From Christensenellaceae bacterium (GTDB taxonomy: Bacteria > Bacillota > Clostridia > Christensenellales > DTU072): a stretch of 64,000 bases of DNA. The notes under the pieces are model-generated. The model saw nothing but the letters and a program-made list of their open reading frames with translations, was not told the origin of the DNA and searched no databases. Numbering within the stretch: the stretch's first letter is position 1; each line of letters starts with the position of its first letter. Positions 1-64,000 of the stretch are shown here, piece by piece. The translations under genes and the position numbers were made by a program. The stretch covers positions 10,392 to 74,391 of the forward strand of contig JAIRMA010000039.1 of assembly GCA_031259085.1 (NCBI GenBank). The letters run 5' to 3'.

Positions 1-1
1 A

Positions 2-88
2 CCCTTAGGAAATACAAATTGCCCTAAATGCAATACAAAATTGATGCCTAATGCTAAATTTTGTCCAGAATGTGGAGAACGTATATGA
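2..88 (+). CDS. 3' end of a gene that starts upstream of the window; the visible tail is a CxxC-x12-CxxC zinc ribbon
   Basis: Frame 2 is open from the window edge and reads PLGNTNCPKCNTKLMPNAKFCPECGERI*. Its TGA at 86-88 overlaps the next ATG (ATGA at 85-88). Confidence 0.6.
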   Translation, partial: PLGNTNCPKCNTKLMPNAKFCPECGERI

Positions 89-1176
89 GCGACTTGCAGC
101 AATCGGAATATGACAATTACGATTCAGGTGTAAAAAATCAAACTGATGTTGCTAAGTGTCCAGGATGCGGAGCTAACATGGTTTTTTCCCCAGAAAAGGG
201 CACTTTGTACTGCGAGCACTGTGAAACACAGGTCAGGATTGAAAGTGATGTCAGCTCTGAATTATCTATTAATAAGTTGTTTTCAAAAGCGGATTCGTGG
301 GGATCTGAGACTCATGTTTTCAATTGTCCAAACTGTGGGGCTAGTGAAGTAATAGCACAAAACGAGATTTCAAAGGCTTGCGCCTATTGTGGATCTGTTA
401 ATGTACTTGAAACAAATGAAATTTCTGGTCTCAAACCAAATGCTGTTGTCCCTTTTAAATTATCTAAAATCCAGGCATCGGATATGGCAAAAAAATGGAT
501 TAGAAGACGTATATTCGCGCCTCGTTCATTCAAAAAAAGTGCTGAACCCGAAAATCTACATGGTGTTTATAGTCCTTCTTTTACATTTGATACATATACA
601 ACTACAACTTATCACGGGGTATTAGAACGCGTCGAACACAAAACTGTTACAGTTAATGGTAAGTCTGTCACACAGACCATACGTAAGCAATTCCCTATAT
701 CTGGAACATTCTACCATTACTTTGATGATTTTGTAGTAAAGGCATCTAAAAAAATTGAATCCAAATATTTTGACAAGCTATTACCATATGATACCAATAA
801 TAGTGAGGTTTATAACGACTCCTTCATTCATGGTTTCACTGCTGCTCAATATGATTACGATGGACCAACATGTTGGGATATGGCGCGACAATCCATGAAG
901 AATCAGATTAAAAAGCTCATATTAAGACAATATACATATACAAGTGTTATCTCATTTAGTTCGACAACTATGTTTGATAACAATAAATTTAAATATATCT
1001 TGCTACCGATTTTCATTGGGCATTGTACATTTAAAGAAAAGTTATACAATCTGTTTGTAAATGGGGCAACAGGAAAATCATCAGGGAAAACCCCTCTGTC
1101 ACCTATTCGAGTCGGAATTGCAATATTGTTAGGACTAGCAGCATTGCTAGCAATTATACAATTTTTTCTTTCCTAA
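85..1176 (+). CDS. Membrane-anchored double zinc-ribbon protein (YdjG-like architecture)
   Basis: Part of track ORF 61..1176; I prefer ATG 85 (MSDLQQ) because it is coupled to the upstream stop. It has two ribbons (CPGCGANM..CEHCETQV and CPNCGAS..CAYCGSV) and a C-terminal TM helix (VGIAILLGLAALLAIIQFFL). Confidence 0.75.
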   Translation: MSDLQQSEYDNYDSGVKNQTDVAKCPGCGANMVFSPEKGTLYCEHCETQVRIESDVSSELSINKLFSKADSWGSETHVFNCPNCGASEVIAQNEISKACAYCGSVNVLETNEISGLKPNAVVPFKLSKIQASDMAKKWIRRRIFAPRSFKKSAEPENLHGVYSPSFTFDTYTTTTYHGVLERVEHKTVTVNGKSVTQTIRKQFPISGTFYHYFDDFVVKASKKIESKYFDKLLPYDTNNSEVYNDSFIHGFTAAQYDYDGPTCWDMARQSMKNQIKKLILRQYTYTSVISFSSTTMFDNNKFKYILLPIFIGHCTFKEKLYNLFVNGATGKSSGKTPLSPIRVGIAILLGLAALLAIIQFFLS

Positions 1177-1214
1177 ATAATATAGTTAAATTCAATCACG
1201 GGAGGCAAGGTAAA

Positions 1215-1631
1215 ATGTTAGAATGGTACCATTTATTAATAATCGCTACAGGTGGCATTGCACTGGGATTTTTAATTGGTTTTTTTGCGAGCAAAAAGAA
1301 GAAAAGCAAGCCAAATCAAGCAGTGTCAGATAGTGTATACGAAAAAAAAGGAGTTCGTTATTCTAATAACTCTAATATATTAAATGGCAATGCAGTGAAT
1401 GTCACTACCAATGAAGGTGATCGTATATTAGAATGTGGCTCTGAATGCCGAGTCCGTGTGGGTAATTATGTGCAACCAGGCCATTATACAATATTATCCA
1501 CTTCTGAAAATATATCAACATTTAATGTGCGCATAGGCGGCTTAGTTAGAGAGTATGCACATGGCCAAGCAATTTCTCTAGCGGATGGAGAAATTATTTC
1601 TCCTGTTTCAAATTCAATAATTTTGAGGTAA
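1215..1631 (+). CDS. Hypothetical protein with an N-terminal TM anchor (138 aa)
   Basis: GGGAGG SD lies 7 nt before the ATG. The protein has an N-terminal hydrophobic helix followed by a KKKKSK stop-transfer stretch, and is in the same operon as the zinc-ribbon gene. Confidence 0.6.
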   Translation: MLEWYHLLIIATGGIALGFLIGFFASKKKKSKPNQAVSDSVYEKKGVRYSNNSNILNGNAVNVTTNEGDRILECGSECRVRVGNYVQPGHYTILSTSENISTFNVRIGGLVREYAHGQAISLADGEIISPVSNSIILR

Positions 1632-1635
1632 AAAA

Positions 1636-2070
1636 ATGAGTAAATCAATTATCTTTAAAGTACTCTTTCCATTATCATTTTTAGCAGCAGCAGTAGTATG
1701 GTTATTAACTATTTTAATCGATGATTTTAGCCTTGATCCATCCATTGTGCCTGCTTGCATGTGTGGAATTTGGGGCGCGGCATTCGTCTTGCGAGGTTTG
1801 TTCTCAAAATCTGTAGGCATCGCAAAAAAAACCAGTATTTTGATTGGTACTGGACTTTTTGTGGTCACTTTATTGCTGGTTATTAATATTTTTGCTATAA
1901 AGGATGAAGCAGTTTTACCTATCATAGCAATTATCGTAGCATTAGGATTCGTTCTTTGTGTGCTTGCCGTTGGTGGCAAAAAATGGGATCAAGCTGACAA
2001 TAAAAAGGTTGGATATAAAAATTATCATCAACGCAAAGCAGAAGAAGAAAAAAACCAATCAAATTTTTAA
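1636..2070 (+). CDS. Hypothetical polytopic membrane protein (144 aa)
   Basis: It starts 4 nt after the previous stop, has about 4 hydrophobic segments and is followed by a strong terminator. Confidence 0.6.
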   Translation: MSKSIIFKVLFPLSFLAAAVVWLLTILIDDFSLDPSIVPACMCGIWGAAFVLRGLFSKSVGIAKKTSILIGTGLFVVTLLLVINIFAIKDEAVLPIIAIIVALGFVLCVLAVGGKKWDQADNKKVGYKNYHQRKAEEEKNQSNF

Positions 2071-2100
2071 ATACCCTTTAGATTGTAAAGTTAGTACTCT

Positions 2101-2152
2101 GACCCTGAAAGCTCACCTCCAATATTTTCATAAGCTTTCAGGGTCTTTTTTT
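2101..2152 (+). terminator. Rho-independent terminator
   Basis: Perfect 13-bp stem gaccctgaaagct (2101-2113) / agctttcagggtc (2133-2145), followed by T7 (2146-2152). Confidence 0.85.
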
Positions 2153-2871
2153 ATATTCAAAGCTAATTAAATAATCTTCTATCATAAATGATTCTAATCA
2201 AAAATCACTTTTAGTGTATTTGATATGTTCACGACCTTCCCTTTAAAATTACAGGTTAACAATATTAAAAGTTAAATAAATGTCTCCAACTAAATTCCAG
2301 TATATTGTTTGATTCTTAGTGCCCTTAATCTAGAAACCACCATACCATGATCATATATATAAAGGCATATTTGGTTATGATTTATAAATATTTTTAAATT
2401 TCTTGTGTTATTTTTGCAACATTAAAATTGATAATTAGTATCAAAAAAAAATTTTTCTAGCTAGCTTTAAAATGACTCTAGTTTTTTAAAGTTTGAGTTT
2501 ATCGAAAAATAAGTGGACTTATTTAAAAGTGGGATTTGAATTACAACATAAGGCAAAATGGGTAATATGTGAAAATTAAATTCGGTTGACACCAAAGCGC
2601 GCCTCTGTATATTTACAATGCCTTGCTAACATTAGAGTAATGACTAAAACTTAGTAAAACCGTTTTTAAAAAGTATTCTTAAATATTGTATTTTAATACT
2701 ATGACACTCTTGAAAAACAAAAAACACCGATGATTTTGCGGTTAAATCACATGACTACAAGCAATGCATTTCCATCTGTTTTTTGATATACTGTGATATT
2801 CTATCCTCTGTTTTTAATTTTCTCTGACTAAAGTAAATTTAATAAGCGTATGTTTACATTGTTATTTCTAT

Positions 2872-2895
2872 ATTAATATGTAATTACATATTAAT
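2872..2895. repeat. 24-bp perfect palindrome ATTAATATGTAATTACATATTAAT
   Basis: The sequence is its own reverse complement. It lies 34 bp upstream of a consensus-like promoter inside a ~1.4-kb non-coding stretch. Confidence 0.9.
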
Positions 2896-2928
2896 TTCTA
2901 AATAATGAAATAAATGTCCTTAAAATGC

Positions 2929-2957
2929 TTGACAGAAATATGAATTAAATGTATTAT
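2929..2957 (+). promoter_or_regulatory. Sigma-70-like promoter TTGACA-17-TATTAT
   Basis: TTGACA at 2929-2934, a 17-nt spacer, then TATTAT at 2952-2957. Confidence 0.5.
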
Positions 2958-3059
2958 TAATATGAAACTAAATCATATATCATTACATAGTGTCAGATTA
3001 TTATTTTGCACATAATGTTATCTCATTTAGAAATAAAATTTTGGAGTATTATTAATACC

Positions 3060-3296
3060 ATGAATAATGTAGAAGACAAAAAGAGTCAAGACTTAAATGT
3101 CGAAAATCCTTCTGCCATGAAAGAAGAGATGTCGGAGGAAGAAAAAAAAGAAAGATTAAATGAGGATCATACAAGAGCTGTAATCAAAACCTTGGAAAAA
3201 GACATTTTATCTGCCTTCCCAGGGTTAGGCGCACATTTGATTATAGCCTCGTCAACCCCATTTAAATACTCTGATAAACACCATACTAAAAAGTAG
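3060..3296 (+). CDS. Hypothetical small acidic protein (weak call)
   Basis: Inner ATG of track ORF 3006..3296. There is no convincing SD and no recognisable motif. Confidence 0.25.
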   Translation: MNNVEDKKSQDLNVENPSAMKEEMSEEEKKERLNEDHTRAVIKTLEKDILSAFPGLGAHLIIASSTPFKYSDKHHTKK

Positions 3297-3509
3297 TCCA
3301 CAGATTTAACACAGCTAAATTGCGGTCGTTAACCCTCCTATAACAATTTTGACATAAAACTAGCCATGTTAAATTCATGTCATATTTTCATGTCACAATA
3401 TATCATGTTTTTAGATAGAAATGTTTTAAAATCACTGAATCAAATGTTAGATTGGTAGCTTTAAGATTATATGACTTTTTCCATATAAATTAACACTGAT
3501 TACATTTAA

Positions 3510-3538
3510 TTGCAATCAACCATTGCATGTGATATAAT
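3510..3538 (+). promoter_or_regulatory. Promoter TTGCAA-17-TGaTATAAT for mscS
   Basis: TTGCAA at 3510-3515, a 17-nt spacer, TATAAT at 3533-3538 with TG at 3530-3531. This makes the track's TTG start at 3510 implausible. Confidence 0.6.
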
Positions 3539-3560
3539 AATATTTTATAAGGAGTCTACT

Positions 3561-4379
3561 ATGGGATGGGATGACATCACAAATGCAATTTTAGGTTTTT
3601 TTAAGAACTTTGGGACACGTGTCCTAGAGTCAATCGTCATTTTGCTCCTAGGTATTCTTGCAATTCGTATAATAGGGAAGATTCTAAGAGCGGTCTTCCA
3701 TCGTACTAAAACTGAATCAGCAGCGGCTTCTTTTGTAATATCACTAGTACGGGCTACCATTGCTTTATTTTTATTTTTTACAATCCTTAAAATACTAGGC
3801 ATTGATACAACAGGCATCGTGTCAATAGCGGCTGCAACAGGAATTGCAGTGGGCTTTGCTCTACAAGATAGCCTTTCTAATATTGCAAGTGGAGTCATAC
3901 TTTTATTTACAAAGCCATTTAAAGAATCTGACTTCGTAAAGATAGGATCTACTGAAGGGAAAATTTCAAAGGTTAATATAACGACGACAGAGATTATAAC
4001 CTCAGACAATGTCTTAATAATAGTGCCAAATAAACAAATAATTGGCACAGAAATATTTAATTATAGTAAACGGCGTACCCGCAGGATTTCAGTTAAAATC
4101 CCTGTTGCATATGAGGCCGATCCCGAAAAAGTCAAAGCTGTCTTATTGAATATTATTAACGAAGGTTTGAACGCATTAGCTTCTCCTGAACCATCTGTAT
4201 ATCCATCTTCATTTGATTCTTCATCTGTATCATATACCATGAAGTTTTGGGTTGAAACTGACAATTACTGGGATTCATATAATGCTATACATACTAAGGT
4301 ATTAAAGGGATTCAAGGAAAATAACATCGAAATCCCATACGATAAAATTACTATATTAAAGAGTTCTGGAGGTGAATAA
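3561..4379 (+). CDS. mscS: Small-conductance mechanosensitive channel (MscS family)
   Basis: AAGGAG SD lies 6 nt before ATG 3561. The protein has three TM helices followed by an MS_channel-like core (ALQDSLSNIASGVILLFTKPFKESDFVKIGSTEGKISKVNITTTEI). Confidence 0.85.
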   Translation: MGWDDITNAILGFFKNFGTRVLESIVILLLGILAIRIIGKILRAVFHRTKTESAAASFVISLVRATIALFLFFTILKILGIDTTGIVSIAAATGIAVGFALQDSLSNIASGVILLFTKPFKESDFVKIGSTEGKISKVNITTTEIITSDNVLIIVPNKQIIGTEIFNYSKRRTRRISVKIPVAYEADPEKVKAVLLNIINEGLNALASPEPSVYPSSFDSSSVSYTMKFWVETDNYWDSYNAIHTKVLKGFKENNIEIPYDKITILKSSGGE

Positions 4380-4831
4380 TGCTTAACTTACTATTATCAA
4401 TTCCAGTCTCATTAGGAGCTAACTGGTGGTTATATCATTTATTTTTAATATCATTAATAATTGTTATTGCACTTCTACTTAGGCGTTCATATAAGAAAAC
4501 ACCGTTAGCTGAAGGTAAACATCACTGTAATATTGCTGTAAAGCAATTAAACAAAGTCCTTTATGCAAAAGATAAGAGAAAAATGCGAATGCATTTGTAT
4601 GCAGGAAAGAATTATCTCATTTCAGCAAATAATGTCTTTACACAATATATTAAAGATTTTGGATATAATAATTTATCTGAACCAATAGCATTTATAACAG
4701 AGGCTTTAAATGAATTAGATTCGATCCTTAAGGATTTCTCTGACAAAACAATATTTGATATTGAAGAAAAAATTAAACTGATAGTAGATGCAATTGCTAA
4801 TTCAAATATAAATAATTTGGTAGTAGAATGA
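4379..4831 (+). CDS. Hypothetical membrane protein (150 aa)
   Basis: Its ATG overlaps the mscS TAA and its stop overlaps the plsX ATG (ATGA). It has N-terminal TM segments. Confidence 0.55.
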   Translation: MLNLLLSIPVSLGANWWLYHLFLISLIIVIALLLRRSYKKTPLAEGKHHCNIAVKQLNKVLYAKDKRKMRMHLYAGKNYLISANNVFTQYIKDFGYNNLSEPIAFITEALNELDSILKDFSDKTIFDIEEKIKLIVDAIANSNINNLVVE

Positions 4832-5859
4832 AAATACTTGTAGATGCATTTGGTGGTGACAATGCGCCCCATGAAATTATTAACGGCTCAATTGAGGCTC
4901 TGTGCTTTGATGATAAAATTAAGCTCGCATTATTAGGCGATGAAAATATTATAAAAGATGAACTGAAGAAATATTCTTATGATCATACTAGAATAGAAGT
5001 AATACATGCCCCCTTAATTATATCTAATGACGAATCTCCTACTGATGCAGTTCGGAAAAAAAAGGATTCATCAATTGTAAAGGGACTAACGCTACTAGGC
5101 TCAGATCCTCAATACAATGCGTTTGTCTCGGCTGGTAGCACAGGTGCTGTTCTTGTAAGTAGTTTTTTAATATTAAAATGCATAAAAGGCATTAGAAAAC
5201 CTGCCTTAGTTCCAGTTTTACCAACAATGAACGACGGTAATGTGCTACTCATTGATTGTGGGGCTAATGTGGATTGTCGTGCTAAAAATCTCGTTGATTT
5301 TGCTTATATGGGTGCAGCATATTCTTCGTCCGTTCTAAACGTCAAAAACCCCAGAATTGGGCTATTATCTAATGGTGCTGAAGACGAGAAGGGAAATGTG
5401 CTTAATAAAGAGGTGTTCCCATTGTTGAAAGCTACAAACTTGAATTTCGTTGGAAATGTTGAGGCTCGCGATATTTTGTCTGGACGGTTTGATGTAATCG
5501 TAGCAGATGGATTTAGTGGAAATATTGCGCTCAAATCTTCAGAGGGCGTAGCCATCATGCTGTTGGATTTAATAAAAAAGAATATATTATCTGGTGGGTT
5601 GCGCGCCAAAATAGGATATCTATTTCTAAAACCTGTATTCAAGAAAATCGCAAAAACTATGGATTATAATAATAACGGCGGCGCTATATTATTAGGGCTT
5701 AATAAACCTGTTGTTAAAGCACATGGCAGTTCAAAGGCTAAGTCAATAAGGGCATCTATTATACAAGCAAATTCTATAGCTGAATCTGCACTTATTCAAA
5801 ACATATCAGACTCTATTCTCAATGCAATGAAGGAACCTAATACTGAGGGCTATGAGTAA
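4828..5859 (+). CDS. plsX: Phosphate acyltransferase PlsX
   Basis: The N-terminus MKILVDAFGGDNAP and the GGAILLGLNKPVVKAHGSS motif are typical of PlsX. Confidence 0.92.
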   Translation: MKILVDAFGGDNAPHEIINGSIEALCFDDKIKLALLGDENIIKDELKKYSYDHTRIEVIHAPLIISNDESPTDAVRKKKDSSIVKGLTLLGSDPQYNAFVSAGSTGAVLVSSFLILKCIKGIRKPALVPVLPTMNDGNVLLIDCGANVDCRAKNLVDFAYMGAAYSSSVLNVKNPRIGLLSNGAEDEKGNVLNKEVFPLLKATNLNFVGNVEARDILSGRFDVIVADGFSGNIALKSSEGVAIMLLDLIKKNILSGGLRAKIGYLFLKPVFKKIAKTMDYNNNGGAILLGLNKPVVKAHGSSKAKSIRASIIQANSIAESALIQNISDSILNAMKEPNTEGYE

Positions 5860-6577
5860 ACACGCAAAAAACATACCTGTCCCTAAGTTTACAGATTCGC
5901 AGATTCTTAAGTTAGAGAATATAATTCAATATAAGTTCCAGGACCTAGCGCATTTAGAAGAAGCACTAACGCACGCCTCTTTAACTAACAACGCATCTAT
6001 ATCTTCATATGAGAGATTTGAATTTTTTGGTGACAGTATACTCGGGTTTATAGTAGCTGGTGAATTGTTTCATGCTTTCCCAGATGCTAATGTTGGTGAT
6101 TTAACAAGGGCTAAAAGCTACATCGTATCAAAAAATACATTGGCTCAGATAGTTGAAAAAATGGGAATAACTCGATTTTTATTTACAAATAAAGATGTTA
6201 ATCAGGTCATTAAAATCAGTAAAAAGGTTAGATCAGATATATTTGAATCCTTGCTCTGTGCAATCTATATTGATAGCAAAGATTTGTCTAACTGTACTAA
6301 TTTTGTTAACAGATTCTTAGGACATTTTTTAAAAATGAATATCTCAGATATTAGCAATTTAGACTATAAAAGCATTTTATATGAATACAATATAAAGCTC
6401 ACACTAAATTTAAAAGTTGAATTCTTGCACGATCTCAATCAAACAGGACATGAGTACACAGCAAAAATATTTAAAAGTGATGATCTGATTGCTGAAGCAA
6501 AAGCATCTACTAAAATTGATGCTGAAAAAAATGCATCTAAAATAGCGTTAAAAATACTAAATTTGCTGCCAAAATAG
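5852..6577 (+). CDS. rnc: Ribonuclease III
   Basis: RNase III signature ERFEFFGDSILG plus a C-terminal dsRBD-like region. It follows plsX, as in many Bacillota. Confidence 0.9.
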   Translation: MSKHAKNIPVPKFTDSQILKLENIIQYKFQDLAHLEEALTHASLTNNASISSYERFEFFGDSILGFIVAGELFHAFPDANVGDLTRAKSYIVSKNTLAQIVEKMGITRFLFTNKDVNQVIKISKKVRSDIFESLLCAIYIDSKDLSNCTNFVNRFLGHFLKMNISDISNLDYKSILYEYNIKLTLNLKVEFLHDLNQTGHEYTAKIFKSDDLIAEAKASTKIDAEKNASKIALKILNLLPK

Positions 6578-6616
6578 TATTTTCTATGCTATATCAATAA
6601 TATAAATAAAATAAGA

Positions 6617-6645
6617 TTGATATTTTTTAATTAATATCGTATAAT
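6617..6645 (+). promoter_or_regulatory. Promoter TTGATA-17-TATAAT
   Basis: TTGATA at 6617-6622, a 17-nt spacer, TATAAT at 6640-6645, upstream of the lipoprotein gene. Confidence 0.55.
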
Positions 6646-6707
6646 ATTTAGAGTGCCAAAACAAATCTTGATGATTGGCAATTCTCAATAAATAGGATGA
6701 TTAGAAG

Positions 6708-7439
6708 ATGAGAAATTTACATAAAATCTTAATTTTTGCATTTGTTATGATCCTGTGTTCTTCCATATTATTCTTAGTATCCTGCTCTGATGATCAGAAA
6801 ACGGATACAAATGAATCATCTCAACTGAAATCTATCGAAGTTGTTGAAGGACTAAACGAAGATATAATTGTAAATTCAAAATTTCCGTTAAATGGGAAGC
6901 TTAAAGTTACCTATAATAATGACGACGTACAATATTTATTGATAAATGACACAATGGTCGAAAATTTCAATTCATCTATAGTTGGTGAGCAAATTATAAC
7001 AATATCATTTGCTAATACAAAGGTATTACATCCTATAACAATAGTAAATCCAATCGTATCTGTTACTGTTGATACTGAAACAACTACATATAACTATACA
7101 ATCAACCAAGTATTCGATGTAGCATATTTGAATGTACAGCGTACAGTAGGTGACGTAGAAACAATACGAGTAACATCTGATATGGTGACAAAATTTTCTA
7201 CATTAAAAGTAGGTACATTCACTGTAGAAATTGAATTCGCTAATATAACAAAATCATATGACATTACTGTAATAGATGAAAATCCTGATTCAGATAATAG
7301 TGATCCTGGCGGCACAGATGATGGCCCCGGTGATGGTGGCCAGGGCGGCACTGATGATGGCTCCGGTGATGGTGGCCAGGGCGGCACTGATGATGGCCCT
7401 GGTGATGGTGGTCAGGGTGGAGGATTTGCTATATACTAA
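6708..7439 (+). CDS. Lipoprotein with Ig-like beta-rich repeats and a Gly/Asp-rich repetitive C-terminus
   Basis: Signal peptide with lipobox LVSC, and a C-terminal 3 x GGTDDG(P/S)GDGGQ repeat. Confidence 0.75.
   Translation: MRNLHKILIFAFVMILCSSILFLVSCSDDQKTDTNESSQLKSIEVVEGLNEDIIVNSKFPLNGKLKVTYNNDDVQYLLINDTMVENFNSSIVGEQIITISFANTKVLHPITIVNPIVSVTVDTETTTYNYTINQVFDVAYLNVQRTVGDVETIRVTSDMVTKFSTLKVGTFTVEIEFANITKSYDITVIDENPDSDNSDPGGTDDGPGDGGQGGTDDGSGDGGQGGTDDGPGDGGQGGGFAIY
7308..7415 (+). repeat. Three tandem 36-bp in-frame repeats
   Basis: The unit is ggcggcac(a/t)gatgatggc(c/t)c(c/t)ggtgatggtgg(c/t)cag. The copies differ at only a few positions and are locally GC-rich in an AT-rich genome. Confidence 0.95.
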
Positions 7440-7765
7440 TTATAAAAAACGGAGAATTAACGTCTTAATAATTATTTAAAAGTAGCAACACCAGTCTGAA
7501 TACAAATATGAATTAATTATATAGTTAAATTAGTTGATCATATTCAGTATGTTCATTTTACTTAAAACATTATAGCGCCGTTAGTGTGTTATTTCTATTA
7601 AAAATTCATACTTAAAACAAAATTTATATTATTATGAAATCGAATTTGTATACAGCTCCCCATATCTAATATCATTTTTATAATTCCATATTGCAAATGT
7701 ATGTTTTTAAAATGCGCTATGCTGTTTGAGCTAAGAATCATGCTATCACATAAAATAAAAAAAAA

Positions 7766-7796
7766 GATAAAAAACTCCAAAAAATGGAGTTTTTTA
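7766..7796 (-). terminator. Terminator downstream of rpsU (hairpin is symmetric)
   Basis: Stem aaaaactcca / tggagttttt with a 5-nt loop, flanked by T-runs when read on the minus strand. Confidence 0.7.
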
Positions 7797-7832
7797 TCTA
7801 GTACGTAAAATATATTTAAAAGGTAAAATTGC

Positions 7833-8009
7833 TTATTTATACATTCTTTTGCGTGCGACCTCAAGTTTTTTCTTTTTGCGGACGCTTGGTTTCTCATAGT
7901 GCTCTTTTCTTCTTAAATCGCCTATGATACCATCATTAGCACATTTCTTCTTCCAACGACGAATTGCGCTATCAAGGTTCTCATTTTCTTTGACATAAAC
8001 TGTTGACAT
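7833..8009 (-). CDS. rpsU: 30S ribosomal protein S21
   Basis: Starts [35 protein letters not shown] precedes ATG 8009, so the longer track ORF start at 8054 is rejected. Confidence 0.92.
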
Positions 8010-8174
8010 ATAATCACCTCCTTTTGTAAAAGAATGTAATATGCTTAAACGCATATATTAATTATGCATGTTTCTTTCGTTATTGTCAAATAATTTTAAA
8101 TGCCTTTTTTACATGTTTAATAATTCTATACATAACAACATTAAAGATTATCTCATGATGTTCTATAAAACTAG

Positions 8175-9566
8175 TTATTTTGTTTTTGCTTCAGATTCCG
8201 TGGGACTTTCATGTTCTTGAAATCGCACAAATCGTCCAAACCATCTGTAAATAATATCTTTTAACTGACCGTTTCTATGTTTTGCAATAGATAATGTTAC
8301 GTCATATTCTCCCATAGATTTCTCTTCCTCTTTTACTCTAGTTAAGAACATAACAATATCTGCATCCTGCTCAATAGCACCAGAATCTCTTAAATCACTA
8401 AGTTTTGGTAGCTTGTCAGAAGCCTCACGCATTTCAATCCCTCGAGACATTTGAGAGAGAACTATTACAGGGCATTCCAAATCTCTAGCCATAACCTTGA
8501 GTGTTCTGCTAATTTCCGCGACCTCTTGGACTTTATTCCCACTGTTTCGTGATTTTGCATTGCTATCACCACTCATGAGTTGTAAATAATCAATTATAAC
8601 TAAATCAAGTTGCCCCTGTACATTTCTCAATTTTTGACATTTAGCAAAAATTGCTCCTGGTGTTTGTACACTAGAATCATCTACATATATTCTACTGCGT
8701 TTTAATTGAAGTGTAGCCCCCCACAATCTGTTTTGATCACTTGCAACTACCGATGAATTTGTAAGCATATACATATCTAGATTTTGCATGGAGCTAATCA
8801 TTCTTTGTGCTAATTGCTCTGCTGGCATTTCTATTGAAAATAGAGCACATACCCTTTTCTTATCAAAATCATTTTGACTTGTTAGTAGATTGCCAGCAAT
8901 GTTTAAAGCAAAGGAAGTTTTTCCAACAGATGGCCTTGCTGCTAAAATAATGAGATCACCTTTTTGTAAACCACTTGTAACATTATCTAGTATTGGAAAT
9001 CCCGTGGGAACCCCGCGCAATGCTGACTTATTAGCCGTAGCAACATTTAATCGATTTATCAATACGTCTACTGCCTTTGATATATGCTCGAGCGATCCTC
9101 GTCTATCTACAGAATTAATCTCATATAATTTTTGAGTAATTTTATTTATTAATAGTAGTGGTTCCTCAGATGCGTATGCCTTTTGAATGCCATCATTGCA
9201 AGCATCGATTATTCGTCTTAATAAATAATTTCTATGCAATGAGTTATAATATGCTTTGTAATTAGCAGATGAAGGAATAAAATTAGTCAGATAGTATAAA
9301 TAATCAAATATATCAATTTCAGCTTTTTTTGTCATTACCAATTGGTCATTAACAGTCACCAAATCAACATTAACCCCTTCTGAATGCACTTGTTGAATTG
9401 CATTAAATATCCCCTTGTGTCGTTCAATAGTGAAATAATCCTCTGTCATCATGTCACAAACATCATTTACAACAGAAGGATCTATTAAGAAACTGCATAA
9501 AATTGATTTTTCAGCTTCTACACTAGAGGGTGGCTCCCTATGTTTAGTTGTTTTAATATTATCCAT
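8175..9566 (-). CDS. dnaB: Replicative DNA helicase DnaB
   Basis: PPSSVEAEKSIL N-terminal motif, Walker A ARPSVGKTSFALN and DYLQLM. AGGGAG SD is present. Confidence 0.93.
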   Translation of the reverse strand: MDNIKTTKHREPPSSVEAEKSILCSFLIDPSVVNDVCDMMTEDYFTIERHKGIFNAIQQVHSEGVNVDLVTVNDQLVMTKKAEIDIFDYLYYLTNFIPSSANYKAYYNSLHRNYLLRRIIDACNDGIQKAYASEEPLLLINKITQKLYEINSVDRRGSLEHISKAVDVLINRLNVATANKSALRGVPTGFPILDNVTSGLQKGDLIILAARPSVGKTSFALNIAGNLLTSQNDFDKKRVCALFSIEMPAEQLAQRMISSMQNLDMYMLTNSSVVASDQNRLWGATLQLKRSRIYVDDSSVQTPGAIFAKCQKLRNVQGQLDLVIIDYLQLMSGDSNAKSRNSGNKVQEVAEISRTLKVMARDLECPVIVLSQMSRGIEMREASDKLPKLSDLRDSGAIEQDADIVMFLTRVKEEEKSMGEYDVTLSIAKHRNGQLKDIIYRWFGRFVRFQEHESPTESEAKTK

Positions 9567-10142
9567 ATTTGCTCCCTATTTATAATAAACACTTGTGACC
9601 ATTGTTTAGTCCTAACTGTATTTCCATATTATTCTATCAACTAAACCCCATATAATATATAACACTACTAATTCACAGTTAAAGGTTATTTCTATTTATA
9701 GCGGTATGTAAAATGTAAATGTAATAATCATAGTCCTTTATTATATAATGTACTAAGTTTTATGCCTTAAATCAATATGATTTAAATATTGAGATAGCTC
9801 ATAACCGTCCATTAAAAAACAGCCCAAAGGGACTACCCGTAAACTTATTATAACACATATTGCCAAATTTTGCATTAAAAAAACTAGATTTACTGAAGCT
9901 AAAATCGTCTAATATGACAAGTAGATTAATAAAATGATGATTTAAAAAAGACTAATACAAAACTCGACATAATTTAATTATTGAACTATAAAATTTATTC
10001 TGATATTTTTTCTATATGAGATGTCCAAAGCTTCTAATATTAAGAGTTAACTTTAGTAGCGAAACAACTTAGATAAAAATATCTTGTTTTCACGCAAAAT
10101 GGAATATTAACAATCGGTTAATATGTTTTTATTCAAGTGCGT

Positions 10143-10967
10143 TTAATCCTCAATATCAGGTGTGCCATTCTTTTTGTTTCGAAGTCTAACAAATATAACC
10201 ATTGCAGTTATCAATACCCCAGCAATTATTAGTACAACTGAGTACCAACCAAGTGTGTTAGGAACTTTGTTAACTAGTGTAATATCGTCTAGATGATTTT
10301 CTTTGAATTTAACTGTATGTACATAGATGTCATTATTTATATCATATGTCACATCTATTGATGTGGGATTATCTGCTGTCAGTGAAATATATGAGGGCGC
10401 GTATTTTGTTCCGTATATAAAATAATATTCAATATTGCTTAGATCAATTCCATCTATGAGCATAATTTGTTGAAGGGCTTTGTTGAAAAGTGCATTTGGA
10501 TCTTCCTCAACAAAGGGATTCTTAATATTTGAATAATAGGATTTGTAAAAAAATTCGGTTTTTACATTATTATTGCTCGAAGTGTCATCATAACCAGTAA
10601 TTCCATTCGCAATATAATAATCAGTATAATTATCGTATTTAAGGAGTGTAATATTTACTGAATATAATGTTATTAGGGTGCTAAATCCATTCCCTGAATA
10701 AAGATCATTAATAACAAGAATAGTATCGCTCAATGATTTAGCTAATTCATTATTTTGCGAATCCTCAGCCCCTAATAAGTCAAAGTCATATGTTAATAGG
10801 TATTCTAATGCACCGTTTGCATATAAATATTGGCCAAATGTAATTTTAATATTTTTGCTGTCAGAATCGACAGATTCCTCAGCGCTAGCTAACAGATTGA
10901 TTTGGCTAATTGTTAGAATAATGGACAAAATAACTATTAAGCAAATAACTATACCTCTGATTTTCAT
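10143..10967 (-). CDS. Hypothetical surface protein with an N-terminal signal/anchor and a C-terminal TM
   Basis: ATGA overlap with the pepF stop. Hydrophobic N-terminus, plus a C-terminal TM followed by RLRNKKNG. Confidence 0.6.
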   Translation of the reverse strand: MKIRGIVICLIVILSIILTISQINLLASAEESVDSDSKNIKITFGQYLYANGALEYLLTYDFDLLGAEDSQNNELAKSLSDTILVINDLYSGNGFSTLITLYSVNITLLKYDNYTDYYIANGITGYDDTSSNNNVKTEFFYKSYYSNIKNPFVEEDPNALFNKALQQIMLIDGIDLSNIEYYFIYGTKYAPSYISLTADNPTSIDVTYDINNDIYVHTVKFKENHLDDITLVNKVPNTLGWYSVVLIIAGVLITAMVIFVRLRNKKNGTPDIED

Positions 10968-12754
10968 TTCTCTAATACCTGTTTATTTATGTTTTTCAGT
11001 TTTTTCAAAGTTTCTCTAAACTCAGTCATACATGCTATAAACGGCTGTTGTTTTGTAAGATCAACATCCGCCATCTTTAAGGTTTCAAGTGGTGGATATG
11101 AATCACCAGATGACAAGAATTTAAGATATTTGCTGGCAAAGGTATTGTCTGATAGTATTTTGTTCACTATATTTACTGCGGCTGTCAAACCTGTCGCATA
11201 TTGATAAACATAGAAAGCAGAATAAAAATGTGGGATCCTGCTCCATTCATAACCTAATTCAACGTCACGGACTAAAGAATCACTATAATATTCCTCATAT
11301 AATGAATTGTATTTGTCTGTTAAGATGTCAGCAGTCAATGGTCTGTCTGATTCTATTTCGTTGTGTGCAAAAAGCTCAAACTCAGCAAACATCGTTTGCC
11401 TAAATAAAGTGTTTCTGAACATATCCAGATAATATGACAAGAGATTTTTCTTTAAATTGGCAGTAGCATCCTTCAATAGATACTTTATTAACAATACCTC
11501 GTTTACTGTACTAGCAATTTCAGCTAAAAATATAGGATAACTCGCCTTTTCATAACACACGTTATTATTACTAAAATATGAATGCATGGCATGACCCATT
11601 TCATGCGCAATTGTAAAAACATCATGTGTCGTTGGTTGATAATTTAAAAGAACTACAGGATGTGCATCGTAACATCCACTTGAGTATGCTCCACTCCTCT
11701 TGTTTTTTGTTTCTTCGACATCTATCCAACCTGACTCCTTTGCCTTTAGTAACAAATCACAATAATTTGTTCCCAGTGGTTTTAACGCTTTCACAACTAA
11801 TTCATATGCGCTGTCATAATCAAGATGCAGTGATGTTTCGTCTACAATTGGTACATACATATCGTACATATGTAAATCTTTTAGCCCCAACGATTTTCTT
11901 CGATATTCATTATACTGGCGCAAAACATCGGTGTTCTTTTTAACGCTGGTTAACAAGTTCTCGTAAACTATTGGCTTGATGTGCCTTAATGTAAGTGCAC
12001 AGTCTAGCGCACTATCATATTCACGAATTTTTGCCATTGTACAATCTTTTTTAACACTCCCTGTGTAGATTGCAGCTAATGTATTTTTATGTGATACGAA
12101 TGGTATATAGTATTTCAAAAATGCTTTCTTTCGAACTTCTCTATCTCTATTTTGTAGTAATAATGAGAATACACCATGTGATAATTCGATTTTTTGACCG
12201 TCTGATAGTTCGATAGAACCAAATTCAATATCCGCATTGTCAAACATCGAAAAAGCATGATGATATCCTGAAGTGAACGATTGAACCAAAGACAATAATT
12301 GCTCTTCACTCCTAGATAATATATGTTTTTTCAAAAGTATAATGTCAGATAAATATACAGTAAAATCCGCGAATGCAGGATCATCGCGCATCTTACATAA
12401 TTCTTTCTTTGAAAATCCTGAAATTATGGGAGTTATAAATGATGTGGCAACAGAAAATTCTACCTCTAAAGCCTCTACTTTTTGACTAAGCGCTTGATAT
12501 TTAGGATCGCTAGTATCTTCATCGCGTCTTAAAAATGCATAAACTGCCACTCGCTCAAGTTTGCGCATGATCTCTGAATTCAATTTCAAAATTTTCAAAG
12601 TATCATTAATGTTAAATTTCTTTTTTAAAAGCTCAGGGGCATTTAAAGAGCTTCTTATGCTCTCACACATTAATTCTAAATCGCTTTCATTATCAAAAAG
12701 CTCATCTAAATTCCATTTCCTGTTTTCAGGTACATCAGATCTAAGCAACGCCAT
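10964..12754 (-). CDS. pepF: Oligoendopeptidase F (M3B family)
   Basis: HEMGH zinc motif and PepF-like length. GGAG SD lies 5 nt before ATG 12754; the track start at 12778 has no SD. Confidence 0.88.
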   Translation of the reverse strand: MALLRSDVPENRKWNLDELFDNESDLELMCESIRSSLNAPELLKKKFNINDTLKILKLNSEIMRKLERVAVYAFLRRDEDTSDPKYQALSQKVEALEVEFSVATSFITPIISGFSKKELCKMRDDPAFADFTVYLSDIILLKKHILSRSEEQLLSLVQSFTSGYHHAFSMFDNADIEFGSIELSDGQKIELSHGVFSLLLQNRDREVRKKAFLKYYIPFVSHKNTLAAIYTGSVKKDCTMAKIREYDSALDCALTLRHIKPIVYENLLTSVKKNTDVLRQYNEYRRKSLGLKDLHMYDMYVPIVDETSLHLDYDSAYELVVKALKPLGTNYCDLLLKAKESGWIDVEETKNKRSGAYSSGCYDAHPVVLLNYQPTTHDVFTIAHEMGHAMHSYFSNNNVCYEKASYPIFLAEIASTVNEVLLIKYLLKDATANLKKNLLSYYLDMFRNTLFRQTMFAEFELFAHNEIESDRPLTADILTDKYNSLYEEYYSDSLVRDVELGYEWSRIPHFYSAFYVYQYATGLTAAVNIVNKILSDNTFASKYLKFLSSGDSYPPLETLKMADVDLTKQQPFIACMTEFRETLKKLKNINKQVLEK

Positions 12755-13139
12755 ATAATCTCCATTAAACGATACCATATATAAATCAAACTATATATGT
12801 CGATTTATCAATACCATCTCTATACATTAATATTACATTATGAGTATTAAATAGTCAATGATTTTACTATACATCTTAAAAATCATATCAAAATATAATC
12901 ATCTTTTCACATTCAATAATTGATAATGTCACAATCTTTTCATTCTATGTATTGTTTAACATTTAAATCATAGGCTCTACGTTATTCATCAAGCTTTTTG
13001 GTTAAGTGATTTTTGATCGCTGTTTTTTTAATAATTTGTCATTTTTTATAATTTTATATATAACCACAACTTTTAAGTTGTTATCTATTTTTTTACTTTT
13101 TAAATATTGACTAAATATAGATTATTCTAGTTAAAAATA

Positions 13140-13168
13140 TTGAATATTTTATAATTTAATGTTATACT
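13140..13168 (+). promoter_or_regulatory. Promoter TTGAAT-17-TGtTATACT
   Basis: TTGAAT at 13140-13145, a 17-nt spacer, extended -10 tgtTATACT at 13160-13168. Confidence 0.55.
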
Positions 13169-13201
13169 ATATAAACAACATCCAAAATATGGAGGCTTTC
13201 A

Positions 13202-14104
13202 ATGAAGAAGATACTGGAAAAAATAGTTTCCGTAACTTTAGCGTTTATTTCACTTTTATTCGTCATCATAATGTTGATCGTCATGTTTAAACCTGAATAT
13301 GCCGAGAATATGAACAACCCCTTAGTTAACGTGCTTATAATAATCTTTGCCTGCATATATGCAATTTTGTCCGGGATAAACATTGCGCGCGCATTCAGCG
13401 ATTCTGAAAGAATAAACAGCATACTTTTATTTAAAGGAAAAGATAGTGCAACCAAAGCATCTATTTCTGTAGTTAAAAAGACTGCAAAAGTTGCTACAGC
13501 GCAAATTGAAGGCGCAAAACTCAAAAAAGCTATACTTTTAGTCGATGAAAATAACGACGTTAAGATGAAGGTAGATCTCAAAATTAATGATGATGACGTA
13601 GATAAAATCATTAATTCTGTGCGGGCTAATATAATTACTACATTTGATGAGGTGTTAGGATTTAGATTCAAATCAATTGACTTCAGTGTTGTTAATCTTA
13701 AGAATCCTCAATATATACCTAACCCAGAAATGATAAAAGCCGAAAAAGATAAATACTTGAAAGAACAAAATGCAATCAAAGCTGCTGAAGAAGCTAAGCG
13801 TTTAGCCACTAGCACTGAAGAGGAAACGCCTGTAGTTGATGCAATTACAACAGAGGATATACAATCTATAGTAACCCAAGAAATTTTAACTGAGGGTGAA
13901 GCCCCCGAAGTGATCACTGCCTCTCTTGAAGAAGATGATGTTACACCTCCTGGGGCGGCAATTGTGATAGAGAACTTAGAGCCCCCTGTGGATGAAGCTA
14001 CACTAACAGAAGACGCTCTTGAATCACCTATCAGTACAGATGATGCAGAGATTATCTCAGAAGATAGTGATATAGCAGCTCCTACTGCAACTGATGAGGG
14101 ATAA
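13202..14104 (+). CDS. Membrane protein with two N-terminal TM helices and an acidic tail; possibly AmaP/Asp23-anchor-like
   Basis: GGAGG SD. The alternating beta-like central region resembles Asp23/AmaP family proteins from memory only. Confidence 0.55.
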   Translation: MKKILEKIVSVTLAFISLLFVIIMLIVMFKPEYAENMNNPLVNVLIIIFACIYAILSGINIARAFSDSERINSILLFKGKDSATKASISVVKKTAKVATAQIEGAKLKKAILLVDENNDVKMKVDLKINDDDVDKIINSVRANIITTFDEVLGFRFKSIDFSVVNLKNPQYIPNPEMIKAEKDKYLKEQNAIKAAEEAKRLATSTEEETPVVDAITTEDIQSIVTQEILTEGEAPEVITASLEEDDVTPPGAAIVIENLEPPVDEATLTEDALESPISTDDAEIISEDSDIAAPTATDEG

Positions 14105-14148
14105 TAACTAATTAATTTGCTTTCTTAAATTATTTATTAACATGATAG

Positions 14149-14175
14149 ATGCGTACATGAATAACATGTACGCAT
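14149..14175 (+). terminator. Hairpin after 13202..14104 (weak U-tract)
   Basis: Perfect 11-bp stem atgcgtacatg / catgtacgcat with loop aataa, followed only by tta. Confidence 0.4.
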
Positions 14176-14310
14176 TTACATAATATAATTGTATTCGAAA
14201 GTGGAAAACATGAGGCTCCTTGAAATGACTACAATCTTTTCAAAAAAAATAATACGTTTTTCTTAGCTATGCAATATTGCTTTTGCTATTTAGAAATATA
14301 GGCAGGCATA

Positions 14311-16572
14311 ATGAGTGATCTGAAATCAATTGCTTCACGCGTAAAATACTTGCGTGAGGTATTCAATTTATCATATGAAGAAGTGGCAATGGCCACAAAC
14401 ACAACTACCGAGCTATACATCGCTGCTGAAAATGGCGACGTTGATTTTACGTTCAGTTTTTTACAAAAATTATCTAAATATTATTCTGTTGATTTAGCCG
14501 AAATAATTTCTGGAGACATGCCAAAACTATCAGGATTTGAAATAGTGCGGGGCGGAGATGGAATGCCCTATGAAAGACGTACTGGTTTCAAATATTTGCA
14601 TCTTGCTCCTTTATTCAAAAATAAATTAATGGAGCCTTTTACGGTAACTGCAGAATACGATCCTAATACAGTTGATAAAGCAATGCCTTTATCTTTTCAT
14701 AACGATGATGAATTTGACTATATATTAGAAGGTAAACTTAAGTTTAGAATAAATAATTATGAAACCATCCTAGGCCCTGGCGATTCTGTATACTATGATG
14801 CGCGTCTCCCACATGGAATGGTCGCATATGAGGGTAATTGCAGGTTTTTAGCGCAGGTCATAAAACGTGGTACTGGCAGTAGCGAGTTGGAAATAATACA
14901 TTCAGCGGAAGCTGATAGTATAGTTTCTTTTAAGGAAAAAGATGCTGTATACAATGCGTTTGTCACTACCATATTAAATGAATCTGGAGAAATTGAAAAG
15001 CTAGATTTTCATCCTCCACAGAATTTCAACTTTGCCTATGACGTTGTTGATGCAATTGCAACAAAGTCGCCAAATAAACCAGCTATGTTATGGGTTTCTG
15101 CAGATAAAAAAGAAAAGCTATTCACTTTTGCAGACATGAAGCACTTAAGTGACAAATGTGCGAATTTCTTTATCTCGTTAGGAATTAAAAAGGGTGATAA
15201 AGTCATGTTGACACTAAAACGTTATCACCAATTCTGGCCTGCTATATTAGGTTTACATAAAATAGGTGCAATTGCTATTCCCGCTACCCACTTGTTAACT
15301 AAAAAAGACTTTGAATACCGATTTAATGCGGCAAATATAAGTGCAATAGTTATTACAACAGACGGTTCAGCAATAGAAGAATGTGAGGCGGCTCTGCCAT
15401 CATCACCTACTATGAAAATCAAGATCTCATCTGGGCCTAATAAACGCGAAGGTTGGATAGATTTTGACTCGTCTGTTAATGCTGCATCCGAATGCCTAAC
15501 GCGTATTGAAAATGATATAAATGACACGATGATAATGTATTTTACCTCAGGCACTACCGGGTATCCTAAGATTACAGTGCACACATATAAATATCCTTTA
15601 GGGCATTTTTCAACAGCAAAATATTGGCATCGTGTTGATCCAGACGGATTACACTTTACTATTTCAGATACTGGATGGGCTAAATCAGTATGGGGGAAGT
15701 TATATGGGCAATGGCTCTTAGAGGGTTGTATATTCACGTATAACTTTGAGCGGTTTAGTGCAGCTGATATTCTCACTATGTTTGAAAAGTATAATATAAC
15801 TACCTTTTGTGCTCCGCCTACTATGTATAGATTTTTTATAAAAGAAGATTTAACTAAATATAATCTATCATCTGTTAAGAATGCTACCATTGCTGGTGAA
15901 GCATTAAATCCTGAGGTTTATGAACAATTTTATAAGGCTACAGGCCTTAAATTAAGAGAGGGATTTGGGCAAACTGAAACGACTTTAACTATTTTCAATC
16001 AGTTTGGAAGTGAACCAAAGCCTGGTTCAATGGGAAAACCATTCACAGCACAATATGATATAGTGTTATTAAATTCAGATGGCGAACCTGTAAAAACTGG
16101 TGAAACTGGTGAAATCGCAATATTAACAAGCAATGGTATTCCGTACGGTATGTTTAATGGTTATTATGATCCTACTGACACTGAATTCGCTTGGCACGAT
16201 GGCGTTTATCATACTGGGGATTTAGCATGGATGGATGAGGATGGCTATGTTTGGTATGTAGGAAGAGTAGATGATGTCATAAAATCGTCTGGATACAGAA
16301 TTGGCCCATTCGAGGTTGAATCCGTAATTATTGAATTGCCTTATGTTCTTGAATGCGCAGTGACAGGTATCCCCGATCCTACAAGAGGTCAGATTATTAA
16401 GGCAACAATTGTCCTAACAAAAAATACAGTAGGGACTGAGGAATTAAAAAAAGAAATTCAAAACTACGTAAAAGATCATACAGCACCGTATAAATACCCA
16501 CGTGTTGTAGAATTCGTAGAATCCTTACCTAAAACAATTAGTGGTAAAATAATGAGGAAAGACTTGCGATAA
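14311..16572 (+). CDS. Fusion protein: XRE-type HTH + cupin domain + AMP-forming acyl-CoA synthetase
   Basis: N-terminus has an HTH_3-like stretch (IASRVKYLREVFNLSYEEVAMATN..LQKLSKYYSVDLAEII), followed by a cupin (DEFDYILEGKLKF..GPGDSVYYDARLPHG). The rest carries ANL motifs YFTSGTTGYPK, GFGQTET, YHTGD and PKTISGKIMRKDLR. Confidence 0.85.
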   Translation: MSDLKSIASRVKYLREVFNLSYEEVAMATNTTTELYIAAENGDVDFTFSFLQKLSKYYSVDLAEIISGDMPKLSGFEIVRGGDGMPYERRTGFKYLHLAPLFKNKLMEPFTVTAEYDPNTVDKAMPLSFHNDDEFDYILEGKLKFRINNYETILGPGDSVYYDARLPHGMVAYEGNCRFLAQVIKRGTGSSELEIIHSAEADSIVSFKEKDAVYNAFVTTILNESGEIEKLDFHPPQNFNFAYDVVDAIATKSPNKPAMLWVSADKKEKLFTFADMKHLSDKCANFFISLGIKKGDKVMLTLKRYHQFWPAILGLHKIGAIAIPATHLLTKKDFEYRFNAANISAIVITTDGSAIEECEAALPSSPTMKIKISSGPNKREGWIDFDSSVNAASECLTRIENDINDTMIMYFTSGTTGYPKITVHTYKYPLGHFSTAKYWHRVDPDGLHFTISDTGWAKSVWGKLYGQWLLEGCIFTYNFERFSAADILTMFEKYNITTFCAPPTMYRFFIKEDLTKYNLSSVKNATIAGEALNPEVYEQFYKATGLKLREGFGQTETTLTIFNQFGSEPKPGSMGKPFTAQYDIVLLNSDGEPVKTGETGEIAILTSNGIPYGMFNGYYDPTDTEFAWHDGVYHTGDLAWMDEDGYVWYVGRVDDVIKSSGYRIGPFEVESVIIELPYVLECAVTGIPDPTRGQIIKATIVLTKNTVGTEELKKEIQNYVKDHTAPYKYPRVVEFVESLPKTISGKIMRKDLR

Positions 16573-16578
16573 TATTAT

Positions 16579-16618
16579 AAAACTGCTTAAATTTAGGGAC
16601 CCTATTTAAGCAGTTTTT
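16579..16618 (+). terminator. Rho-independent terminator
   Basis: 14-bp stem aaaactgcttaaat / atttaagcagtttt ending in a T-run. Confidence 0.8.
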
Positions 16619-17045
16619 GTAAGACATTATGTTAGATCCAAGGGCCAATTACTTAAAAATCTTAGTTCTAAATGTTTTTACAAAAATTGTGTGCTTTACA
16701 TATCATCATAATAATGATAATTGCTAGAGATTGAACCTCTGATCTTAGTATGAAGGTATGCTATAAGATCAAAGTATATAATATACATTCACACTTAGCT
16801 AGCTAAATTATGCTCTTTGATTTAGTATTCATTTTAAGCAGTTAAAAAGTAAGCAATTATATTGTTCAAATGACTTAATAATTAGCTATTTAAAAAAATA
16901 GTTTCTTTATTTTAATTATAAGGAACTAAAATAATTTATATGAAATGCTTCTTTTAAAATAAAAAGTAGCATTTTTTCTTGATGTAGAACAGAAGACGTA
17001 TTATCTATTCAGTCTGGATCTAGCATTATTTCCATATTCTAATAA

Positions 17046-19517
17046 TTATTTTTGATAATCATCCTTTTTAAACTTTCTTTTCTTTAGGAGTTCAAATACG
17101 AATTTTGTAATACCTTTTATTGTATGACCATTAAAAGCCCTTAAAACATTAGCCGTCGCTTTGTATGATACATTACCTGAACTCATCATATAAAAGTTTC
17201 TTATTGGCATATAACCAGCGCCCTTTTTTGTCATTTTCTTTTGTACTCTGGTTGCGTCTTTAGCTAGCAGTGAAACACTGCTCTTTTTGAATACATATTT
17301 AAAAAGCTTTCCAAACCAGTTGCCACGATCTAACTCATCAACTGTGCTATTAAAATTGAAATTACCAATCCGCGGAGGTACATAAATATTAGGCGACCTG
17401 CCTAGTAATGCTTTGAATTGATCATCAGGGATACTATCAACTTGGGCAATATTATAGTAGGCAGGTAATTCATTAATCCTGGATTTTAGATTTGCATTGC
17501 CAATGCAATTAACCTTTCCATATGCCCTTATGTCCCTTGATGAGGCGCCAATTAATATTTCGAATTCGCCATTTTCTACTTGCCAATCACTCGTTTCTAT
17601 ATCATAAAAGGCAAAAGCGCGTCTATCAAGATCCATCGTAACAGTTTTCTTTTGGCCCACATCTAGAGTAACTTTAAAAAACCCTTTCAATTCTTTATCT
17701 GGCCTAAAAACAGAGGATTCTAGATCCTTGACATACAGTTGCACTATTTCCTTGCCCTCAAGGCTCCCAATATTTTCGACATCAATAGAGACAGTTAAAA
17801 TATCATCCGCTGTTATTTCAGTGGCAGAAAGTTTAAGGTCAGAGTATTTAAACTTAGTGTATGACAAGCCGTATCCGAATGGATAACGCACTTGTTTCCA
17901 GGCAGAATCATAATATCGATATCCAACATAAACACTCTCGCGATATTCTGCGATAATATTTCCATAATATTGGCTCGCTAGGTAATCATTTATGTCAATT
18001 GGATATGTTTCTGCTAGTTTTCCAGACGGGTTTACATTGCCAAAGAGAACATCGTAAATTGCCTCAGCACAACCTTCACCGCCTAAATATACGTTAATCA
18101 AGCCTTTAAATTTTTCAGGATGCGAAATTTTAACTGGGGACCCGCCTGTTAGAATTACTACTATATTTGTATTAACAGCATAAATAGCATCTAACAAGGC
18201 CTCATGCTCAGGAGGCATGTTAATGTGCGTTCGATCAAACGATTCAGATTCATAATCTTCTGGTAATCCAACAAACAATAGTACTAGTGAATTATTAGCT
18301 GCTATCTCAACGGCTTCTTCGATCTTGTTATGAGCCTTCCCGCCTATTCTCTTCTTGTTTATGTTGCCGGCTTCTAGTTTATATCCGTCAGCATAGGCAA
18401 ATTTAATATCATGATCCGTTAATACATCTAAAAAGCTCCTGACTTTTCGAGGGATCACCTGACTAGACCCAGAACCTTGTAATCGCATAGTTAACGCCAA
18501 TTTGCCTATTACTGCTACAGATTCAAGTGAATCTTGCATTATTGGTAAGATATCTCCCTCATTTTTTAATAGGACAAAAGACTCAGTAGCAACACGACGT
18601 GCAAGATCATGATGGGCCTCATAATTAGCTCTGTATTCATCTACTACTTTAGAATTATTAATTAATGTAAGTATCCTTCTGACACAATCATCTAATAATT
18701 TAATGTCTAATTCGCCGTAATTTACTGCATCAACAATCTTTTTATCATTTTCACCATTCGATGATGGCATCTCGATATCTAGGCCGGCTCTAATACCTTC
18801 TACCCTATCATTAACTGCACCCCAGTCCGAAATAACACAACCTTTAAATCCCCATTTCTCTCTTAGAATGTCATTTAATAATAATTTGTTATCACTACCA
18901 TGTACTCCGTTGATTAGGTTATAACAACACATGACAGTTAGAGGATTAGCTTTCTTTACTGCTATTTCAAAAGCAGTTAAATAAATCTCATGCAAAGCCC
19001 GCTCATCAATCTCAGATGATGATATATGTCTATTTTGTTCTTGACTATTAGCTGCATAGTGTTTTAACGAGGCTCCTACACCAGTGCTTTGCAAACCATT
19101 TATGTATGCGGCACCTAATTCGCCGGACAAGATAGGATCTTCACTAAAATATTCGAAATTTCTCCCACACAAAGGTGATCTCTTTATATTAACACCAGGG
19201 CCTAAAAGTACTTGTACTCCTTGACAGAGGCACTCCTCTCCTAATGCTACACCTACTTCGTAGAGTAGTTCTCTGTCCCACGAGCAGGCTGTAGTGACCG
19301 CAGTAGGAAAGCAGGTCGCAGGCTTTGAGGTTTTTAATATATTCCCAACCCCACTGACCTCAAGTTCACGTCTAAGTCCATGTGGGCCATCAGAAAAAAA
19401 TATCGAGGGGATCCCGTGTTTTTTAATAGGTGTTGATTCCCAAAGATTAACACCAGAACACAATGCGGCTTTTTCTTCTACAGAAAGTCTGCTAATTATA
19501 TCATCAATATCTATCAT
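17046..19517 (-). CDS. Glycoside hydrolase family 3 beta-glucosidase (cytoplasmic, no signal peptide)
   Basis: GH3 motifs GPGVNIKRSPLCGRNFEYFSEDP, KHYAANSQE and nucleophile region VISDWGA, with an Fn3-like C-terminal region. Confidence 0.9.
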   Translation of the reverse strand: MIDIDDIISRLSVEEKAALCSGVNLWESTPIKKHGIPSIFFSDGPHGLRRELEVSGVGNILKTSKPATCFPTAVTTACSWDRELLYEVGVALGEECLCQGVQVLLGPGVNIKRSPLCGRNFEYFSEDPILSGELGAAYINGLQSTGVGASLKHYAANSQEQNRHISSSEIDERALHEIYLTAFEIAVKKANPLTVMCCYNLINGVHGSDNKLLLNDILREKWGFKGCVISDWGAVNDRVEGIRAGLDIEMPSSNGENDKKIVDAVNYGELDIKLLDDCVRRILTLINNSKVVDEYRANYEAHHDLARRVATESFVLLKNEGDILPIMQDSLESVAVIGKLALTMRLQGSGSSQVIPRKVRSFLDVLTDHDIKFAYADGYKLEAGNINKKRIGGKAHNKIEEAVEIAANNSLVLLFVGLPEDYESESFDRTHINMPPEHEALLDAIYAVNTNIVVILTGGSPVKISHPEKFKGLINVYLGGEGCAEAIYDVLFGNVNPSGKLAETYPIDINDYLASQYYGNIIAEYRESVYVGYRYYDSAWKQVRYPFGYGLSYTKFKYSDLKLSATEITADDILTVSIDVENIGSLEGKEIVQLYVKDLESSVFRPDKELKGFFKVTLDVGQKKTVTMDLDRRAFAFYDIETSDWQVENGEFEILIGASSRDIRAYGKVNCIGNANLKSRINELPAYYNIAQVDSIPDDQFKALLGRSPNIYVPPRIGNFNFNSTVDELDRGNWFGKLFKYVFKKSSVSLLAKDATRVQKKMTKKGAGYMPIRNFYMMSSGNVSYKATANVLRAFNGHTIKGITKFVFELLKKRKFKKDDYQK

Positions 19518-19891
19518 TAAATTAATACCCTTAATATTTATGAATTATTATAGATTTATGCTCATTCCACTATCTCTCATATCTAAACGTCAAGGTTTAT
19601 AAATATGTCAAGTGTAATCTTTTAAAGCTTGCGTAAAATTTATGTCTCTTTTAAATTTATTCCTGCGTGTTATTTTAGTAATGGACAGTACAAATTAATA
19701 TGATTTGACATCAAGCTCATATTGTCTTACTTAATTCACAACAAATCACATTAACCTATAACTCTACTAACTAAACTAAACGTTAATGCAGGTTATCATA
19801 TAATCTTTATATTGTTTTTATATTTAATAATACACTAAAAATTTAATACAAGCAAGTAATAAATTTGAGATTATTAAATAGAGAATGTATG

Positions 19892-22354
19892 TTAATTTTC
19901 AAGTGATAGGAGAACCTTTTCTTGTTTTTTGTTTTTTCTTCGTGCTTTAATAATTTTACCTAATCCCCTAAAAAATTTACCATTGATTACATCTATCAAA
20001 CCTGCTACCATATTTAGTGTAAATTGCCCACCGCTAGTTGTACCAAATGCGCGCAAAGGATTTGAATAAAGCATGTCTCTTATAAAACTCTTAAATGATA
20101 CAGTTGAATCATCATTTCCTTTAAGTAGTAATTTTACACCTAAATTGATAACTCTATACATTAACCTACCAAAAAATCGTACTCTAGCATCAGATATGGT
20201 CGATTCCCATCTAATAGGCTCTGTCAAATAGTCGCTTGAGGGGATAGGCGAATCTAATAAAACTTCAAAAGCCTCGTTTGATGCTGATCCCTTAAAACAA
20301 TAGTACTCACCCACAGCCCCAGCTAAATATGGGAGTTCAGTCTCAGGCGCACTAATCTGAATGGAAGTTGATAATTTTATGCTAGCACAGCTACTGCCTA
20401 TTAAAATATCATATTTCCCATCTTCTACTACCCAATCCTTAATTTTGGTATTATAATATGAGAATGCACGTTTATTAAGGTGGAATTCAACAACCGTTGA
20501 TTCCCCTGGTTGAAGGTCAACTTTACAAAATCCTTTGAGCTCTTTTTTTGCACGAAATACCTTGCTGTTTTTTAACCCCACGTATAACTGTACAACTTCC
20601 TTGCCCTCACGTGATCCGATATTTTTAATGCAGGCTGTGACAGTGACTTCGTCATCAACAGTAGCTATGTCTGATGATATTACAATATCTGAATACACAA
20701 ATTCAGTATATGATAGTCCAAATCCAAATGGGAACCTCACAGGTATATCAGCTGTATCATAATACCTATATCCAACAAATATGCTTTCTCTATACTCAAC
20801 AGTAGCAGGCCCTTCTGGAAAATATTTAAAGCAAGGTGTGTCACTTAGTTTAATTGGAAATGTTTCTGCTAGCTTTCCTGAAGGATTAACTATACCAAAA
20901 ACTAAATCGTGAACAGCCAAACCACCTGCTTGACCAGGCAAATACATCTGTAAAAGGGCTGATATCCCGTTAATCCATGGCATCTCAACAGGTGCGCCAC
21001 CAAACATGACTACCGCAATATCCTTATGTGTGCCGATAAGAGCCTCTATTAGTGCAATTTGGTTTTTTGGAATTGACATATGCTTTCTGTCAAGACCCTC
21101 GGTCTCAAGGGTTAATCCGATAAATAAAAGGATATGTTTGTCGTTTGAATTAGCTAGATTAACTGCCTCATCTATTAATTTATAGTTGACCTCTTCAGTT
21201 TTAAAATCATAGCCATCAGCATACTTGAATTTTACGTGCTTTGAGATAAACGCGTCGTATGGGGTCACAACAATATTTGCATTGATTTGAGATGAACCAC
21301 CACCCTGATACAGAGGTGTTTTGAATAGATTGCCTATTACAGTTATCTCTTCGTCTAAAGAAAATGGTAAGAGATTAAGTTCATTTTTAAGCAACACTGC
21401 ACCCTCACAGGCCACTTTTTTTGCTAAATAATGGTGGGCTTCACGATCGTATTTAAAATCATTTGGCTCTAATGAATTAATTATCAGATTTGCTCTCAAT
21501 AACCTTCGTACACATTTATCAAGATCCTCAATAGTTAGGGCCTTAGACTCTACCGCATCAATTATTGCATAAACGCTCTCTGCAGATCCACCTGGCATCT
21601 CTAAATCAAGTCCTGCTTTTAAAGCTTTAACTCTATCAAATATTGCCCCCCAGTCTGTCATTACATATCCATCAAAACCCCACTCATCTCTTAGTATGTC
21701 TGTTAATATCTTTTTGTTTTCGCTAGCATATTCACCATTGATTTGATTGTATGAGCACATTATAGTATAAGGTTTTCCTTCTTTTACTGGAGTTTCAAAA
21801 CTCGCTAGATATATCTCCCGCAAAGCGCGCTCATCAACTACTGCATTTATCCTCAATCTGTCAGATTCCTGGTTATTTAAAGCATAGTGCTTAAGTGATG
21901 TACCAGGGCCCTTTTCTTGAACGCCTTGTATAAAACTAGCACCTATTTTACCGCTAAGATATGGATCCTCAGAATAATATTCAAAATTGCGTCCACATAA
22001 GGGTGAACGTTTAATGTTAACACCAGGACCTAAAACAACCCCCAAGCGCTCTTCATAAGCTTCTTCCCCTATGCCATTGCCAACTTGCTTAATTAAATCA
22101 ACATCCCAGGTGCTCGCCATAACGCAAGCAGCCGGGAAACAAGTGGCTTTTATGCTGTCATTTATACCCAAATGATCTGAATCTGCATCCTGCTTTCTGA
22201 GTCCATGAGGTCCGTCAGATACCATATAGGGCTTTATTCCACGTTTAGCTAATCCTCTTGTATACCAAAACTTTCTACCAGAACAAAGCAATGCCTTCTC
22301 TGGAACGGTCAATTCATTCAAAATTTCTTCAACTTTTTTATCTATGTCATTCAT
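19892..22354 (-). CDS. Glycoside hydrolase family 3 beta-glucosidase (paralog of 17046..19517)
   Basis: Same motif set (GPGVNIKRSPLCGRNFEYYSEDP, KHYALNNQE, VMTDWGA) and collinear with the neighbouring gene. Confidence 0.9.
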   Translation of the reverse strand: MNDIDKKVEEILNELTVPEKALLCSGRKFWYTRGLAKRGIKPYMVSDGPHGLRKQDADSDHLGINDSIKATCFPAACVMASTWDVDLIKQVGNGIGEEAYEERLGVVLGPGVNIKRSPLCGRNFEYYSEDPYLSGKIGASFIQGVQEKGPGTSLKHYALNNQESDRLRINAVVDERALREIYLASFETPVKEGKPYTIMCSYNQINGEYASENKKILTDILRDEWGFDGYVMTDWGAIFDRVKALKAGLDLEMPGGSAESVYAIIDAVESKALTIEDLDKCVRRLLRANLIINSLEPNDFKYDREAHHYLAKKVACEGAVLLKNELNLLPFSLDEEITVIGNLFKTPLYQGGGSSQINANIVVTPYDAFISKHVKFKYADGYDFKTEEVNYKLIDEAVNLANSNDKHILLFIGLTLETEGLDRKHMSIPKNQIALIEALIGTHKDIAVVMFGGAPVEMPWINGISALLQMYLPGQAGGLAVHDLVFGIVNPSGKLAETFPIKLSDTPCFKYFPEGPATVEYRESIFVGYRYYDTADIPVRFPFGFGLSYTEFVYSDIVISSDIATVDDEVTVTACIKNIGSREGKEVVQLYVGLKNSKVFRAKKELKGFCKVDLQPGESTVVEFHLNKRAFSYYNTKIKDWVVEDGKYDILIGSSCASIKLSTSIQISAPETELPYLAGAVGEYYCFKGSASNEAFEVLLDSPIPSSDYLTEPIRWESTISDARVRFFGRLMYRVINLGVKLLLKGNDDSTVSFKSFIRDMLYSNPLRAFGTTSGGQFTLNMVAGLIDVINGKFFRGLGKIIKARRKNKKQEKVLLSLEN

Positions 22355-22761
22355 ATATTAGTCCTTTTTGTGTTTTGAATTAAACTTAGGATATTTAATG
22401 GTAATCTCATTATTATTCAGTACAGTTTGATCTTTAAATAACTAGATTTATGAATATAATTATATCAAATTTTCATAATGTTTTCAATACTTTTTTATAA
22501 ATATTTTGAAAATTCAACGCATTTGACTCTAAGAGATGTAATGATATAAACTATTTGTAAGTAAAGATTAAGCTAATTTTGTATATTTTCTCTGTAAATT
22601 AAATATTCATAAAACAAAACTTTATAAATTAATGGAATTAGTAATAATTGACCATTTGATCAATTCATTTTTCTGTATTATTCAAAAGCAGATACTTATT
22701 GATTTTAATATAATGTCAGCATGAAAATCTGAGTTTCACATAAATCAACTATTCGCATTTC

Positions 22762-24228
22762 TCATTCATAAATTTCGTCATTTTCATCACCTTTTGCGAT
22801 TGGCAACTCTATATAAAATTTACTCCCGGCACCTATTGAGCTATCTACACCATAAATAGCACCAGGATGCAAAGTCATAACATTTTTTACAATAGATAAG
22901 CCCAAACCTGTGCCGACTACACCTCTAATATGATTATTATCTGATTTATAATATCTGTCCCAAATATGTGAGATCTTGTCAACATCAATGCCAATTCCGT
23001 GATCAATTACTTCAATCCTAACATTGTTATCCCTAGTTATTGCCCTGACAATAACTAATTTGTCTTCGCCTACATAATTTATAGCATTACTCAAGAGGTT
23101 ATATATAACTTGTGATATTTTTAGTTCATCAGCATAGACCCACAACGAATCATCACTTTCAAGCTTAATAGAATATCCCATTCTAGATAAGAGTGCAGAA
23201 TGCCGCTTGACAATCTCGTTTAACAAGGCTATTATATCAAATGTTGTGAAATTAAGAACAAGATCCCCAGATTGCATACGTGACAGATCAAGCATGTCGT
23301 TTACTAGATTTGTTAATCTCTCTGTTTCATCCACAATTATTTGTAAATTTTCAGGAGTGACTTCCTCAGGGATATCTAGCATCATCTCTGTATAACCTTT
23401 CATAAGAGTTAGAGGTGTTCTAAGATCATGTGACACATTTGCAAGTAACTCACGGCGCAAATGCTCCACAACAGAGATCTGTTTGGATGCATAATTTAAT
23501 GCATCAGTCAAGGCTATAACTTCCTTGAACCCATCACCTTTAAAAACTACGTCAGCATCGCCACTAGCCATATCCATAGCGGATGTAGTCAATGATTCGA
23601 TCGGTTTTGCTACTTTTTTTGTTAAGAAAATGGTTATGGTTAAAGTTAAAAAAACAATCCCGCAAGAAATTACTAACGCCGTGACCACTGCAACGCTAAA
23701 AAGCGAAGGCATAGGCGTGACCGAGCTTTCAGTAATAATTGCTAATTCTTCATTTGCTGAGTTTTTAATTATTTTAGCATATATTAAATTTTCTACACCC
23801 ACTTCTGTTGATAAGCTTGAATCGTTAAGTCCGTTAACTGCTAGACTGTCTGACTGGATAAAATATAAATATGATCCGTCATTTGATTTAGCTTCATTAT
23901 AATAACTTAAATATTCAGAATCAGACAGCGCGCCCAAAATAGACGGTTGCCTTAAATATTTATGGATAACAGCCCCAGTGTCGCTGATTATAACAATGCT
24001 CATGTCCTCTCTATAGGACATGACCTCGATATATGAATCGAGTTCTGGGTTGTCAATAATTGATGTTATTGTATCAGTATTTTGCTGGACGTCACTAGTT
24101 TTAATAGTTCTATAAAAGGTATTAAGCATTCCTATCTGGAAAAACCATAATACGCCTAAGACAATTATAGAAAATATTGCTAAACTAAAAAATATACTCC
24201 ACTTAAGTGGTAATCGGTAAAGGCTCAA
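22762..24228 (-). CDS. Sensor histidine kinase (two TM, HAMP, HisKA, HATPase_c)
   Basis: H-box LLANVSHDLRTPLT, N-box LLSNAINY and G-boxes DHGIGI / GTGLGLSIV. Overlaps the RR gene by 26 nt. Confidence 0.9.
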   Translation of the reverse strand: MSLYRLPLKWSIFFSLAIFSIIVLGVLWFFQIGMLNTFYRTIKTSDVQQNTDTITSIIDNPELDSYIEVMSYREDMSIVIISDTGAVIHKYLRQPSILGALSDSEYLSYYNEAKSNDGSYLYFIQSDSLAVNGLNDSSLSTEVGVENLIYAKIIKNSANEELAIITESSVTPMPSLFSVAVVTALVISCGIVFLTLTITIFLTKKVAKPIESLTTSAMDMASGDADVVFKGDGFKEVIALTDALNYASKQISVVEHLRRELLANVSHDLRTPLTLMKGYTEMMLDIPEEVTPENLQIIVDETERLTNLVNDMLDLSRMQSGDLVLNFTTFDIIALLNEIVKRHSALLSRMGYSIKLESDDSLWVYADELKISQVIYNLLSNAINYVGEDKLVIVRAITRDNNVRIEVIDHGIGIDVDKISHIWDRYYKSDNNHIRGVVGTGLGLSIVKNVMTLHPGAIYGVDSSIGAGSKFYIELPIAKGDENDEIYE

Positions 24229-24880
24229 ATCGATACCCCAATCCTCTTAAAGTCACTATGTACGATCCACAAACGCCTAAATCCTTTCTTAATACTTTGA
24301 TATGCGTATCAATTGTTCTATCATCACCATAGTAATCAAATCCCCATATCTTGTTTAAAAGAAGATGTCTTGATAAAGCAAGGCCTTTGTTATTTATCAT
24401 AAAAAACAACAACTCATATTCTTTGGGGCTTAAATCAACGCGCTCTCCTTCTATCCATACTAATCGTGCATTGAAATCCACTTTTAGATTTTTCGCCTCA
24501 TAAATAGAATCCGAGCTTTTTTGTCCACGACTAAGAATCGCGTTAATTCTTAGCATTAGCTCTTTTCCAGAAAATGGTTTTATTACATAATCATCGGCCC
24601 CAGATTCAAAACCATGAATTTTATTATATTCTTCATCACGTGCTGACAACATGATTACAGGGACAGGAGAAGTTTTTCTTATTTCTTTAGTCGCTGAAAA
24701 ACCATCCAACACTGGCATCATTATGTCCATAACGATGATATCAGGCTCAGAAATTTCCGCCCTTCTTATGGCGTCCTCACCGTCAACAGCCTCAATAACT
24801 TCAAAGCCAGCGCTCTCGCCATACTTGCGTACTAAATTACGAATTTGTATCTCATCATCAACTATAAGGATCTTCTGCAT
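24203..24880 (-). CDS. OmpR-family response regulator
   Basis: Receiver domain (ILIVDDE..., MDIMMPVLDG) plus a winged-helix C-terminus (TLRGLGYRF). AGGAG SD lies 5 nt before ATG 24880. Confidence 0.9.
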   Translation of the reverse strand: MQKILIVDDEIQIRNLVRKYGESAGFEVIEAVDGEDAIRRAEISEPDIIVMDIMMPVLDGFSATKEIRKTSPVPVIMLSARDEEYNKIHGFESGADDYVIKPFSGKELMLRINAILSRGQKSSDSIYEAKNLKVDFNARLVWIEGERVDLSPKEYELLFFMINNKGLALSRHLLLNKIWGFDYYGDDRTIDTHIKVLRKDLGVCGSYIVTLRGLGYRFEPLPITT

Positions 24881-24999
24881 AATTGCTCCTAACAAATATT
24901 TAACTAGTAGTTACCTAACATACAATTTTCTTTACTTCTTATTATTATAACACTAAACGCAAAACTTAACATTAATTTTTTGCATCATATTGTATAATG

Positions 25000-26121
25000 T
25001 TATTCTTTGCTCTCATCATTTTCCTCATTCAAAACTACATTGACAGTATATATTTCAGTGCCATGCAAATATGTTAATACAACTGTATCTAAAACATTAT
25101 AACTCCTGAGTGTATCTCGCCATTCTTTTTTTGTTAATACAATAGTGTCATTTATGGCTATCAGATAATCACCCAAAACAGGGCCTGTTAAGACCCTCTC
25201 ATCTACATCTATGATTCTAAGGCCTTCCCTTTGTTGCAACAAATTAGGAACCTTGATCTCACTGAATTTCATAAAATCAACATCAACTCTCCCTGCCACA
25301 TAACCCTTTGTCAGAAGATCTAACATGGTATCATATATTACATTTCCTGGAATGGCATAACTGATTCCCAAATTAGTGTCTGAAGAATTAATAAATCCTA
25401 TGAATGTCCCGTCACTATTAAATAACCCGCCACCCTGTACGTTTTCATCTAAACAAAAATTGCTCTGCATGAACAGTCGTATAGAATCATTTATTTTAAT
25501 ATTCTTACTCCCAACACTGATTATTCCTTCGTATTTTCGTCCAGTATAATCAATTGAAAAAACTTTAATACCAGGTGTAATATTATCTTCTGAATTAAAG
25601 GTGACGGCTGATAAAACAACATCTGTTCTAACTACACCAAATCCTATTATGTCATCATTTGTTACAACTGTAGCTGGATACTCAGTCCCATCAGAAGTAA
25701 TCACATTAAGTTGATCAGAATTAACTACATTAGCATCAGTTAATATTAAACTACCAGTTTCATCATTAGCAGCCCACACAATACCACACCAACTTTTAGA
25801 ACTATCGCTAGTTGATACAACATTTTCAGGGTAAGCTTCAGTGATCTTAACTACGGAGGCTGAAACTTTCTCAAAACTACCCGCTGTTATGTCTTCTTTG
25901 CCATTGCCGTCTGTTAATCCCGTTATTGGTTCTACAATTACATAATATTGTTTTCTCCCTTCACTTATTCCATATAACCAGGCAATATATGCAGATAAAA
26001 AACATAGTATAAATACGCCTAGAAAATATACAAATGAGATTCGTGAAGTACACGACTGTGATTTATTGGAGACTTTAGATTGTTTTTTATAGTGTAGATC
26101 GTATATTTGATCATCATCCAT
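25000..26121 (-). CDS. Membrane-anchored HtrA/DegP-like (S1C fold + PDZ) protein, apparently lacking catalytic His and Ser
   Basis: Collinear with HtrA landmarks (SVVKI; GSLILTDANVV; DIIGFGVV; NVQGGGLFNSDGTFIGFIN; ISYAIPGNV; PDZ-like tail). Asn replaces His and GGG replaces GNSGG. Confidence 0.7.
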   Translation of the reverse strand: MDDDQIYDLHYKKQSKVSNKSQSCTSRISFVYFLGVFILCFLSAYIAWLYGISEGRKQYYVIVEPITGLTDGNGKEDITAGSFEKVSASVVKITEAYPENVVSTSDSSKSWCGIVWAANDETGSLILTDANVVNSDQLNVITSDGTEYPATVVTNDDIIGFGVVRTDVVLSAVTFNSEDNITPGIKVFSIDYTGRKYEGIISVGSKNIKINDSIRLFMQSNFCLDENVQGGGLFNSDGTFIGFINSSDTNLGISYAIPGNVIYDTMLDLLTKGYVAGRVDVDFMKFSEIKVPNLLQQREGLRIIDVDERVLTGPVLGDYLIAINDTIVLTKKEWRDTLRSYNVLDTVVLTYLHGTEIYTVNVVLNEENDESKE

Positions 26122-26286
26122 GAATTTAATAACACTCTCTAAATGCTACCCCTAAAATACTTTTTTTTGGAGGGGAGCACCAAATTTATTGTAGTTAAAT
26201 ACAACAAGTTATTATAACAAATAAAAATGAATTTTAAATGAATATAATATATATATAAGATGAAAATTAATTAAATATACTTCTCT

Positions 26287-27915
26287 CTATAACTGACCTC
26301 TTTCTTCTTCCTCTGGCAAGTTAACTTCTTCTATTGAGGTTATAAACGTATCTGAGGCTGACAATTGAATCGCAACTTTACTTGATACTAACTCCTCAAA
26401 AGACTTTCCTGCTCCCTCATTATATAAATCATAAAAATTCTTGCTCGTGTCATCCATTCCAGTCGTTGCTTCATTGATGATTTTAGCAATATCTGAATGA
26501 GCTATGCCTAGTAACGTAGTAAGATTCTCTATTGAATAGGTGTATCGCAACTTGTTTTGATCAGAAGCAGATATCGCACCTAAAATATAAACAACACTCC
26601 TATTAAATAGGGACGCATCAGGTTGATTGGGGCTTAGTTCTAAAAGATCCTCTATTACTTTAGTAAGATCAAAATGACACTTTAAATTCACTACAGTATT
26701 GTCATTACCTAAATGATTAAACCAGAGCACACCATCCTCTAAATAAATAGAGAGTCTATTAGAATTTTTGATGTTATCGTATATATAAATAGCTGCCTTT
26801 GTCTTATTTACGTCTTCCGAATTATAATCAATTTCTGCAATAAAATCGTATTTTCTTGTTGTAGATTCAGCGAGATAATAGAAATTGAGTGTTATTCGCA
26901 AAGGGTTCTCATCATAACGTCTAAATGAGCCAAGATCTGCATTAGCAAAAAGATTGTTAATCAATTGATTAGAGCTTTTGAAATCAACAACTTGAAATGA
27001 GCCTTCATATGGAATACCACCAAAAACTGTGTTAGCATGTGTCGGGCTTGATGAAACTTCTAATTTCACTTTCATATCACTTAGTCTGCCAGATTTAAAT
27101 GTGTTTTGCATGCCTTCTATTGTTGTGCATTCAACAGTTACATACATTGGTGGTAATCCTGTGCTTGAAATATCACTATTAGTAACACCAAGCATATTGG
27201 TTAAAAAGAAGTTTAAATCTGATGAGTAACTAGTTAATTGGCTACCAGGCAATTTCATGTTAGATATCAATGATTTCAAAGTCTCAGCTAAATCAATATT
27301 CACTAAGAAATGTTTAGTGTATGTGCTGTTTTCTTTTTTATACTCATACTTTATCGTTGTATCGCTTTTTAGCTTAATTATATCTGTTAATGAAATAGTG
27401 CTATCTAAAATAGTAACTGGCGCTAATATATTCATAGTATCAATTGAGCACGGCACTTTTAGTTTTGTGTTGCCTATTCTCAGATATAACATAGGCTCTG
27501 TATCACTATTCACGTGGTATATGCCTAAAACTAAATTCTCTTTTTCTTTATCATAGATTTCACATAATACAGAGTTATCGTTGATCTGCGTCTCAGAGTA
27601 ATTAACTTTCAATACAAAAACATACTGAACAGTTCCTAATACAATAGGTGCCTCTGCAGACAGAGAGCTTGAACTTGCCGATGAATCTCTCTGTTGACTC
27701 ACTGGTTTTAAAGTATTGAATAAGCCATACAATAACTCATCTGTAGCGTTTTGTACTGTTAAATCAGCCTTTGTAAATCCTTTAGTATAAAAAGTGTCTA
27801 CAACTGTATTGGGAGTCTTGGGTACTGTATTATCTTCACAAGCAGTAATTAAAACACCAAAGATCAAAATAAGGCCTACTATCATTGCAATCTTAAAAAG
27901 AAAATTCTTTTTCAT
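26287..27915 (-). CDS. Large lipoprotein of unknown function (542 aa)
   Basis: AGGAG SD, and a signal peptide with lipobox LITAC. Confidence 0.7.
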   Translation of the reverse strand: MKKNFLFKIAMIVGLILIFGVLITACEDNTVPKTPNTVVDTFYTKGFTKADLTVQNATDELLYGLFNTLKPVSQQRDSSASSSSLSAEAPIVLGTVQYVFVLKVNYSETQINDNSVLCEIYDKEKENLVLGIYHVNSDTEPMLYLRIGNTKLKVPCSIDTMNILAPVTILDSTISLTDIIKLKSDTTIKYEYKKENSTYTKHFLVNIDLAETLKSLISNMKLPGSQLTSYSSDLNFFLTNMLGVTNSDISSTGLPPMYVTVECTTIEGMQNTFKSGRLSDMKVKLEVSSSPTHANTVFGGIPYEGSFQVVDFKSSNQLINNLFANADLGSFRRYDENPLRITLNFYYLAESTTRKYDFIAEIDYNSEDVNKTKAAIYIYDNIKNSNRLSIYLEDGVLWFNHLGNDNTVVNLKCHFDLTKVIEDLLELSPNQPDASLFNRSVVYILGAISASDQNKLRYTYSIENLTTLLGIAHSDIAKIINEATTGMDDTSKNFYDLYNEGAGKSFEELVSSKVAIQLSASDTFITSIEEVNLPEEEERGQL

Positions 27916-28167
27916 TATAGTTCTCCTGCTTAGTATTAATAATTACGTGGGTTAAGCACTTTTGTTATCCCAAAATTATATTTAGCGCCCTAATTATTAT
28001 TTGGGTCATCAAAGCATCCATTAATTGGCATGGTACCATTTTATTATGCTTTTAAAACTCTCTCAAAAGCACTGAGTGATAGTTTTATTAAAATGTTTCA
28101 TCTGACCTAGAACTTTTTTAAGTTTAACGGTCAGAATAATTAATTTTAAATCGTCGCACTACTAGGC

Positions 28168-29874
28168 TCAACCTTTAATATTCAGAATAGTTTGTATTAT
28201 ATCTTTTCGTGGTATAATCTCAGATTGAGCATGATTTCTAAGTTTAATCTCTACAGAATCTGTAGCTAAAAGTTTAGGACTTAATACAACTCTAATAGGA
28301 ATTCCCATTAGTTCACTATCAGTGAATTTAACTCCAGGAGAAACACTCCTATCGTCTAAAATTGTTTCTATCCCTGCTTTAACAAACTCATCGTATATTT
28401 GATGTGTTAAATCCTTTACATCTTCATTGTCATATCTAAGTGGACATAAATACACATCCCATGGCGCTATCGAAATTGGCCAGTTTAATCCTTTTTCATC
28501 TGATTTGTCCTCAGCTACAGACGCAAGAGCACGGCCTACTCCTATTCCGTAACAGCCCATTATTGGATTGACCAAAACACCATTTTTGTTTAGCACCTTC
28601 ATGTTCATCGAAGTAGTATACTTAGTACCTAGTTGGAATATATTGCCTACTTCAATCCCGTTTTTTACAGTTAAGGGCTTCCCGCAAACACTGCATCTCA
28701 TTCCATCATTAACCTTTGTTATGTCAACAAAATTTGAGATCTTGAGGTCTCGGTTTACTGAAACACCACTAATATGATAATCAGGCTTATTCGCACCTAT
28801 GACCATCCCAGAGCAACCTCTAAGCGAATTATCATATACTATAACTCTATTAGCTGATTCACTAAGACCGAGTGGGCCTATGTTGCCAGCTACTATGTCT
28901 AGAGAATCCGACAACGATGCAGGCACAACATCGCATTTAATAATTTTCTTCAATTTTGCTTCGTTCACTTCTAAGTCACCCCGCAAAAAACAAACAACTT
29001 GTTTAGTGCTAGATTTAATATTGTAAACTACAGCTTTGATTGTCTTGACACTAGTAATCTTAAGGAATTCTGCTACTTCTGATATCTCTTTTGCGCTCCC
29101 AGTAAAGACCTCGCGCATTGTTTGATTATCGCAACTATTATCATTAGGAGTTATAATTCCTTCAGCTACTTCCATATTAGCTTTATAATCACAGTGTGAG
29201 CATATAACTAATTTATCTTCACCAATATCCGACAAAAACATAAACTCATGTGAAATCTTACCACCCATCATGCCTGAATCAGATTTAACAGCTATCACAT
29301 TATCAAGCCCTATTCTCTTGAAAATCCGAACATATGCATCGAATACCTTTTCATAATATTCTTCCAAATCATCTTGTGTCAGATGAAATGAATATGCATC
29401 CTTCATTACGAATTCCCTAACACGAATTAGACCACCACGAGATCTGGCTTCATCTCTGAATTTAGTCTGTATCTGATAAATCATGCAAGGTAGCTGTACA
29501 TAACTCGTTATATTGTCCCTTGCAAAGTGTACTGCGGCTTCTTCATGAGTCATGCCTAGGACTAAGCTATGTCCAGTGCGATCGGTGAACCTTATGAGTT
29601 CATCACCTATCGATGAATATCTCCCAGATTCATCCCAAAGCTCCTTTGGCATTACTACAGGGAATGAACATTCCTGGCCATCTATTCGATTCATTTCTTC
29701 ACGAATTATTTGCTCAATCTTTAGAGCTATCCTCTGAGCGGCCATCCCAAAACTCCAAATCCCTCCCGCTACAGCTTTGATAAAACCTGTACGCATTAAT
29801 AGAGCATGGCTCTTAATAACAGCATCAGCTGGATTCTCTTTTGTTCTAGCCCCCACTAACTTAGATAAGTACAT
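28168..29874 (-). CDS. proS: Prolyl-tRNA synthetase (bacterial type with insertion/editing domain)
   Basis: Class II aaRS motifs (FRDEARSRGGLIRVREF; GCYGIGVGRAL). The length and INS region are typical of bacterial ProS. Confidence 0.92.
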   Translation of the reverse strand: MYLSKLVGARTKENPADAVIKSHALLMRTGFIKAVAGGIWSFGMAAQRIALKIEQIIREEMNRIDGQECSFPVVMPKELWDESGRYSSIGDELIRFTDRTGHSLVLGMTHEEAAVHFARDNITSYVQLPCMIYQIQTKFRDEARSRGGLIRVREFVMKDAYSFHLTQDDLEEYYEKVFDAYVRIFKRIGLDNVIAVKSDSGMMGGKISHEFMFLSDIGEDKLVICSHCDYKANMEVAEGIITPNDNSCDNQTMREVFTGSAKEISEVAEFLKITSVKTIKAVVYNIKSSTKQVVCFLRGDLEVNEAKLKKIIKCDVVPASLSDSLDIVAGNIGPLGLSESANRVIVYDNSLRGCSGMVIGANKPDYHISGVSVNRDLKISNFVDITKVNDGMRCSVCGKPLTVKNGIEVGNIFQLGTKYTTSMNMKVLNKNGVLVNPIMGCYGIGVGRALASVAEDKSDEKGLNWPISIAPWDVYLCPLRYDNEDVKDLTHQIYDEFVKAGIETILDDRSVSPGVKFTDSELMGIPIRVVLSPKLLATDSVEIKLRNHAQSEIIPRKDIIQTILNIKG

Positions 29875-29891
29875 TCCCCACCTTCTTAGCT

Positions 29892-30254
29892 TTATTCATC
29901 TTCGACAGTTATTGTAACTTCTGCGTGATATTGATTAAGGTACGTTGCTTTTACAACATAGTCTCCTGCTCTTGTAAATTGATATTTATCATCGAGCTCG
30001 AGATTAGATAAATCAATTACAATCCCAGCATTCGTAGATGACGGTGTTAAAGTTGAATCGTCTGAGAGTGTAGCCTCAAATTTAAAGCCTATGTACGAAA
30101 ACACATCGCCTACTTTAAATACGTAATCATCAAGTACCTCAATTGTAAAACCTGTTATGGTAGGACTCACTTCATTTGCCGTACAAGCTACAAAAGCGCC
30201 TGTTATTGCTACTATCGTTAGAATAAGTGCGGTTAAAATAATAACCTTTTTCAT
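29892..30254 (-). CDS. Small lipoprotein with an Ig-like beta domain
   Basis: AAGGAG SD and lipobox FVAC. The domain resembles the N-terminal repeats of 6708..7439. Confidence 0.7.
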   Translation of the reverse strand: MKKVIILTALILTIVAITGAFVACTANEVSPTITGFTIEVLDDYVFKVGDVFSYIGFKFEATLSDDSTLTPSSTNAGIVIDLSNLELDDKYQFTRAGDYVVKATYLNQYHAEVTITVEDE

Positions 30255-30501
30255 GTTAACTCCTTTTTTATTTTGTTACTTATTTATTATACCTTTTGCT
30301 ATTTAAAATGTCAATATTTAATAATTTAACAACCAATTATACTAAGGAAATTAGTGAAGTTTTAGATATTATCAAGAATAAGTGCAGTAGATTTAATCGT
30401 TTTAATAGATTGATACTTAGCATTTAGTGAATCGATTTTTGTAAGACTTAAAATTGATTAGCTAAAGTATTGTAATTCTATATATCCCAATTGCCTTTTA
30501 T

Positions 30502-31146
30502 TCAAAAATTCAGTTCGGGCGGCATTACTGTATTATGAGCAATCTCTTTGATCACCATACCATTTCTTAATGTCACTTGGTATGTATATGATTTTTCGTC
30601 AAACTCTATTTCTTTTAAAATCCCACTCAGAGCATAGTAAGGAATGCTTTTATATGTAAAAGCAATTAATATTTGTCTGATCGCAGCAAATTGTGGGATA
30701 TTGAATGTGTTATCTACAGTAATTCCAGTTAAGAATATATATTGATTATCTAAGGCATCTACAATCAGAGGCTTCATTTGAAAATCCATATCAATAACCG
30801 CATATTCCTCTGAATCCTTTATGTTAACAATACATGTTCGAATTCGTTCTTTTAAATACAACACTACCTTGTTAGGCCAAACCCTCTCTATGTTTTTTAC
30901 GTTTACATTTCTAGCAGGAAAGTTATCTTCTATTTTTTTTGTCAGTTCGGTCTCGTCAATGGAAAAAATGCTCATTCCTGCTCTCAGGTTTGATACAGCT
31001 AGTATCTCTGCCTCATCAAAATTAATAGGCGACGATTCGAATCTCAATTCAATTAGATCAACATTTGTAACATTTACAAATATTATTGACACAAGAATCA
31101 AAGAGATTAAAATAATACCAACTGTTGCAACTACTTTTGTTTTCAC
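30502..31146 (-). CDS. divIB: Cell-division protein DivIB/FtsQ-like (POTRA)
   Basis: N-terminal TM followed by a POTRA-like segment (AEILAVSNLRAGMSIFSIDETELTKKIEDNFP..VNVKNIERVWPNKVVLYLKER). It lies downstream of murA and uses a GTG start. Confidence 0.7.
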   Translation of the reverse strand: MKTKVVATVGIILISLILVSIIFVNVTNVDLIELRFESSPINFDEAEILAVSNLRAGMSIFSIDETELTKKIEDNFPARNVNVKNIERVWPNKVVLYLKERIRTCIVNIKDSEEYAVIDMDFQMKPLIVDALDNQYIFLTGITVDNTFNIPQFAAIRQILIAFTYKSIPYYALSGILKEIEFDEKSYTYQVTLRNGMVIKEIAHNTVMPPELNF

Positions 31147-31159
31147 TGTTTTCTCTGAA

Positions 31160-32413
31160 TTAGCAAATTTTAATTATGTCAGCCCCTAGCGCTACGAAAA
31201 TTTTATCAAGATTTTCATAGCCTCTCTCAATATGCTGGATGTCATGTACGACTGTTAATTGCGATGCACTAAGGCCCGCTAAAACCAGACTTGCACCACC
31301 TCTCAAATCCATAGCAATTACCTCAGCTCCTGTTAACTGCTTAACACCAGATATGAACGCTATTCTATCTTTTACTCTTATGTTTGCACCCATTTTGCAC
31401 AACTCAGGTAAATGTTTGAATCTGTTCTCAAATATATTCTCAACTAAGATTGTAGTTCCATCTGCTGTAGATGCTAATGCCGCTAACGGGGCTTGTAAAT
31501 CGGTAGGATATCCTGGATATGGGCCAGTTTCAACATAACCTAATGAATTAAGTCGTGTAAATGATTGTATGCATATTTTATCACTTTCAACTATAATATT
31601 GCAACCACTTTTTCTAAGTTTACTGATAACTGCGTCTATATGTGTGTGATTTGTGTAATTTAAGACTACATCGCCCCCACAAAGTGCTACAGCCATCATG
31701 ATTGTACCTGTAACAATTCGATCCGGCATTGCATAATAATCTGTGCCTTTGAGTTTTCTTACCCCCTCTATTTTTATGCAGGAAGAACCTGCACCCTCAA
31801 TTTTTGCGCCCATTGAATTTAGAAAATTTTGTAATTCTACTATTTCTGGTTCCCTGGCAACATTTGAAATAATAGTTATACCCTCAGATATAGCGGATAA
31901 GAGCATTATATTCTCAGTAGCTCCTACGCTAGGATAATCTAAAAATACGTTCGAGGCTTTCATCATGTTCGCATCACAATTAATGTACCCGTACTTCTCA
32001 ACTATTTTTACATTCAATTCAGATAGCGCTTTTAAGTGAATGTCGATAGGCCTAAGTCCAATGTCGCATCCTCCTGGATAAGCTACCTTTGCTTTCTTCA
32101 TGCGGCCTAATATTGATCCCATGAGAAAAACTGAGCTACGTAGCTCTTTCGCCTGCCTTTTGGGAATTTCATAAGCACAGAGCCCCGCACTTTTAATTTC
32201 GATGTAGCTCCCATCCCGATTCACACTAGCTCCTAGAGAAGTTATTATTCGAATCATGTTATCAACATCGGTCAAAATTGGGCAATTTCCTATCCTCACA
32301 GGCTCATCTGTTAATAGAGCCGCCGCAAGCAATGGTAACACTGAGTTCTTTGCACCATTTATATCTATTTGCCCGTTTAATTTTCTACCACCATTAATTA
32401 CATACTTTGACAT
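31160..32413 (-). CDS. murA: UDP-N-acetylglucosamine 1-carboxyvinyltransferase
   Basis: N-terminus INGGRKLNGQIDINGAKNSVLPLLAAALL and the active-site Cys in YPGGCDIGLRPID. Confidence 0.93.
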   Translation of the reverse strand: MSKYVINGGRKLNGQIDINGAKNSVLPLLAAALLTDEPVRIGNCPILTDVDNMIRIITSLGASVNRDGSYIEIKSAGLCAYEIPKRQAKELRSSVFLMGSILGRMKKAKVAYPGGCDIGLRPIDIHLKALSELNVKIVEKYGYINCDANMMKASNVFLDYPSVGATENIMLLSAISEGITIISNVAREPEIVELQNFLNSMGAKIEGAGSSCIKIEGVRKLKGTDYYAMPDRIVTGTIMMAVALCGGDVVLNYTNHTHIDAVISKLRKSGCNIIVESDKICIQSFTRLNSLGYVETGPYPGYPTDLQAPLAALASTADGTTILVENIFENRFKHLPELCKMGANIRVKDRIAFISGVKQLTGAEVIAMDLRGGASLVLAGLSASQLTVVHDIQHIERGYENLDKIFVALGADIIKIC

Positions 32414-32775
32414 ACTACACCAATAAAACTTTTATATATCATATGCATTAAACACTACTATGTTGCAGATATGTTAAATCTAAAAAATAATTTAAAATTT
32501 GTTGTTAGAAAATCTACTCAATAAATTTATAATACGGCACTTTACTCTTATGAATAGCAGTTTAAAATAATTAGGTAACTATTTAAAATATGAGTAAACG
32601 CATATTTCACTCACAATTGATTTAGAATCTATACACTAAACAGCTTCTTTATAAAACCAGATCTTAAAATAACCAGAACTCCTAATTTAGTCATAATGCA
32701 CTAAAATAGATGCAAACCCTCGCTGTTTATTATGGCAATTCTCTTTTTAAGTAGACTTGCATACCAATATTGCCC

Positions 32776-32934
32776 TTAGCAAGGCGTATTAAAATATCTA
32801 ATTCGATTAGAGCTGGTACAATGCTCCTCTCTTATCTCAAAAAGTCCTGTACATTTTGTATTTATCTCTGAATGCAACCTTGCTAGTTCATTTAAAATCC
32901 GATGAGACCTTTTTAGATAATCAATTAAATTCAT
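32776..32934 (-). CDS. Candidate 52-aa small protein (absent from the ORF track)
   Basis: AAGGAGG SD lies 9 nt before the ATG. It reads MNLIDYLKRSHRILNELARLHSEINTKCTGLFEIREEHCTSSNRIRYFNTPC*. No motif recognised. Confidence 0.3.
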   Translation of the reverse strand: MNLIDYLKRSHRILNELARLHSEINTKCTGLFEIREEHCTSSNRIRYFNTPC

Positions 32935-33106
32935 ATCAAAAGCCCTCCTTTAGAACAGGATTACATTTTTATATTAGAATATGCGATCATTTTTGTCTAC
33001 ACTAATTTTTATATAGCTTAAAAATTCTATAGCAGTTAACTATCATCTTTCAAGTACCGATCTCTTAAAATCCCATTTACTCTTACCTAGCTACCTTTAT
33101 ATTTCT

Positions 33107-33135
33107 TTGACATATAGTAAAATGTTAGTTATAAT
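33107..33135 (+). promoter_or_regulatory. Perfect consensus promoter TTGACA-17-TATAAT
   Basis: TTGACA at 33107-33112, a 17-nt spacer, TATAAT at 33130-33135. The next plus-strand gene starts at 33398. Confidence 0.6.
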
Positions 33136-33397
33136 AATTTGAAAACAAGACAATAACAGATTGCTTAAATATCTTAAACGTTTGAAATCCACTATTTGTA
33201 TAATAATGGCGTTATTTTAGCTCATATGTTTTTTTGCTTTTTTAATAATAACGTTTAAAAGTGAATTAACATTTTAATGTTAAAGGCTCTTCATTCTGTA
33301 AAAACTTCACAAGGTAAACGCTTTAAAATGTTTAAGAATTTATTATTGCTAATTTAACACAGAATACTACTATTTTTTTAGTTTATGGAGAAGGACA

Positions 33398-33889
33398 TTG
33401 TTGGATTGTTCCACAAAACAAGCAGTTTATGAATTGTTTAATTCACTTGAGATCCCATACAAAACTTTTGATCATCCACCAATATTTTCACAAGCCGATA
33501 ACGAAAAACATCGCATTGATATAGGCGCTGTAATATTTAAGAACCTATTCCTACAAAATTCAGGCAAAACTCATTATTATCTATATTCTTTGCCAATTTC
33601 TAAGCGCGCTGATCTCATAAAATTAAGAGAGCTTTTAGATGAGTCGAGATTAAGTTTTGGTGATGAAAATAAGTTGTTAGAAAAATTAAATATTCGACCC
33701 GGGTCGGTGTCTTTTTTGAATGTTATAAAAAATCCAAAAACGGACGTAATATTTCTAATAGATAAAGAAATATTCAATTCCGAATTGTTTGGAGTGCATC
33801 CAAATGACAACACCTCAACAATAGTGTTTGCACCAAATAATATCTCAACTATCTTAGATCATTTTAAAGTTGAATATAGGTTTATATAA
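33398..33889 (+). CDS. Free-standing YbaK/ProX-type aminoacyl-tRNA editing domain protein
   Basis: TTG start after a GGAGAAGGA SD. The sequence pattern (FDHPPIFS..., KNLFL, GSVSFLN) matches prolyl-tRNA-synthetase-associated domain proteins. Confidence 0.75.
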   Translation: MLDCSTKQAVYELFNSLEIPYKTFDHPPIFSQADNEKHRIDIGAVIFKNLFLQNSGKTHYYLYSLPISKRADLIKLRELLDESRLSFGDENKLLEKLNIRPGSVSFLNVIKNPKTDVIFLIDKEIFNSELFGVHPNDNTSTIVFAPNNISTILDHFKVEYRFI

Positions 33890-34259
33890 CAAAAACTAGT
33901 TTAAATTAACTCTTCTATTTTAAACCCATATGCCATAATCCGACATTTTTTTTAAGACTACATTTTTATATCTATTTTGTATAGCTGATTTTAATTATTT
34001 AAAGATTTGATTCGCATTTTTTTTGGCTCTCTAGTATCAATGATTTATATAAATACTTCGTATTTTGGAAGTTATCATTTTAAAGTATATAAATTTTTGC
34101 TAGTTTTTTCTACTCTTAACTTAAAAGTGATTAGAATAATGGGACTTAAATCAATAACAGATGTCTTGAAGGATTGTTCTTTTTTGTGATTTCAAAAACC
34201 CTTAAAAACAACTAACTAAAATTATATAAAAATACAAATTATATTATCTATTCAAAAAT

Positions 34260-34288
34260 TTGATAATTTTTGTATTTAGTATTATAAT
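34260..34288 (+). promoter_or_regulatory. Promoter TTGATA-17-TATAAT ending 6 nt before the nadD ATG (leaderless layout)
   Basis: TTGATA at 34260-34265, a 17-nt spacer, TATAAT at 34283-34288, then ttatcc and ATG 34295. No SD. Confidence 0.6.
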
Positions 34289-34294
34289 TTATCC

Positions 34295-35404
34295 ATGAAG
34301 TTTGGACTTTTTGGTGGGGCTTTTGACCCGTTACACAACGAACATGTCGAGCTGATGGAGTTAGTATATAAAAAAGCTAATCTTGATGCGTTGATTTTGG
34401 TACCATCCAAAAATCCACCACATAAAGATAAAGGGTTAGCCAGTTTTAAAGATAGACTCATGATATTGAGAGAATTTGCAAAGGACAAGCCATATGTCAT
34501 AATTGATTCAATAGAATCGACCTCAAAAAGAAATAGTTATGCTTATGAAATAATCCCGCAATTAATCAACAAGTATGGCGGTGAGTTTATCTATATAATA
34601 GGTGGTGACAGCCTTGTCGACTTTGATACATGGAAAAGACCCGATCTCATTTTAAAACTTGTTCCTTTGTTAGTTTTTTCAAGAGCTAACTATACTAGTA
34701 TTGAGCATACAGCAAGAGAACAACTATTACAAAAATACGGCGGAAGCATAACTATTCTAGATTATGTTGGCAGTGGGGTTTCTTCTTCACAAATTAAAGC
34801 TCAAATAGAGACTGGCTTTATTGATGATGCGCAAATTCCAGGTTACGCTAAATTATACATAATAGAGCATAATTTGTATAAAACTCATTCTAATATAGTT
34901 GATAAACTTAAGGCAAATATAAGTACAGAATTATTTGTGCATTGTGCTAGGACTGCAATTTATGCTACAGCGTTCTGCACTAAATTGCGGCTTAACTATA
35001 AAGATGTATTCTTAGCAACACTCTTACATGATTGTGCAAAAGAAACTAAACCACTAAAATCTGAATATCCTACAATTTCCAGAAAAGTAATCCATCAATA
35101 CGATGGTAAGACTCTAGCAAATGAATTGTATGGTATAGAGGATCCTTTGATTTTAGATGCGATTGAGTATCATACGACAGGAAAACCTAAAATGTCAGTC
35201 CTTGGCAAATTGGTCTATGTCGCAGACAAACTAGAATCTGGTCGGGATTTTGATGGAATAACTGAAATTAGAAATCTCGTTAAATATGATTTTGAAAAAG
35301 GGTTTATTAAACTTCTTGAGAGATCAACTACATATGTTATGAGTAAAGGACTCGAAATAGATCCATTGACAAAAGAAACATATGATTATTATGTGAAACT
35401 ATAA
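34295..35404 (+). CDS. nadD: Fusion of nicotinate-nucleotide adenylyltransferase (NadD) and the YqeK HD-domain hydrolase
   Basis: N-terminus GLFGGAFDPLHNEH (the HxGH-type motif of NadD). The C-terminal half carries the HD domain (HCARTA...LLHDCAKE) typical of YqeK. Confidence 0.88.
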   Translation: MKFGLFGGAFDPLHNEHVELMELVYKKANLDALILVPSKNPPHKDKGLASFKDRLMILREFAKDKPYVIIDSIESTSKRNSYAYEIIPQLINKYGGEFIYIIGGDSLVDFDTWKRPDLILKLVPLLVFSRANYTSIEHTAREQLLQKYGGSITILDYVGSGVSSSQIKAQIETGFIDDAQIPGYAKLYIIEHNLYKTHSNIVDKLKANISTELFVHCARTAIYATAFCTKLRLNYKDVFLATLLHDCAKETKPLKSEYPTISRKVIHQYDGKTLANELYGIEDPLILDAIEYHTTGKPKMSVLGKLVYVADKLESGRDFDGITEIRNLVKYDFEKGFIKLLERSTTYVMSKGLEIDPLTKETYDYYVKL

Positions 35405-35428
35405 TGCAGAAATGCAAGAGGAGAAATA

Positions 35429-35746
35429 ATGCTACCTAGTGAATTAGCAAGTAAAGTTGTAGATGTGCTTAATGACAAAAACGCAAAAGACGTTGAAGTT
35501 ATTGATATCTCTCAAAAAACTATAATTGCAGATTATTTTATCATTGCCACAGCAAATAATGTCCCACATTGCAAGGCGTTATCAGATCATGTGGAAGAAA
35601 AACTAAGTGAAAATGAGATATTGCCTATAAGGAAAGAGGGACATCAAGACGGGCGCTGGTGCATTCTTGACTATGGCTCTATAATAGTCCATATATTCAT
35701 TCCTACTGAACGGAAGTTTTTTGATCTTGAGAAACTTTGGTCATAA
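35429..35746 (+). CDS. rsfS: Ribosome silencing factor RsfS
   Basis: GAGGAG SD, with the DYFIIATANN and WCILDYGSIIVHIF motifs. Confidence 0.88.
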   Translation: MLPSELASKVVDVLNDKNAKDVEVIDISQKTIIADYFIIATANNVPHCKALSDHVEEKLSENEILPIRKEGHQDGRWCILDYGSIIVHIFIPTERKFFDLEKLWS

Positions 35747-36345
35747 ATAGGTATCTCATGACAAACAATCCAAGTGCATCTAAAAAACGAACAACCCCTG
35801 TATCATATATAACTAAAATTGCAGTTTTAGCAGCACTCTCGGTTATATTATATGCTTTTATCAGAATTCCATTATTCCCAGTCCCACCATTTAATGTTTT
35901 GAAGCTAGATTTTGCATCCATTCCAAGTTTATTAGGCGGATTCGCAATGGGGCCTGTCGCAGGTGTAGCTATTGAAGGCATTAAGGTGCTCGTTAAATTT
36001 GCAGCGGATCCCACGGAAACAGCTGGTGTAGGTGAACTTAGTAATTTCATAGTGTCTATTGCATTTATACTCCCGGCTTCAATAGTATATAAATATCATA
36101 AATCTAGAAAAGGTGCAGTATTAGGCATGATAACAGGAGTGTTAACCTGCGTGATTGTTGGTGCACTGTCTAACTATTTCATAATCGTACCATTTTATGC
36201 AAAGATGTTTATGCCCTCAATAATGAACGTCAGAGTAGTCTTTGCATTTGGATATTGTGTAGCATTAAACGCAATAAAAACTATTATTGCAAGTGTTTTA
36301 ACATATGCTTTATATAAAAGATTGTCTCCAATCCTCCACTTATGA
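35737..36345 (+). CDS. ECF transporter S component (RibU/FmnP-like)
   Basis: Six hydrophobic segments and LKLDFASIPSLLGGFAMGPVAG, resembling riboflavin S-components. The start is uncertain (TTG 35737 or ATG 35758). Confidence 0.7.
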   Translation: MVINRYLMTNNPSASKKRTTPVSYITKIAVLAALSVILYAFIRIPLFPVPPFNVLKLDFASIPSLLGGFAMGPVAGVAIEGIKVLVKFAADPTETAGVGELSNFIVSIAFILPASIVYKYHKSRKGAVLGMITGVLTCVIVGALSNYFIIVPFYAKMFMPSIMNVRVVFAFGYCVALNAIKTIIASVLTYALYKRLSPILHL

Positions 36346-36761
36346 TATTTCTCCAATCTAATAATTTAAATCAGACTAATAATATCGCTAGTCTGTTATC
36401 AGAGTATATTGCTGGTGGTGATGTCGTGCTTTTGCAAGGTGAATTAGGTGCTGGCAAAACTACGCTAGCTAGTGCACTCATAAAAGCACTAGGAGTTCAA
36501 GCGACGGTTGTGAGTCCTACCTATAATATCATAAAAGAATATAAGGGAAAATTAGACATTTTTCACTTAGACATGTATAGAATTAAATCAAGTGATGAGC
36601 TGTACGAATTAGGCATTGAGGACTGTTTTTCGCATGATTCACTAGTCATTATAGAATGGAATAAACTCCAAAATTTAACTGGACGAATAATATCAATTGA
36701 AATAACTACAGTTGATTTCAATACTAGACAATTTAAAATAACAGGACTGTTAGATTCATGA
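36342..36761 (+). CDS. tsaE: tRNA t6A biosynthesis ATPase TsaE
   Basis: P-loop GELGAGKTT, SPTYNI and DMYR motifs. Confidence 0.88.
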   Translation: MIFLQSNNLNQTNNIASLLSEYIAGGDVVLLQGELGAGKTTLASALIKALGVQATVVSPTYNIIKEYKGKLDIFHLDMYRIKSSDELYELGIEDCFSHDSLVIIEWNKLQNLTGRIISIEITTVDFNTRQFKITGLLDS

Positions 36762-37318
36762 ACGCATTAATTGTAGATGCTACAAGCTCAAAACTAGCGG
36801 TAGTTCTAATCAAGGATGCTTTGATTTTTTCCAGTATAGGAAGTCAAAAAGCAAAGAGACACGCCTCAGAAATTCTATGTGTAATAGATGACCTTTTAAC
36901 TCAATGTGGTTTGCATGCGATTGAATTAGATGTTGTAGCTACCATAACTGGCCCAGGGTCATTTACAGGAATACGTGTAGGTGTTGCAACTTGTAACGCG
37001 ATAGCACACGCAAGCAAAGCTAAAAGGATCGAGATAACTTCATTAGAGTCTATATTGTATGGGATTGATTCAGGCATGGCTTTGCTCGATTGCAATAACG
37101 ATAATTACTATGCATTAGAAAAAAATTATGGCACATATAATTATTTTGCTATTTCAAAAAGCGATTTAGACGGGTTTAAAACTGAAAAACATTATATTAC
37201 AGAATTTGACATAGATAAGACAATAAAAGTATTTAAAGAAAAATATGCTAAAAACGAATTTGTTGATGTACTAACTCCCTTTTATATTAAAAAATCCTCC
37301 GCAGAAAAATATGAATGA
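36758..37318 (+). CDS. tsaB: tRNA t6A biosynthesis protein TsaB
   Basis: GPGSFTGIRVGVA motif, with overlapping stop/start codons shared with tsaE and rimI. Confidence 0.85.
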   Translation: MNALIVDATSSKLAVVLIKDALIFSSIGSQKAKRHASEILCVIDDLLTQCGLHAIELDVVATITGPGSFTGIRVGVATCNAIAHASKAKRIEITSLESILYGIDSGMALLDCNNDNYYALEKNYGTYNYFAISKSDLDGFKTEKHYITEFDIDKTIKVFKEKYAKNEFVDVLTPFYIKKSSAEKYE

Positions 37319-37757
37319 ATTTAATTTTGAAAATATGTGTGCCCTAGATATTGAAGATATCGTGCAAATTGAAAAACTAACTTTTGGATCACATTCATGG
37401 AGCGAGCAACTATTCTATTCGGAATTGAATGACCCTATCAAACACTATATTGTATTGAAAGAAAATAATTTTGTAATTGCTTACGGCGGTTATGCACAAA
37501 TTCATGATGAAGGGCATATCATGAATCTAGCTGTAGATCAGTCCTATCGGGGGATGGGTATTGGAAAAGCACTAGTGCTAGAATTAATCTCAAGAATGAA
37601 AAATTCAAGTATAACTTGTGCTACCTTAGAAGTTAATGAGAACAACATCAATGCTATAAAACTTTATGAGAAATTAGGGTTTGAATTAGCAGGAAAGCGT
37701 TATAATTATTACGCTAAAGGAGAATCCGCACTGATTTATTGGCTCTACTTTGAATAG
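37311..37757 (+). CDS. rimI: Ribosomal-protein-alanine N-acetyltransferase RimI (GNAT)
   Basis: GNAT motif A YRGMGIGKAL, in the tsaE-tsaB-rimI order. Confidence 0.85.
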   Translation: MNEFNFENMCALDIEDIVQIEKLTFGSHSWSEQLFYSELNDPIKHYIVLKENNFVIAYGGYAQIHDEGHIMNLAVDQSYRGMGIGKALVLELISRMKNSSITCATLEVNENNINAIKLYEKLGFELAGKRYNYYAKGESALIYWLYFE

Positions 37758-37817
37758 GAGGCAGTAATAAGCCTAATAAATCATTATCAAAACGGAATAG
37801 GTGATGATATCATCATC

Positions 37818-38480
37818 ATGCATGGCTGGGGTTGCGACTCAAAGAATTTGGAAAACGTCGCGTCTATTCTCTCTCATGAATTTAGAGTCACCCTAGTAGA
37901 TTTTTATGGTTTTGGAAAAACCCCACACCCCGAACGAGTATTGAAAATAGAAGATTATGCGGATTCCATAATCGCAATCATTTCTAACTATAAAATGATC
38001 AATATAACACTTCTAGGTCATTCTTTTGGGAGTAGAATCGCAATTTTTTTAGCGGCTAAATACCCCGCATTTTTCAAAAATATAATACTACTAAACCCTG
38101 CAGGGATAAAGCCTTTTTACGGACCAATACATTATTTTAAAATAAATCTGTTTAAACTCATTCGTGCACTCAACCTGCCAATAGCAAGCTTTGGATCCAC
38201 AGATTATTTAAATTTAAAAGGATATAAGCGCGATAGCTTTAAAAATATTGTAACTTTCCACCTCAATAAATTTCTACACAAAATCACAATACCCACACTG
38301 ATTATAGCAGGAAAAAACGACAAGGTAATAAAACTATACATGGTGCGAAAACTAACACGCATGATAAAACATGCAAAATGTATTGTGATAGATAATGCCT
38401 CGCATTTTTGTCATTTAGAGAGACCAAATGAAACATTATCTGTAATAAAAGAATTTTTAGGGGGGTCTAATGATTATTGA
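37818..38480 (+). CDS. Alpha/beta hydrolase; the true start is probably upstream of the first ATG
   Basis: HGWG oxyanion motif, nucleophile elbow GHSFGS and a C-terminal His (ASHF). The beta-strand preceding HGWG (SLINHYQNGIGDDIII) is encoded at 37770-37817, in frame, between the rimI TAG and ATG 37818. Confidence 0.8.
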   Translation: MHGWGCDSKNLENVASILSHEFRVTLVDFYGFGKTPHPERVLKIEDYADSIIAIISNYKMINITLLGHSFGSRIAIFLAAKYPAFFKNIILLNPAGIKPFYGPIHYFKINLFKLIRALNLPIASFGSTDYLNLKGYKRDSFKNIVTFHLNKFLHKITIPTLIIAGKNDKVIKLYMVRKLTRMIKHAKCIVIDNASHFCHLERPNETLSVIKEFLGGSNDY

Positions 38481-40014
38481 ATCTATAATTACTATTCTAT
38501 TCATCATTTCATCAATTGTAATTGGAATGCGCATGCTAATTTCACTACAGTTAAATGGGTATAGGGTACGAAAAAAAGCCTATTTAATACCACTTAACGT
38601 TAAACAACTAATCGAGTTTAGCTCATTACTTTTCTTAGGGCTATTAACTATATTAAGTGTTAAATTTGGAACTATCTTAACATACTCTATAACAATAACT
38701 ATAACACTATCATTAATAGTTTACTATGTGAATGATTACATTAAGCTTCGCACAAAATTCAAATTCACAGCGCGTGGGACGCGTTTTTATATATTCTATG
38801 TTTTGATATTGACTATTATGCATTTGATTATTAGTATGTTATCAGTGGAGTTAATATTCCATCGATTATTTAGTATAACACTTCTTCTAATGAGTGGATT
38901 ATTAGCAATATGTGTTAGCATGATTTTGTCACCTCTTGAGTTTTTAAATAGCCTAAAGTATATAAAGATTGCAAAAAATAAATTATTGAACCTTAATGCT
39001 ATTAAAATTGGAATAAGCGGTAGCTATGGAAAAACAAGCTGCAAAAATATATTAGGAGCGATGCTTGCAAAGAAATATAAGGTGATAAAAACTGAAGGGA
39101 ATAGAAATACTCCTATGGGAATTTGTCTCACTACTAACAATATGACAAGTGATGCGGAGGTTTTCATTGCAGAGATGGGCGCTAGAAGGCGTGGTGATAT
39201 TAAAAAACTCTGTGATATTGTAAAACCCACTTGCGCATTGCTGACAGGAATAAGTAATCAACACATGTCAGAGTTTGGTAGTCTTGAAAAAATCTACCAA
39301 ACAAAGAGTGAATTAATCAAAGCTTTGCCAAGAGATGGAATTGCTATTTTTAACGGCGATGACCCCTTAATCACAAAATTACGAAAAGAATTTACTGGTG
39401 ATTCGGTAGCAGTACATTTAAGAGATGAACAGGAAGTCTATGCAAAGAATATTAAACTTAGTACTAACGGAATAAGTTTTGAGATTTTTGGACTCTCAAC
39501 TCCATTTAAGGTGTCTACAAAACTATTAGGAAGACATAACGTGCTTAATATTTTAATGTGTTCTGTAATGGCATATAAACTAGGGATAAGCCCAAATGAA
39601 ATAGCCTCCGCGCTATCTGAATTGGAGCCCATCCCACACAGACTACAAATTATCAAAAACACAGGTGAAATAACTATTATAGATGATAGTTATAATGCAA
39701 ATATCTCTGGATCTATATTTGCATTAGAGGTCCTAAAACTCTACTCAGGGAGAAAAATCGTATTTTCACAGGGACTAGTGGAACTTGGAAAACTAAATAA
39801 TCGATATAATCGACATCTTGGGGCAGTAATTGGTAAAACAGCAGATGTCATTATCTTAACGGGGCAAAACACCAACTCATTATTAAAAGGTATTGATTCT
39901 GTTGGATTTAGTGGGACTGTATATAGATACAAATCGTTTAAAGAAGCTACAGTTAATATTAAAGAGATTCTAAAGCCTGGTGATGTACTATTAATTCAAA
40001 ATGATATTCCATAG
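38470..40014 (+). CDS. murF: MurF-like Mur ligase with a ~170-aa polytopic membrane N-terminus
   Basis: P-loop GISGSYGKTS at residues 181-190, a DDSYNAN motif and the adjacent ddl gene. Residues 1-160 form about 5 hydrophobic helices in place of the usual soluble N-domain. Confidence 0.8.
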   Translation: MIIESIITILFIISSIVIGMRMLISLQLNGYRVRKKAYLIPLNVKQLIEFSSLLFLGLLTILSVKFGTILTYSITITITLSLIVYYVNDYIKLRTKFKFTARGTRFYIFYVLILTIMHLIISMLSVELIFHRLFSITLLLMSGLLAICVSMILSPLEFLNSLKYIKIAKNKLLNLNAIKIGISGSYGKTSCKNILGAMLAKKYKVIKTEGNRNTPMGICLTTNNMTSDAEVFIAEMGARRRGDIKKLCDIVKPTCALLTGISNQHMSEFGSLEKIYQTKSELIKALPRDGIAIFNGDDPLITKLRKEFTGDSVAVHLRDEQEVYAKNIKLSTNGISFEIFGLSTPFKVSTKLLGRHNVLNILMCSVMAYKLGISPNEIASALSELEPIPHRLQIIKNTGEITIIDDSYNANISGSIFALEVLKLYSGRKIVFSQGLVELGKLNNRYNRHLGAVIGKTADVIILTGQNTNSLLKGIDSVGFSGTVYRYKSFKEATVNIKEILKPGDVLLIQNDIP

Positions 40015-40030
40015 TCTAAAGAGGTATTGC

Positions 40031-41122
40031 ATGAAAAATATTATGGTTATTTATGGTGGGGATTCAAGTGAACATGATATCTCTATAATAACAGCAGTAG
40101 AGTCTATGATGGTAGCACCTATTAAAGGCTACAGAATAATTCCAGTGTATGTTAAGAATTCGGTTTGGTACACAGGCAGATGCTTGTTTGAGATTAAAAA
40201 TTATCTCAATTTTTCACCTGCTCGCTATACAAAAGTATTACTTTTTAATAAAGCTTTATATGAGATTAAACGATCTAAAAAGCTTGTTAAATTATTTGAT
40301 ATTGATTGCGCGCTTATATTAGCACATGGTGGAGGTGGGGAAAATGGGGAATGGCAAGGTCTTTTTGATACAAATGGAATACCATACACTTCATCTAACG
40401 TGGAGGCATCCGCTATTTGTATGAATAAAAGCTATTGCAAAACATTATTAAAAAGTTGGAGAGTAAATGTAGTAGAAGGCATTACAATAAATAGTAATCC
40501 CGATCTAGATGAGATCGAAAACATTTTAAAAGAGTTCGATTTACCTGTTGTTGTAAAACCTGTGTCACAGGGAAGTAGTATCGGGATTAGTTTAGTAAAT
40601 TCAGTCGATACACTTAAAACTGCAATAAACACTGCTAGTAAATATTCGTCTAGACTATTAATTGAAAAGGGGTTGAACAATTGCTTAGAATTCAACCAAG
40701 CGGCAGTATTCTTGAGAGATGAGCTTGTATTGTCAAAAATAGAAAAACGTATGTCAAGCGGGGATATATTTACTTATAATGACAAATATCTATCAAATAA
40801 GAATTCAAGATCTGCGACTGATTTTTTGGATGATTTTGAGAATAATGAATTGAAGCTTGAGATTTCAAATATTACTAAGAGTGTTTATGTCAAATTAAAT
40901 CTGTGGGGTATCGTCCGTTTTGATTACCTTTATTCTAATAATATATTATATTTGAATGAAATAAACACTATTCCTGGCTCTTTAGCACATCATTTATTTG
41001 AAAATATGACATACCAACAATTGTTAAAATCTATTATTGATGAATCAATCAAGCGAATAATTTTTAAACCCTGTCATTTTCAATCAAATGTATTAGAAAC
41101 TTTGAACTCTATATCAAAATAA
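40031..41122 (+). CDS. ddl: D-alanine--D-alanine ligase
   Basis: AAGAGG SD lies 6 nt before ATG 40031. N-terminus VIYGGDSSEHDISI and an ATP-grasp core (VVKPVSQGSSIGIS, NEINTIPG). Confidence 0.88.
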   Translation: MKNIMVIYGGDSSEHDISIITAVESMMVAPIKGYRIIPVYVKNSVWYTGRCLFEIKNYLNFSPARYTKVLLFNKALYEIKRSKKLVKLFDIDCALILAHGGGGENGEWQGLFDTNGIPYTSSNVEASAICMNKSYCKTLLKSWRVNVVEGITINSNPDLDEIENILKEFDLPVVVKPVSQGSSIGISLVNSVDTLKTAINTASKYSSRLLIEKGLNNCLEFNQAAVFLRDELVLSKIEKRMSSGDIFTYNDKYLSNKNSRSATDFLDDFENNELKLEISNITKSVYVKLNLWGIVRFDYLYSNNILYLNEINTIPGSLAHHLFENMTYQQLLKSIIDESIKRIIFKPCHFQSNVLETLNSISK

Positions 41123-41237
41123 ATGGTTGTCTACTTTGATCAAAAATCAATTTAGTGAAGCAATACATCTGTTGTTTTTTACTTTTTATTTACTAATATC
41201 TTTTTTGAAAAAAAATTTAAAACACAGCCCATTTTGT

Positions 41238-41266
41238 TTGACAGTCTAAAATTTATATATTAAAAT
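41238..41266 (+). promoter_or_regulatory. Promoter TTGACA-17-TAAAAT for glnN
   Basis: TTGACA at 41238-41243, a 17-nt spacer, TAAAAT at 41261-41266. Confidence 0.6.
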
Positions 41267-41282
41267 AATATCATAGCAAAGC

Positions 41283-41323
41283 AAAGGCGCTGCGGCTTGT
41301 TCCGTAGCGCCTTTTTTATTTTT
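41283..41323 (+). terminator. Strong intrinsic terminator hairpin inside the glnN 5' leader
   Basis: 11-bp GC-rich stem aggcgctgcgg / ccgtagcgcct (one G-U pair) with loop cttgtt, followed by ttttttattttt. It lies between the promoter and the SD. Confidence 0.75.
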
Positions 41324-41340
41324 AATATTAAGGAGAGTGG

Positions 41341-43434
41341 ATGATGAACAAAATTCCCGATATGTTTGGTGAATTAGTTTTTGGTGAAGCAATAATGCGC
41401 GAGCGTCTACCAAAGGACACTTACAAAGCTTTGAAGAAGGCAATAGCTGAGGGTAAGTCTTTGGAATTAGATGTCGCAAACTCAATTGCAAACGCAATGA
41501 AAGATTGGGCGGTATCAAAGGGTGTAACACACTTTACACACTGGTTCCAGCCAATGACAGGTGCTACAGCAGAAAAACATGATAGTTTTATTTCGCCTAC
41601 TGCAGAGGGTAAAATTATAATGGAGTTTTCTGGTAAAGAATTAATCAAGGGTGAACCTGATGCGTCAAGTTTCCCGTCTGGTGGTATTAGAATGACATTC
41701 GAGGCGCGTGGATATACTGCATGGGATCCAACGTCATATGCCTTTATTAAAGATAACGCTCTTTGCATCCCGACTGCATTCTGTTCCTATGGTGGAGAGG
41801 CTTTAGACAAGAAAACACCGCTTTTGAGATCTATTGATGCTTTGAATAATCAGGCAATGCGAATTTTAAGACTTTTTGGTAATACTACAGCTAAAAATGT
41901 TATTTCAACAGTCGGCCCTGAGCAGGAATATTTTCTTATTAACAAAGACCTATATGAAAAACGCCGTGACCTTGTATTAACAGGTAGGACGTTATTTGGT
42001 GCAAAACCACCTAGAGGGCAAGAATTAGAAGACCATTATTTTGGTGCGATTAAATCAAGAGTCGCAGAGTACATGGCAGACCTTGATCTCGAGCTTTGGA
42101 AGCTTGGAATCCTTTCTAAGACAAAACATAACGAGGTTGCACCATCTCAACATGAGTTGGCCCCAATATATAGCACGACTAATACTGCTACTGATCATAA
42201 CCAATTGGTTATGGAATTGATGAAAAAGATTGCACCAAAGCACGGTTTAACTTGCTTATTACATGAAAAACCATTTGCAGGGATTAATGGTAGTGGCAAA
42301 CATAATAACTGGTCAATTTCTACTGATACTGGTGTTAATCTACTCGATCCTGGCTCATCTCCTGAAGAAAATGCACAATTTTTATTATTCTTAACAGCCA
42401 TACTAACTGCTGTTGATGATTATCAAGATCTTTTAAGAGCCTCCGTAGCTAGTGCTGGAAATGATCATCGTTTAGGCGCTGCAGAAGCACCTCCTGCCAT
42501 CATATCTGTTTTCTTAGGCGACATCTTAACTGATATTGTTAATAGTATTGTTGATAGTAAGAAATATAACAAAAAAGAAGACAGTTATATAGAAATTGGA
42601 GTTGGATCACTACCAAAAATTCCAAAAGATAATACTGATAGAAATAGAACATCACCATTTGCATTTACTGGTAACAAGTTTGAGTTTAGAATGCCTGGAT
42701 CAGCGTTCTCTATATCTGGACCCAATTTTGTGCTTAACACAATCGTAGCAGATGCCCTGTCTAATTTTGCAGACATATTAGAAAAAGCTAAGGACTTTAA
42801 TGCTACTTTGCAAGTTATAATAGCTGAAAATCTAACTAAACATAGACGCATAGTGTTCAATGGCAATGGTTATACGGATGAATGGGTTAAGGAAGCAACT
42901 AAGAGAGGGTTATTAAATCTAACTTCAACAATAGATGCGCTTCCAGAATTCATTGCAGATAAAAACATAAAACTTTTTGAAAAACATAAAATTTTATCTG
43001 AAATTGAAATGCGCTCGCGCTATGAGATATTAGTCGAAACCTATGTCAAGACAATAAAAATCGAAGCGTTAACAATGATTGATATAGCGCGAAAAGACAT
43101 AATTCCTGCTGGTGAAAAGTATGTTAGCTTGCTTGCAAGTACCGCTAAATCTAAGTTGGATGTAAGCAAAACATTCACTGTTGACTTAGAAAAGTCACTA
43201 ATCACTAAATTAAGTGATCTATTACTTAAAATATATACAAGAGCAGAAGGGCTCGAGGCAAAATTAACTGAAGCAGAAGAAAAAGGTGATGCTACTGCAG
43301 AAGCTCGATTCTTTAGATCGGCTATAGTACCAGCTATGTCTGAACTAAGAGAAGCAGCAGACACATTGGAAATATATACAGCAGAGAAATATTGGCCATT
43401 CCCATCTTATTCTGATCTATTGTTTTCAGTATAA
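41341..43434 (+). CDS. glnN: Glutamine synthetase type III
   Basis: About 700 aa, with a GSIII-type N-terminus (FGELVFGEAIMRERLPKDTYKALKKAI...THFTHWFQPMTG) and a catalytic core (NGSGKHNNWS). Confidence 0.9.
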   Translation: MMNKIPDMFGELVFGEAIMRERLPKDTYKALKKAIAEGKSLELDVANSIANAMKDWAVSKGVTHFTHWFQPMTGATAEKHDSFISPTAEGKIIMEFSGKELIKGEPDASSFPSGGIRMTFEARGYTAWDPTSYAFIKDNALCIPTAFCSYGGEALDKKTPLLRSIDALNNQAMRILRLFGNTTAKNVISTVGPEQEYFLINKDLYEKRRDLVLTGRTLFGAKPPRGQELEDHYFGAIKSRVAEYMADLDLELWKLGILSKTKHNEVAPSQHELAPIYSTTNTATDHNQLVMELMKKIAPKHGLTCLLHEKPFAGINGSGKHNNWSISTDTGVNLLDPGSSPEENAQFLLFLTAILTAVDDYQDLLRASVASAGNDHRLGAAEAPPAIISVFLGDILTDIVNSIVDSKKYNKKEDSYIEIGVGSLPKIPKDNTDRNRTSPFAFTGNKFEFRMPGSAFSISGPNFVLNTIVADALSNFADILEKAKDFNATLQVIIAENLTKHRRIVFNGNGYTDEWVKEATKRGLLNLTSTIDALPEFIADKNIKLFEKHKILSEIEMRSRYEILVETYVKTIKIEALTMIDIARKDIIPAGEKYVSLLASTAKSKLDVSKTFTVDLEKSLITKLSDLLLKIYTRAEGLEAKLTEAEEKGDATAEARFFRSAIVPAMSELREAADTLEIYTAEKYWPFPSYSDLLFSV

Positions 43435-43485
43435 TCAATCATAGTTAAGTAAACTTAACTTAAAACAATTTAATAGATATTCCAC

Positions 43486-43534
43486 AAGGGCGTGTGTTAT
43501 TTCGTTAATCGAAATTCGCACGCTCTTGTTGTTT
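43486..43534 (+). terminator. Long imperfect hairpin between glnN and amt (terminator or attenuator)
   Basis: Outer stem aagggcgtgtg / cgcacgctctt (two G-U pairs) enclosing inner stem atttcg / cgaaat, followed by gttgttt. Confidence 0.55.
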
Positions 43535-43566
43535 ATAAATGATTAATATTAAGGAGACATTTTTTT

Positions 43567-45303
43567 ATGCAAACTATGTTGTTGTCGGATGCGGCACTAA
43601 TGACGTTTTCTTCGACAGACACTATTTGGGTTTTGTTAGCAGCCGCTCTTGTATTCTTTATGCAAGCTGGTTTTGCAATGGTAGAAGCTGGGCTAACCCG
43701 AATAAAAAATACTGGAAATATCATTATGAAAAACCTTATGGATTTTGCCATAGGTACCATAGTATTCTGGTTATTAGGCTTTGGGTTAATGTTTGGAACT
43801 GATTTAGGTGGTTTTATGGGAACCCCTGATCTATTAGTACTACAAGGAGATTATAGCGCAGGTTATCCTTCATATGCCTTTGTAATATTCCAAACAGTAT
43901 TCTGTGCTACAGCAGCAACAATCGTGTCAGGAGCTATGGCTGAGAGGACTAAATTTATAAGTTATCTAATTTATAGCGCTATGATTTCGATGATAATTTA
44001 TCCGATTTCCGGACACTGGATATGGGGCGGCGGTTGGTTATCTGAATTAGGCTTCCACGACTTTGCAGGATCAACAGCTGTACATATGGTAGGTGGCGTA
44101 GCTGCATTAGTAGGCGCATTAGTGCTAGGTCCTAGAATTGGTAAATATGATAAAAAAGGAAAACCTAAAGCAATTTTGGGCCATAATATGGCAATTGTAG
44201 CTTTGGGTGTGTTTATACTATGGTTCTGCTGGTTTGGATTCAATGGCGGTTCTACAACAGCGGCCTCAGATGATGGCTCATTATCTACAATGGCTTTGGC
44301 ATTCGTTACAACTAACCTAGCTGCTGCAACTTCTACCCTCACTACTTTGATATTCAGCTGGATTAGATACAAAAAACCTGATGTCTCCATGACATTTAAT
44401 GGTGCATTAGCTGGCCTTGTTGCAATTACCGCTGGTGCTGACGCAGTAGATCCAGTGGGCGCGTTCTTTATCGGTTTATTAGCAGGCCTTGTGATTATCC
44501 CAGCTGTTGAATTTCTTGACAAAAAAATCAAGGTCGACGATCCGGTTGGTGCAATTGCGGTTCACGGTGTTTGCGGTGCTATGGGTACAATATTAGTTGG
44601 GCTATTCAGTACAGATGAGGGTTTGTTCTATGGTGGCGGATTTAGATTACTAGGAGTTCAAACTCTGGGTGTTGTAGTTGTAGCAGCATACGTTGCAGCA
44701 GCTATGTTAGGTATATTCTTGTTGCTTAAAAAGACAATCGGATTACGTGTGAGTAAGCAAGAAGAACTTGCAGGTCTAGATATCTCAGAACACGGTTTAG
44801 CTACAAGCTTTGCAGGATTTGCAACAGCCTCAGCTACTAGTGATGGAGTTTCGTATGTCAGCGCCCCACCTACATCTGACACAGGTGTAACTGTTGAATA
44901 CAACAATGAAGGTGGAGAAGCCGCGATTGATGACGATGTTGTCGATAAAAATAAATTTACTAAGGTTGTAATTGTATCTAATCCCTCAAAATTTGATGAT
45001 CTCAAAGTGGCTCTTAATAACATTGGGATAACTGGGATGACGGTCACAAATGTCATGGGATTCGGAATGCAAAAGGGTCATACTGAATACTACAGAGGTG
45101 CCCCCGTAGATGTTAATTTACTACCAAAATTTAAGGTTGAAATCGTCGTTTGCAAAGTACCCGTTAGAACTGTTATTGATACTACCAAGAAAGTACTATT
45201 CACTGGAAATTACGGCGATGGAAAAATATTTGTATACGACGTGACAAACGTTGTAAAAATACGAACTAATGAAGAGGGCTATGCCGCATTGCAAGATGAC
45301 TAA
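43567..45303 (+). CDS. amt: Ammonium transporter (Amt) fused to a C-terminal PII (GlnK/GlnB) domain
   Basis: Amt TM core (AGFAMVEAG, DFAGSTAVHMVGG, GVCGAMGT) followed by about 112 aa of PII (KVVIVSNPSKFDDLKVALNNIGITGMTVTNVMGFGMQKGHTEYYRG...GDGKIFVYDV). Confidence 0.9.
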   Translation: MQTMLLSDAALMTFSSTDTIWVLLAAALVFFMQAGFAMVEAGLTRIKNTGNIIMKNLMDFAIGTIVFWLLGFGLMFGTDLGGFMGTPDLLVLQGDYSAGYPSYAFVIFQTVFCATAATIVSGAMAERTKFISYLIYSAMISMIIYPISGHWIWGGGWLSELGFHDFAGSTAVHMVGGVAALVGALVLGPRIGKYDKKGKPKAILGHNMAIVALGVFILWFCWFGFNGGSTTAASDDGSLSTMALAFVTTNLAAATSTLTTLIFSWIRYKKPDVSMTFNGALAGLVAITAGADAVDPVGAFFIGLLAGLVIIPAVEFLDKKIKVDDPVGAIAVHGVCGAMGTILVGLFSTDEGLFYGGGFRLLGVQTLGVVVVAAYVAAAMLGIFLLLKKTIGLRVSKQEELAGLDISEHGLATSFAGFATASATSDGVSYVSAPPTSDTGVTVEYNNEGGEAAIDDDVVDKNKFTKVVIVSNPSKFDDLKVALNNIGITGMTVTNVMGFGMQKGHTEYYRGAPVDVNLLPKFKVEIVVCKVPVRTVIDTTKKVLFTGNYGDGKIFVYDVTNVVKIRTNEEGYAALQDD

Positions 45304-45413
45304 CATTATACGTTTGAATATAAAGTCTTTAAACAAAATATTTAAACTATATTGTTTTTAATTGTTAATTATTACATAATATATATGTTTCATCCATATA
45401 TCTTTCCTTCTTT

Positions 45414-45442
45414 AAAAACGCCCTTTTGAGGGGCGTTTTTTT
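45414..45442 (+). terminator. Rho-independent terminator after amt
   Basis: Stem aaaaacgccc / gggcgttttt with loop ttttgag, followed by a T-run. Confidence 0.85.
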
Positions 45443-45815
45443 CATTACCTTATAATACAAAGATTCAAATTTATGAATTTTCATATAAAAAAAATCAAAG
45501 TGCTTTTAACAAAATACAATACAATAACAAAAAGCAATTTTGGAATTACGAAAACGATACTTTTTATAATCTAACTTAAATAAATCGGACAAAATATAAA
45601 AAGCTTAATTGCTAACATTATCGCATTGTATATTTGTATTGTAAAGGCCTTATTACAAAGATGAAAGTTCTACATTCTTTCGTCCTGTCAAAATGATTTG
45701 CAAATTAATTTAACCTGTTTTTTGATCCTTTAGCTTGCTATTACTAGGGAGAACGCATGAAAACTCCTATATAAATTTTTAAACTCAAACATACAAGTAT
45801 GGGCATGATTTTTCT

Positions 45816-46064
45816 TTAAATGAATAGATCATGCTTTTTTGACAAAATTATATTTGATTTAATTGATGGTTTATCGTGTATAAGTTTCCAATGCTCCAAA
45901 TAGTTTTCGTCTTTGGGTAATTTCCACAAATTATCCCAAACTTCAAAATCGTAGTGTATATAAGGAAAAGTAAACAGCACAATTTTATCCTTCGGTGACG
46001 GAGTAATTGTATAGCCGACATTACTTTGTAAATGCTTCAAAATTCTTTCAATAATTTCCTTCAT
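45816..46064 (-). CDS. Hypothetical 82-aa protein, last gene of the island operon
   Basis: Its ATG lies 2 nt after the stop of the rhuM-tail ORF. No SD and no recognisable motif. Confidence 0.5.
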   Translation of the reverse strand: MKEIIERILKHLQSNVGYTITPSPKDKIVLFTFPYIHYDFEVWDNLWKLPKDENYLEHWKLIHDKPSIKSNIILSKKHDLFI

Positions 46065-46066
46065 AA

Positions 46067-46159
46067 TTATTTTTTACTTTTGTCATTCTTTATCGGGGTA
46101 TTTAATAATTTTCGCATTTCTTCAAGCGTGCCAAGATATGCCTTTTCAACTTCGGTCAT
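46067..46159 (-). pseudogene. Out-of-frame C-terminal tail of the RhuM gene (30 codons)
   Basis: The +1 frame reads (KYKNKNTNE)MTEVEKAYLGTLEEMRKLLNTPIKNDKSKK*, and that frame is open back to the A5 run at 46184-46188 inside rhuM. Confidence 0.45.
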
Positions 46160-46178
46160 TTCATTTGTGTTTTTGTTT

Positions 46179-47105
46179 TTATATTTTTATTTCGGCTTTT
46201 CCGTAGGCGTCAATTTCGCTTATTGTCCCGCCGTCAGTTAAAACTTGCTCGCCATAGTTTTTTATGTGTGTGTCAAGTATTTCAACCCAATTCTTCATAA
46301 ACATTTGATTATGTCTTTCGGCTTGGTGTTCTGCGAAATCAAAGAAAGAGTTTACAAGTCGCCTTAAAGATTTCAACTCGGTTTCGGTTAAATAGTCTTT
46401 GGCAATCATGGCTTCATCTCTTGCTGGGTGATTACCCTTAAAAACGGTAAGTCCCATAAACGGCAATTCGGCATTTGCACGATTAAACACAATTTCACTT
46501 GCTGTATATCCTGTGGAAGCATAATGCAATTTTGCCTGCACAATTTTGAAAAATTTTACTGTTTCATCACTTTGTGGGTTATAGTCAATGCTTGTTGCAT
46601 ACAAATCAAGCACTTGGCGATACATAACTTTCTCGCTTGCCCGAATATCACGGATACGCTCTAAAAGTTCTTTCCAATACAAACCGCCACCAAGATTTTT
46701 TAATTTCTCATCGTTCATCGCAAAACCTTTCTTCATATATTCTGTTAATATATTACTTGCCCATTTGCGAAAAGCAATACCACGAGCAGAATTAACACGA
46801 TAACCAATGGCAAGTATCATATCAAGGTTATAAAAATCAACTTCGTGTGATTGCGTTTTGTCTTGCATTGCACCGTGTGGAGTGGTTGTTCGGTATTTAC
46901 GAACTACCACTTCTTTATCTAATTCGCCGTCTGCAAAAATGCGTTTAATATGTTCGCTTATATTACTTTTGCTTGATTGAAACAAATCTACAATCTTTGA
47001 CTGTGGAAGCCATACGGTTTCGCCGTCAAAAACAACCTCCACCTTTGTTTGTCCGTCAGGTGTTGTGTAAATTACAATCTCGTTTTTCTTTTCTTCTTTT
47101 TCCAT
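46179..47105 (-). CDS. rhuM: RhuM-family protein (apparently truncated at the 3' end)
   Basis: Strong resemblance to the Virulence_RhuM family (VWLPQSKIVDLFQSSKSNISEHIKRIF..., FYNLDMILAIGYRVNSARGIAFRKWA). AAGGAG SD lies 5 nt before ATG 47105. Confidence 0.85.
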   Translation of the reverse strand: MEKEEKKNEIVIYTTPDGQTKVEVVFDGETVWLPQSKIVDLFQSSKSNISEHIKRIFADGELDKEVVVRKYRTTTPHGAMQDKTQSHEVDFYNLDMILAIGYRVNSARGIAFRKWASNILTEYMKKGFAMNDEKLKNLGGGLYWKELLERIRDIRASEKVMYRQVLDLYATSIDYNPQSDETVKFFKIVQAKLHYASTGYTASEIVFNRANAELPFMGLTVFKGNHPARDEAMIAKDYLTETELKSLRRLVNSFFDFAEHQAERHNQMFMKNWVEILDTHIKNYGEQVLTDGGTISEIDAYGKAEIKI

Positions 47106-47115
47106 TTTCACTCCT

Positions 47116-49329
47116 TTATATCTTTTTGTCCAATTCTTTCCAAACGATTAGATTAGATAGGTCTTCGTCCCAAATCGTTGTATTTATTAAAAGTTCTTGG
47201 CTGTTACAATCAAAACGCACAAAACCGCCAGCAAGTAAATATATCTTGTTGCCGAATGTCGTTTTTGAGTGAGTTTTAAGATATTCCATTAAGGCAGAGA
47301 ATTTTTGAGAAGAAACAGGGTCTATATTTTGAGAAACTCCGCTACTTGTTTGTCCGCCTTTCGTTTCAATTATCCATATTTTACCTGTTATATCTATAAC
47401 GATATAATCGGGGTAAAAATGTTTTTGTTTACCACTATTTATAGAATAGACAATAGAAAAATACTCTTGATTATGTTCTCCATTTTTATACCACCAAACA
47501 ATATTTTTATTATCTTCGCACCATTTTTCAAATTTCTTTTCGGGTTCGCTCCGTTTGGCAACATTGGAAGTGTAACCTTCATAAACATTCTTTGCATAAG
47601 GCGTAATTCGTTTGTTTGTGCCATCGATAGGAAAATCATATTCCCGTGGTAGTAGCCAGAGGCTTTCATTTACCTTTGGCTGCATAATTATTTGTTGTGC
47701 GGGGTTTGGGCCGTTCATCGCATTTCTAAAATCAGTTTTCAATTTATCAAAGTTATTGATGATAAAGGCGTAAAGAAATTTATTATCAAAATTAAATAGG
47801 TTCTTCTTAAATTTTGCTTTTGCGGAAAGGTCAATAAACAATGCTCTAATGACGGTAATTGCGTCTTCGTATTTTAATGAAACGGCAGAACCGACTTCGC
47901 CAACGGCTTTATGAAATGCACGCCCGTGAATATGTGTTGAAAGTATGGCAGAACCGCTTAATGTGTTTGTATCTTTTAATTCGCTAAATACCGTTGCCGA
48001 ACCGCTCGCAGTGTTAATGTGGATATTTGCGTCAAATATATATCCGCTTGCTTCAAGTTTTGCTTTATTGCCCGTATAATCTTTCGGTTTCGTGTTGTAG
48101 GCGCTGTTAAAATAATCCGCCACCACTTCACGCACTTTTGCCCCGTCTATTGGGTTTTGAATATCGGGGTTGTATTGCTTCTTTAATGTGATTGGTTTGT
48201 GAATGGTTTTTAAGAACAATTTTCTAATTTCACCGCCGTAAATATCTTTTGAAAGCCCAGCGATAAAACCCTTATCAAAAGTATAAATATAGCAATCATC
48301 AAGTATGTCGTTGTTATAATGTTTCGCCTCGGGCATACGGCGTATTCTGCCTATTGTTTGAACTTCGAAAACTTCATCCATATTCTCACGCAGTTTCACA
48401 AGTATGCACGCTCTTGGACAATCCCAACCCGTTGCGATTGCCTGTTTGAAAATCAAAACAATGGGTGAAGCGAAATTATCTTCTATGCCGTCTTTGTTGT
48501 CGTATCGTCCGTTAAGCCAAAATGCAAGTAAGCCATTATCAACAGTTATATTTTTTGTTGCCAAAAATTTTTCAAGGTTTTGAATTAAAGCGGAAGACGG
48601 GTCGCCACTGCTGTTGTTTGGAATTTGCACACAGATTAAAGGGTTTATTCGTGTATTTAATTTCGCAAATTCGTTCACAATTCCTTGTCGTTTCGTAATA
48701 GCAAGGTTTAGCAGAATATCAAAACTGTTTGCATTGCGTTCGTCAATAACAAAACCCTGTTGCAAATCTTTATTCACAATAATTTGTTTTTTAATAAGTC
48801 CAGCACCGATAACTTCACTTTCTTCAATTTTTATCAACCGTTTGTCTTTCACATTTTTTGGTGTTGCGGAAGCATAAATCTCACAAACAGGATTAAATAA
48901 TCGTTTTATCTCGGTCGCCTTAAAAGTGTCGTTCAAATGTTGTTCGTCAATAATCAAAATAAACTTAATGCCCGAAAGCAATGCTTTTTCAATTTTATCC
49001 TGCAAGTTATCTCGTTCACTGTCGCTTATCGCAATATTACCTTTCTTTGTTATCTTTTCCCAATTTATGAATGTTGCGGAGTTCTCTTCAAAACCGCCCG
49101 TTAGAATATCATTTACTGTGTTAGTTCTAAACATAGGAAAATACTTTGCCATTTTATCTCTGCTTTGTTCAGCAAGGTCGCCTTTGCCTATTGAAAGCCA
49201 CACAAACGCATATTTTGCGTTTCGGGCAATAAATTCGTCCATAAAGTGTGCAAGAATAACGGTTTTTCCGCTTCCTGTTGGCGATTGCAAAATAATATCT
49301 TTCTCGCTCTGTTCCGCAAAAGTTATCAA
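47116..49329 (-). CDS. res: Type III restriction enzyme Res subunit (SF2 helicase + C-terminal PD-ExK nuclease); the start probably lies upstream, near 49368
   Basis: Motif I SPTGSGKT, II IIDEQH, III SAT, VI TIGRIRRMPE, and the nuclease motif YPDYIVIDITGKIWIIETKGG. The frame stays open up to 49392. Confidence 0.85.
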   Translation of the reverse strand: MITFAEQSEKDIILQSPTGSGKTVILAHFMDEFIARNAKYAFVWLSIGKGDLAEQSRDKMAKYFPMFRTNTVNDILTGGFEENSATFINWEKITKKGNIAISDSERDNLQDKIEKALLSGIKFILIIDEQHLNDTFKATEIKRLFNPVCEIYASATPKNVKDKRLIKIEESEVIGAGLIKKQIIVNKDLQQGFVIDERNANSFDILLNLAITKRQGIVNEFAKLNTRINPLICVQIPNNSSGDPSSALIQNLEKFLATKNITVDNGLLAFWLNGRYDNKDGIEDNFASPIVLIFKQAIATGWDCPRACILVKLRENMDEVFEVQTIGRIRRMPEAKHYNNDILDDCYIYTFDKGFIAGLSKDIYGGEIRKLFLKTIHKPITLKKQYNPDIQNPIDGAKVREVVADYFNSAYNTKPKDYTGNKAKLEASGYIFDANIHINTASGSATVFSELKDTNTLSGSAILSTHIHGRAFHKAVGEVGSAVSLKYEDAITVIRALFIDLSAKAKFKKNLFNFDNKFLYAFIINNFDKLKTDFRNAMNGPNPAQQIIMQPKVNESLWLLPREYDFPIDGTNKRITPYAKNVYEGYTSNVAKRSEPEKKFEKWCEDNKNIVWWYKNGEHNQEYFSIVYSINSGKQKHFYPDYIVIDITGKIWIIETKGGQTSSGVSQNIDPVSSQKFSALMEYLKTHSKTTFGNKIYLLAGGFVRFDCNSQELLINTTIWDEDLSNLIVWKELDKKI

Positions 49330-49364
49330 CTCGTTTACGGCATTAAATTGAAAATCTTTTAGTA

Positions 49365-51095
49365 TTATATTTGTTTCTCCTTGTAATAATATTCAGGGAT
49401 AACATTTATTTTAATACCGTGTTCGGTTGCCATTTGTTGTTGCAAAAGTGTCAGTGAAATATCGTGTCCTAAATAAATTGTTTTAACTTTTGCAAGTTTC
49501 TTTTCGTTCGTAAAAAATGCTTCCACTTGATTTTCATCAAGCAAAATATCAATTCGGTCATTATGGTCAAAATCAATCGCATTTTCAAGTTCCACAAGTT
49601 CCTTTATGTGAAGTAAAAGCGTATCCGCATACTCATAATAAAGTTTCTCCGTAATGGGCGTAAAGTCCACCTTGAAATATTTTAACGAACCAGCAATCCC
49701 TTTACTATATTCACTTCCGTCTTTTCGTTTGCCCGTGATGACCGTTTTAATCCGTTGATATGTTACTTCTTCACAAATATTATTTTCATTATTTGTGCAT
49801 AAAATAAACTTTCGTCTTCCGCCGTCTTCACGGTTTAATTCCAAAACTGCGTGTCCCGTTGTGCCAGACCCAGCAAAGAAATCAAGAATTATTGCCTGTT
49901 TCCTTTTGCCGACAACGGCATATAAACAATCGTAAACATTCCATAAGGATTTTGGGAAGTCAAACGGTGCGTCAGGCACAAGGTCGTTGATTATCTTCTT
50001 ACCATATTCATTGCTATCATATCGTGGGCCCTGCCAAACAGTTCTGTATGTCCCAAAATTCTTACCTATTTCAATTTCATATCTACCCTTTACAATCTTT
50101 ACTCGTAAATTCTCTTTTACCGAATCAACACTTTGTCTTGCATAACGCCATTTCCGTTCAATGCCCTGTATGTCAATGGGGTAAACATAAGTTACTCCGT
50201 CAATTACTTCATTCTGTTTCGGGTGTTTATTCATATCACTAACTACTTCACCAAAACCAATAATTTCATCTTGTGCCACTAAAATAGGATAAAAACAATT
50301 TTTTGCGTCTGTCCTTAAACTTTCACCGCCATTATCTCTTAAATTACGCCAATCAATTTCGCTATCATCAATTTTTCGTTCGCCTATTATTTTATCACCA
50401 ACAGGCACAACAAATATTGCATACTCGTGTGTATAAGAAAAATTCTTGCCTTGTATCCCACGGGGATTGTGGACAATGGAAATACAATGATATTCATAAG
50501 CCGACCCAAATATACTTTCAAGTAAAAACCCAAGTGTGTGTAATTCGTTTTCGTCAATCGCACAAATCAAAACACCCTTTTGTGTTAAAAGTTTCTTTGC
50601 AATATCAAGGCGTCTTTGCATAAGAGTAAGCCACTTACTGTGCCGAAATAAATCATTTTTGTCGGCATAGTCATTATCATATTTCCAATCTTTTGCCCCT
50701 GTGTTATACGGTGGGTCAATATAAATAATATCAATTCTGCCATTATGCGTTTTTTCTAAAAGTTTCAAAGAGGCAAGGTTATCGCCCTCAATTAAAAAAT
50801 TCATTTGCCCACCATTATCAGTAAAACGGCTTTTGTCTTCAATTAAAATTGGTTCATTCGTTTCAAGCATTTCGTCAATTTGTTCTTTATGTTCTTCAAA
50901 AACAAGCCCGTATTTTTTGCTTTTAATTTCTTTTTCTAACTCGGCAACAAAAGAAAGTAAACGGGCGGTGTTTTCGTCCTGTGGAGCGTTCTTGATGAAC
51001 GCCTTTATTTCATTCGCCTTTGCGACAAGGGTTTCTCTCTTTTGCTTGGAAATATTCATATTTGGAATTATATCATAAATCATAAGAATCAGCAA
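49365..51095 (-). CDS. mod: Type III R-M Mod subunit (beta-class N6-adenine/N4-cytosine DNA methyltransferase)
   Basis: Motif IV IIYIDPPYNTG precedes motif I DFFAGSGTTGHA. The start is uncertain (TTG 51095, ATG 51083 or ATG 51059). Confidence 0.88.
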   Translation of the reverse strand: MLILMIYDIIPNMNISKQKRETLVAKANEIKAFIKNAPQDENTARLLSFVAELEKEIKSKKYGLVFEEHKEQIDEMLETNEPILIEDKSRFTDNGGQMNFLIEGDNLASLKLLEKTHNGRIDIIYIDPPYNTGAKDWKYDNDYADKNDLFRHSKWLTLMQRRLDIAKKLLTQKGVLICAIDENELHTLGFLLESIFGSAYEYHCISIVHNPRGIQGKNFSYTHEYAIFVVPVGDKIIGERKIDDSEIDWRNLRDNGGESLRTDAKNCFYPILVAQDEIIGFGEVVSDMNKHPKQNEVIDGVTYVYPIDIQGIERKWRYARQSVDSVKENLRVKIVKGRYEIEIGKNFGTYRTVWQGPRYDSNEYGKKIINDLVPDAPFDFPKSLWNVYDCLYAVVGKRKQAIILDFFAGSGTTGHAVLELNREDGGRRKFILCTNNENNICEEVTYQRIKTVITGKRKDGSEYSKGIAGSLKYFKVDFTPITEKLYYEYADTLLLHIKELVELENAIDFDHNDRIDILLDENQVEAFFTNEKKLAKVKTIYLGHDISLTLLQQQMATEHGIKINVIPEYYYKEKQI

Positions 51096-51098
51096 TCA

Positions 51099-51420
51099 TT
51101 ATCGGCTCCACGGCATATTAAAGTCATCTGCAATCGGCACGAGTTCAATTTGTTTAACTTCTTGTCCGCTTTGTTTTTCGTAAATCAAATTGCCGTTGCT
51201 ATCCATTCGGGCAATATTTTATATCAAACTCAAACTTATAACTTTTTATTTTTTATGTAACACTCAATAAATTACCACCGCAATAGTAAATGTTTATATA
51301 ACCGTTTCTTATTTCAATCTGTAAATCATTATGTGCTTAGATAATAGCGAGTAATTCTTTTAATTCGTCACTCGTCAAATTGTCAATAAACTTTTGGCTG
51401 ATTTTTCTAATGTGATTCAT
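51099..51420 (-). pseudogene. Decayed gene remnant (two in-frame TAA stops plus one frameshift)
   Basis: Reads MNHIRKISQKFIDNLTSDELKELLAII*AHNDLQIEIRNGYINIYYCGGNLLSVT*KIKSYKFEFDIKYCPNG*. After a frame shift it continues MDSNGNLIYEKQSGQEVKQIELVPIADDFNMPWSR**. Confidence 0.4.
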
Positions 51421-51574
51421 ATAAATGAGTATAACATAAAACACTCAAATCACTATTTTGTTTTGGTGCTGTTACAGAAAATCGTCCTTTGCTTATTCCT
51501 TGCCTTACAATCCAATACCATTCAATTCTTTTTCTTTTGGGTTTTTTTGTGCCACAAACGCTAGCCACACATTT

Positions 51575-51606
51575 AAAAAAGATATAGTAAAAAACTATAT
51601 CTTTTT
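51575..51606 (-). terminator. Terminator downstream of tRNA-Tyr
   Basis: Stem gatatagt / actatatc extended by A/T pairs, with loop aaaaa and T6 following on the minus strand. Confidence 0.7.
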
Positions 51607-51665
51607 CGGTGTGAACGCCTACGGCTAAACACTCGCTTTCGCTCGTGTTCAAATGCATTCGTGTT

Positions 51666-51751
51666 TGGTGGGAGGAGGTGGATTCGAACCACCGAAGTTT
51701 TCCAACAACAGATTTACAGTCTGGCCCCTTTAGCCACTCGGGAATCCTCCC
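51666..51751 (-). tRNA. tRNA-Tyr (anticodon GTA), class II with a long variable arm, CCA encoded
   Basis: The reverse complement folds by hand: acceptor GGGAGGA/TCCTCCC, anticodon loop CTGTAAA, variable stem GTT-GGAA-AAC, T-arm GGTGG-TTCGAAT-CCACC, then ACCA. Confidence 0.9.
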
Positions 51752-51954
51752 ATATTATACAAATAAAGTCTTGCTATTTAAGGAAATTTAATTGTTTACA
51801 TATTATATACTGTCATTTTGTGAATTGCAAATATTTTTATACATATTTTCAAATTTATTTAATTACTATTTTTATTTTAGCCAAAGTCTAAACTAATGAC
51901 TATCTGTTCATGTATGATTTTGTCTTTAAAATTATTGAAATTATCAAATTCTTA

Positions 51955-51963
51955 TGTTATACT
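51955..51963 (+). promoter_or_regulatory. Extended -10 TGTTATACT, 7 nt upstream of the dnaX ATG (leaderless layout)
   Basis: tgttatact at 51955-51963, then tttatac, then ATG 51971. No SD. Confidence 0.55.
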
Positions 51964-51970
51964 TTTATAC

Positions 51971-53866
51971 ATGAGTGAGATTTCTCTTTATCGGAAATAT
52001 CGTCCAAAGACATGGGAAGGGGTCGTTGGTCAGGATCATATAGTAAAAACCTTAATAAATCAAATAAGTGGAAATAAAATCAATCACGCTTATTTGTTCA
52101 CTGGGACTAGAGGGACTGGCAAGACATCTACTGCTAAGATTTTTTCACGCGCCATTAACTGTGAACACCCAAATAACGGATCTCCTTGTGGGAAATGCTC
52201 AGTCTGTTTGAATCTCTCATCCCAATCAAACATATCTGTCATAGAAATGGATGCGGCTAGCAACAACGGCGTCGATGAAATTAGAGAGATTAAAGATTCG
52301 GTTTTATATCCTCCTGCAGTTGGGAAATATAAAGTGTATATCGTTGACGAGGTACACATGTTAACAACCGCTGCATTTAATGCTTTTTTAAAGACTCTAG
52401 AAGAGCCCCCGTCTTATGTGGTATTTATACTCGCTACTACAGAAGTACATAAATTACCACAAACTATTATTAGTAGATGTATGCGCTTTGATTTTAGACT
52501 AGTGCCACAATTAACACTTAGCAACCATTTGAAATCTATTTTTAAGCAGGAAAAATATGATTGTGATAAAGAGTCTTTAGACTTGATTTCCATGCACGCC
52601 GCAGGAAGCGTGAGGGACATGTTATCGTTAGCTGATATGTGTATGTCATACGCACCTAATGGTCTAAAGGTTGCAGACGCTACATCCGTACTAGGTGTTT
52701 CTGACTTTAGTGTATTATACAATCTCGCTGAATCAATTTTAATAGGCAACTTCAATAAAGTTCTTGAGCTTTCTAAAATGTTAGTCTCAAATGGAAAAAG
52801 TATTTCTATTTCAGCTCGTGATTTAACTAGTTTCTTTAATGAGATAGTTACTGTTAAGAATGTACCTAGTTATAAAGGGAATTTTACCAAAAATGATTTG
52901 AATAAAATTAAGGATTTAATTCAGAATAAAGATATAGATAATTTTAGATTAAGTAGAGCTATTGATATTTTTTCGTCCCTTGAAACTAGATTGCGTTACA
53001 GCTCACAGCCTCACATATTATTTGAAGCGGCATTAATTAAGGCCACTGATATGACAATCGAACATACACCAGATGGCATGAATTCTACAATTAAGCAGCT
53101 TAATTCAAAAGTTACTGATCTGGAAAATAAATTAGACAATTTTAAAATTAATCCATCTATGTTGAGTACTGAGAATATAACAAACTCAATAGTCAACAAT
53201 AATGATACCAAATCTACTAAGGTTGTTAATTCAGAATTGCCATTTCAGGTTGAGACACCAAGTTCTAATAACCCAAGCATTATCGATGATATGTTTATGG
53301 ATGTTGATGATCCTACAAACCCCTTCGATGATGCAACTGATCTATCAGCTACAGAACACGATCCTGTTAAAACAGTTAATCCTGACTTGCAATCAAGTAT
53401 CAGCACAGCTATGCCTAGCATAACGATGCCACAAAATTCAACCATTGATTTTATAAATAAATTCTTTGATATGCTATTACAAAAAGCTGAAGATCCTGTC
53501 ATTTGGGAAGGCGATAAAGGTTTAATGGATAAACCTTGCGACAATCTATTATGGCTCCTTAATTTAATATTTACTAACTATGGTGACACTAATGAAGCCA
53601 TCAAGATTATACTTTACCGTGGTCTAATTCTACATTACAAATTATTACATAATATAGGTTGGGTTAATTTAGTATTTAATAATCCCCCCCCAAGTGTTCA
53701 ACTTGAAAATGATAAAACTCTTGTTATTACATGGGAGAGTGTTGTGAATTTAACTAAAGACGATAGAAAAAAAATTGACAAGTTTATTGAAGCATTTAAC
53801 ATTAAATGTGGAACAAAATATAAAGCAAAACTAGATATTCCAGAATCTGGTAATAATATAAACTAA
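51971..53866 (+). CDS. dnaX: DNA polymerase III subunit tau/gamma
   Basis: LYRKYRPKTWEGVVGQDHI, the Walker A motif GTRGTGKTS and the Zn module CxxxxxxxxCGKCSVC. The earlier track start at 51896 lies upstream of the promoter. Confidence 0.92.
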   Translation: MSEISLYRKYRPKTWEGVVGQDHIVKTLINQISGNKINHAYLFTGTRGTGKTSTAKIFSRAINCEHPNNGSPCGKCSVCLNLSSQSNISVIEMDAASNNGVDEIREIKDSVLYPPAVGKYKVYIVDEVHMLTTAAFNAFLKTLEEPPSYVVFILATTEVHKLPQTIISRCMRFDFRLVPQLTLSNHLKSIFKQEKYDCDKESLDLISMHAAGSVRDMLSLADMCMSYAPNGLKVADATSVLGVSDFSVLYNLAESILIGNFNKVLELSKMLVSNGKSISISARDLTSFFNEIVTVKNVPSYKGNFTKNDLNKIKDLIQNKDIDNFRLSRAIDIFSSLETRLRYSSQPHILFEAALIKATDMTIEHTPDGMNSTIKQLNSKVTDLENKLDNFKINPSMLSTENITNSIVNNNDTKSTKVVNSELPFQVETPSSNNPSIIDDMFMDVDDPTNPFDDATDLSATEHDPVKTVNPDLQSSISTAMPSITMPQNSTIDFINKFFDMLLQKAEDPVIWEGDKGLMDKPCDNLLWLLNLIFTNYGDTNEAIKIILYRGLILHYKLLHNIGWVNLVFNNPPPSVQLENDKTLVITWESVVNLTKDDRKKIDKFIEAFNIKCGTKYKAKLDIPESGNNIN

Positions 53867-53890
53867 ATTTAAGTTAAGGAGATTACTCAT

Positions 53891-54229
53891 ATGGGTAAAT
53901 TTGGAGGTTTTGGTAGCGGAGGAGGCAACATGCAAAACATGATGCGCCAAGCTCAAAAGATGCAAGAAGAAATGCTTAAGGCACAAGAAGCATTAGCTAA
54001 AGAACAAGTCACTGCTAGCGCTGGTGGTGGAATGGTTGATATTGTCATGACTTGCGAAAAACAACTCGTGTCTATTAAAATTAAGCCAGAAGCTACTGAT
54101 CCAGAAGACGTCGAAATGCTAGAGGATTTAATCCTAGCTGCGTTCAATGAAGCATCAACATTAATAGATCAAAAACGTGAAGAATTTATGGGACCATTTA
54201 ACAGCCTCGGATTAGGTGGATTGTTTTAA
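53891..54229 (+). CDS. ybaB: Nucleoid-associated protein YbaB/EbfC
   Basis: AAGGAG SD, NMQNMMRQAQKMQEEM and GGGMVDIVMTCEKQLVSIKI, in the dnaX-ybaB-recR order. Confidence 0.9.
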   Translation: MGKFGGFGSGGGNMQNMMRQAQKMQEEMLKAQEALAKEQVTASAGGGMVDIVMTCEKQLVSIKIKPEATDPEDVEMLEDLILAAFNEASTLIDQKREEFMGPFNSLGLGGLF

Positions 54230-54232
54230 AAC

Positions 54233-54811
54233 ATGTCCGATGCATTAGTAAGATTAATTGCCTCTTTTAGAAAATTGCCTTCAGTTGGTTTAAAAACTGC
54301 TATGCGCTATGCATATAAGATAGTTGAAATGTCAACCCCAGAAGTGCATGAGTTTATTGCCGCTATTAATGAGGCAAAAAACACTATACATTTTTGTAAG
54401 GAATGTGGGAATTACACAGAACTTGATGTTTGTGAGCGTTGTCAAACAGCGGAAAAACATACAATATGTGTTGTCAAGGATCCACGTGATATTTCTGCAT
54501 TTGAGAAAATGGGTACCTATAATGGACTATATCATGCGCTACATGGGACACTAGATTTTCAAAAGGGGATAACCGCTGAACAAATTCGGGTTAAAGAATT
54601 AATACAACGCTTGACAAATGTCAGTGAAGTGATCGTTGCAACCAATCCTGATATCGGTGGCGAACTAACTGCCGCTTATCTAGCGCAGTTAATTAAGCCA
54701 TTGGGCATTAAAGTTACTAGACTTGCGCATGGGATTCCCATGGGTGGTGAGGTAGAATATGCAGATGAATTAACTCTGTCAAGAGCATTAAGTGACCGTA
54801 AGGAAATGTGA
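54233..54811 (+). CDS. recR: Recombination protein RecR
   Basis: HhH N-terminus (LPSVGLKTAMRYAY), a C4 zinc finger (CKECGNYTELDVCERC) and a Toprim domain. Confidence 0.92.
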   Translation: MSDALVRLIASFRKLPSVGLKTAMRYAYKIVEMSTPEVHEFIAAINEAKNTIHFCKECGNYTELDVCERCQTAEKHTICVVKDPRDISAFEKMGTYNGLYHALHGTLDFQKGITAEQIRVKELIQRLTNVSEVIVATNPDIGGELTAAYLAQLIKPLGIKVTRLAHGIPMGGEVEYADELTLSRALSDRKEM

Positions 54812-55168
54812 CTGTCTATATATTTGCTTTTATCTAGGTTTACATTATTAATCAATCAGTGGATTTTGTCTTTTTAGTCCGCTTTTGTAGTTATGTTTTC
54901 ATTATATTTTCCGTATAATATAATGATTGCAGGTTGTAAGATGGCATTCTAATCTACTGGTTTGTATTTAAATGCTTATAACATTTGGCGCTATTTTTGC
55001 ATGTTACAAATGTACGGGAAACGATAAACAATTACTTTCTGATATTTTTCGGAGATAGGGTCATAGTTAATTGATTGTATAGATTAAATAATAGATACTG
55101 TTAATTTTAAAATTCAACTGTTCATCTCGGTAAAATGATTTTAAATATAAATAATTATCTGTAACTGT

Positions 55169-55199
55169 AAACGGTGCTGTCAATAGGACAGCACCGTTT
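55169..55199 (-). terminator. Hairpin immediately downstream of rny (the U-tract is better on the plus strand)
   Basis: Perfect 13-bp stem aaacggtgctgtc / gacagcaccgttt with loop aatag. Confidence 0.55.
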
Positions 55200-55212
55200 G
55201 TTTGGTTTCTTT

Positions 55213-56811
55213 TTATTTAGCATATTCAACGCTTCGCAGTTCACGAATTACGTTGACTTTAATTTGTCCTGGATATTCTAACTCGGACTCAAGTTTTTTT
55301 GCTATATCTTTAGCAAGTAACACGCATTCCGCGTCACTTACTTTTTCGGGTTTTACAATTATTCGTATTTCCCTACCAGCCTGTATAGCATACGACTGAT
55401 CAACACCTGCAAACGAGTTTGCTAAACTTTCCATTTTTTCGAGTCTCTTGACATAAAATTCAATAGAATCACGTCTTGCTCCAGGTCGAGATCCACTAAT
55501 GGCATCTGCTACCTGTACTATAATAGCTTCAACTGTTGTTGCCTCAACATCGCCATGATGAGCAGCTATTGCGTGAATTACCTTTTCATTTTCATGATAT
55601 TTTTTTGCAATATCAACACCAATCTGAACATGTGTGCCTTCAAATTCATGGTCAACAGCTTTTCCTATATCGTGCAACAATCCAGCTCTTTTTGCTGTTT
55701 TAACGTCTGCTCCTAATTCAGAAGCAAGTAGCCCAGCTAAATGTGATACCTCTAACGAATGCTTTAAGACATTTTGTCCATAACTAGTCCTAAATTTCAA
55801 ACGCCCAAGTAATCTTACAAGATCTCCATGAATTCCAAACATACCTGCATCACTTACGGCACTTTCACCAGCTTCTTTTAAGCTTATTACAATATCGCGC
55901 CTAATGCGATCTGCAACTTCTTCAATTCTAGCAGGTTGAAACCTTCCATCTAATAACATTTTTTCGATCGTTTGTTTTGCGACTTCGCGTCTTACAGGAT
56001 CAAATCCAGATAAAGTAATAATGTCAGGTGTGTCATCAATTATGATGTCAACTCCAAGAGTGCTCTCTAACGCCTTAATGTTGCGTCCTTCACGACCTAT
56101 TATTCGACCTTTCATATCATCATTTGGTAATGAAACTATAGCAGTCGTTGTCTCGGACGACTGGTCAACCGCACATCTTTGTATAGCTAACGCTACAATA
56201 TTTTGTGCTTTTTTGTCACCCTCTTCACGAGCTTCTCGCTCAATCTCTTTTATTAGATTAACAGCATCTTTCCTTGCATCAGATTCCATTTCTTTAATGA
56301 TAAGCTCCTTTGCTTCGTCTCTAGTTAAAGCAGCGACTCGCTCTAATTCGGCTCTCATCAATTCTTGATGTTTTTCAGCTTCAGCCTCTCTTGACTTAAC
56401 TCGCTGTTCCCTGGAATCAAGATCTCGGCGTGTTTTATCAACTTGTTCAAGCTTCCTATCTAATATGGACTCTTTTTTATTTATGCTGTCTTCTTTTGAA
56501 TGTATGCGGGATTCATGTCTTTGAATTTCAATGCGTTTTTCTTTGGATTCTTTTTCAAACTCGTTACGCAACCTGAGTTGCTCTTCCTTCATATCTATCA
56601 TTGCATCTTTTCTAATGTCCTTTGCTTCAGCATTGGCTTCCTCTAAAATCCTTGCATATTCCGATTCAGCATCAGCTTTACGATGCTGCATAATTTTCTT
56701 ATATATGAGAATTCCAGAGGCTACTCCAATCGCTAGCGATGGGATAATTGAGATAACCGCAACGACAAGAGCAGGTAAAGCACCTACTAACATTGTCAGA
56801 TTGCCTAACAT
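55213..56811 (-). CDS. rny: Ribonuclease Y
   Basis: GGAGG SD, an N-terminal TM, a coiled coil, a KH domain ([11 protein letters not shown]) and an HD domain (LLHDIGKA). Confidence 0.93.
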
Positions 56812-57237
56812 GTAAACCTCCTTATTAAGTTTTCAAATTTCAGTTTGAGTCATTTGTTCAATATATAATGATTCATGATTATTATAAAGCTAATTTTAAT
56901 AATTGTCAATAATATAATATTGTTTATTTAAAATTTGATCATATTTTTGCCCTTTAAGCATCAATATTTCATATATATGCGATTTAAGCATACTAAACAT
57001 CGTATATTGATTCCTATTTCGGCTATATTTTCTCACTGCTGATTAGAGACAACCTCATTGCATTATCATCTCTTAATAGATATAAATAAAACCCGTTGTT
57101 TTATTATTAGTAAATCTAATATTGGCTCATCAATGCTTCTGTTGATTCTTCATTATATATGAAAAGAACCACATAAATTGTGGCTCTTTAATTACTTCAA
57201 TATCAACTTGTCCTATGTGTCAAATTTTCATGTTCGT

Positions 57238-59061
57238 TTAATTTTGCACAAATGGATTTGATAAGGCGTTTGCAATCATAATCTCTCCATTTGGTTTAGA
57301 ATTTGCTTGCTTCATTTTTCCTACGCTCCACTCTGCGCTCTTGTTTTGAACATTGTATAGTTTTGAAAATAATCCATCAGGCTTTGCTAACAAATCAACA
57401 CTCCTGCCTGATTCTACTAAATGACCTTTGTCTAACACAACTATGTTATCAACACCTATTATCGTTCTCAATCGATGGGCGACCACAACTACAGTTTTAT
57501 CTTTAATTAATTCTAGTAAAGCCGTTTGGATTAGTGCTTCATTTTCTGCATCAACTGATGCAGTATGTTCATCTAACATAACAATAGGTGCATTCTTTAA
57601 TAACGCGCGCGCTATTGATATTCGCTGTCGTTCTCCACCAGACAAGGTCGCTCCGTTCTCCCCTAATATAGTAGCATAACCGTTTGGTAGTTTGTTTATA
57701 AATTCTTCACAATTAGCAATCTTACTAACTCTTATGACTTCTTCATCAGTTGCCTCGGAATTTCCAATTCGTATGTTTGCCATTATAGTATCATTGAATA
57801 GAATTACGTCTTGGAATACAAAACTCATATAACTCATTAAGTGCTCTGGATCAACAGTTTTTATATCAACACCTCCTATCGTTATTTTGCCTTTGTCTAC
57901 ATCCCAAAACCTTGCTATCAACTTCGTCATTGTACTTTTACCACTGCCAGACGGACCAACCAGCGCAGTTATACTGCCCTGCGGAATGGTAAGATTCATG
58001 TGTTCTATAGCGTTATCAACACCTTTTTTATAAGTAAAATCTACATCTTCAAACTTGATTGTGTACTCATTAATAGGGTTTTCGGATCCTAACATGGTTC
58101 CTATTGCTTTGATCTCTTTGAGTCTTCGGATTCCACCCTGAAAATAAAATAGCTCTGGCAACAATCCCAAGAAAGGCATAATTGGCGCATATATCTTGAC
58201 TACAATTACTAGAAATAATACAAGCGATAATAATGTAATACTATCTGCTAAAAATAAGGTTATGCCTACAAGCGCTGTAATTCCTATTCCTAATTGCAAT
58301 ATTGTTTGTGCACCCATTACAAAAACGCCAACGCCTACCTCAAATTTGATAGCAAGATTCATTAATCCTTTTAGTGATGATTCAAGTAGCTTAAATCTTT
58401 CAACATCTAAATTGCACGAGCGTATAACCTTTATCCCCTCAATATACTCTTGTACGTTCTTTGACACCTCAAGCTTTTTCTCTCTAAATCGTTTGCTTAA
58501 TTTCGATGATACATATCTTGATGCAAACACAACAGAGATAGCAATTGGTAGTGACGCGAATATACATAATGCCATTCTCCAATCATACATGGCTAATAAT
58601 ACACATGTAATCGTGATTGAAAAAGTAGTTGCTATAAGTTGCGGAACTAAATGACTCAGTACATGCTCTTTGTTTGCTATGTCCTCCATGATATTTGATG
58701 TCAAATCCGTCAAGTCTTTTGTATTAAAAACACTCATTGGTAGTCGTCTCATGTGCTCAGCTATGTCTAATCTAGTTTGTGCACACTCTGTATACGATAC
58801 AATATATGTTTTTCTATAATCAAAGCGATTAGCAATGTAAATTAGAAATATCCCCGCGCTGCCTATTCCAAAATATATCCACACCTTAAGCCATGAGGTT
58901 TCCTGCCCGTTAAACGGCTTAAAGAATTCTGTCAGCAACAAAGCAATTACACACATAGGTATGATTGACGTGCAATTAGTGATGAAACAAGCAAATGTTG
59001 CTTTCTTTAGATCTTTATATCCATTGTCATCTAAAAATAATACTTTTTGTAATTTAGTCAT
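57238..59061 (-). CDS. ABC exporter, fused permease/ATPase (second half of a heterodimer)
   Basis: Six TM helices followed by Walker A GPSGSGKST, signature LSGGERQR and Walker B VMLDEHT. Confidence 0.88.
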   Translation of the reverse strand: MTKLQKVLFLDDNGYKDLKKATFACFITNCTSIIPMCVIALLLTEFFKPFNGQETSWLKVWIYFGIGSAGIFLIYIANRFDYRKTYIVSYTECAQTRLDIAEHMRRLPMSVFNTKDLTDLTSNIMEDIANKEHVLSHLVPQLIATTFSITITCVLLAMYDWRMALCIFASLPIAISVVFASRYVSSKLSKRFREKKLEVSKNVQEYIEGIKVIRSCNLDVERFKLLESSLKGLMNLAIKFEVGVGVFVMGAQTILQLGIGITALVGITLFLADSITLLSLVLFLVIVVKIYAPIMPFLGLLPELFYFQGGIRRLKEIKAIGTMLGSENPINEYTIKFEDVDFTYKKGVDNAIEHMNLTIPQGSITALVGPSGSGKSTMTKLIARFWDVDKGKITIGGVDIKTVDPEHLMSYMSFVFQDVILFNDTIMANIRIGNSEATDEEVIRVSKIANCEEFINKLPNGYATILGENGATLSGGERQRISIARALLKNAPIVMLDEHTASVDAENEALIQTALLELIKDKTVVVVAHRLRTIIGVDNIVVLDKGHLVESGRSVDLLAKPDGLFSKLYNVQNKSAEWSVGKMKQANSKPNGEIMIANALSNPFVQN

Positions 59062-60868
59062 AATTCGCTTCCTCCATACTATTATCTAATCGCCATTTAG
59101 CTGCACTAGAATAAATTTTCCACATATCAGCGTAAGCACCAACTTGTTGTAGCATTTCATCATGACGACCCTTTTGTAATACTTGTCCTTCCCTCATAAC
59201 AATAATTTGATCTGCATCTTTTACTGAGGACAATCTATGTGCTATCATGATTACAGTTTTTTCTCTTAACAAGCTTTCGAATGCTTTTTGAATCAAGTAT
59301 TCATTTTCAGGATCAGCAAACGATGTAGCCTCATCTAGTACGACTATTGGACAATCCTTAATAATAGCCCTTGCTATAACAATTCTTTGTCGTTCTCCAG
59401 ATGAAAAATGAATGCCTTTTGCGCCAACAATTGTGTTGTATTTATCTGGCAGTGCCATTACAAACTCATGACATTGTGCACTTTTTGCAGCTTGTATTAT
59501 ATCATGATCAGATGCCTTTGGATTTCCCATCCTTATGTTTTCCATAATACTTTGACTAAATAAAAATACATCTTGAAAGACAAAGCCTATATTATTCATA
59601 AGATCAGTATTATCTACATTTCTTATATCAACATCCCCAATTTTAATACTCCCATCCCTTACATCAAAAAATCTTGGGATTAGATGAGCAGTAGAGCTTT
59701 TGCCACCGCCAGACGGACCTACTAGTGCTGTGGTGGTTGAAGGGGATGCGGTAAATGATACATTAGACAAAGCATTAATTTCAGTACTTTTGTCATATGA
59801 GAAAGTTACATTTTCAAATTTTATATCAAACTCAGTTATCTTCTGAGCGTTAACAGGCACAGGTAACTCAGGTTCGGCTAAAATATTATCCATGCGCTCA
59901 ACACTTCCTGTAATCTGTAAAGTAACACCATTAGCATATACCATTTTAATAATAGTAGGTGCTATAGATTGAGAGAAAAGTAAATAAAATAATATATTTG
60001 ATATGAATACTGGGGTTATGTCCGTGAGCATGCCAATTATTATCGCGACTGGTAAAAAGAATATATAAATGTTGTTAAACAAAGAAATTAATGCACTATA
60101 GCCTTTTTCCCATCCTAATGTGTATTTCAAAATCATTACTTTATACTTCTCTATTGAAGCACTTAAACGCCCAAAAGAATTAGCCGTTTGTTTAAAAGCT
60201 TTTACTACTGACATGCCACGTATATATTCAACAGATGCGTTACTCATTTCATCTATAGCATCTTGATAAGATCGCATGCTTCTAGCACTACTCTCGTTAT
60301 TGCCTTGTAATGTCATGAGTTTATAAACCAAGAATATAATCCCTATGAATATGGGCAATCCAAATCTCCAGTCTATTGAGAAAAGCAATGCAATCATTGT
60401 TACAACTGAAACAGTTGCCGCTATCATATCTGGAAGTTGGTGTGCAATGAATCCTTCTATCTTCTCAATATCATCATCTATTACTTTTCTTAACTTCCCA
60501 CTACCAGCTAGAACGTGAAACCCTAATGGGACTCTTGCTAGATGCGTTGCAAAATTAATCTTCAGTTTGTATAACGTACCGAACGCTGCAAGATGCGATG
60601 CGACCAAGGCAATGAAATATATTACCGTGCAGGCTGCTGCCCCAGCAAATGCTAGCCATCCATATGTTATTAGTTTTGAAACAACTAAAACACCTCCATC
60701 TAAACTTGACAGTATGTCCTTGAATATTAAATATATAAAAACATGCGGGGTAAAACCCAGAATAGCCGATGCGCCAGAAAGTATTAATGAGGTTATCATT
60801 AGAGACTTCTTTACAAATGAAAGCTCAATTAGTCTCGCAAAACCTTGTTTGCGCTTACTTTCATCCAA
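59054..60868 (-). CDS. ABC exporter, fused permease/ATPase (first half of a heterodimer)
   Basis: Walker A GPSGGGKSS, signature FSSGERQR and Walker B VVLDEATS. I prefer TTG 60868, which lies 10 nt after an AAGGAG SD, over the track's ATG 60913. Confidence 0.85.
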   Translation of the reverse strand: MDESKRKQGFARLIELSFVKKSLMITSLILSGASAILGFTPHVFIYLIFKDILSSLDGGVLVVSKLITYGWLAFAGAAACTVIYFIALVASHLAAFGTLYKLKINFATHLARVPLGFHVLAGSGKLRKVIDDDIEKIEGFIAHQLPDMIAATVSVVTMIALLFSIDWRFGLPIFIGIIFLVYKLMTLQGNNESSARSMRSYQDAIDEMSNASVEYIRGMSVVKAFKQTANSFGRLSASIEKYKVMILKYTLGWEKGYSALISLFNNIYIFFLPVAIIIGMLTDITPVFISNILFYLLFSQSIAPTIIKMVYANGVTLQITGSVERMDNILAEPELPVPVNAQKITEFDIKFENVTFSYDKSTEINALSNVSFTASPSTTTALVGPSGGGKSSTAHLIPRFFDVRDGSIKIGDVDIRNVDNTDLMNNIGFVFQDVFLFSQSIMENIRMGNPKASDHDIIQAAKSAQCHEFVMALPDKYNTIVGAKGIHFSSGERQRIVIARAIIKDCPIVVLDEATSFADPENEYLIQKAFESLLREKTVIMIAHRLSSVKDADQIIVMREGQVLQKGRHDEMLQQVGAYADMWKIYSSAAKWRLDNSMEEANYD

Positions 60869-60936
60869 AAATATCACACTCCTTTGACATATGAAATGAT
60901 TCTCAACAACCATTTGGAAATTACTAGTTTTTAATT

Positions 60937-60954
60937 AGTTAGCATATGCTAACT
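60937..60954. promoter_or_regulatory. 18-bp perfect palindrome AGTTAGCATATGCTAACT, a candidate operator
   Basis: Self-complementary, and it starts 2 bp downstream of the -10 of the minus-strand promoter at 60956-60984. Confidence 0.6.
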
Positions 60955-60955
60955 T

Positions 60956-60984
60956 ATTATACACCTTTTTGTTAATCATTTCAA
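60956..60984 (-). promoter_or_regulatory. Promoter TTGAAA-17-TATAAT for the ABC exporter operon
   Basis: On the minus strand: TTGAAA (60984-60979), a 17-nt spacer, TATAAT (60961-60956). Confidence 0.6.
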
Positions 60985-61110
60985 GAATTTAACCCTCAAT
61001 TTCATTATCATACATTGAATTCTTTTTTTTTTATATATAGGATTAAATTCATTGTATTATATTCACAATTTATCTTTAACCAATTATTTACTGTCAAAAA
61101 ACATTTAGTA

Positions 61111-61139
61111 TTGACATAATGAATATAATAGGTTATCAT
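61111..61139 (+). promoter_or_regulatory. Promoter TTGACA-17-TATCAT
   Basis: TTGACA at 61111-61116, a 17-nt spacer, TATCAT at 61134-61139, upstream of the PHP-domain gene. Confidence 0.45.
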
Positions 61140-61275
61140 TTATGTAATATTAATTACGATGTACACTAATTACCATTATAGAATAACCTATGATGAATTA
61201 TGTTGAGCATTTTTTTTGTTATAGATGCGTGTCTTACTTGAGTGTGCATTCAAACTTATTCACGGAGAAAAATAA

Positions 61276-62616
61276 ATGAACACCCAAACAATTTCTTTTG
61301 ATTATTTCGTCCCCAAGAGCATTGAAAAGAAATATATACAAATTCCATTCGAGATGCCTAAAAATGTCGAAAGTGTAGATGTGTCATTAACATATGAAGG
61401 GATGGAAGCTAGTTCTACGCCGATCGGTGAAAAGAATGTAATTGACATAGCCATAATTTCTCCAGACAAATTAGATGTGGGCGCAGCTGGTAGCGCTTAT
61501 AAGACAGTAACAATAGGTGAAGCATACTCTTCTCCAGGATATAAAAGAGTTCCTTTGGTTCCTGGTACATGGAATATTTTATTAGGCGCATATATAATAA
61601 AAGAATCTGGTGTTAATTGTCATTATGACATAACTTTTCACTTTAAATACTTGCGTCAATTTAAAGGGGATCCACACGTGCATTCCACAAATTCTGATGG
61701 AAAACTCTGCTATGCTGAATTAATTAAAGAAGCTGAAAAGCGGAAACTCGATTTTCTCATAATGACCGATCATAACTACTTCCCAACCGATACTCTCCCG
61801 CAAACCAACAATTTAACATTAATCCCTGGTGTCGAGTTAACCAATTATCAAGGGCATATAAATTATTGGGGTGTGCCTATCCCTTATACTGGTTCATTCT
61901 CTGTTAACACTTTTGAGGAATTTTTAAAACTAAATGATGAGGCTGGCAAAAAAAATGCTATTCGCGTAATCAACCATCCGCGTTGTCAATTTTGTGGATG
62001 GAAATGGGATGTTGATTTCCCTATCGAGGGAGTAGAAGTTTGGAATGGTCCGATGCGTCATGACAATTTAAACGCAATTGAGTTATGGGATTCGCAACTT
62101 AAAAATGGTCGCAAATTATTTGCGACAGGTGGGGCTGACTTTCATGATCACAAAATACTACTTTTTGCGAGACCAACTACTGTTATTTATGCAATGTCTA
62201 ACTCGCCTAGTGATATTCTTGATGCGTTCAGGGCTGGTAGAGTATCAATAACATCTAGTGCTAAGTCTCCTGTGCTCACTATTATGTGCGGAGACAAAGT
62301 CGCTGGAGGGACGATTAAACTCGAATCCGATACAGTAATCACAGTAAAATGTGAAAAATTAAAACGCGGACAAAGACTTTTGATATATGATAAAACGGGC
62401 GTAGTTTATGAGAAAACAGCCACAAAAACAGCCGAATTTTCTGTCACGTTACCAGTAAAAAATGTTGGATATATGCGTGCGGAAATTAGATATAAATTGA
62501 ATTTTCCAATGAGACGCTTTTATAAACTTTTCATGAAAATAACTAAATCACCCTACATAAATGATCCACTCCCTTGGTTTGTATATTCTATGACCTCTGC
62601 AATGTTCTTTGAATAG
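61276..62616 (+). CDS. PHP-domain metallohydrolase (CehA/McbA-like) with an N-terminal beta-sandwich
   Basis: GGAG SD. PHP motifs GDPHVHSTNSDG and MTDHN, with later H/D residues (INHP, GGADFHD). Confidence 0.75.
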   Translation: MNTQTISFDYFVPKSIEKKYIQIPFEMPKNVESVDVSLTYEGMEASSTPIGEKNVIDIAIISPDKLDVGAAGSAYKTVTIGEAYSSPGYKRVPLVPGTWNILLGAYIIKESGVNCHYDITFHFKYLRQFKGDPHVHSTNSDGKLCYAELIKEAEKRKLDFLIMTDHNYFPTDTLPQTNNLTLIPGVELTNYQGHINYWGVPIPYTGSFSVNTFEEFLKLNDEAGKKNAIRVINHPRCQFCGWKWDVDFPIEGVEVWNGPMRHDNLNAIELWDSQLKNGRKLFATGGADFHDHKILLFARPTTVIYAMSNSPSDILDAFRAGRVSITSSAKSPVLTIMCGDKVAGGTIKLESDTVITVKCEKLKRGQRLLIYDKTGVVYEKTATKTAEFSVTLPVKNVGYMRAEIRYKLNFPMRRFYKLFMKITKSPYINDPLPWFVYSMTSAMFFE

Positions 62617-63072
62617 CCCATTAAAGCAAGTTATAAATCTGAGGTGATTTACTTAGACTTTAAAATACTCAATAATAAAACATGTTTGATTAAGACTTAT
62701 ATCATTTTGAGTGGCGCTATATGCAAAAAAAGCAAATTCTCTATTGATATTTAAGATGTGTTGAGAGTTGTCTGACTTATATGCTGATTACCTTTCGATT
62801 TTGCTGAATAGACAGTCCTAAACAATAACAACAATAAATAATATTCAAAAAGGTTCGCAAAATTGAAAATTGATTTCTTAACGATTTTACTTTCTAAAAG
62901 TTAATTAGGCCTATTCTTGCAAAGTGAAAATACGTGATAAATTATTTATTTAATATTTGTAAATGTACGTATTTGCAACTAACAATGTTTGTATTCTAAA
63001 ATTTTTACACAGTTTTACTATTCATATTCGGCAAACGAAAATTTAATGAAACTTTGACACAGTTTAATTCTC

Positions 63073-63101
63073 TTGACAAAATCAATTGGCTTTGGTAAAA
63101 T
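63073..63101 (+). promoter_or_regulatory. Promoter TTGACA-17-TGgTAAAAT for tRNA-Pro
   Basis: TTGACA at 63073-63078, a 17-nt spacer, TAAAAT at 63096-63101 preceded by TG. Confidence 0.6.
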
Positions 63102-63120
63102 TAATATCTAATTATGCTGT

Positions 63121-63197
63121 CGAGGCGTAGCGCAGTTGGGCAGCGCGCTTGGTTCGGGACCAAGAGGCCATGGGTTCAAATCCCGTCACCTCGACCA
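63121..63197 (+). tRNA. tRNA-Pro (anticodon CGG), CCA encoded
   Basis: Hand fold: acceptor CGAGGCG/CACCTCG (one C-A mismatch), D arm GCGC-AGTTGGGCA-GCGC, anticodon arm CTTGG-TTCGGGA-CCAAG, T arm ATGGG-TTCAAAT-CCCGT, then ACCA. Confidence 0.85.
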
Positions 63198-63634
63198 CTC
63201 AACTTTAAGCACCCCAAATCCAGATTATTTTGTATCATAAAGAGTCAATTTAAAACAGCAAAAACTTTTCTCTGTTCTTTTATGCTTGGTTTCATTGTTC
63301 GTTCTTTGATCATATAATTGAATGTTGACATTTTCAAATGAATCGCTGATAATAACCGGAATTTCCAAATTTTTGAGTAGTTGCTGGATAAATCTATAAA
63401 TTTAGGTCTTCCCTAGACTAAAATGCAAAATATTTTATTAACAACTGTTTAAAAAAAAATAATACAATCAATTTCTCATCTTCTTTACCCTTATTATTTA
63501 TTATTGCAAAACACTTTAATTGAAAAAAATTTAACAATTAATTCACCCAAAAAAAAGTGTTCATCCAGAATTTGCTAAACACCTAAAGGCTTTGGATGCC
63601 CTGGATTTTAATAATTTGTTTTTATTGTGATGTG

Positions 63635-63643
63635 TGTTATAAT
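63635..63643 (+). promoter_or_regulatory. Extended -10 TGTTATAAT, 6 nt upstream of the ATG (leaderless layout)
   Basis: tgttataat at 63635-63643, then ttaaac, then ATG 63650. No SD. Confidence 0.55.
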
Positions 63644-63649
63644 TTAAAC

Positions 63650-64000
63650 ATGAAAAATCTTTTCAAATATATAGGACGTGACAAAAAATCTGCAATACTA
63701 GGTCTTGCTTCTAAATTTACAGAAACGATTTTTGAATTATTTTTGCCACTAGTTATGGCAAATTTAATAGAAAAAACAATTTCAAAAGTTGATTTTAAGT
63801 TAATATTAATACATGGCATTTTAATGTTAGTAATAATAATTGTTAATATTGTTCTTGCAATTTTTGGACAATATTTCGCAGCAAAAGCATCGACATCATT
63901 TGGGAAATCACTAAGAAATGCATTATACAATCATATAAGTGCTTTGTCATATTCTGGAATTGATAACATAGGTGCTTCATCCCTCATAACACGCTTAACC
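63650..64000 (+). CDS. ABC exporter permease/ATPase, N-terminal part (runs off the window; absent from the ORF track)
   Basis: Open frame of 117 codons to the window edge: MKNLFKYIGRDKKSAILGLASKFTETIFELFLPLVMANLIE...SLRNALYNHISALSYSGIDNIGASSLITRLT. This is a typical type-I ABC exporter TMD start. Confidence 0.8.
   Translation, partial: MKNLFKYIGRDKKSAILGLASKFTETIFELFLPLVMANLIEKTISKVDFKLILIHGILMLVIIIVNIVLAIFGQYFAAKASTSFGKSLRNALYNHISALSYSGIDNIGASSLITRLT

Follow-up and report, generated by a model that had tools for sequence, protein, structure and literature searches.

An HTH-cupin module fused to a probable branched short-chain acid:CoA ligase in a Christensenellaceae bacterium

Introduction

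What does a module built like a small-molecule-sensing transcription factor do when it is part of an acyl-CoA synthetase (ACS)? The question is raised by one gene in the window analysed here, a 64-kb stretch of DNA from a Christensenellaceae bacterium, where a helix-turn-helix (HTH) domain and a cupin are joined to a synthetase. A sequence-only reading of this DNA had proposed that the protein may be a trigger enzyme which, like BirA, regulates transcription in response to its own substrate or acyl-AMP intermediate. A literature search returned no paper on the HTH-cupin-ACS fusion, on its control by T-boxes or on a trigger-enzyme role.

Results

The fusion is genuine and common

The open reading frame and its parts are as follows.

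14311..16572, forward strand: whole ORF of the HTH-cupin-linker-ACS fusion, 753 aa plus stop, ATG start, uninterrupted
14311..14511, forward strand: XRE-type five-helix HTH-like domain, aa 1-67, net charge -4 (profile, alignment, AlphaFold)
14533..14865, forward strand: cupin beta-barrel, aa ~75-185 (Pfam, alignment, structure comparison)
14866..14994, forward strand: unconserved linker, aa 186-228 (alignment, AlphaFold)
14995..16569, forward strand: MacS/MbcS-type acyl-CoA synthetase, aa 229-753 (Pfam, NCBIfam, PDB match)
15055-16167, forward strand: PF00501 span within the synthetase (Pfam)
16312-16548, forward strand: PF13193 span within the synthetase (Pfam)

Pfam, the ANL motifs and AlphaFold bore out the earlier description of an XRE-type HTH, a cupin and a complete ANL synthetase in one polypeptide. 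In the window protein, Cupin_2 (aa 126-180, 40 bits), AMP-binding (aa 249-619, 193 bits) and AMP-binding_C (aa 668-746, 79.5 bits) scored above the Pfam gathering score, and HTH_3 (aa 11-65) reached 22.4 bits at a gathering score of 23; the HTH_3, HTH_19 or HTH_31 profiles (PF01381, PF12844, PF13560) are passed by most homologues. The AlphaFold model contains a five-helix XRE fold, a beta-barrel (pLDDT ~90), a linker predicted to be disordered at aa 188-208 (pLDDT <50) and a confidently modelled ACS.

At least 120 protein clusters, defined at the 90% identity level, have the full architecture (746-792 aa, 55-100% identity), including a 100% identical protein in a Christensenellaceae MAG, and the fused form is also present on a complete 2.39-Mb scaffold. 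These full-length homologues answer two questions that had been posed from the sequence, namely how widespread the fusion is and whether it might be an assembly artefact of two wrongly joined ORFs: it is widespread, and an artefact is ruled out. Split forms also occur; they cluster apart from every fused form, and the single cluster of fused forms is consistent with one fusion event.

The module is a near-obligate partner of one type of synthetase

Gene pairing was compared across 86 loci, a sample biased in that it draws on the best 80 of at least 569 pattern-derived matches. In 75 of the 86, the HTH-cupin module goes with an ACS of the MacS/MbcS type: at 19 loci the two are fused, and at 56 the module gene lies immediately upstream of the ACS gene; the unfused pairs lie on the same strand with a median gap of ~12 bp, and 18 of them overlap. 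Orphan HTH-cupin genes were seen at 11 of the 86 loci. The module is thus a near-obligate partner of one ACS type, fused or directly upstream. Hosts of these loci belong to the Clostridia, Coriobacteriia, Victivallales, Planctomycetes and Methanomassiliicoccales. A biotin protein ligase gene adjoins relatives of the module in L002/L003, L019 and L030, and at L004 the module-ACS pair lies within an arg/pro cluster. The link between module and enzyme is much tighter than the sequence-only reading could tell.

The synthetase half and its relatives

The ANL motifs are invariant or nearly so in an alignment of 120 homologues. In the translation of the window gene the core motifs A3, A5, A7 and A8 and the A10 catalytic lysine are all intact, with GQTE at aa 553-556, YHTGD at 633-637, GRVDD at 651-655 and PKTISGK at 740-746. 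The sites discussed here are given below.

15541..15570, forward strand: ANL motif A3, FTSGTTGYPK, aa 411-420, ATP/phosphate loop (translation, alignment)
15667..15684, forward strand: motif DTGWAK, aa 453-458, residue 457 being Ala in the window protein (alignment)
16546..16548, forward strand: catalytic A10 lysine K746, in PKTISGK (translation, alignment)

The best PDB match of the ACS was the Methanosarcina acetivorans structure 3ETC (MacS), at 654 bits and E 2e-195, followed by ACSM2A; true acetyl-CoA synthetases scored far lower, at about 170-257 bits. The source annotation of the protein is 'acetyl-CoA synthetase'. The best NCBIfam model was MbcS (NF047394), at 427.6 bits and below the equivalog cut-off of 850, and by this profile the window ACS is placed in the same subfamily as MbcS and is not an equivalog of it. 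MbcS selectively activates 2-methylbutyrate and isobutyrate, and supplies primers to FabH (PMC10026030).

T-box leaders and neighbouring genes point to branched-chain amino acid supply

Relatives of the gene are preceded by T-box leaders. Rfam RF00230 scored above gathering in 7 loci, and altogether ~32 T-box units were found, with the specifier AUC (Ile) ahead of ~26 units and GUA (Val) ahead of 6; none of the T-box leaders read carried a specifier for any other amino acid. At five loci with tandem paralogues (L073, L074, L075, L080 and L082) an Ile T-box precedes the first paralogue and a Val T-box the second. At L077 the second paralogue follows a Val T-box, and the first leader is cut by the contig end, leaving its specifier unreadable. 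Judged from these leaders, transcription in many relatives is under T-box riboswitch control. Genes for POR_N/PFOR_II, TPP_enzyme_C and POR subunits and for a CbiA-type NTPase adjoin the pair in about 7-11 loci, one of which is the Christensenellaceae locus L080, and 4 loci have NfnAB-like genes.

That anaerobes of the rumen and gut make isoleucine from 2-methylbutyrate and valine from isobutyrate by reductive carboxylation has reportedly been established since the 1960s, but we are aware of no gene securely assigned to the acid-activating step of that route. In the literature searched, no paper ties this ACS family or its HTH-cupin partner to the route. Since the Ile and Val T-boxes occur together with neighbouring 2-oxoacid:ferredoxin oxidoreductase genes, 2-methylbutyrate or isobutyrate is the most probable substrate of the enzyme. 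The sequence-only reading did not include its likely physiological role, the supply of branched-chain amino acids.

Assigning the window enzyme to the Ile or the Val type by overall identity failed, all comparisons giving ~60-64%. A possible marker lies in the DTGWAK motif, which, going by work on acetyl-CoA synthetases, we take to line the acyl pocket. Within the fused clade, 7-8 of 8 Ile units have Gly at residue 457 of this motif and 5 of 5 Val units have Ala there, which suggests that Gly/Ala at this position may serve as a simple pocket switch between the two substrates. Outside the fused clade there is no clean Ile/Val split, and Ile units overall have Gly in 17, Ala in 6 and Met in 2. 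Ala457 of the window protein fits the Val type within the fused clade, yet it is found in 6 of 25 Ile units overall. Homology, the T-box specifiers and pocket residue 457 together suggest activity with 2-methylbutyrate or isobutyrate.

The locus in the window

Three features flank the gene.

13202..14104, forward strand: conserved upstream partner gene encoding a 300-aa protein (conserved in the sub-clade)
14149..14175, forward strand: perfect 11-bp inverted repeat ATGCGTACATG-aataa-CATGTACGCAT in the upstream spacer, without a T-run
16583..16618, forward strand: intrinsic-terminator-like hairpin CTGCTTAAAT...ATTTAAGCAG, then TTTTT, 11 nt past the stop codon

No T-box was detected at the window gene, either with Rfam at E<=1 or by a motif search, and Rfam over the 64-kb window found no leader near the gene and only two tRNAs. 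The annotated ORFs, which make up a minor part of the 64-kb window, include no oxidoreductase genes, and among the annotated neighbours we noted none for phosphonate biosynthesis. The role proposed for the window copy, which has neither a T-box nor visible oxidoreductase genes, is therefore carried over from relatives at 55-64% identity. A plsX gene lies in the same window.

The gene had been described as standing alone between two terminators. Downstream this holds, with a strong hairpin and T-run at 16583-16618; the hairpin was read from the sequence, since an automated scan missed it because of the length of its loop. Upstream it does not, as the hairpin at 14149-14175 lacks a T-run, and the preceding gene (13202-14104) is a conserved partner. 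The product of that gene combines two TM helices with a conserved domain of ~110 aa and an acidic tail, matched no known family in Pfam and PDB searches, and is of a type whose gene is always directly upstream in the sub-clade of the window protein.

The HTH domain does not look like a DNA-binding domain

The spacer at 14105-14310 had been put forward as the place to look for a palindromic operator. Its sole strong palindrome is the repeat at 14149-14175, whose arms are kept in the 85% identical relative L087 around a loop of ~27 nt instead of 5 nt; at the corresponding place L089 has a different hairpin. Because the arm spacing differs in L087, the repeat is better explained as an RNA hairpin that follows the upstream gene than as an operator for a dimer. 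The remaining palindromes in this spacer are AT-rich and of low information content. We found no operator in 14105-14310 that the window shares with its relatives at 85% and 76% identity, and a motif search upstream of the Coriobacteriia loci, none of which has a T-box motif match, gave nothing above shuffled background; the power of both comparisons is limited. Hairpins recurring in the upstream regions of 83 distinct loci, considered as a common palindrome, proved to be T-box terminators.

By sequence, PuuR is the nearest curated family to the module (27.5 bits against an equivalog cut-off of 211), and the profile similarity is weak, but full-length. In the homologue alignment R10, R15, Y36, E40 and G42 of the HTH domain are conserved; at positions 33, 34, 37 and 38, which are exposed on the recognition helix, residues vary or are acidic. 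At the canonical DNA-contact positions the consensus reads Glu/Glu/Leu/Lys and the window protein Thr/Glu/Ile/Ala; helix 3 is rich in Glu, and the helix 3-4 loop, normally basic, reads E-x-D-F in the family. Net charge, a proxy for DNA binding, is -4 for the HTH of the window protein and negative across 86 of 86 loci (mean -6.3, range -2 to -10), compared with +1 for PuuR and +4 for SutR, both proven repressors. A neutral or basic HTH with polar or basic residues in its recognition helix and loop is thus not what the window module has, and its HTH surface does not look like that of DNA binders. Transcriptional self-regulation of the BirA kind finds no support in this acidic HTH, its variable or acidic helix-3 positions and the lack of a conserved operator.

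The cupin carries a putative metal site

Three residues of the cupin form a putative metal triad that is invariant.

14698-14700, 14710-14712 and 14812-14814, forward strand: codons of His130, Glu134 and His168 (alignment)

The same His/Glu/His positions occur in the regulator PuuR. They also align with His/Glu/His of HppE, which we take to be its Fe(II) triad. In Foldseek comparisons over both domains the best match was the HTH_3 regulator structure 1Y9Q, and HppE, Psf4, HEPD and MPnS were structurally as close, at E 4e-14 to 1e-10. These four are enzymes with an HTH-like domain and a cupin that are not known to bind DNA. Eight residues are invariant in 120 fused proteins (R15, G42, H130, E134, G141, G157, D158 and H168), and conservation of the module extends to both tandem paralogues. 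We considered the cupin as a racemase or epimerase and dropped the idea, because Val-type units, whose substrate is achiral, still carry the module.

Discussion

We favour, at a probability of about 0.5, the reading that the window protein is a branched short-chain acid:CoA ligase of the MacS/MbcS type with a fused, family-specific module made of a PuuR-like HTH and a metal-site cupin. The enzyme would convert 2-methylbutyrate and/or isobutyrate, with ATP and CoA, to the acyl-CoA, and a ferredoxin-dependent 2-oxoacid oxidoreductase would then form the 2-keto acid of Ile or Val by reductive carboxylation. In effect, branched-chain amino acids would be salvaged from volatile fatty acids, as in rumen anaerobes. 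More tentatively, the N-terminal module may be a sensor of a small ligand, probably a carboxylate, at the His/Glu/His site. It would most likely act on the attached enzyme or via protein contacts, by allosteric or assembly control, a classical operator-binding repressor being the less likely role. The sub-clade of the window copy has lost the T-box, and there the membrane protein gene always stands ahead instead.

A wider proposal, which we regard as possible but put forward only tentatively, is that the acidic HTH-like and cupin module is a widespread and previously unrecognised regulatory partner of adenylate-forming ligases. It would gate them by protein contact, without DNA binding, on sensing a carboxylate or amino acid at the metal site; in both bacteria and archaea its partners would be MacS-type ACS for the most part and, in occasional cases, biotin protein ligases. 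If so, it would represent a new end-product or substrate control at the first step of branched-chain amino acid salvage.

The main competitor, a doubtful one in our view, is the trigger enzyme itself, in which the HTH-cupin module binds an operator and the fusion, like BirA, reports substrate, acyl-AMP or product status to transcription. The architecture does combine an enzyme with an XRE-type HTH, most homologues pass HTH profiles, the alignment of the module with the repressor PuuR takes in the triad, and 1Y9Q, the top structural match, is a regulator. Operons often open with a regulator gene, the orphan genes at 11 of the 86 loci fit a transcription factor, and the neighbouring biotin protein ligase of some module relatives (L002/L003, L019, L030) is another adenylate-forming ligase. 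Moreover, the sub-clade of the window protein has no T-box, so another control is needed, and such a role might matter most in T-box-less lineages of this kind. However, the HTH is acidic at all 86 loci, against the positive charge of PuuR and SutR, the contact positions (Thr/Glu/Ile/Ala in the window protein) and the E-x-D-F loop are of the wrong character, no operator is kept in the 85% and 76% identical relatives, the arms of the one palindrome shift their spacing, and no motif stands out upstream of the Coriobacteriia loci. The regulation that is visible is the T-box. The favoured ligase would also change in meaning if branched or straight short acids were activated for other ends, such as branched-chain fatty acid primers, catabolism or plain acetate or propionate activation, with the N-terminal module acting as proposed above. 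We hold this to be unlikely. It would suit the supply of FabH primers by MbcS (PMC10026030), the 'acetyl-CoA synthetase' annotation, the window copy without a T-box or oxidoreductase genes among its annotated neighbours, plsX in the window and the arg/pro cluster around the L004 pair, but the tRNA-Ile and tRNA-Val T-boxes and adjoining oxidoreductases of relatives point to amino acid supply, and the score of 654 bits to MacS is far from the 170-257 bits or so of true acetyl-CoA synthetases.

Two further explanations concern the module alone, and both seem very improbable. As a catalytic unit resembling HppE, Psf4 or HEPD, it would act on the acid or acyl-CoA, for example as an isomerase or epimerase, and the Foldseek matches to these enzymes and MPnS over both domains, together with the alignment of His130/Glu134/His168 with the HppE residues, are what one would expect. 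The regulator PuuR has the same triad, however, the hosts are strict anaerobes with no phosphonate genes noted among the annotated neighbours, and the proposed pathway requires no extra chemical step. The disordered, unconserved linker and the single cluster of fused forms, compatible with one fusion event, would also accord with a module that is a functionless relic of chance fusion in the fused proteins. Against such a relic, eight residues invariant in 120 fused proteins reveal clear constraint, both tandem paralogues keep the module, and neither a dN/dS near 1 nor frequent truncation was seen for it.

A ligase of branched acids with a regulatory HTH-cupin module, the reading we prefer, would nominate a very common gene family for the acid-activation step in Ile and Val synthesis by gut anaerobes; the nomination draws on the Ile/Val T-boxes at paralogous units, the oxidoreductase neighbours and the homology to MacS and MbcS. 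An entire subfamily that carries the annotation 'XRE transcriptional regulators' is nearly always tied to a single type of enzyme. To learn whether this is a true DNA-binding acyl-CoA synthetase or an HTH-cupin module re-used as an enzyme regulator would be useful in either case. The genes are abundant in Christensenellaceae and Oscillospiraceae, taxa relevant to host health and rumen nutrition.

Several known systems resemble parts of this one. Like T-box-controlled branched-chain amino acid genes, relatives of the gene stand behind Ile or Val T-boxes and are followed by 2-oxoacid:ferredoxin oxidoreductases, whereas the window copy has no T-box. MacS (PDB 3ETC) aligns end to end with aa 229-753 at 654 bits, and the solved 580-aa chain aligns solely with the catalytic half of the window protein. 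MbcS of Staphylococcus aureus, a methylbutyryl-CoA synthetase and the best NCBIfam model, shares the ANL motifs and the likely short branched acid substrates; it serves fatty acid primers, whereas the role suggested here is amino acid synthesis, under T-box control in relatives. To our knowledge, neither MacS nor MbcS carries an HTH-cupin module. PuuR and SutR have the same domain order and size (~185 aa) and the same His/Glu/His positions as the module, which differs from them in its acidic HTH, its non-contact-type helix and loop residues, the absence of a detected operator and its coupling to an ACS. HppE, Psf4, HEPD and MPnS share the HTH-like alpha domain and cupin fold, and their 2-His-1-carboxylate triad aligns with that of the module, but sequence identity is ~19-20%, their phosphonate chemistry depends on oxygen, and genomic context and host physiology are different. 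Among trigger enzymes such as BirA, PutA and NadR, the closest parallel is BirA, in which, as here, an adenylate-forming enzyme and an HTH share one polypeptide, and the idea that an enzyme's state steers an output is appealing; BirA has a winged HTH and a defined operator, whereas the window protein, with no operator evident, has an XRE-type HTH and an additional putative sensor, the cupin.

The fusion protein and its relatives

The gene encoding the HTH-cupin-linker-acyl-CoA synthetase (ACS) fusion was translated and compared with Pfam, giving the following features:

14311..16572, + strand: open reading frame with ATG start and no interruption, 753 aa (translation)
aa 11-65: HTH_3, 22.4 bits, slightly below the cut-off of 23 (Pfam)
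aa 126-180: Cupin_2, 40 bits (Pfam)
aa 249-619: AMP-binding, 193 bits (Pfam)
aa 668-746: AMP-binding_C, 79.5 bits (Pfam)

The ANL core motifs are complete, including the A10 lysine K746, and are invariant or nearly invariant across homologues. In an AlphaFold model (120-sequence alignment, mean pLDDT 85) the HTH takes a five-helix XRE fold and the cupin forms a barrel; residues 188-208 are a disordered linker, followed by a synthetase modelled with high confidence. Domains, motifs and folds therefore confirm the architecture described in the sequence-only reading, namely an XRE-HTH, a cupin and a complete ANL synthetase in one ORF. An assembly artefact was ruled out, since a large protein collection, clustered at the 90% identity level, has the same architecture in no fewer than 120 clusters, 746-792 aa long and 55-100% identical; a 100%-identical protein exists in a Christensenellaceae MAG, and one fused homologue is encoded on a 2.39-Mb scaffold. 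Source names for these homologues are generic ('AMP-binding protein', 'acetyl-CoA synthetase'), and a literature search returned no functional description of the family.

Searches with aa 1-190, the HTH-cupin module, retrieved many standalone relatives of ~185 aa at 34-50% identity. R10, R15, Y36, E40 and G42 are common to these relatives, and His130/Glu134/His168 are invariant. We assembled 86 loci from contigs of module relatives that were looked up and from a scan of one genome per species, a sample biased towards the best 80 of at least 569 pattern-derived matches. The module was fused to a MacS-like ACS in 19 loci, and in 56 its gene lay directly 5' of an ACS gene on the same strand (gaps of -59 to +285 bp, median ~12 bp, 18 overlaps). 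Such pairing in 75/86 loci defines a very conserved two-gene unit, of which the window gene is the fused version. Hosts were Clostridia (Oscillospiraceae, Christensenellaceae and others), Coriobacteriia, Victivallales, one Planctomycete and Methanomassiliicoccales archaea. Crude clustering by ACS-domain similarity placed all fused forms in one cluster, which would be consistent with a single fusion event.

Some loci stand out by their neighbours. In a freshwater MAG (L004-L006, about 5000-8240) a split pair without a T-box lies between proC and proB/proA, in an arginine/proline biosynthesis cluster, an amino acid context that differs from the other loci. HTH-cupin relatives also have another adenylate-forming partner, biotin protein ligase, which adjoins those without a neighbouring ACS at L002 (2587-3932), L003 (519-1864), L030 (63-1556) and L019 (4168-6555). 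The ligase is HTH-less and overlaps the HTH-cupin gene by 4 bp in L002/L003, is divergent and HTH-less in L030, and in L019 is a BirA that itself contains HTH_11.

T-box leaders and pathway neighbours

Recurring hairpins 5' of the relatives' genes, met during the operator search, were T-box terminators. Rfam RF00230 scored above gathering at 7 loci, and motif scans combined with reading of specifier loops placed an AUC (Ile) specifier before about 26 units. Five loci (L073, L074, L075, L080 and L082) carry two tandem fused paralogues, with an Ile T-box before the first and a GUA (Val) T-box before the second. L077 shares this layout, and its second copy follows a Val T-box; the first leader is truncated by the contig end and its specifier is unreadable. 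No specifier other than Ile or Val was found among the T-box leaders read. The Val T-box paralogue of L075 (3345-5633) is split into two ORFs by a frameshift, as a pseudogene or through an assembly error. Ile-type leaders about 60-250 nt 5' of the HTH-cupin gene at L035, L037, L041, L043 and L045 have a normal Stem I and AUC specifier with a degenerate antiterminator box (AAGTGGAATCATTCGG); as their scores fall short of Rfam gathering, a variant class of T-box is possible.

At about 7-11 loci the units have nearby genes for a 2-oxoacid:ferredoxin oxidoreductase (alpha, beta and gamma subunits) and for a CbiA/NUBPL-type NTPase; in L080 (Christensenellaceae) the order is fused(Ile), fused(Val), NTPase, oxidoreductase. 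Four loci have NfnAB-like genes near the units. The P-loop NTPase, repeatedly located between ACS and oxidoreductase genes (about 11 loci, e.g. L080 6527-7186, L079 8369-9091), might serve in maturation or as an Fe-S carrier.

Substrate of the synthetase

Residues 229-753 matched PDB 3ETC (Methanosarcina acetivorans) over the full length, at 654 bits (E 2e-195), whereas true acetyl-CoA synthetases scored far lower, at about 170-257 bits. Residue 457 is the variable position of the DTGW[G/A]K motif, which in acetyl-CoA synthetases lines the acyl pocket. Among fused-clade units, 7-8 of 8 Ile units carry Gly here and 5/5 Val units carry Ala; the separation is less clear when all units are counted (Ile G17/A6/M2, Val A5; Fisher p=0.003, no phylogenetic correction). 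The window protein has Ala457, and hence no firm substrate can be assigned. Six split-type ACS (L034, L042, L047, L049, L054 and L067) have Met at this position, two of them (L034 and L049) behind Ile T-boxes; Met here could indicate that the substrate is smaller, for example propionate, which would feed 2-oxobutyrate.

The top NCBIfam model for the window protein was MbcS, at 428, below the equivalog cut-off of 850; purified MbcS of S. aureus selectively activates 2-methylbutyrate and isobutyrate (PMC10026030). Of the readings considered, the one with most support is that the protein is a branched short-chain acid:CoA ligase that would serve Ile/Val salvage, with the family-specific HTH-cupin partner attached. 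Homology and the conserved regulation and context of the relatives give this enzyme role a probability of roughly 70% for the family; our confidence is somewhat lower for the T-box-less window copy. Ile/Val salvage from branched short-chain acids is the classical rumen route, and a literature search found no link between it and this gene family.

Surroundings of the window copy

The window sub-clade comprises fused proteins 61-85% identical, at eight loci (the window, L087/L088, L089, L090, L091, L094, L095 and L096). None of these eight loci has a T-box, and in 8/8 a homologous membrane-protein gene lies directly 5' of the fused gene on the same strand, while other neighbours differ. The partner proteins (240-370 aa) combine a pair of TM helices with a conserved ~110-aa domain and a tail rich in acidic residues; the window partner has no Pfam or PDB match and belongs to no known family, and none of the other 86 loci has the gene. 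Features in the window are:

13202..14104, + strand: upstream partner gene, 300 aa, two N-terminal TM helices, acidic low-complexity tail
16583-16618: strong terminator 3' of the fusion gene
17046-19517, - strand: GH3 glycosidase, 823 aa, Fn3-like domain
19892-22354, - strand: GH3 glycosidase, 820 aa, Fn3-like domain
51669-51751, - strand: tRNA (Rfam)
63121-63194, + strand: tRNA (Rfam)

A spacer of 206 bp containing the hairpin at 14149-14175 separates the partner and fusion genes, and PepF and DnaB genes lie upstream. The tandem GH3 paralogues just 3' of the fusion gene, on the opposite strand, keep this position in L087 and L089, the closest relatives. Fumarate hydratase-like (class I) alpha/beta genes adjoin the fused gene in two sub-clade members, L091 (10241-11739, overlapping the ACS stop codon) and L096 (1832-3327). 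The two tRNAs were the only Rfam matches in the 64-kb window, and no T-box leader was detected there, including upstream of the ProRS gene (28168-29874, -); T-boxes may be scarce or missing altogether in this AT-rich, Christensenellaceae-like lineage.

Role of the HTH-cupin module

The sequence-only reading took the protein for a candidate trigger enzyme that could regulate transcription. This interpretation was partly supported. In favour of DNA binding, the XRE fold is present, most homologues pass HTH profiles, PuuR (a repressor) aligns over the full module length with the His/Glu/His positions kept, and the top Foldseek match to the module model was the HTH_3 regulator structure 1Y9Q. However, the net charge summed over the 66 residues of the HTH region lies between -2 and -10 in 86/86 loci (mean -6.3; window -4), compared with +1 in PuuR and +4 in SutR, and other window proteins are not acidic. 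The invariant Y36 and E40 are buried, whereas exposed recognition-helix positions 33, 34, 37 and 38 (consensus Glu, Glu, Leu, Lys) are among the least conserved. The helix 3-4 loop, basic in DNA-binding XRE proteins such as 434 repressor, is E-x-D45-F46.

The expected operator was also not found. Comparison of 14105-14310 gave no conserved operator, and the sole strong palindrome (14149-14175) is not kept as such: the 85%-identical relative retains the arms, but its loop measures about 27 nt and not 5 nt, and a different hairpin replaces it in the 76% relative. Coriobacteriia upstream regions yielded no motif above shuffles. HppE, Psf4, HEPD and MPnS also speak against DNA binding: they have in common with the module its HTH-like plus cupin layout, are not known to bind DNA, and have Foldseek matches to the model (E 4e-14 to 1e-10) on a par with that of 1Y9Q. 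All of these tests for DNA binding are of limited power. Our tentative preference is for a ligand sensor that would work on the enzyme or via protein contacts; a classical operator-binding trigger enzyme is a less likely alternative, and a catalytic or a vestigial module is unlikely.

Follow-up and report, generated by a model that had tools for sequence, protein, structure and literature searches.

Candidate ANTAR-type antiterminator hairpins nested in the terminators ahead of glnN and amt-PII in a Christensenellaceae bacterium

The window, i.e. the whole stretch of 64,000 nucleotides that was analysed, carries a gene of a type III glutamine synthetase (glnN) and, downstream of it, a gene encoding an ammonium transporter fused to a P-II domain (amt-PII). 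Each of these genes is preceded by a terminator hairpin, and each terminator overlaps a small hairpin with a loop of six bases. The features of this region are as follows.

41238-41243, plus strand: -35 hexamer (TTGACA) belonging to the glnN promoter, without mismatch in almost all related copies
41261-41266, plus strand: -10 hexamer TAAAAT, from the promoter scan
41280-41291, plus strand: predicted ANTAR P2-type antiterminator hairpin AGC[AAAGGC]GCU, proposed from its sequence, covariation and likeness to eutA, eutG and nasF
41283-41314, plus strand: intrinsic terminator hairpin of 13 bp with the loop CUUGUU, whose 5' arm also holds the six loop bases and the 3' stem strand of the small hairpin
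41315-41324, plus strand: terminator U-tract, with the tail TTTATTTTTA, from the sequence
41330-41337, plus strand: Shine-Dalgarno sequence AAGGAGAG of glnN, from the sequence
41341-43434, plus strand: glnN, type III glutamine synthetase (GSIII_N, E = 6.6e-81)
43483-43494, plus strand: second predicted antiterminator hairpin, CAC[AAGGGC]GUG, in the glnN-amt spacer, with the hexaloop at 43486-43491
43484-43529, plus strand: terminator hairpin of the glnN-amt spacer, with a 13-bp lower stem and an inner 6-bp hairpin, from folding
43530-43537, plus strand: interrupted U-rich tail TGTTTATA, weaker than that of glnN, from the sequence
43567-45303, plus strand: amt-PII, ammonium transporter fused to a P-II domain, from Pfam and the promoter scan

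The glnN promoter (TTGACA-17 nt-TAAAAT) agrees with the consensus at 11 of 12 positions and is the top promoter-like site across positions 39500-44500. The generic promoter scan found 22 sites where 20.6 were expected for the region, which is not above chance, and the promoter is therefore regarded as real on account of its conservation: a promoter with at least 10 of the 12 consensus bases lies upstream of 54 of the 70 copies of the element in relatives. In these 54 copies the hexaloop hairpin begins a median of 11 nt after the end of the -10 box. Transcription of glnN probably starts near position 41273, and the 94-nt leader has a folding z-score of -2.5 relative to shuffled sequences. The terminator hairpin and the glnN start codon are separated by 26 nt; ATG codons are present at 41341 and 41344, and the second of them, also in frame, is the start in the public gene call. 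An earlier note on this DNA had placed the promoter at 41238-41266, and this promoter as well as the hairpin, U-tract, Shine-Dalgarno sequence and start codon lie where it had located them.

The glnN terminator consists of 13 base pairs (8 G-C, 4 A-U and 1 G-U) that stand directly before the tail TTTATTTTTA, as is required of an intrinsic terminator. The same note had recognised this G+C-rich hairpin and its U-tract, slightly undercounting the stem at 11 bp. The hexaloop of the small hairpin occupies positions 41283-41288, with A1 at 41283, G4 at 41286 and a closing C-G pair, and 9 of the 12 nucleotides of this hairpin fall within the terminator stem. Thus, the two folds are mutually exclusive: the glnN terminator alone has a predicted energy of -22.9 kcal/mol, compared with -5.9 for the fold in which the small hairpin is forced, and the corresponding values for the terminator segment between glnN and amt are -28.9 and -7.6 kcal/mol. 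The stems of the small hairpins comprise only 3 bp each, and alone they reach -1.1 (glnN) and -0.4 kcal/mol (amt). The position of the antiterminator within the terminator arm, rather than upstream of it, and the presence of a second copy ahead of amt-PII had both been overlooked in the earlier reading. Since the antiterminator lies within the arm itself, the shortness of the 5' leader is no obstacle to regulation.

Both small hairpins have the features expected of a target of ANTAR-domain proteins: a hexaloop with A1 and G4 (AAAGGC at 41283-41288 and AAGGGC at 43486-43491), a stem of at least 3 bp closed by a C-G pair (AGC/GCU and CAC/GUG), and overlap with the 5' arm of a terminator. The C-AAAGGC-G sequence is present in P2 of Enterococcus faecalis eutA, P1 of Listeria eutG and P2 of Klebsiella nasF (Ramesh 2012, Figs S1 and S2). 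SELEX with NasR selects a C:G closing pair together with A1 and G4, and eutP likewise depends on this pair. A covariance model of the hairpin only, built with the window and three close relatives left out, gave the glnN copy as its top match in the window (16.9 bits, E about 0.05), while the amt copy scored 9.6 bits, which is within noise. The core octamer occurs four times in the window against 1.68 expected, an enrichment that is not significant. A model of the hairpin only is too small to be decisive; the significance of both copies rests on their context and conservation.

In the three closest relatives the amt copy is conserved at the corresponding position; its CACAARGGCGTG core is unchanged there in loci L001, L038 and L062, with varying flanks. 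A promoter of its own was not found for amt-PII in the promoter scan, the best match having 8 of 12 consensus bases; amt-PII is therefore probably transcribed from the glnN promoter, through the second checkpoint.

The earlier note had suggested searching relatives for the same hairpin context near nitrogen genes, and the search revealed a module that marks a nitrogen-assimilation regulon. It precedes glnN in about 50 of the 80 related loci and is also located upstream of amt-PII, glnA, asnA, asnB, gltB, glmS, pyrG and the genes of a class-II amidotransferase and an ANTAR regulator. The small stem covaries among 65 distinct copies, with 75.6% of cells paired against 56.9% in shuffles and a covariation score of 0.574 against 0.212; none of 500 shuffles reached 0.574, and registers slid along the sequence gave at most 0.17. 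The two stem pairs that were not selected by the pattern filter are paired in 59 and 46 of the 65 copies, with five pair types each, and the closing C-G is present in all 65. A1, A2 and G4 are invariant over 64 family copies, loop variants included. Terminators pairing at least three of the six loop bases were found for 59 of 71 family copies, and 57 of those 59 pair at least five.

A second hairpin is the feature that these leaders lack. A second hexaloop with A1 and G4 occurs within 60 nt upstream in 10 of the 71 copies (9.05 in shuffles), and between the hairpin and the U-tract in 2 of them (2.05 in shuffles), so that both frequencies are at chance level, and the arrangement of two hexaloops (P1 and P2) joined by a short linker, described for ANTAR targets, is absent here. 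Antitermination by EutV requires both P1 and P2 (Ramesh 2012; Walshe 2022), P1 being described as a recruitment hairpin and both hairpins being essential in eutP, and the affinity of NasR for a single hairpin is about 12-fold lower. The minimal ANTAR binding unit has, in turn, been redefined as one hexaloop (Walshe 2022); the lack of P1 thus concerns the architecture and not the binding.

No ANTAR gene was found in the 64-kb window by a six-frame HMM search, the best match being a 30-aa fragment with E = 0.13, and the surroundings of glnN (4 kb) in the three closest relatives contain none either. Pfam searches of nearly all window ORFs revealed no other RNA-binding regulator and no gene of the PRD/CAT or HutP type; ten window ORFs had no Pfam match. 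The statement in the earlier note that the window contains no candidate regulator gene accordingly agrees with the six-frame HMM, tblastn and Pfam results. Among related loci, 16 of the 80, including that of Christensenella, have a gene for a protein with an ANTAR domain (Pfam ANTAR, E = 7e-14) no further than 4 kb from glnN, often in a glnA-ANTAR operon. In five of these 16 loci, where the glnN leader was missed by the strict pattern, a loop variant of the motif is present, and in locus L046 the motif precedes the ANTAR gene itself. An ANTAR gene is presumably located elsewhere in the genome of this bacterium.

The glnN terminator is probably a nitrogen-controlled ANTAR-type switch, one of two checkpoints in a glnN-amt-PII unit. 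The earlier note had proposed that glnN expression depends on regulated read-through of its terminator, and the covarying C-AAAGGC-G hexaloop, the nitrogen regulon and the ANTAR genes near glnN in 16 relatives argue for such regulation, although the binding of an ANTAR protein to the hairpin and the nitrogen control of glnN are both predicted from sequence. In the mechanism that we propose, glnN and amt-PII would form one transcription unit with a strong, probably constitutive promoter of the sigma-70 type, gated by two intrinsic terminators, each of which would carry its own antiterminator inside. By default, the long terminator hairpin would form and the polymerase would release its transcript after some 50 nt. 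Under nitrogen limitation, a NitR-type RNA-binding protein with an ANTAR domain, whose gene would lie at another place in the genome, might bind the hexaloop hairpin (closing C-G, loop A-A-R-G-G-C), which would form from the first 12 nt of the terminator 5' arm once this arm leaves the polymerase. With the small hairpin held shut, the lower half of the terminator stem would be removed; the short distal hairpin that remains would be separated from the U-tract, and so the polymerase could read into glnN. The same event at 43483-43494 would allow transcription to continue into amt-PII.

Several other explanations of these leaders might be considered. The hexaloop hairpin could be read by a factor without an ANTAR domain, either another RNA-binding protein or a trans-acting small RNA, which opens or blocks the terminator. 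This would be in accordance with the missing ANTAR gene in the window and near glnN in the closest relatives, with the ten ORFs that have no Pfam match, and with the absence of P1, which canonical ANTAR systems need. However, every base of the loop and its closing pair agrees with ANTAR sites defined by experiment, the motif is accompanied by an ANTAR gene in 16 loci and precedes such a gene in one, and regulators are often encoded far from their targets, which makes a factor of another kind unlikely. There is no other terminator between the ddl stop codon (41122) and glnN, so the leader hairpin also ends transcripts coming from upstream, and an ordinary unregulated terminator could insulate glnN from the tsaE-to-ddl operon and damp the strong promoter by constant partial read-through. 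Neither of these tasks needs an invariant C-AARGGC-G core or a self-complementary 5' arm with compensatory changes, and the module precedes linked nitrogen genes in many genomes with differing upstream neighbours; we consider it quite improbable that the hairpin serves in this manner only. It is still harder to believe that the promoter and terminator constitute an independent small-RNA gene with a product of about 50 nt, with glnN expressed by incidental read-through. A strong promoter, a short transcript and a strong terminator are indeed the anatomy of such a gene, and only small-RNA families are represented among the weak Rfam matches, all of them well under the gathering thresholds, but glnN has no other promoter and begins 26 nt after the hairpin, the element recurs between glnN and amt without any promoter, and sequence conservation is confined to the ANTAR-type hairpin, which lies hidden within the stem of the RNA after termination.

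The inverted repeat AAAGGCGC...GCGCCTTT, with its conserved outer halves at about +10 to +40, might instead represent a DNA operator for a dimeric repressor just 3' of the promoter. Among the copies, the distance between its halves ranges from about 14 nt to over 40 nt, the inner part shows compensatory substitution, each half is internally self-complementary, and copies are also found between genes, far from any promoter; such an operator is therefore very improbable. The control of glutamine-related genes, as by the cyanobacterial glnA RNA, would suit a very small metabolite riboswitch, e.g. one for glutamine, and here too the chances appear minimal: the conserved part is a hairpin of 12-16 nt with no junction or pseudoknot, and its sequence is that of a protein-binding site. 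Searches with Rfam 15 at the gathering score detected two tRNAs only in the whole window, and at E values up to 10 the region 41000-41500 gave only look-alikes of small RNAs, far below the gathering score. Known riboswitch, T-box and leader families were dropped from consideration, as no match to such a family reached the gathering score.

ANTAR control of nitrogen genes in Clostridia has already been published. It is the architecture that is unusual, with a single hexaloop nested wholly in the terminator arm at the extreme 5' end of the transcript. The chances seem about even that ANTAR attenuators without P1 are the standard functional design of the nitrogen regulon in Clostridia and neighbouring lineages, and not degenerate matches, and that their reader is a NitR-type protein with a pseudo-receiver domain that senses nitrogen via a partner protein and not by phosphorylation. 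Candidates for this partner are a P-II protein and the co-transcribed type I glutamine synthetase. If this is true, co-transcriptional antitermination with six optimal loop bases could do without the P1 "recruitment" hairpin. P1 is regarded as necessary in current models, whereas the comparison turned up over 70 natural ANTAR-type attenuators that lack it. Walshe et al. (2022) raised the importance of single-hexaloop motifs for ANTAR function, and the glnN family may provide a concrete, widespread and co-transcriptional case. The ANTAR model would account for the expression of glnN and amt despite a strong terminator right behind the promoter, and it predicts two sequential nitrogen checkpoints within one operon. 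A NitR-type regulator that carries no phospho-acceptor residues also raises the question of how nitrogen status is sensed.

The proposed switch can be compared with several known systems. The glutamine riboswitch of cyanobacteria (glnA RNA and Downstream-peptide motifs) is likewise a cis-acting RNA before genes of glutamine synthetase, P-II proteins and ammonium transporters, but it binds glutamine directly through a three-stem pseudoknotted fold and is dissimilar in sequence and structure. The action of BglG, LicT and SacY on RAT hairpins is closer in its principle, as a protein dimer steadies one hairpin overlapping the 5' arm of the terminator, and the terminator stem is shortened and parted from its U-tract. 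These proteins have an unrelated fold (CAT domain) and control sugar genes via the PTS, and the longer RAT hairpin is recognised at internal loops of its stem.

The targets of EutV (eut operon of Enterococcus and Listeria), NasR (nasF of Klebsiella) and AmiR (amiE of Pseudomonas) resemble the present hairpins in the length of the stem (3 bp or more), in the C-G pair that closes the loop, in the hexaloop itself, which has A1 and G4 and is often AAAGGC, and in the overlap with the 5' arm of the terminator; several checkpoints per operon and nitrogen-related genes are further common points. Unlike in those systems, P1 is absent here, the terminator arm contains the hairpin in full instead of its 3' strand alone, no more than about 10 nt separate the predicted 5' end from the start of the promoter-proximal copies, and all six loop bases, not merely A1 and G4, are nearly fixed.

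According to the account in Bolay 2018, which cites Stutz 2007, NitR acts as an ANTAR antiterminator by which GS/GOGAT genes are induced when nitrogen becomes limiting. The glnA and gltAB genes of Clostridium saccharobutylicum that it controls (Stutz 2007, as far as described there) seem to make up the same kind of nitrogen regulon as the present one, as do the genes of glutamine synthetase, ammonium transporter, glutamate synthase and asparagine synthase that follow ANTAR RNA matches in Clostridia-type genomes (Ramesh 2012, Table S2). The NitR-type arrangement of glnA and an ANTAR gene in one operon is also seen in relatives of this locus. In contrast to the NitR system as outlined in that account, the glutamine synthetase is of type III here, not type I, and the regulator is not adjacent. 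The Table S2 matches were modelled as dual hairpins, unlike the single hairpins of this locus; two of them from D. hafniense (057 and 095) have the same good P2, GAGC-AAAGGC-GCUC, but no convincing P1.

The glnN gene (41341-43434, +), which encodes a type III glutamine synthetase, is preceded by a D-Ala-D-Ala ligase gene ending at 41122 and by a leader that is predicted, from sequence comparison, to work as a protein-dependent transcription attenuator of the ANTAR type within a nitrogen regulon. The promoter described in an earlier note is the top promoter-like site within 39500-44500, and the GC-rich hairpin reported there, directly followed by a U-tract (TTTATTTTTA), is also present, although it comprises 13 bp and not 11. 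Since the Shine-Dalgarno sequence and the ATG codons (41341 and 41344) lie within 26 nt past the hairpin, the space 3' of it is indeed too small for a promoter; an Rfam search of the leader found no known RNA family, and riboswitch and T-box readings were dropped. The elements of the locus are as follows.

41238-41266, +, glnN promoter: TTGACA (41238-41243), 17 nt, TAAAAT (41261-41266); 11/12 consensus matches
41280-41291, +, glnN hexaloop hairpin AGC[AAAGGC]GCU
41283-41314, +, glnN leader terminator hairpin: 13 bp (8 G-C, 4 A-U, 1 G-U), loop CUUGUU
41330-41337, +, glnN Shine-Dalgarno sequence AAGGAGAG
43483-43494, +, amt hexaloop hairpin CAC[AAGGGC]GUG
43567-45303, +, amt-PII, an ammonium transporter with a fused P-II domain, the next gene after glnN

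The glnN-amt spacer has a similar layout, a long G+C-rich hairpin being followed by the 15-mer TTAATATTAAGGAGA and an ATG. This 15-mer, which covers the ribosome-binding site, is identical after both terminators (41322-41336 and 43543-43557) and could reflect chance in AT-rich DNA or a common translation-initiation context. Another block of the spacer, AACAATTTAAT at 43464-43474, is kept in the window and in two of the three closest relatives (glnN loci L001 and L038), and partly in the third (L062), while the flanking spacer varies.

GlnN relatives were retrieved from 80 genomes, the closest being termite-gut Christensenellaceae MAGs (94, 88 and 82% identity), in which glnN likewise has a short leader and a promoter with a perfect TTGACA box; the terminator base (GCAAAGGCGC...GCGCCTTTT) is conserved in them and the distal stem varies with compensation. 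A pattern search for CAARGGCG located a core that precedes glnN in most of the relatives' loci and recurs after it. The 3-7 nt flanking C-AAAGGC-G are mutually complementary in every occurrence, yet differ in sequence among copies (ACAGC/GCUGU, AAGAC/GUCUU, UACAC/GUGUA, GAAC/GUUC, AAAGC/GCUUU, ACGC/GCGU, CAC/GUG), so that a small hexaloop hairpin can form within the 5' terminator arm by itself. Among 65 distinct copies, 75.6% of the small-stem cells are paired, versus 56.9% in shuffles, and the covariation score of 0.574 (0.212 in shuffles) was matched by none of 500 shuffles, all slid registers staying at or below 0.17. The set was filtered on the first three pairs; the unselected fourth and fifth pairs are formed in 59 and 46 of the 65 copies, with five pair types each. 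Because terminators need no self-complementary 5' arm, the alternative fold is independently supported.

In the window, a 5-nt tandem duplication (AGCAA AGCAA, 41275-41284) at the 5' base of the hexaloop hairpin of glnN, not found in the three closest relatives, cuts the stem from 4-5 bp to 3 bp and may weaken antitermination in this strain. One Lachnospiraceae MAG carries two complete hexaloop-terminator modules in tandem before a single glnN (L057:3843 and L057:3932), resembling tandem riboswitches, which give a sharper response.

The terminator is the predicted ground state at both sites, with calculated folding energies of -22.9 kcal/mol in the glnN leader and -28.9 in the spacer, versus -5.9 and -7.6 with the small hairpin forced; the isolated small hairpins reach -1.1 (glnN) and -0.4 kcal/mol (amt), and the family median is -4.3. 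At least three of the six loop bases are paired by the terminator in 59 of 71 family copies, and at least five in 57. A median of 13 nt is transcribed after the small hairpin is complete and before the 3' arm presents its first competing base. The most likely mechanism is a protein clamp on the hexaloop hairpin, with presumed binding under a presumed nitrogen signal. Without the protein, the transcript would end after about 50 nt, counted from the probable start site; the clamp would remove the lower half of the terminator stem, and since all that is left, a short distal hairpin, would lie far from the U-tract, transcription would go on. The amt-PII gene lacks a promoter of its own (best match 8/12) and would therefore need transcription from the glnN promoter plus another clamp event beyond glnN.

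A hairpin-only covariance model whose training set left out the window as well as the three close relatives gives its top score in the window to the glnN hairpin (16.9 bits, E ~0.05), while the amt hairpin, at 9.6 bits, is within noise. The amt copy is supported by its terminator context and by CACAARGGCGTG, which does not vary at the orthologous site of the three relatives. Enrichment of the core octamer in the window is not significant (4 observed versus 1.68 expected), and the other two CAAAGGCG matches were rejected as regulatory elements, as they lie inside a RhuM-family gene or a type III restriction-modification pair. These genes directly follow amt (46179-51751, -), adjoin a tRNA gene and look like a small mobile or defence island.

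47116-49329, -, Res, type III restriction-modification
49365-51095, -, Mod, type III restriction-modification
51669-51751, tRNA gene beside the restriction-modification pair

Spurious matches to CAAGGGCG are also numerous in a collagen-like repeat (GDKGAT units) of a Christensenellaceae MAG (L010:1-260).

Motif copies precede glnN, amt-PII, glnA (type I), asnA, asnB, the gltB large subunit, a class-II amidotransferase, glmS and pyrG; the same hairpin context does occur before nitrogen genes of relatives, where the earlier note had proposed to look for it. In locus L046 a copy precedes a gene whose 194-aa product combines an ANTAR domain (E = 7e-14) with a weak receiver-like N-terminus. In 16 loci, Christensenella among them, an ANTAR homologue is encoded no more than 4 kb from glnN, often as the second gene, after type I glnA, of a glnA-ANTAR operon that diverges from glnN. 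Examples resembling NitR, an ANTAR-domain antiterminator, are the following, with 13 other loci.

L046:6205-6786, -, NitR-like ANTAR regulator adjoining glnN
L014:1678-2241, -, the same
L035:152-712, -, the same

Together, the covarying hairpin, the nitrogen regulon and the ANTAR genes near glnN support the suggested read-through by an RNA-binding antiterminator. No ANTAR gene and no other recognisable RNA-binding regulator was found in the 64-kb window, as had been stated. Ten ORFs of 120-542 aa there gave no Pfam match at the cut-offs applied.

61-1176, 1215-1631, 1636-2070, 4379-4831, 6708-7439: ORFs without Pfam match
10143-10967, 13202-14104, 26287-27915, 29892-30254, 61276-62616: ORFs without Pfam match

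Elsewhere in the window, two paralogous family-3 glycoside hydrolase genes whose products have Fn3-like domains lie side by side (17046-19517 and 19892-22354, -); after them comes a gene pair for a histidine kinase and an OmpR-type response regulator (22762-24895).

Aligned with CheY, the NitR-like proteins have S/x for D12/D13 and N for D57 but keep K109-P, and their Pfam receiver match is below threshold. From the lost acidic pocket and this sub-threshold match, they look like pseudo-receivers, as in AmiR, which suggests a partner protein rather than phosphorylation as the input. Since the glnA-ANTAR operon is frequent, type I glutamine synthetase might, speculatively, be this partner; P-II is another candidate. 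This operon arrangement is named glnA-nitR in Clostridium saccharobutylicum, and Bolay 2018, with reference to Stutz 2007, describes NitR as an ANTAR antiterminator through which GS/GOGAT genes are induced under nitrogen limitation. ANTAR RNA matches before genes of glutamine synthetase, ANTAR regulators, ammonium transporters, glutamate synthase and asparagine synthase are listed for Clostridia-type genomes (Ramesh 2012 Table S2); ANTAR control of nitrogen assimilation is therefore already known, and the window locus is probably a further case.

ANTAR antiterminator sites are defined by a closing C-G pair and a hexaloop with A1 and G4 (Stewart and van Tilbeurgh 2012; Ramesh 2012; NasR SELEX, Goodson 2020). 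The published seed alignment includes the identical sequence, as in Enterococcus faecalis eutA P2 (UUAAGC-AAAGGC-GCUUAA), Listeria eutG P1 (GUAC-AAAGGC-GUAC) and Klebsiella nasF P2 (GGAU-AAAGGC-GUCC). Loop variants of other glnN loci (AAAGAC, AATGGC, AACGGC, AAAGGT, AAGGGT) all fit its consensus (AAHGRH, AAHGDV). The promoter, hexaloop and terminator module, with loops AACGGC, AAAGGT and AAGGGT, also precedes glnN in MAGs labelled Spirochaetales, Anaeroplasmataceae and Elusimicrobiaceae (L026, L050, L069); either the design extends beyond Clostridia, or glnN may have travelled with its leader.

A canonical site consists of two hexaloop hairpins (P1 and P2), with the terminator overlapping only the 3' strand of P2, whereas here the terminator arm takes in the entire hairpin and all six loop bases are nearly fixed. 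A second A1/G4 hexaloop is found at chance level, both upstream (10 of 71 copies versus 9.05 in shuffles) and between hairpin and U-tract (2 versus 2.05). A promoter with at least 10/12 matches is present in 54 of 70 copies; the median distance from its end to the foot of the hairpin is 11 nt, and 52 of the 54 fall within 5-19 nt, which puts the hairpin right at the 5' terminus of the RNA with no room for P1. EutV antitermination requires both hairpins (Stewart and van Tilbeurgh 2012; Ramesh 2012), and NasR binds P2 alone at ~12 uM versus ~1 uM for P1P2 (Goodson 2020). The ANTAR dimer touches one hexaloop at a time, P1 being called a recruitment hairpin, and single-hexaloop sites are expected mainly without a polymerase time constraint (Walshe 2022). 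In Figure S2 of Ramesh 2012, the sites of D. reducens and P. carbinolicus are truly dual, and those of the glutamine synthetase and glutamate-synthase-like genes of D. hafniense (hits 057, 095) show only a good P2, GAGC-AAAGGC-GCUC, with a P1 that is unconvincing on inspection and resembles promoter sequence. The single-hexaloop class therefore already figures in earlier match lists, modelled as dual; within an incomplete coverage of the literature, we found no paper describing it as such. The glnN leader appears, as far as found, to belong to a widespread and apparently undescribed class, a known kind of system in single-hexaloop, 5'-terminal, terminator-nested form.

Follow-up and report, generated by a model that had tools for sequence, protein, structure and literature searches.

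What is the compact minus-strand gene block that lies between the amt terminator and tRNA-Tyr in the 64-kb window (the whole stretch of DNA that we analysed), does it still act as a restriction-modification (R-M) system, and was it acquired horizontally? An earlier note on this DNA had described a Type III R-M island with a rhuM gene, placed beside tRNA-Tyr and devoid of mobility genes, a description supported by the profile matches, sequence motifs, fold match and compositional signature reported here. Our preferred reading is that of a defence islet of ~6.2 kb, horizontally acquired and without mobility genes, which carries a Type III R-M system and rhuM and is partly decayed; we give this joint claim a probability of roughly 0.7.

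Layout and edges of the block

The block is tightly packed and runs in the order mod, res, rhuM, a detached rhuM tail and orf82 (Table 1). An ORF scan returned the positions, strand and packing that had been reported before: mod and res overlap or abut, rhuM sits directly behind res, as had been claimed, with a gap of 4 nt, and the stop codon of the rhuM tail lies 2 nt ahead of the orf82 ATG. The order, with mod first, and the lack of an hsdS-like ORF agree with a Type III operon; the ATGA overlap otherwise conserved at the junction, however, reads ATAA here.

Table 1. Features of the block and of its flanks, with positions counted from the first nucleotide of the window
Feature	Position	Strand	Description
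Bidirectional intrinsic terminator hairpin	45414..45440	.	A-tract, GC stem, U-tract; fold -15 kcal/mol, z = -4.45
AT-rich non-coding spacer downstream of orf82	45441..45815	-	G+C ~0.25; foreign dinucleotide signature already present
orf82	45816..46064	-	Orphan 82-aa ORF
Detached rhuM C-terminal tail	46067..46159	-	30 codons, different frame
rhuM	46179..47111	-	PF13310; PADLOC PDC-S05; lacks ~30 C-terminal residues (stop and frameshift)
res	47116..49368	-	Compact 750-codon Type III restriction subunit; open frame; ATA at start position
mod	49365..51059	-	Full-length 564-aa Type III beta-class N6-adenine methyltransferase
Leader region ('decayed ORF')	51100..51436	-	ATG-initiated protein-like frame with three in-frame stops
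Spacer from tRNA-Tyr 3′ end to island genes	51437..51665	-	Holds the terminator-like hairpin of the tRNA
tRNA-Tyr (GTA)	51666..51751	-	3′ end towards island; flanking landmark outside the island

The islet would span ~45.44–51.67 kb, with the amt terminator on one side and the 3′ end of tRNA-Tyr on the other. The terminator hairpin ends amt on the plus strand, and no other terminator-like structure follows the minus-strand block downstream. The foreign-signature DNA has its amt-side edge at this hairpin, as the dinucleotide signature changes there, and the homology of the amt flank to the closest relative (L001) ends at 45421. Its distance from orf82 is ~375 bp, in line with the ~370 bp given earlier, and the AT-rich spacer in between holds no ORF of at least 40 aa and no Rfam match. 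At the opposite end, the spacer next to tRNA-Tyr is the edge of the signature, and the tRNA itself was found where it had been placed, 230 bp from the island.

The host appears to be a low-G+C, Christensenellaceae-like Clostridia bacterium with metagenomes as its only source. Its sole other occurrence (SRR14710918) carries the island as well, and the two assemblies may share one biological sample, so that they do not count as two fully independent observations.

The Mod and Res subunits

Both subunits match Type III profiles, as the earlier note had implied. Mod returned PADLOC MTase_III (3.7e-95) and Pfam N6_N4_Mtase (PF01555, 1e-22), is full length against its homologues, and its relatives in the PDB are all Type III Mods (Mbo45V, 7dsu, 6.6e-43; 6k0w; EcoP15I Mod, 4zcf_A). 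It has the beta-class arrangement, in which the DPPY motif IV precedes the FxGxG motif I with the target-recognition domain between them (DPPY, residues 115–118; FAGSG, 395–399; divergent central region between). Going by its family, Mod would recognise a short, asymmetric site and place an m6A mark on a single strand of it.

Res combines an SF2 ATPase (TGSGKT, residues 31–36; DEQH, 141–144; SATP, 167–170; QTIGRIRR, 337–344) and a C-terminal PD-(D/E)xK nuclease (PD, 653–654; E668-T-K670) in one polypeptide, and matches Pfam ResIII (1.5e-12) and PADLOC REase_III (1.2e-16). It has 6907 homologues, and the helicase and PD-ExK columns, with motifs assessed over 44 homologues, are all invariant. 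No PDB chain matches Res at the sequence level, profile search included. Its AF2 model (pLDDT 79.8) returned EcoP15I Res (4zcf_C) in Foldseek as the second-best match with the longest alignment (678 columns, E = 1.2e-10), the TM-scores of the fold matches being low (0.33–0.38). In a family-like Mod2-Res complex, the SF2 ATPase would locate a second, inversely oriented unmethylated site and the PD-ExK domain would cut. The enzymology is inferred, as is the functional state of res and rhuM.

The architecture is shared with classical Type III systems such as EcoP15I and EcoP1I (PDB 4zcf): mod is followed by res, an S subunit is lacking, Mod belongs to the beta-class m6A methyltransferases and has detectable homology to EcoP15I Mod, and Res joins an SF2 DExH ATPase to a PD-ExK nuclease at its C terminus, with EcoP15I Res among its two best fold matches. 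In contrast to EcoP15I, Res is shorter by ~220 residues (750 vs 970 aa) and res has ATA at its start. The block also resembles compact Bacillota cassettes, for which we compared L083 and L085 (both metagenomic), pML7060-1 (Staphylococcus epidermidis), Enterococcus faecium E4227 plasmid 2 and Mammaliicoccus sciuri pQ20D70P-cfr-optrA. These display the same architecture, with a Mod of 560–645 aa whose N- and C-terminal parts are conserved and whose middle varies, and a Res of 734–754 aa that is 45–69 % identical to the islet copy. They differ in that all have an ATGA overlap where the islet has ATAA, in that their accessory genes are an HTH gene with DUF4238, YhcG/DUF1016 or recombinases, and in that they are carried on elements with mobility genes, of which the islet copy has none.

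RhuM and the small passenger genes

The identity of rhuM is clear (PF13310, 1.3e-92, 310.1 bits against a gathering cut-off of 33.7; PDC-S05, 1.5e-130). Read from a GTG start the protein has 310 aa; the ATG at 47105 would give 308 aa, the length of the gene call in L082. Full-length RhuM proteins have about 330–350 aa with the C-terminal tail included, whereas the match here ends at profile position 297 of 330. The rhuM-tail fragment proposed earlier is real: once it is appended, the PDLC04843 match grows from 3–297 to 3–325 of 330 and from 433 to 447 bits, and an alignment to a 334-aa RhuM agrees on the detached tail. The truncated protein may still function, because the Pfam RhuM domain is almost wholly covered (profile 2–238 of 252).

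The islet copy thus resembles the RhuM family (PF13310, COG3943; Salmonella SPI-3 RhuM; PDC-S05) in its strong full-domain match and its place inside or behind an R-M operon, and differs in that a stop and a frameshift separate its last ~30 residues from the rest. Association of RhuM with R-M loci has been described (Anantharaman et al. 2013, PMC3710099), RhuM also occurs in programmed-inversion Type I loci (PMC9881135), and in L101 we found RhuM inside a Type III mod-rhuM-res operon. The earlier statement that the role of RhuM is unknown is somewhat dated, since a preprint describes protection of E. coli from T7, T5 and T4 by a PDC-S05/RhuM gene (10.1101/2024.09.26.614923); the islet rhuM is unrelated to the representative used in that work, and the anti-phage activity was shown for the latter only. 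In the islet, rhuM would be a stand-alone, second-layer anti-phage or toxin-type gene, a common rider in R-M operons.

The small passengers had been called uncharacterised, and neither orf82 nor the leader ORF has a profile match. For orf82, the search among 5.8 billion proteins returned only itself, and there was no match in Pfam (the DUF6508 threshold, PF20118, was not reached), PADLOC, NCBIfam or PHROG; the AF2 model is poor (pLDDT 43). Exhaustive phmmer detected one 121-aa relative, P0124 (E = 3.6e-4), which is a DUF6508 member (5.9e-12). Residues 1–65 of orf82 align to residues 7–75 of P0124, covering the N-terminal part only, and the conserved C-terminal half is absent. On this single match (E = 3.6e-4), orf82 is probably a truncated DUF6508-like remnant, and this small ORF was probably once translationally coupled to a full-length rhuM.

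The leader frame has three stops in ~75 codons, about the chance rate at 30 % G+C. Its region, which also holds a 35-codon ORF at 51206–51099, probably contains the operon promoter. No homologue of the leader ORF was found in Pfam, PHROGs, PADLOC, NCBIfam, the 5.8-billion-protein search or plasmids. Both it and orf82 look like possible remnants of decay.

Present-day function

The junction between the mod stop and the res start reads ATGA in five homologous cassettes, while in the window it reads ATAA and is accompanied by a 6-bp deletion; an identical ATAA junction is present in the second assembly (L095). Res is therefore without a canonical start. A single G-to-A change has removed the ATG yet kept the mod stop. 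The first canonical start is a TTG at 49329, use of which removes the invariant residues F6 and Q7. Between the two assemblies, mod is intact with zero polymorphisms and all three SNPs in res are nonsynonymous, one of them at the invariant M73, against one of six in 11.7 kb of host flank (hypergeometric p = 4/84 = 0.048, on a tiny sample of three res SNPs). Res thus appears to be accumulating amino-acid changes. Because the ATG is lost and the polymorphisms are only nonsynonymous, restriction may be weak or dead. The res frame is nevertheless open over 750 codons with all the invariant residues of the family kept, so either the inactivation would be very recent or the ATA still works through coupling to mod. 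Today the locus most likely methylates DNA through Mod and restricts weakly or not at all.

The main competitor is a fully operational R-M system, in which res would be translated from the ATA or by re-initiation at the mod stop, the low Res:Mod ratio would protect the host and RhuM would add a second layer of defence. Type III systems need Mod in excess of Res (EcoP1I, EcoP15I), and the geometry of the junction favours coupling, as the ATA lies exactly at the position of the homologues' ATG, 8 nt after AAGGAG, and overlaps the mod stop; the intact res frame and the nearly complete RhuM domain also fit. Against this, ATA is reportedly a very poor initiator in the bacteria tested, according to measurements of all 64 codons as starts in E. 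coli, the ATG is kept in 5/5 homologous cassettes, the res polymorphisms are those described above, and the neighbouring genes in the block are visibly damaged. We regard a fully working system as possible, though as a minority option.

It is unlikely that the block survives as a solitary epigenetic regulator, with a phasevarion-like Mod while res and the passengers are being discarded. Haemophilus, Neisseria and Helicobacter have orphaned Type III Mods with a role in gene regulation, and an intact, polymorphism-free mod beside a res that has lost its start and a truncated rhuM would suit such a role. However, the simple-sequence repeats or homopolymer tracts by which phase variation is driven are absent from mod, and the decay looks recent, so that drift fits as well as selection for Mod.

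More speculative, and quite improbable in our estimate, is the proposal that the change from ATGA to ATAA is an adaptive attenuator, with Res made only by re-initiation on the ATA, and that RhuM and the tightly coupled orf82 form an undescribed two-gene back-up module. If it were true, a foreign Type III cassette could gain a foothold in a new host and coexist with it owing to a hard-wired, very low Res:Mod ratio, and the RhuM-orf82 module would be of the abortive or toxin-immunity type.

Composition and origin

The argument for an island cannot be based on G+C, which the earlier note had considered visibly higher than in the flanks. The 5.6-kb segment has a G+C of 0.354, against 0.3405±0.0138 in windows of the same size, of which 20 % equal or exceed it, and both neighbouring genes exceed it, amt at 0.409 and GSIII at 0.372. 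The hand counts behind the claim, taken over four 60-bp stretches (26, 26, 16 and 21), are exact, but cherry-picked. The sliding-composition check that the note had proposed gave a split outcome, with codon usage distinct and G+C not atypical. Compared with the rest of the window, the segment displays a CpG observed/expected ratio of 1.34 (0.78), an AG/CT ratio of 0.69 (0.97), 68 % CGN among Arg codons (43 %) and 38 % CTT among Leu codons (16 %), and its tetranucleotide distance is 0.333 against 0.149±0.045. The islet is the only flagged stretch in the 64 kb, the edges of the signature are sharp and fall at the amt terminator and at tRNA-Tyr, and the homologous cassette L085 has the same signature against its own flank. 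The segment is clearly foreign in composition, and its status as an island is supported by a dinucleotide and codon signature unique in the window; that signature picked up a horizontal transfer that G+C missed.

As had been claimed, there is no integrase or transposase among the segment ORFs. No tyrosine or serine integrase ORF occurs within 45.3–51.9 kb, and the leader ORF has no integrase similarity. The reported absence of a direct repeat of the tRNA 3′ end was also borne out (best local alignment score 22, shuffles 19.5±2.5). The locus therefore shares with tRNA-adjacent islands and defence hotspots the site at a tRNA 3′ end, the foreign oligonucleotide signature and the defence cargo, but lacks the integrase and the tRNA-derived repeat expected of a tRNA-targeted island. 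It may have arrived on an element that targeted the tRNA and later lost its integrase and att sites by deletion or, alternatively, by replacement at a recombination hotspot. For comparison of the site itself, no sufficiently close relatives were present in the genome and metagenome contig collections searched: for Amt the nearest relative has 83 % identity and its contig stops 635 bp beyond amt, and DnaX relatives are at most 51 % identical.

It is very improbable that the block is instead an ancestral, vertically inherited R-M locus that happens to adjoin tRNA-Tyr: the missing integrase, transposase and att repeat, the unremarkable G+C and the presence of the block in both available assemblies would agree with this, but the dinucleotide, tetranucleotide and codon signatures and their sharp edges argue against it, as do the closest Res relatives (67–69 % identity), which lie in unrelated contexts, one of them on an element that encodes MobL and an integrase and another set apart from its own host flank by the same foreign signature, and the related cassettes on Staphylococcus, Enterococcus and Mammaliicoccus plasmids.

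Significance

The islet is the only defence-type locus in the window, as had been stated: ten other unassigned ORFs have no defence match, bar one HD-domain ORF, which we take to be RNase Y. The locus is a known kind of defence islet, and its wider importance is small, as a further example of a Type III R-M system with RhuM at a tRNA-adjacent site. Its truncated RhuM is a poor model for the mechanism of that family. Judged on the state of its genes, the locus would represent an R-M system caught early in losing restriction while methylation is kept, and the natural pair of ATA and ATG alleles is suited to a test of Res dosage control via translational coupling.

Organization of the islet and its neighbours

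Every sizeable ORF in the interval between amt and tRNA-Tyr lies on the minus strand. The earlier note had described a tightly packed order of leader, mod, res, rhuM, rhuM tail and orf82, and this was borne out by the ORF scan and by the spacing of the genes: the stop codon of mod and the opening codon of res overlap, rhuM lies 4 nt from res, and the orf82 ATG is 2 nt past the stop of the 30-codon fragment. The only terminator-like structure downstream of the block is a hairpin that it shares with amt.

Features of the Type III islet and its borders (window coordinates)
Feature	Coordinates	Strand	Remarks
amt	43567-45303	+	flank on the far side of the islet
Bidirectional hairpin	45414-45440		also terminates amt; -15 kcal/mol, z = -4.45
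orf82	46064-45816	-	
30-codon fragment	46159-46067	-	different frame
rhuM	47111-46179	-	
res	49368-47116	-	frame open throughout
mod	51059-49365	-	564 aa from ATG; same start picked by gene callers
Leader	51436-51100	-	protein-like, full of stops
tRNA-Tyr	51666-51751	-	opposite flank of the islet

The amt product is an Amt protein fused to a C-terminal P-II (GlnK-like) domain (PF00909 and PF00543), and a type III glutamine synthetase gene (GSIII_N/Gln-synt_C; 41341-43434, plus strand) stands directly ahead of it, a pairing kept in dozens of Clostridia loci. Elsewhere in the window, a 532-aa ORF (55213-56811, minus strand) gave weak PADLOC matches to Cas10 and Cas3 HD domains (2.6e-8); its size suggests a housekeeping protein of the RNase Y type and not a defence gene.

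Mod and Res

In Type III systems, a Mod dimer methylates a single strand of its short, asymmetric target, while Mod2-Res complexes use ATP-driven communication between two inversely oriented unmethylated sites and cut near one of them. Both products match Type III profiles, as the earlier note had expected. Mod does so strongly (PADLOC MTase_III, 3.7e-95, with a further match to Pfam N6_N4_Mtase), and its solved relatives are exclusively Type III Mods (Mbo45V, a Helicobacter Mod and EcoP15I Mod). It is full length relative to three homologues. DPPY lies at residues 115-118 and FAGSG at 395-399, and the middle region diverges, as expected of a beta-class enzyme that has a specificity of its own. 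The gene is intact and shows zero polymorphism between the window and a second assembly of the region (contigs of run SRR14710918). A phase-variable mod was rejected, as no repeat tracts suggesting phase variation were found in the gene.

The scores for Res are modest (Pfam ResIII, 1.5e-12; PADLOC REase_III, 1.2e-16). Its family comprises 6907 matches, proteins of about 730-750 aa that appear in the sources as 'type III restriction enzyme', 'restriction endonuclease subunit R' or DEAD/DEAH helicase, and 44 members share, without exception, the helicase motifs and a PD...E-T-K motif at the C-terminus. No PDB chain was found for Res by sequence or by family profile; its likeness to EcoP15I Res (4zcf_C) appears only at the level of fold, where a search with the AF2 model (pLDDT 79.8) returned that structure as the second-best and longest match amid generic SF2 helicases. 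We accept Res as a Type III enzyme of a compact divergent branch.

Loss of the res start codon

The overlap of mod stop and res start reads ATGA in all five homologous cassettes, of which two are metagenomic and three plasmid-borne. At this position the islet junction reads ATAA, beside a 6-bp in-frame deletion, and the second assembly carries the identical junction. Through the G-to-A change, mod ends in TAA instead of TGA, and res opens with ATA in place of ATG and is without a canonical start codon. The earliest canonical start is a TTG 13 codons in, the use of which would drop the invariant residues F6 and Q7.

The few differences between the two assemblies are unevenly distributed with respect to coding effect: all three in res are nonsynonymous (A518V, A74T and M73I, the M73 column being invariant), whereas of six in the host flank (11.7 kb), five are synonymous (hypergeometric p = 4/84 = 0.048, by hand arithmetic). 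We regard this excess of nonsynonymous res changes as suggestive only.

On our reading, Res could be made only from one of two starts: the ATA, which is very weak and perhaps aided by coupling to mod termination, or the internal TTG, which would remove the Q-motif region. We put at roughly 55-60 % the probability that restriction is weak or lost and methylation retained. That coupling at the ATA might instead sustain a fully working R-M system, from a res frame that is still open, seems to us unlikely.

rhuM, orf82 and the leader

RhuM often travels as a passenger in R-M operons. Its assignment here is unambiguous by profile comparison (PF13310, 1.3e-92; PDC-S05, 1.5e-130), and a search of the PDB by sequence gave no relatives. 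The profile match ends at position 297 of 330 and extends to 325 when the downstream fragment is appended, and an alignment to a 334-aa RhuM breaks at the same place; rhuM is, by these comparisons, truncated. A role for RhuM as a toxin-type second layer has been proposed (PMC3710099), the gene is enriched beside invertible R-M loci (PMC9881135), and a representative of PDC-S05, assayed in E. coli, reduced the plating of T7 and T5 about 1000-fold and of T4 about 10-fold (10.1101/2024.09.26.614923). The association of RhuM with R-M seen here is not new, because an IMG/VR contig (IMGVR_UViG_3300025270_001884, 2082-7300) carries a Type III operon in the order mod (628 aa), RhuM (350 aa) and Res (736 aa). 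There rhuM stands between mod and res, whereas in the islet it stands behind res, which shows that RhuM can take different slots in Type III loci.

For orf82, only the protein itself was found among 5.8 billion proteins, no family matches were returned, and the AF2 model was unusable (pLDDT 43). An exhaustive search gave one credible relative, a 121-aa DUF6508 protein (P0124, E = 3.6e-4) on an uninformative 824-bp contig. As only the N-terminal part of this relative aligns, orf82 looks like a truncated remnant. No orf82-like or DUF6508-like ORF was found beside RhuM in nine other RhuM loci.

The leader, which the earlier note had called a decayed ORF, had no homologues in Pfam, PHROGs, PADLOC, NCBIfam or a k-mer protein search, and tblastn against plasmids and all fetched loci returned nothing. 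Its stop density is close to chance, so it is at most a putative former gene. On the second-assembly contig covering this part (L095), gene callers placed an 83-aa ORF (51407-51658, minus strand) and a 35-aa ORF (51099-51206, minus strand) in the tRNA-proximal leader; neither had family matches, and both are probably spurious.

Composition and origin

The claim that the G+C of the segment is visibly higher than that of its flanks did not hold. The 60-bp counts behind it are arithmetically correct; over the whole segment, G+C is 0.354 versus 0.3405±0.0138 in same-size windows, 20 % of which are at least as high, and the adjoining amt reaches 0.409. Codon use, in contrast, is distinct (Arg CGN 68 % versus 43 %; Leu CTT 38 % versus 16 %), as are the tetranucleotide distance (0.333 versus 0.149±0.045), AG/CT (0.69 versus 0.97), AA/TT (1.30 versus 1.06) and CpG observed/expected (1.34 versus 0.78 in the rest of the window). 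A 2-kb scan of the 64 kb flagged windows only from 45 to 52 kb, and a finer scan placed the shift in signature from the amt terminator to tRNA-Tyr. The segment is the clearest compositional outlier in the window. In its description and interpretation the earlier note was essentially right, and only its G+C argument was wrong.

The homologous YhcG-mod-res block in a Christensenellaceae MAG (L085, 1-7000) stands out from its own flank (8000-16000) by the foreign signature that marks the window cassette, with CpG observed/expected of about 1.45 versus 0.85-1.0, which suggests that the two share a common donor pool. Around the closest long-contig homologue of the cassette (L083; ENA ERZ28565943 scaffold_2, 1295-18124), the high-CpG signature runs throughout the genome. 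Taken together, the compositional data are good evidence of a fairly recent transfer from a donor of different genome signature and similar G+C.

That homologue lies in a dense defence island with the order AbiEii, Hachiman (HamA and helicase), an HTH gene, Type III mod-res and DUF4238; MobL and a tyrosine integrase come next, and the whole looks like an integrative mobilizable element. Accessory genes differ among the closest cassettes: Hachiman, MobL and an integrase lie near HTH and DUF4238 genes in L083, YhcG is found in L085, and the plasmid copies have recombinases. This shows the mod-res pair to be a mobile module. In plasmid and phage DNA, matches (65-74 % identity) were limited to short conserved stretches within mod, res and rhuM, and no related island was found.

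Boundaries and arrival

The islet itself encodes no integrase or transposase in the ORF scan, and the tRNA 3′ end is not repeated on the amt side (the tRNA region and the amt-side spacer align at a score of 22, versus 19.5±2.5 for shuffles), both as first noted. No direct or inverted repeat stands out in the region, and an Rfam search for hidden RNA or att remnants returned the tRNA only. A 45-nt stretch over the 3′ half of tRNA-Tyr (51653-51697) is 91 % identical to the very end of MT836745.1 (8857-8901 of 8916), a human-gut 'Bacteriophage sp.' contig. The phage copy could represent an attP or a tRNA gene, which hints that the tRNA-Tyr end serves as an attachment site.

Comparison with relatives was confined by the available loci. 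With one genome per GTDB species, the best Amt match (L001) had 83 % identity, on a contig ending 635 bp past amt and with similarity stopping at 45421, in the terminator. None of 80 amt loci had dnaX within 10 kb, and DnaX identity among JGI metagenome contigs was at most 51 %. Exact-protein look-ups (Amt, DnaX twice, RhuM, orf82, YbaB, Mod and P0001) returned contigs of SRR14710918 only, four of which (L081, L082, L095 and L087) together cover the region, islet included. The window differs from the Logan contigs of this run by strain-level SNPs at 45778, 47816, 49149-49150 and six sites in 36434-42342. These break up that assembly at k-mer overlaps (e.g. 45748-45777), and such breaks can look like the edge of an island; the one at 45748-45778 was rejected as the islet edge, being a k-mer overlap at a T/C SNP (a SNP bubble).

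Because the block sits at the tRNA 3′ end, a tRNA-targeted element is suggested as its vehicle, one that would later have lost its integrase and att repeat; the leader remnant lies right next to the tRNA. The block could equally have come in by replacement at a recombination hotspot.

Beyond the earlier note, the analysis adds the loss of the res start, the nonsynonymous res SNPs, the truncation of rhuM, the orphan status of orf82 and a leader without homologues. The single-base loss of the res start, with the overlapping mod stop kept, is the one mildly notable detail of a partly decayed defence islet of known kind.
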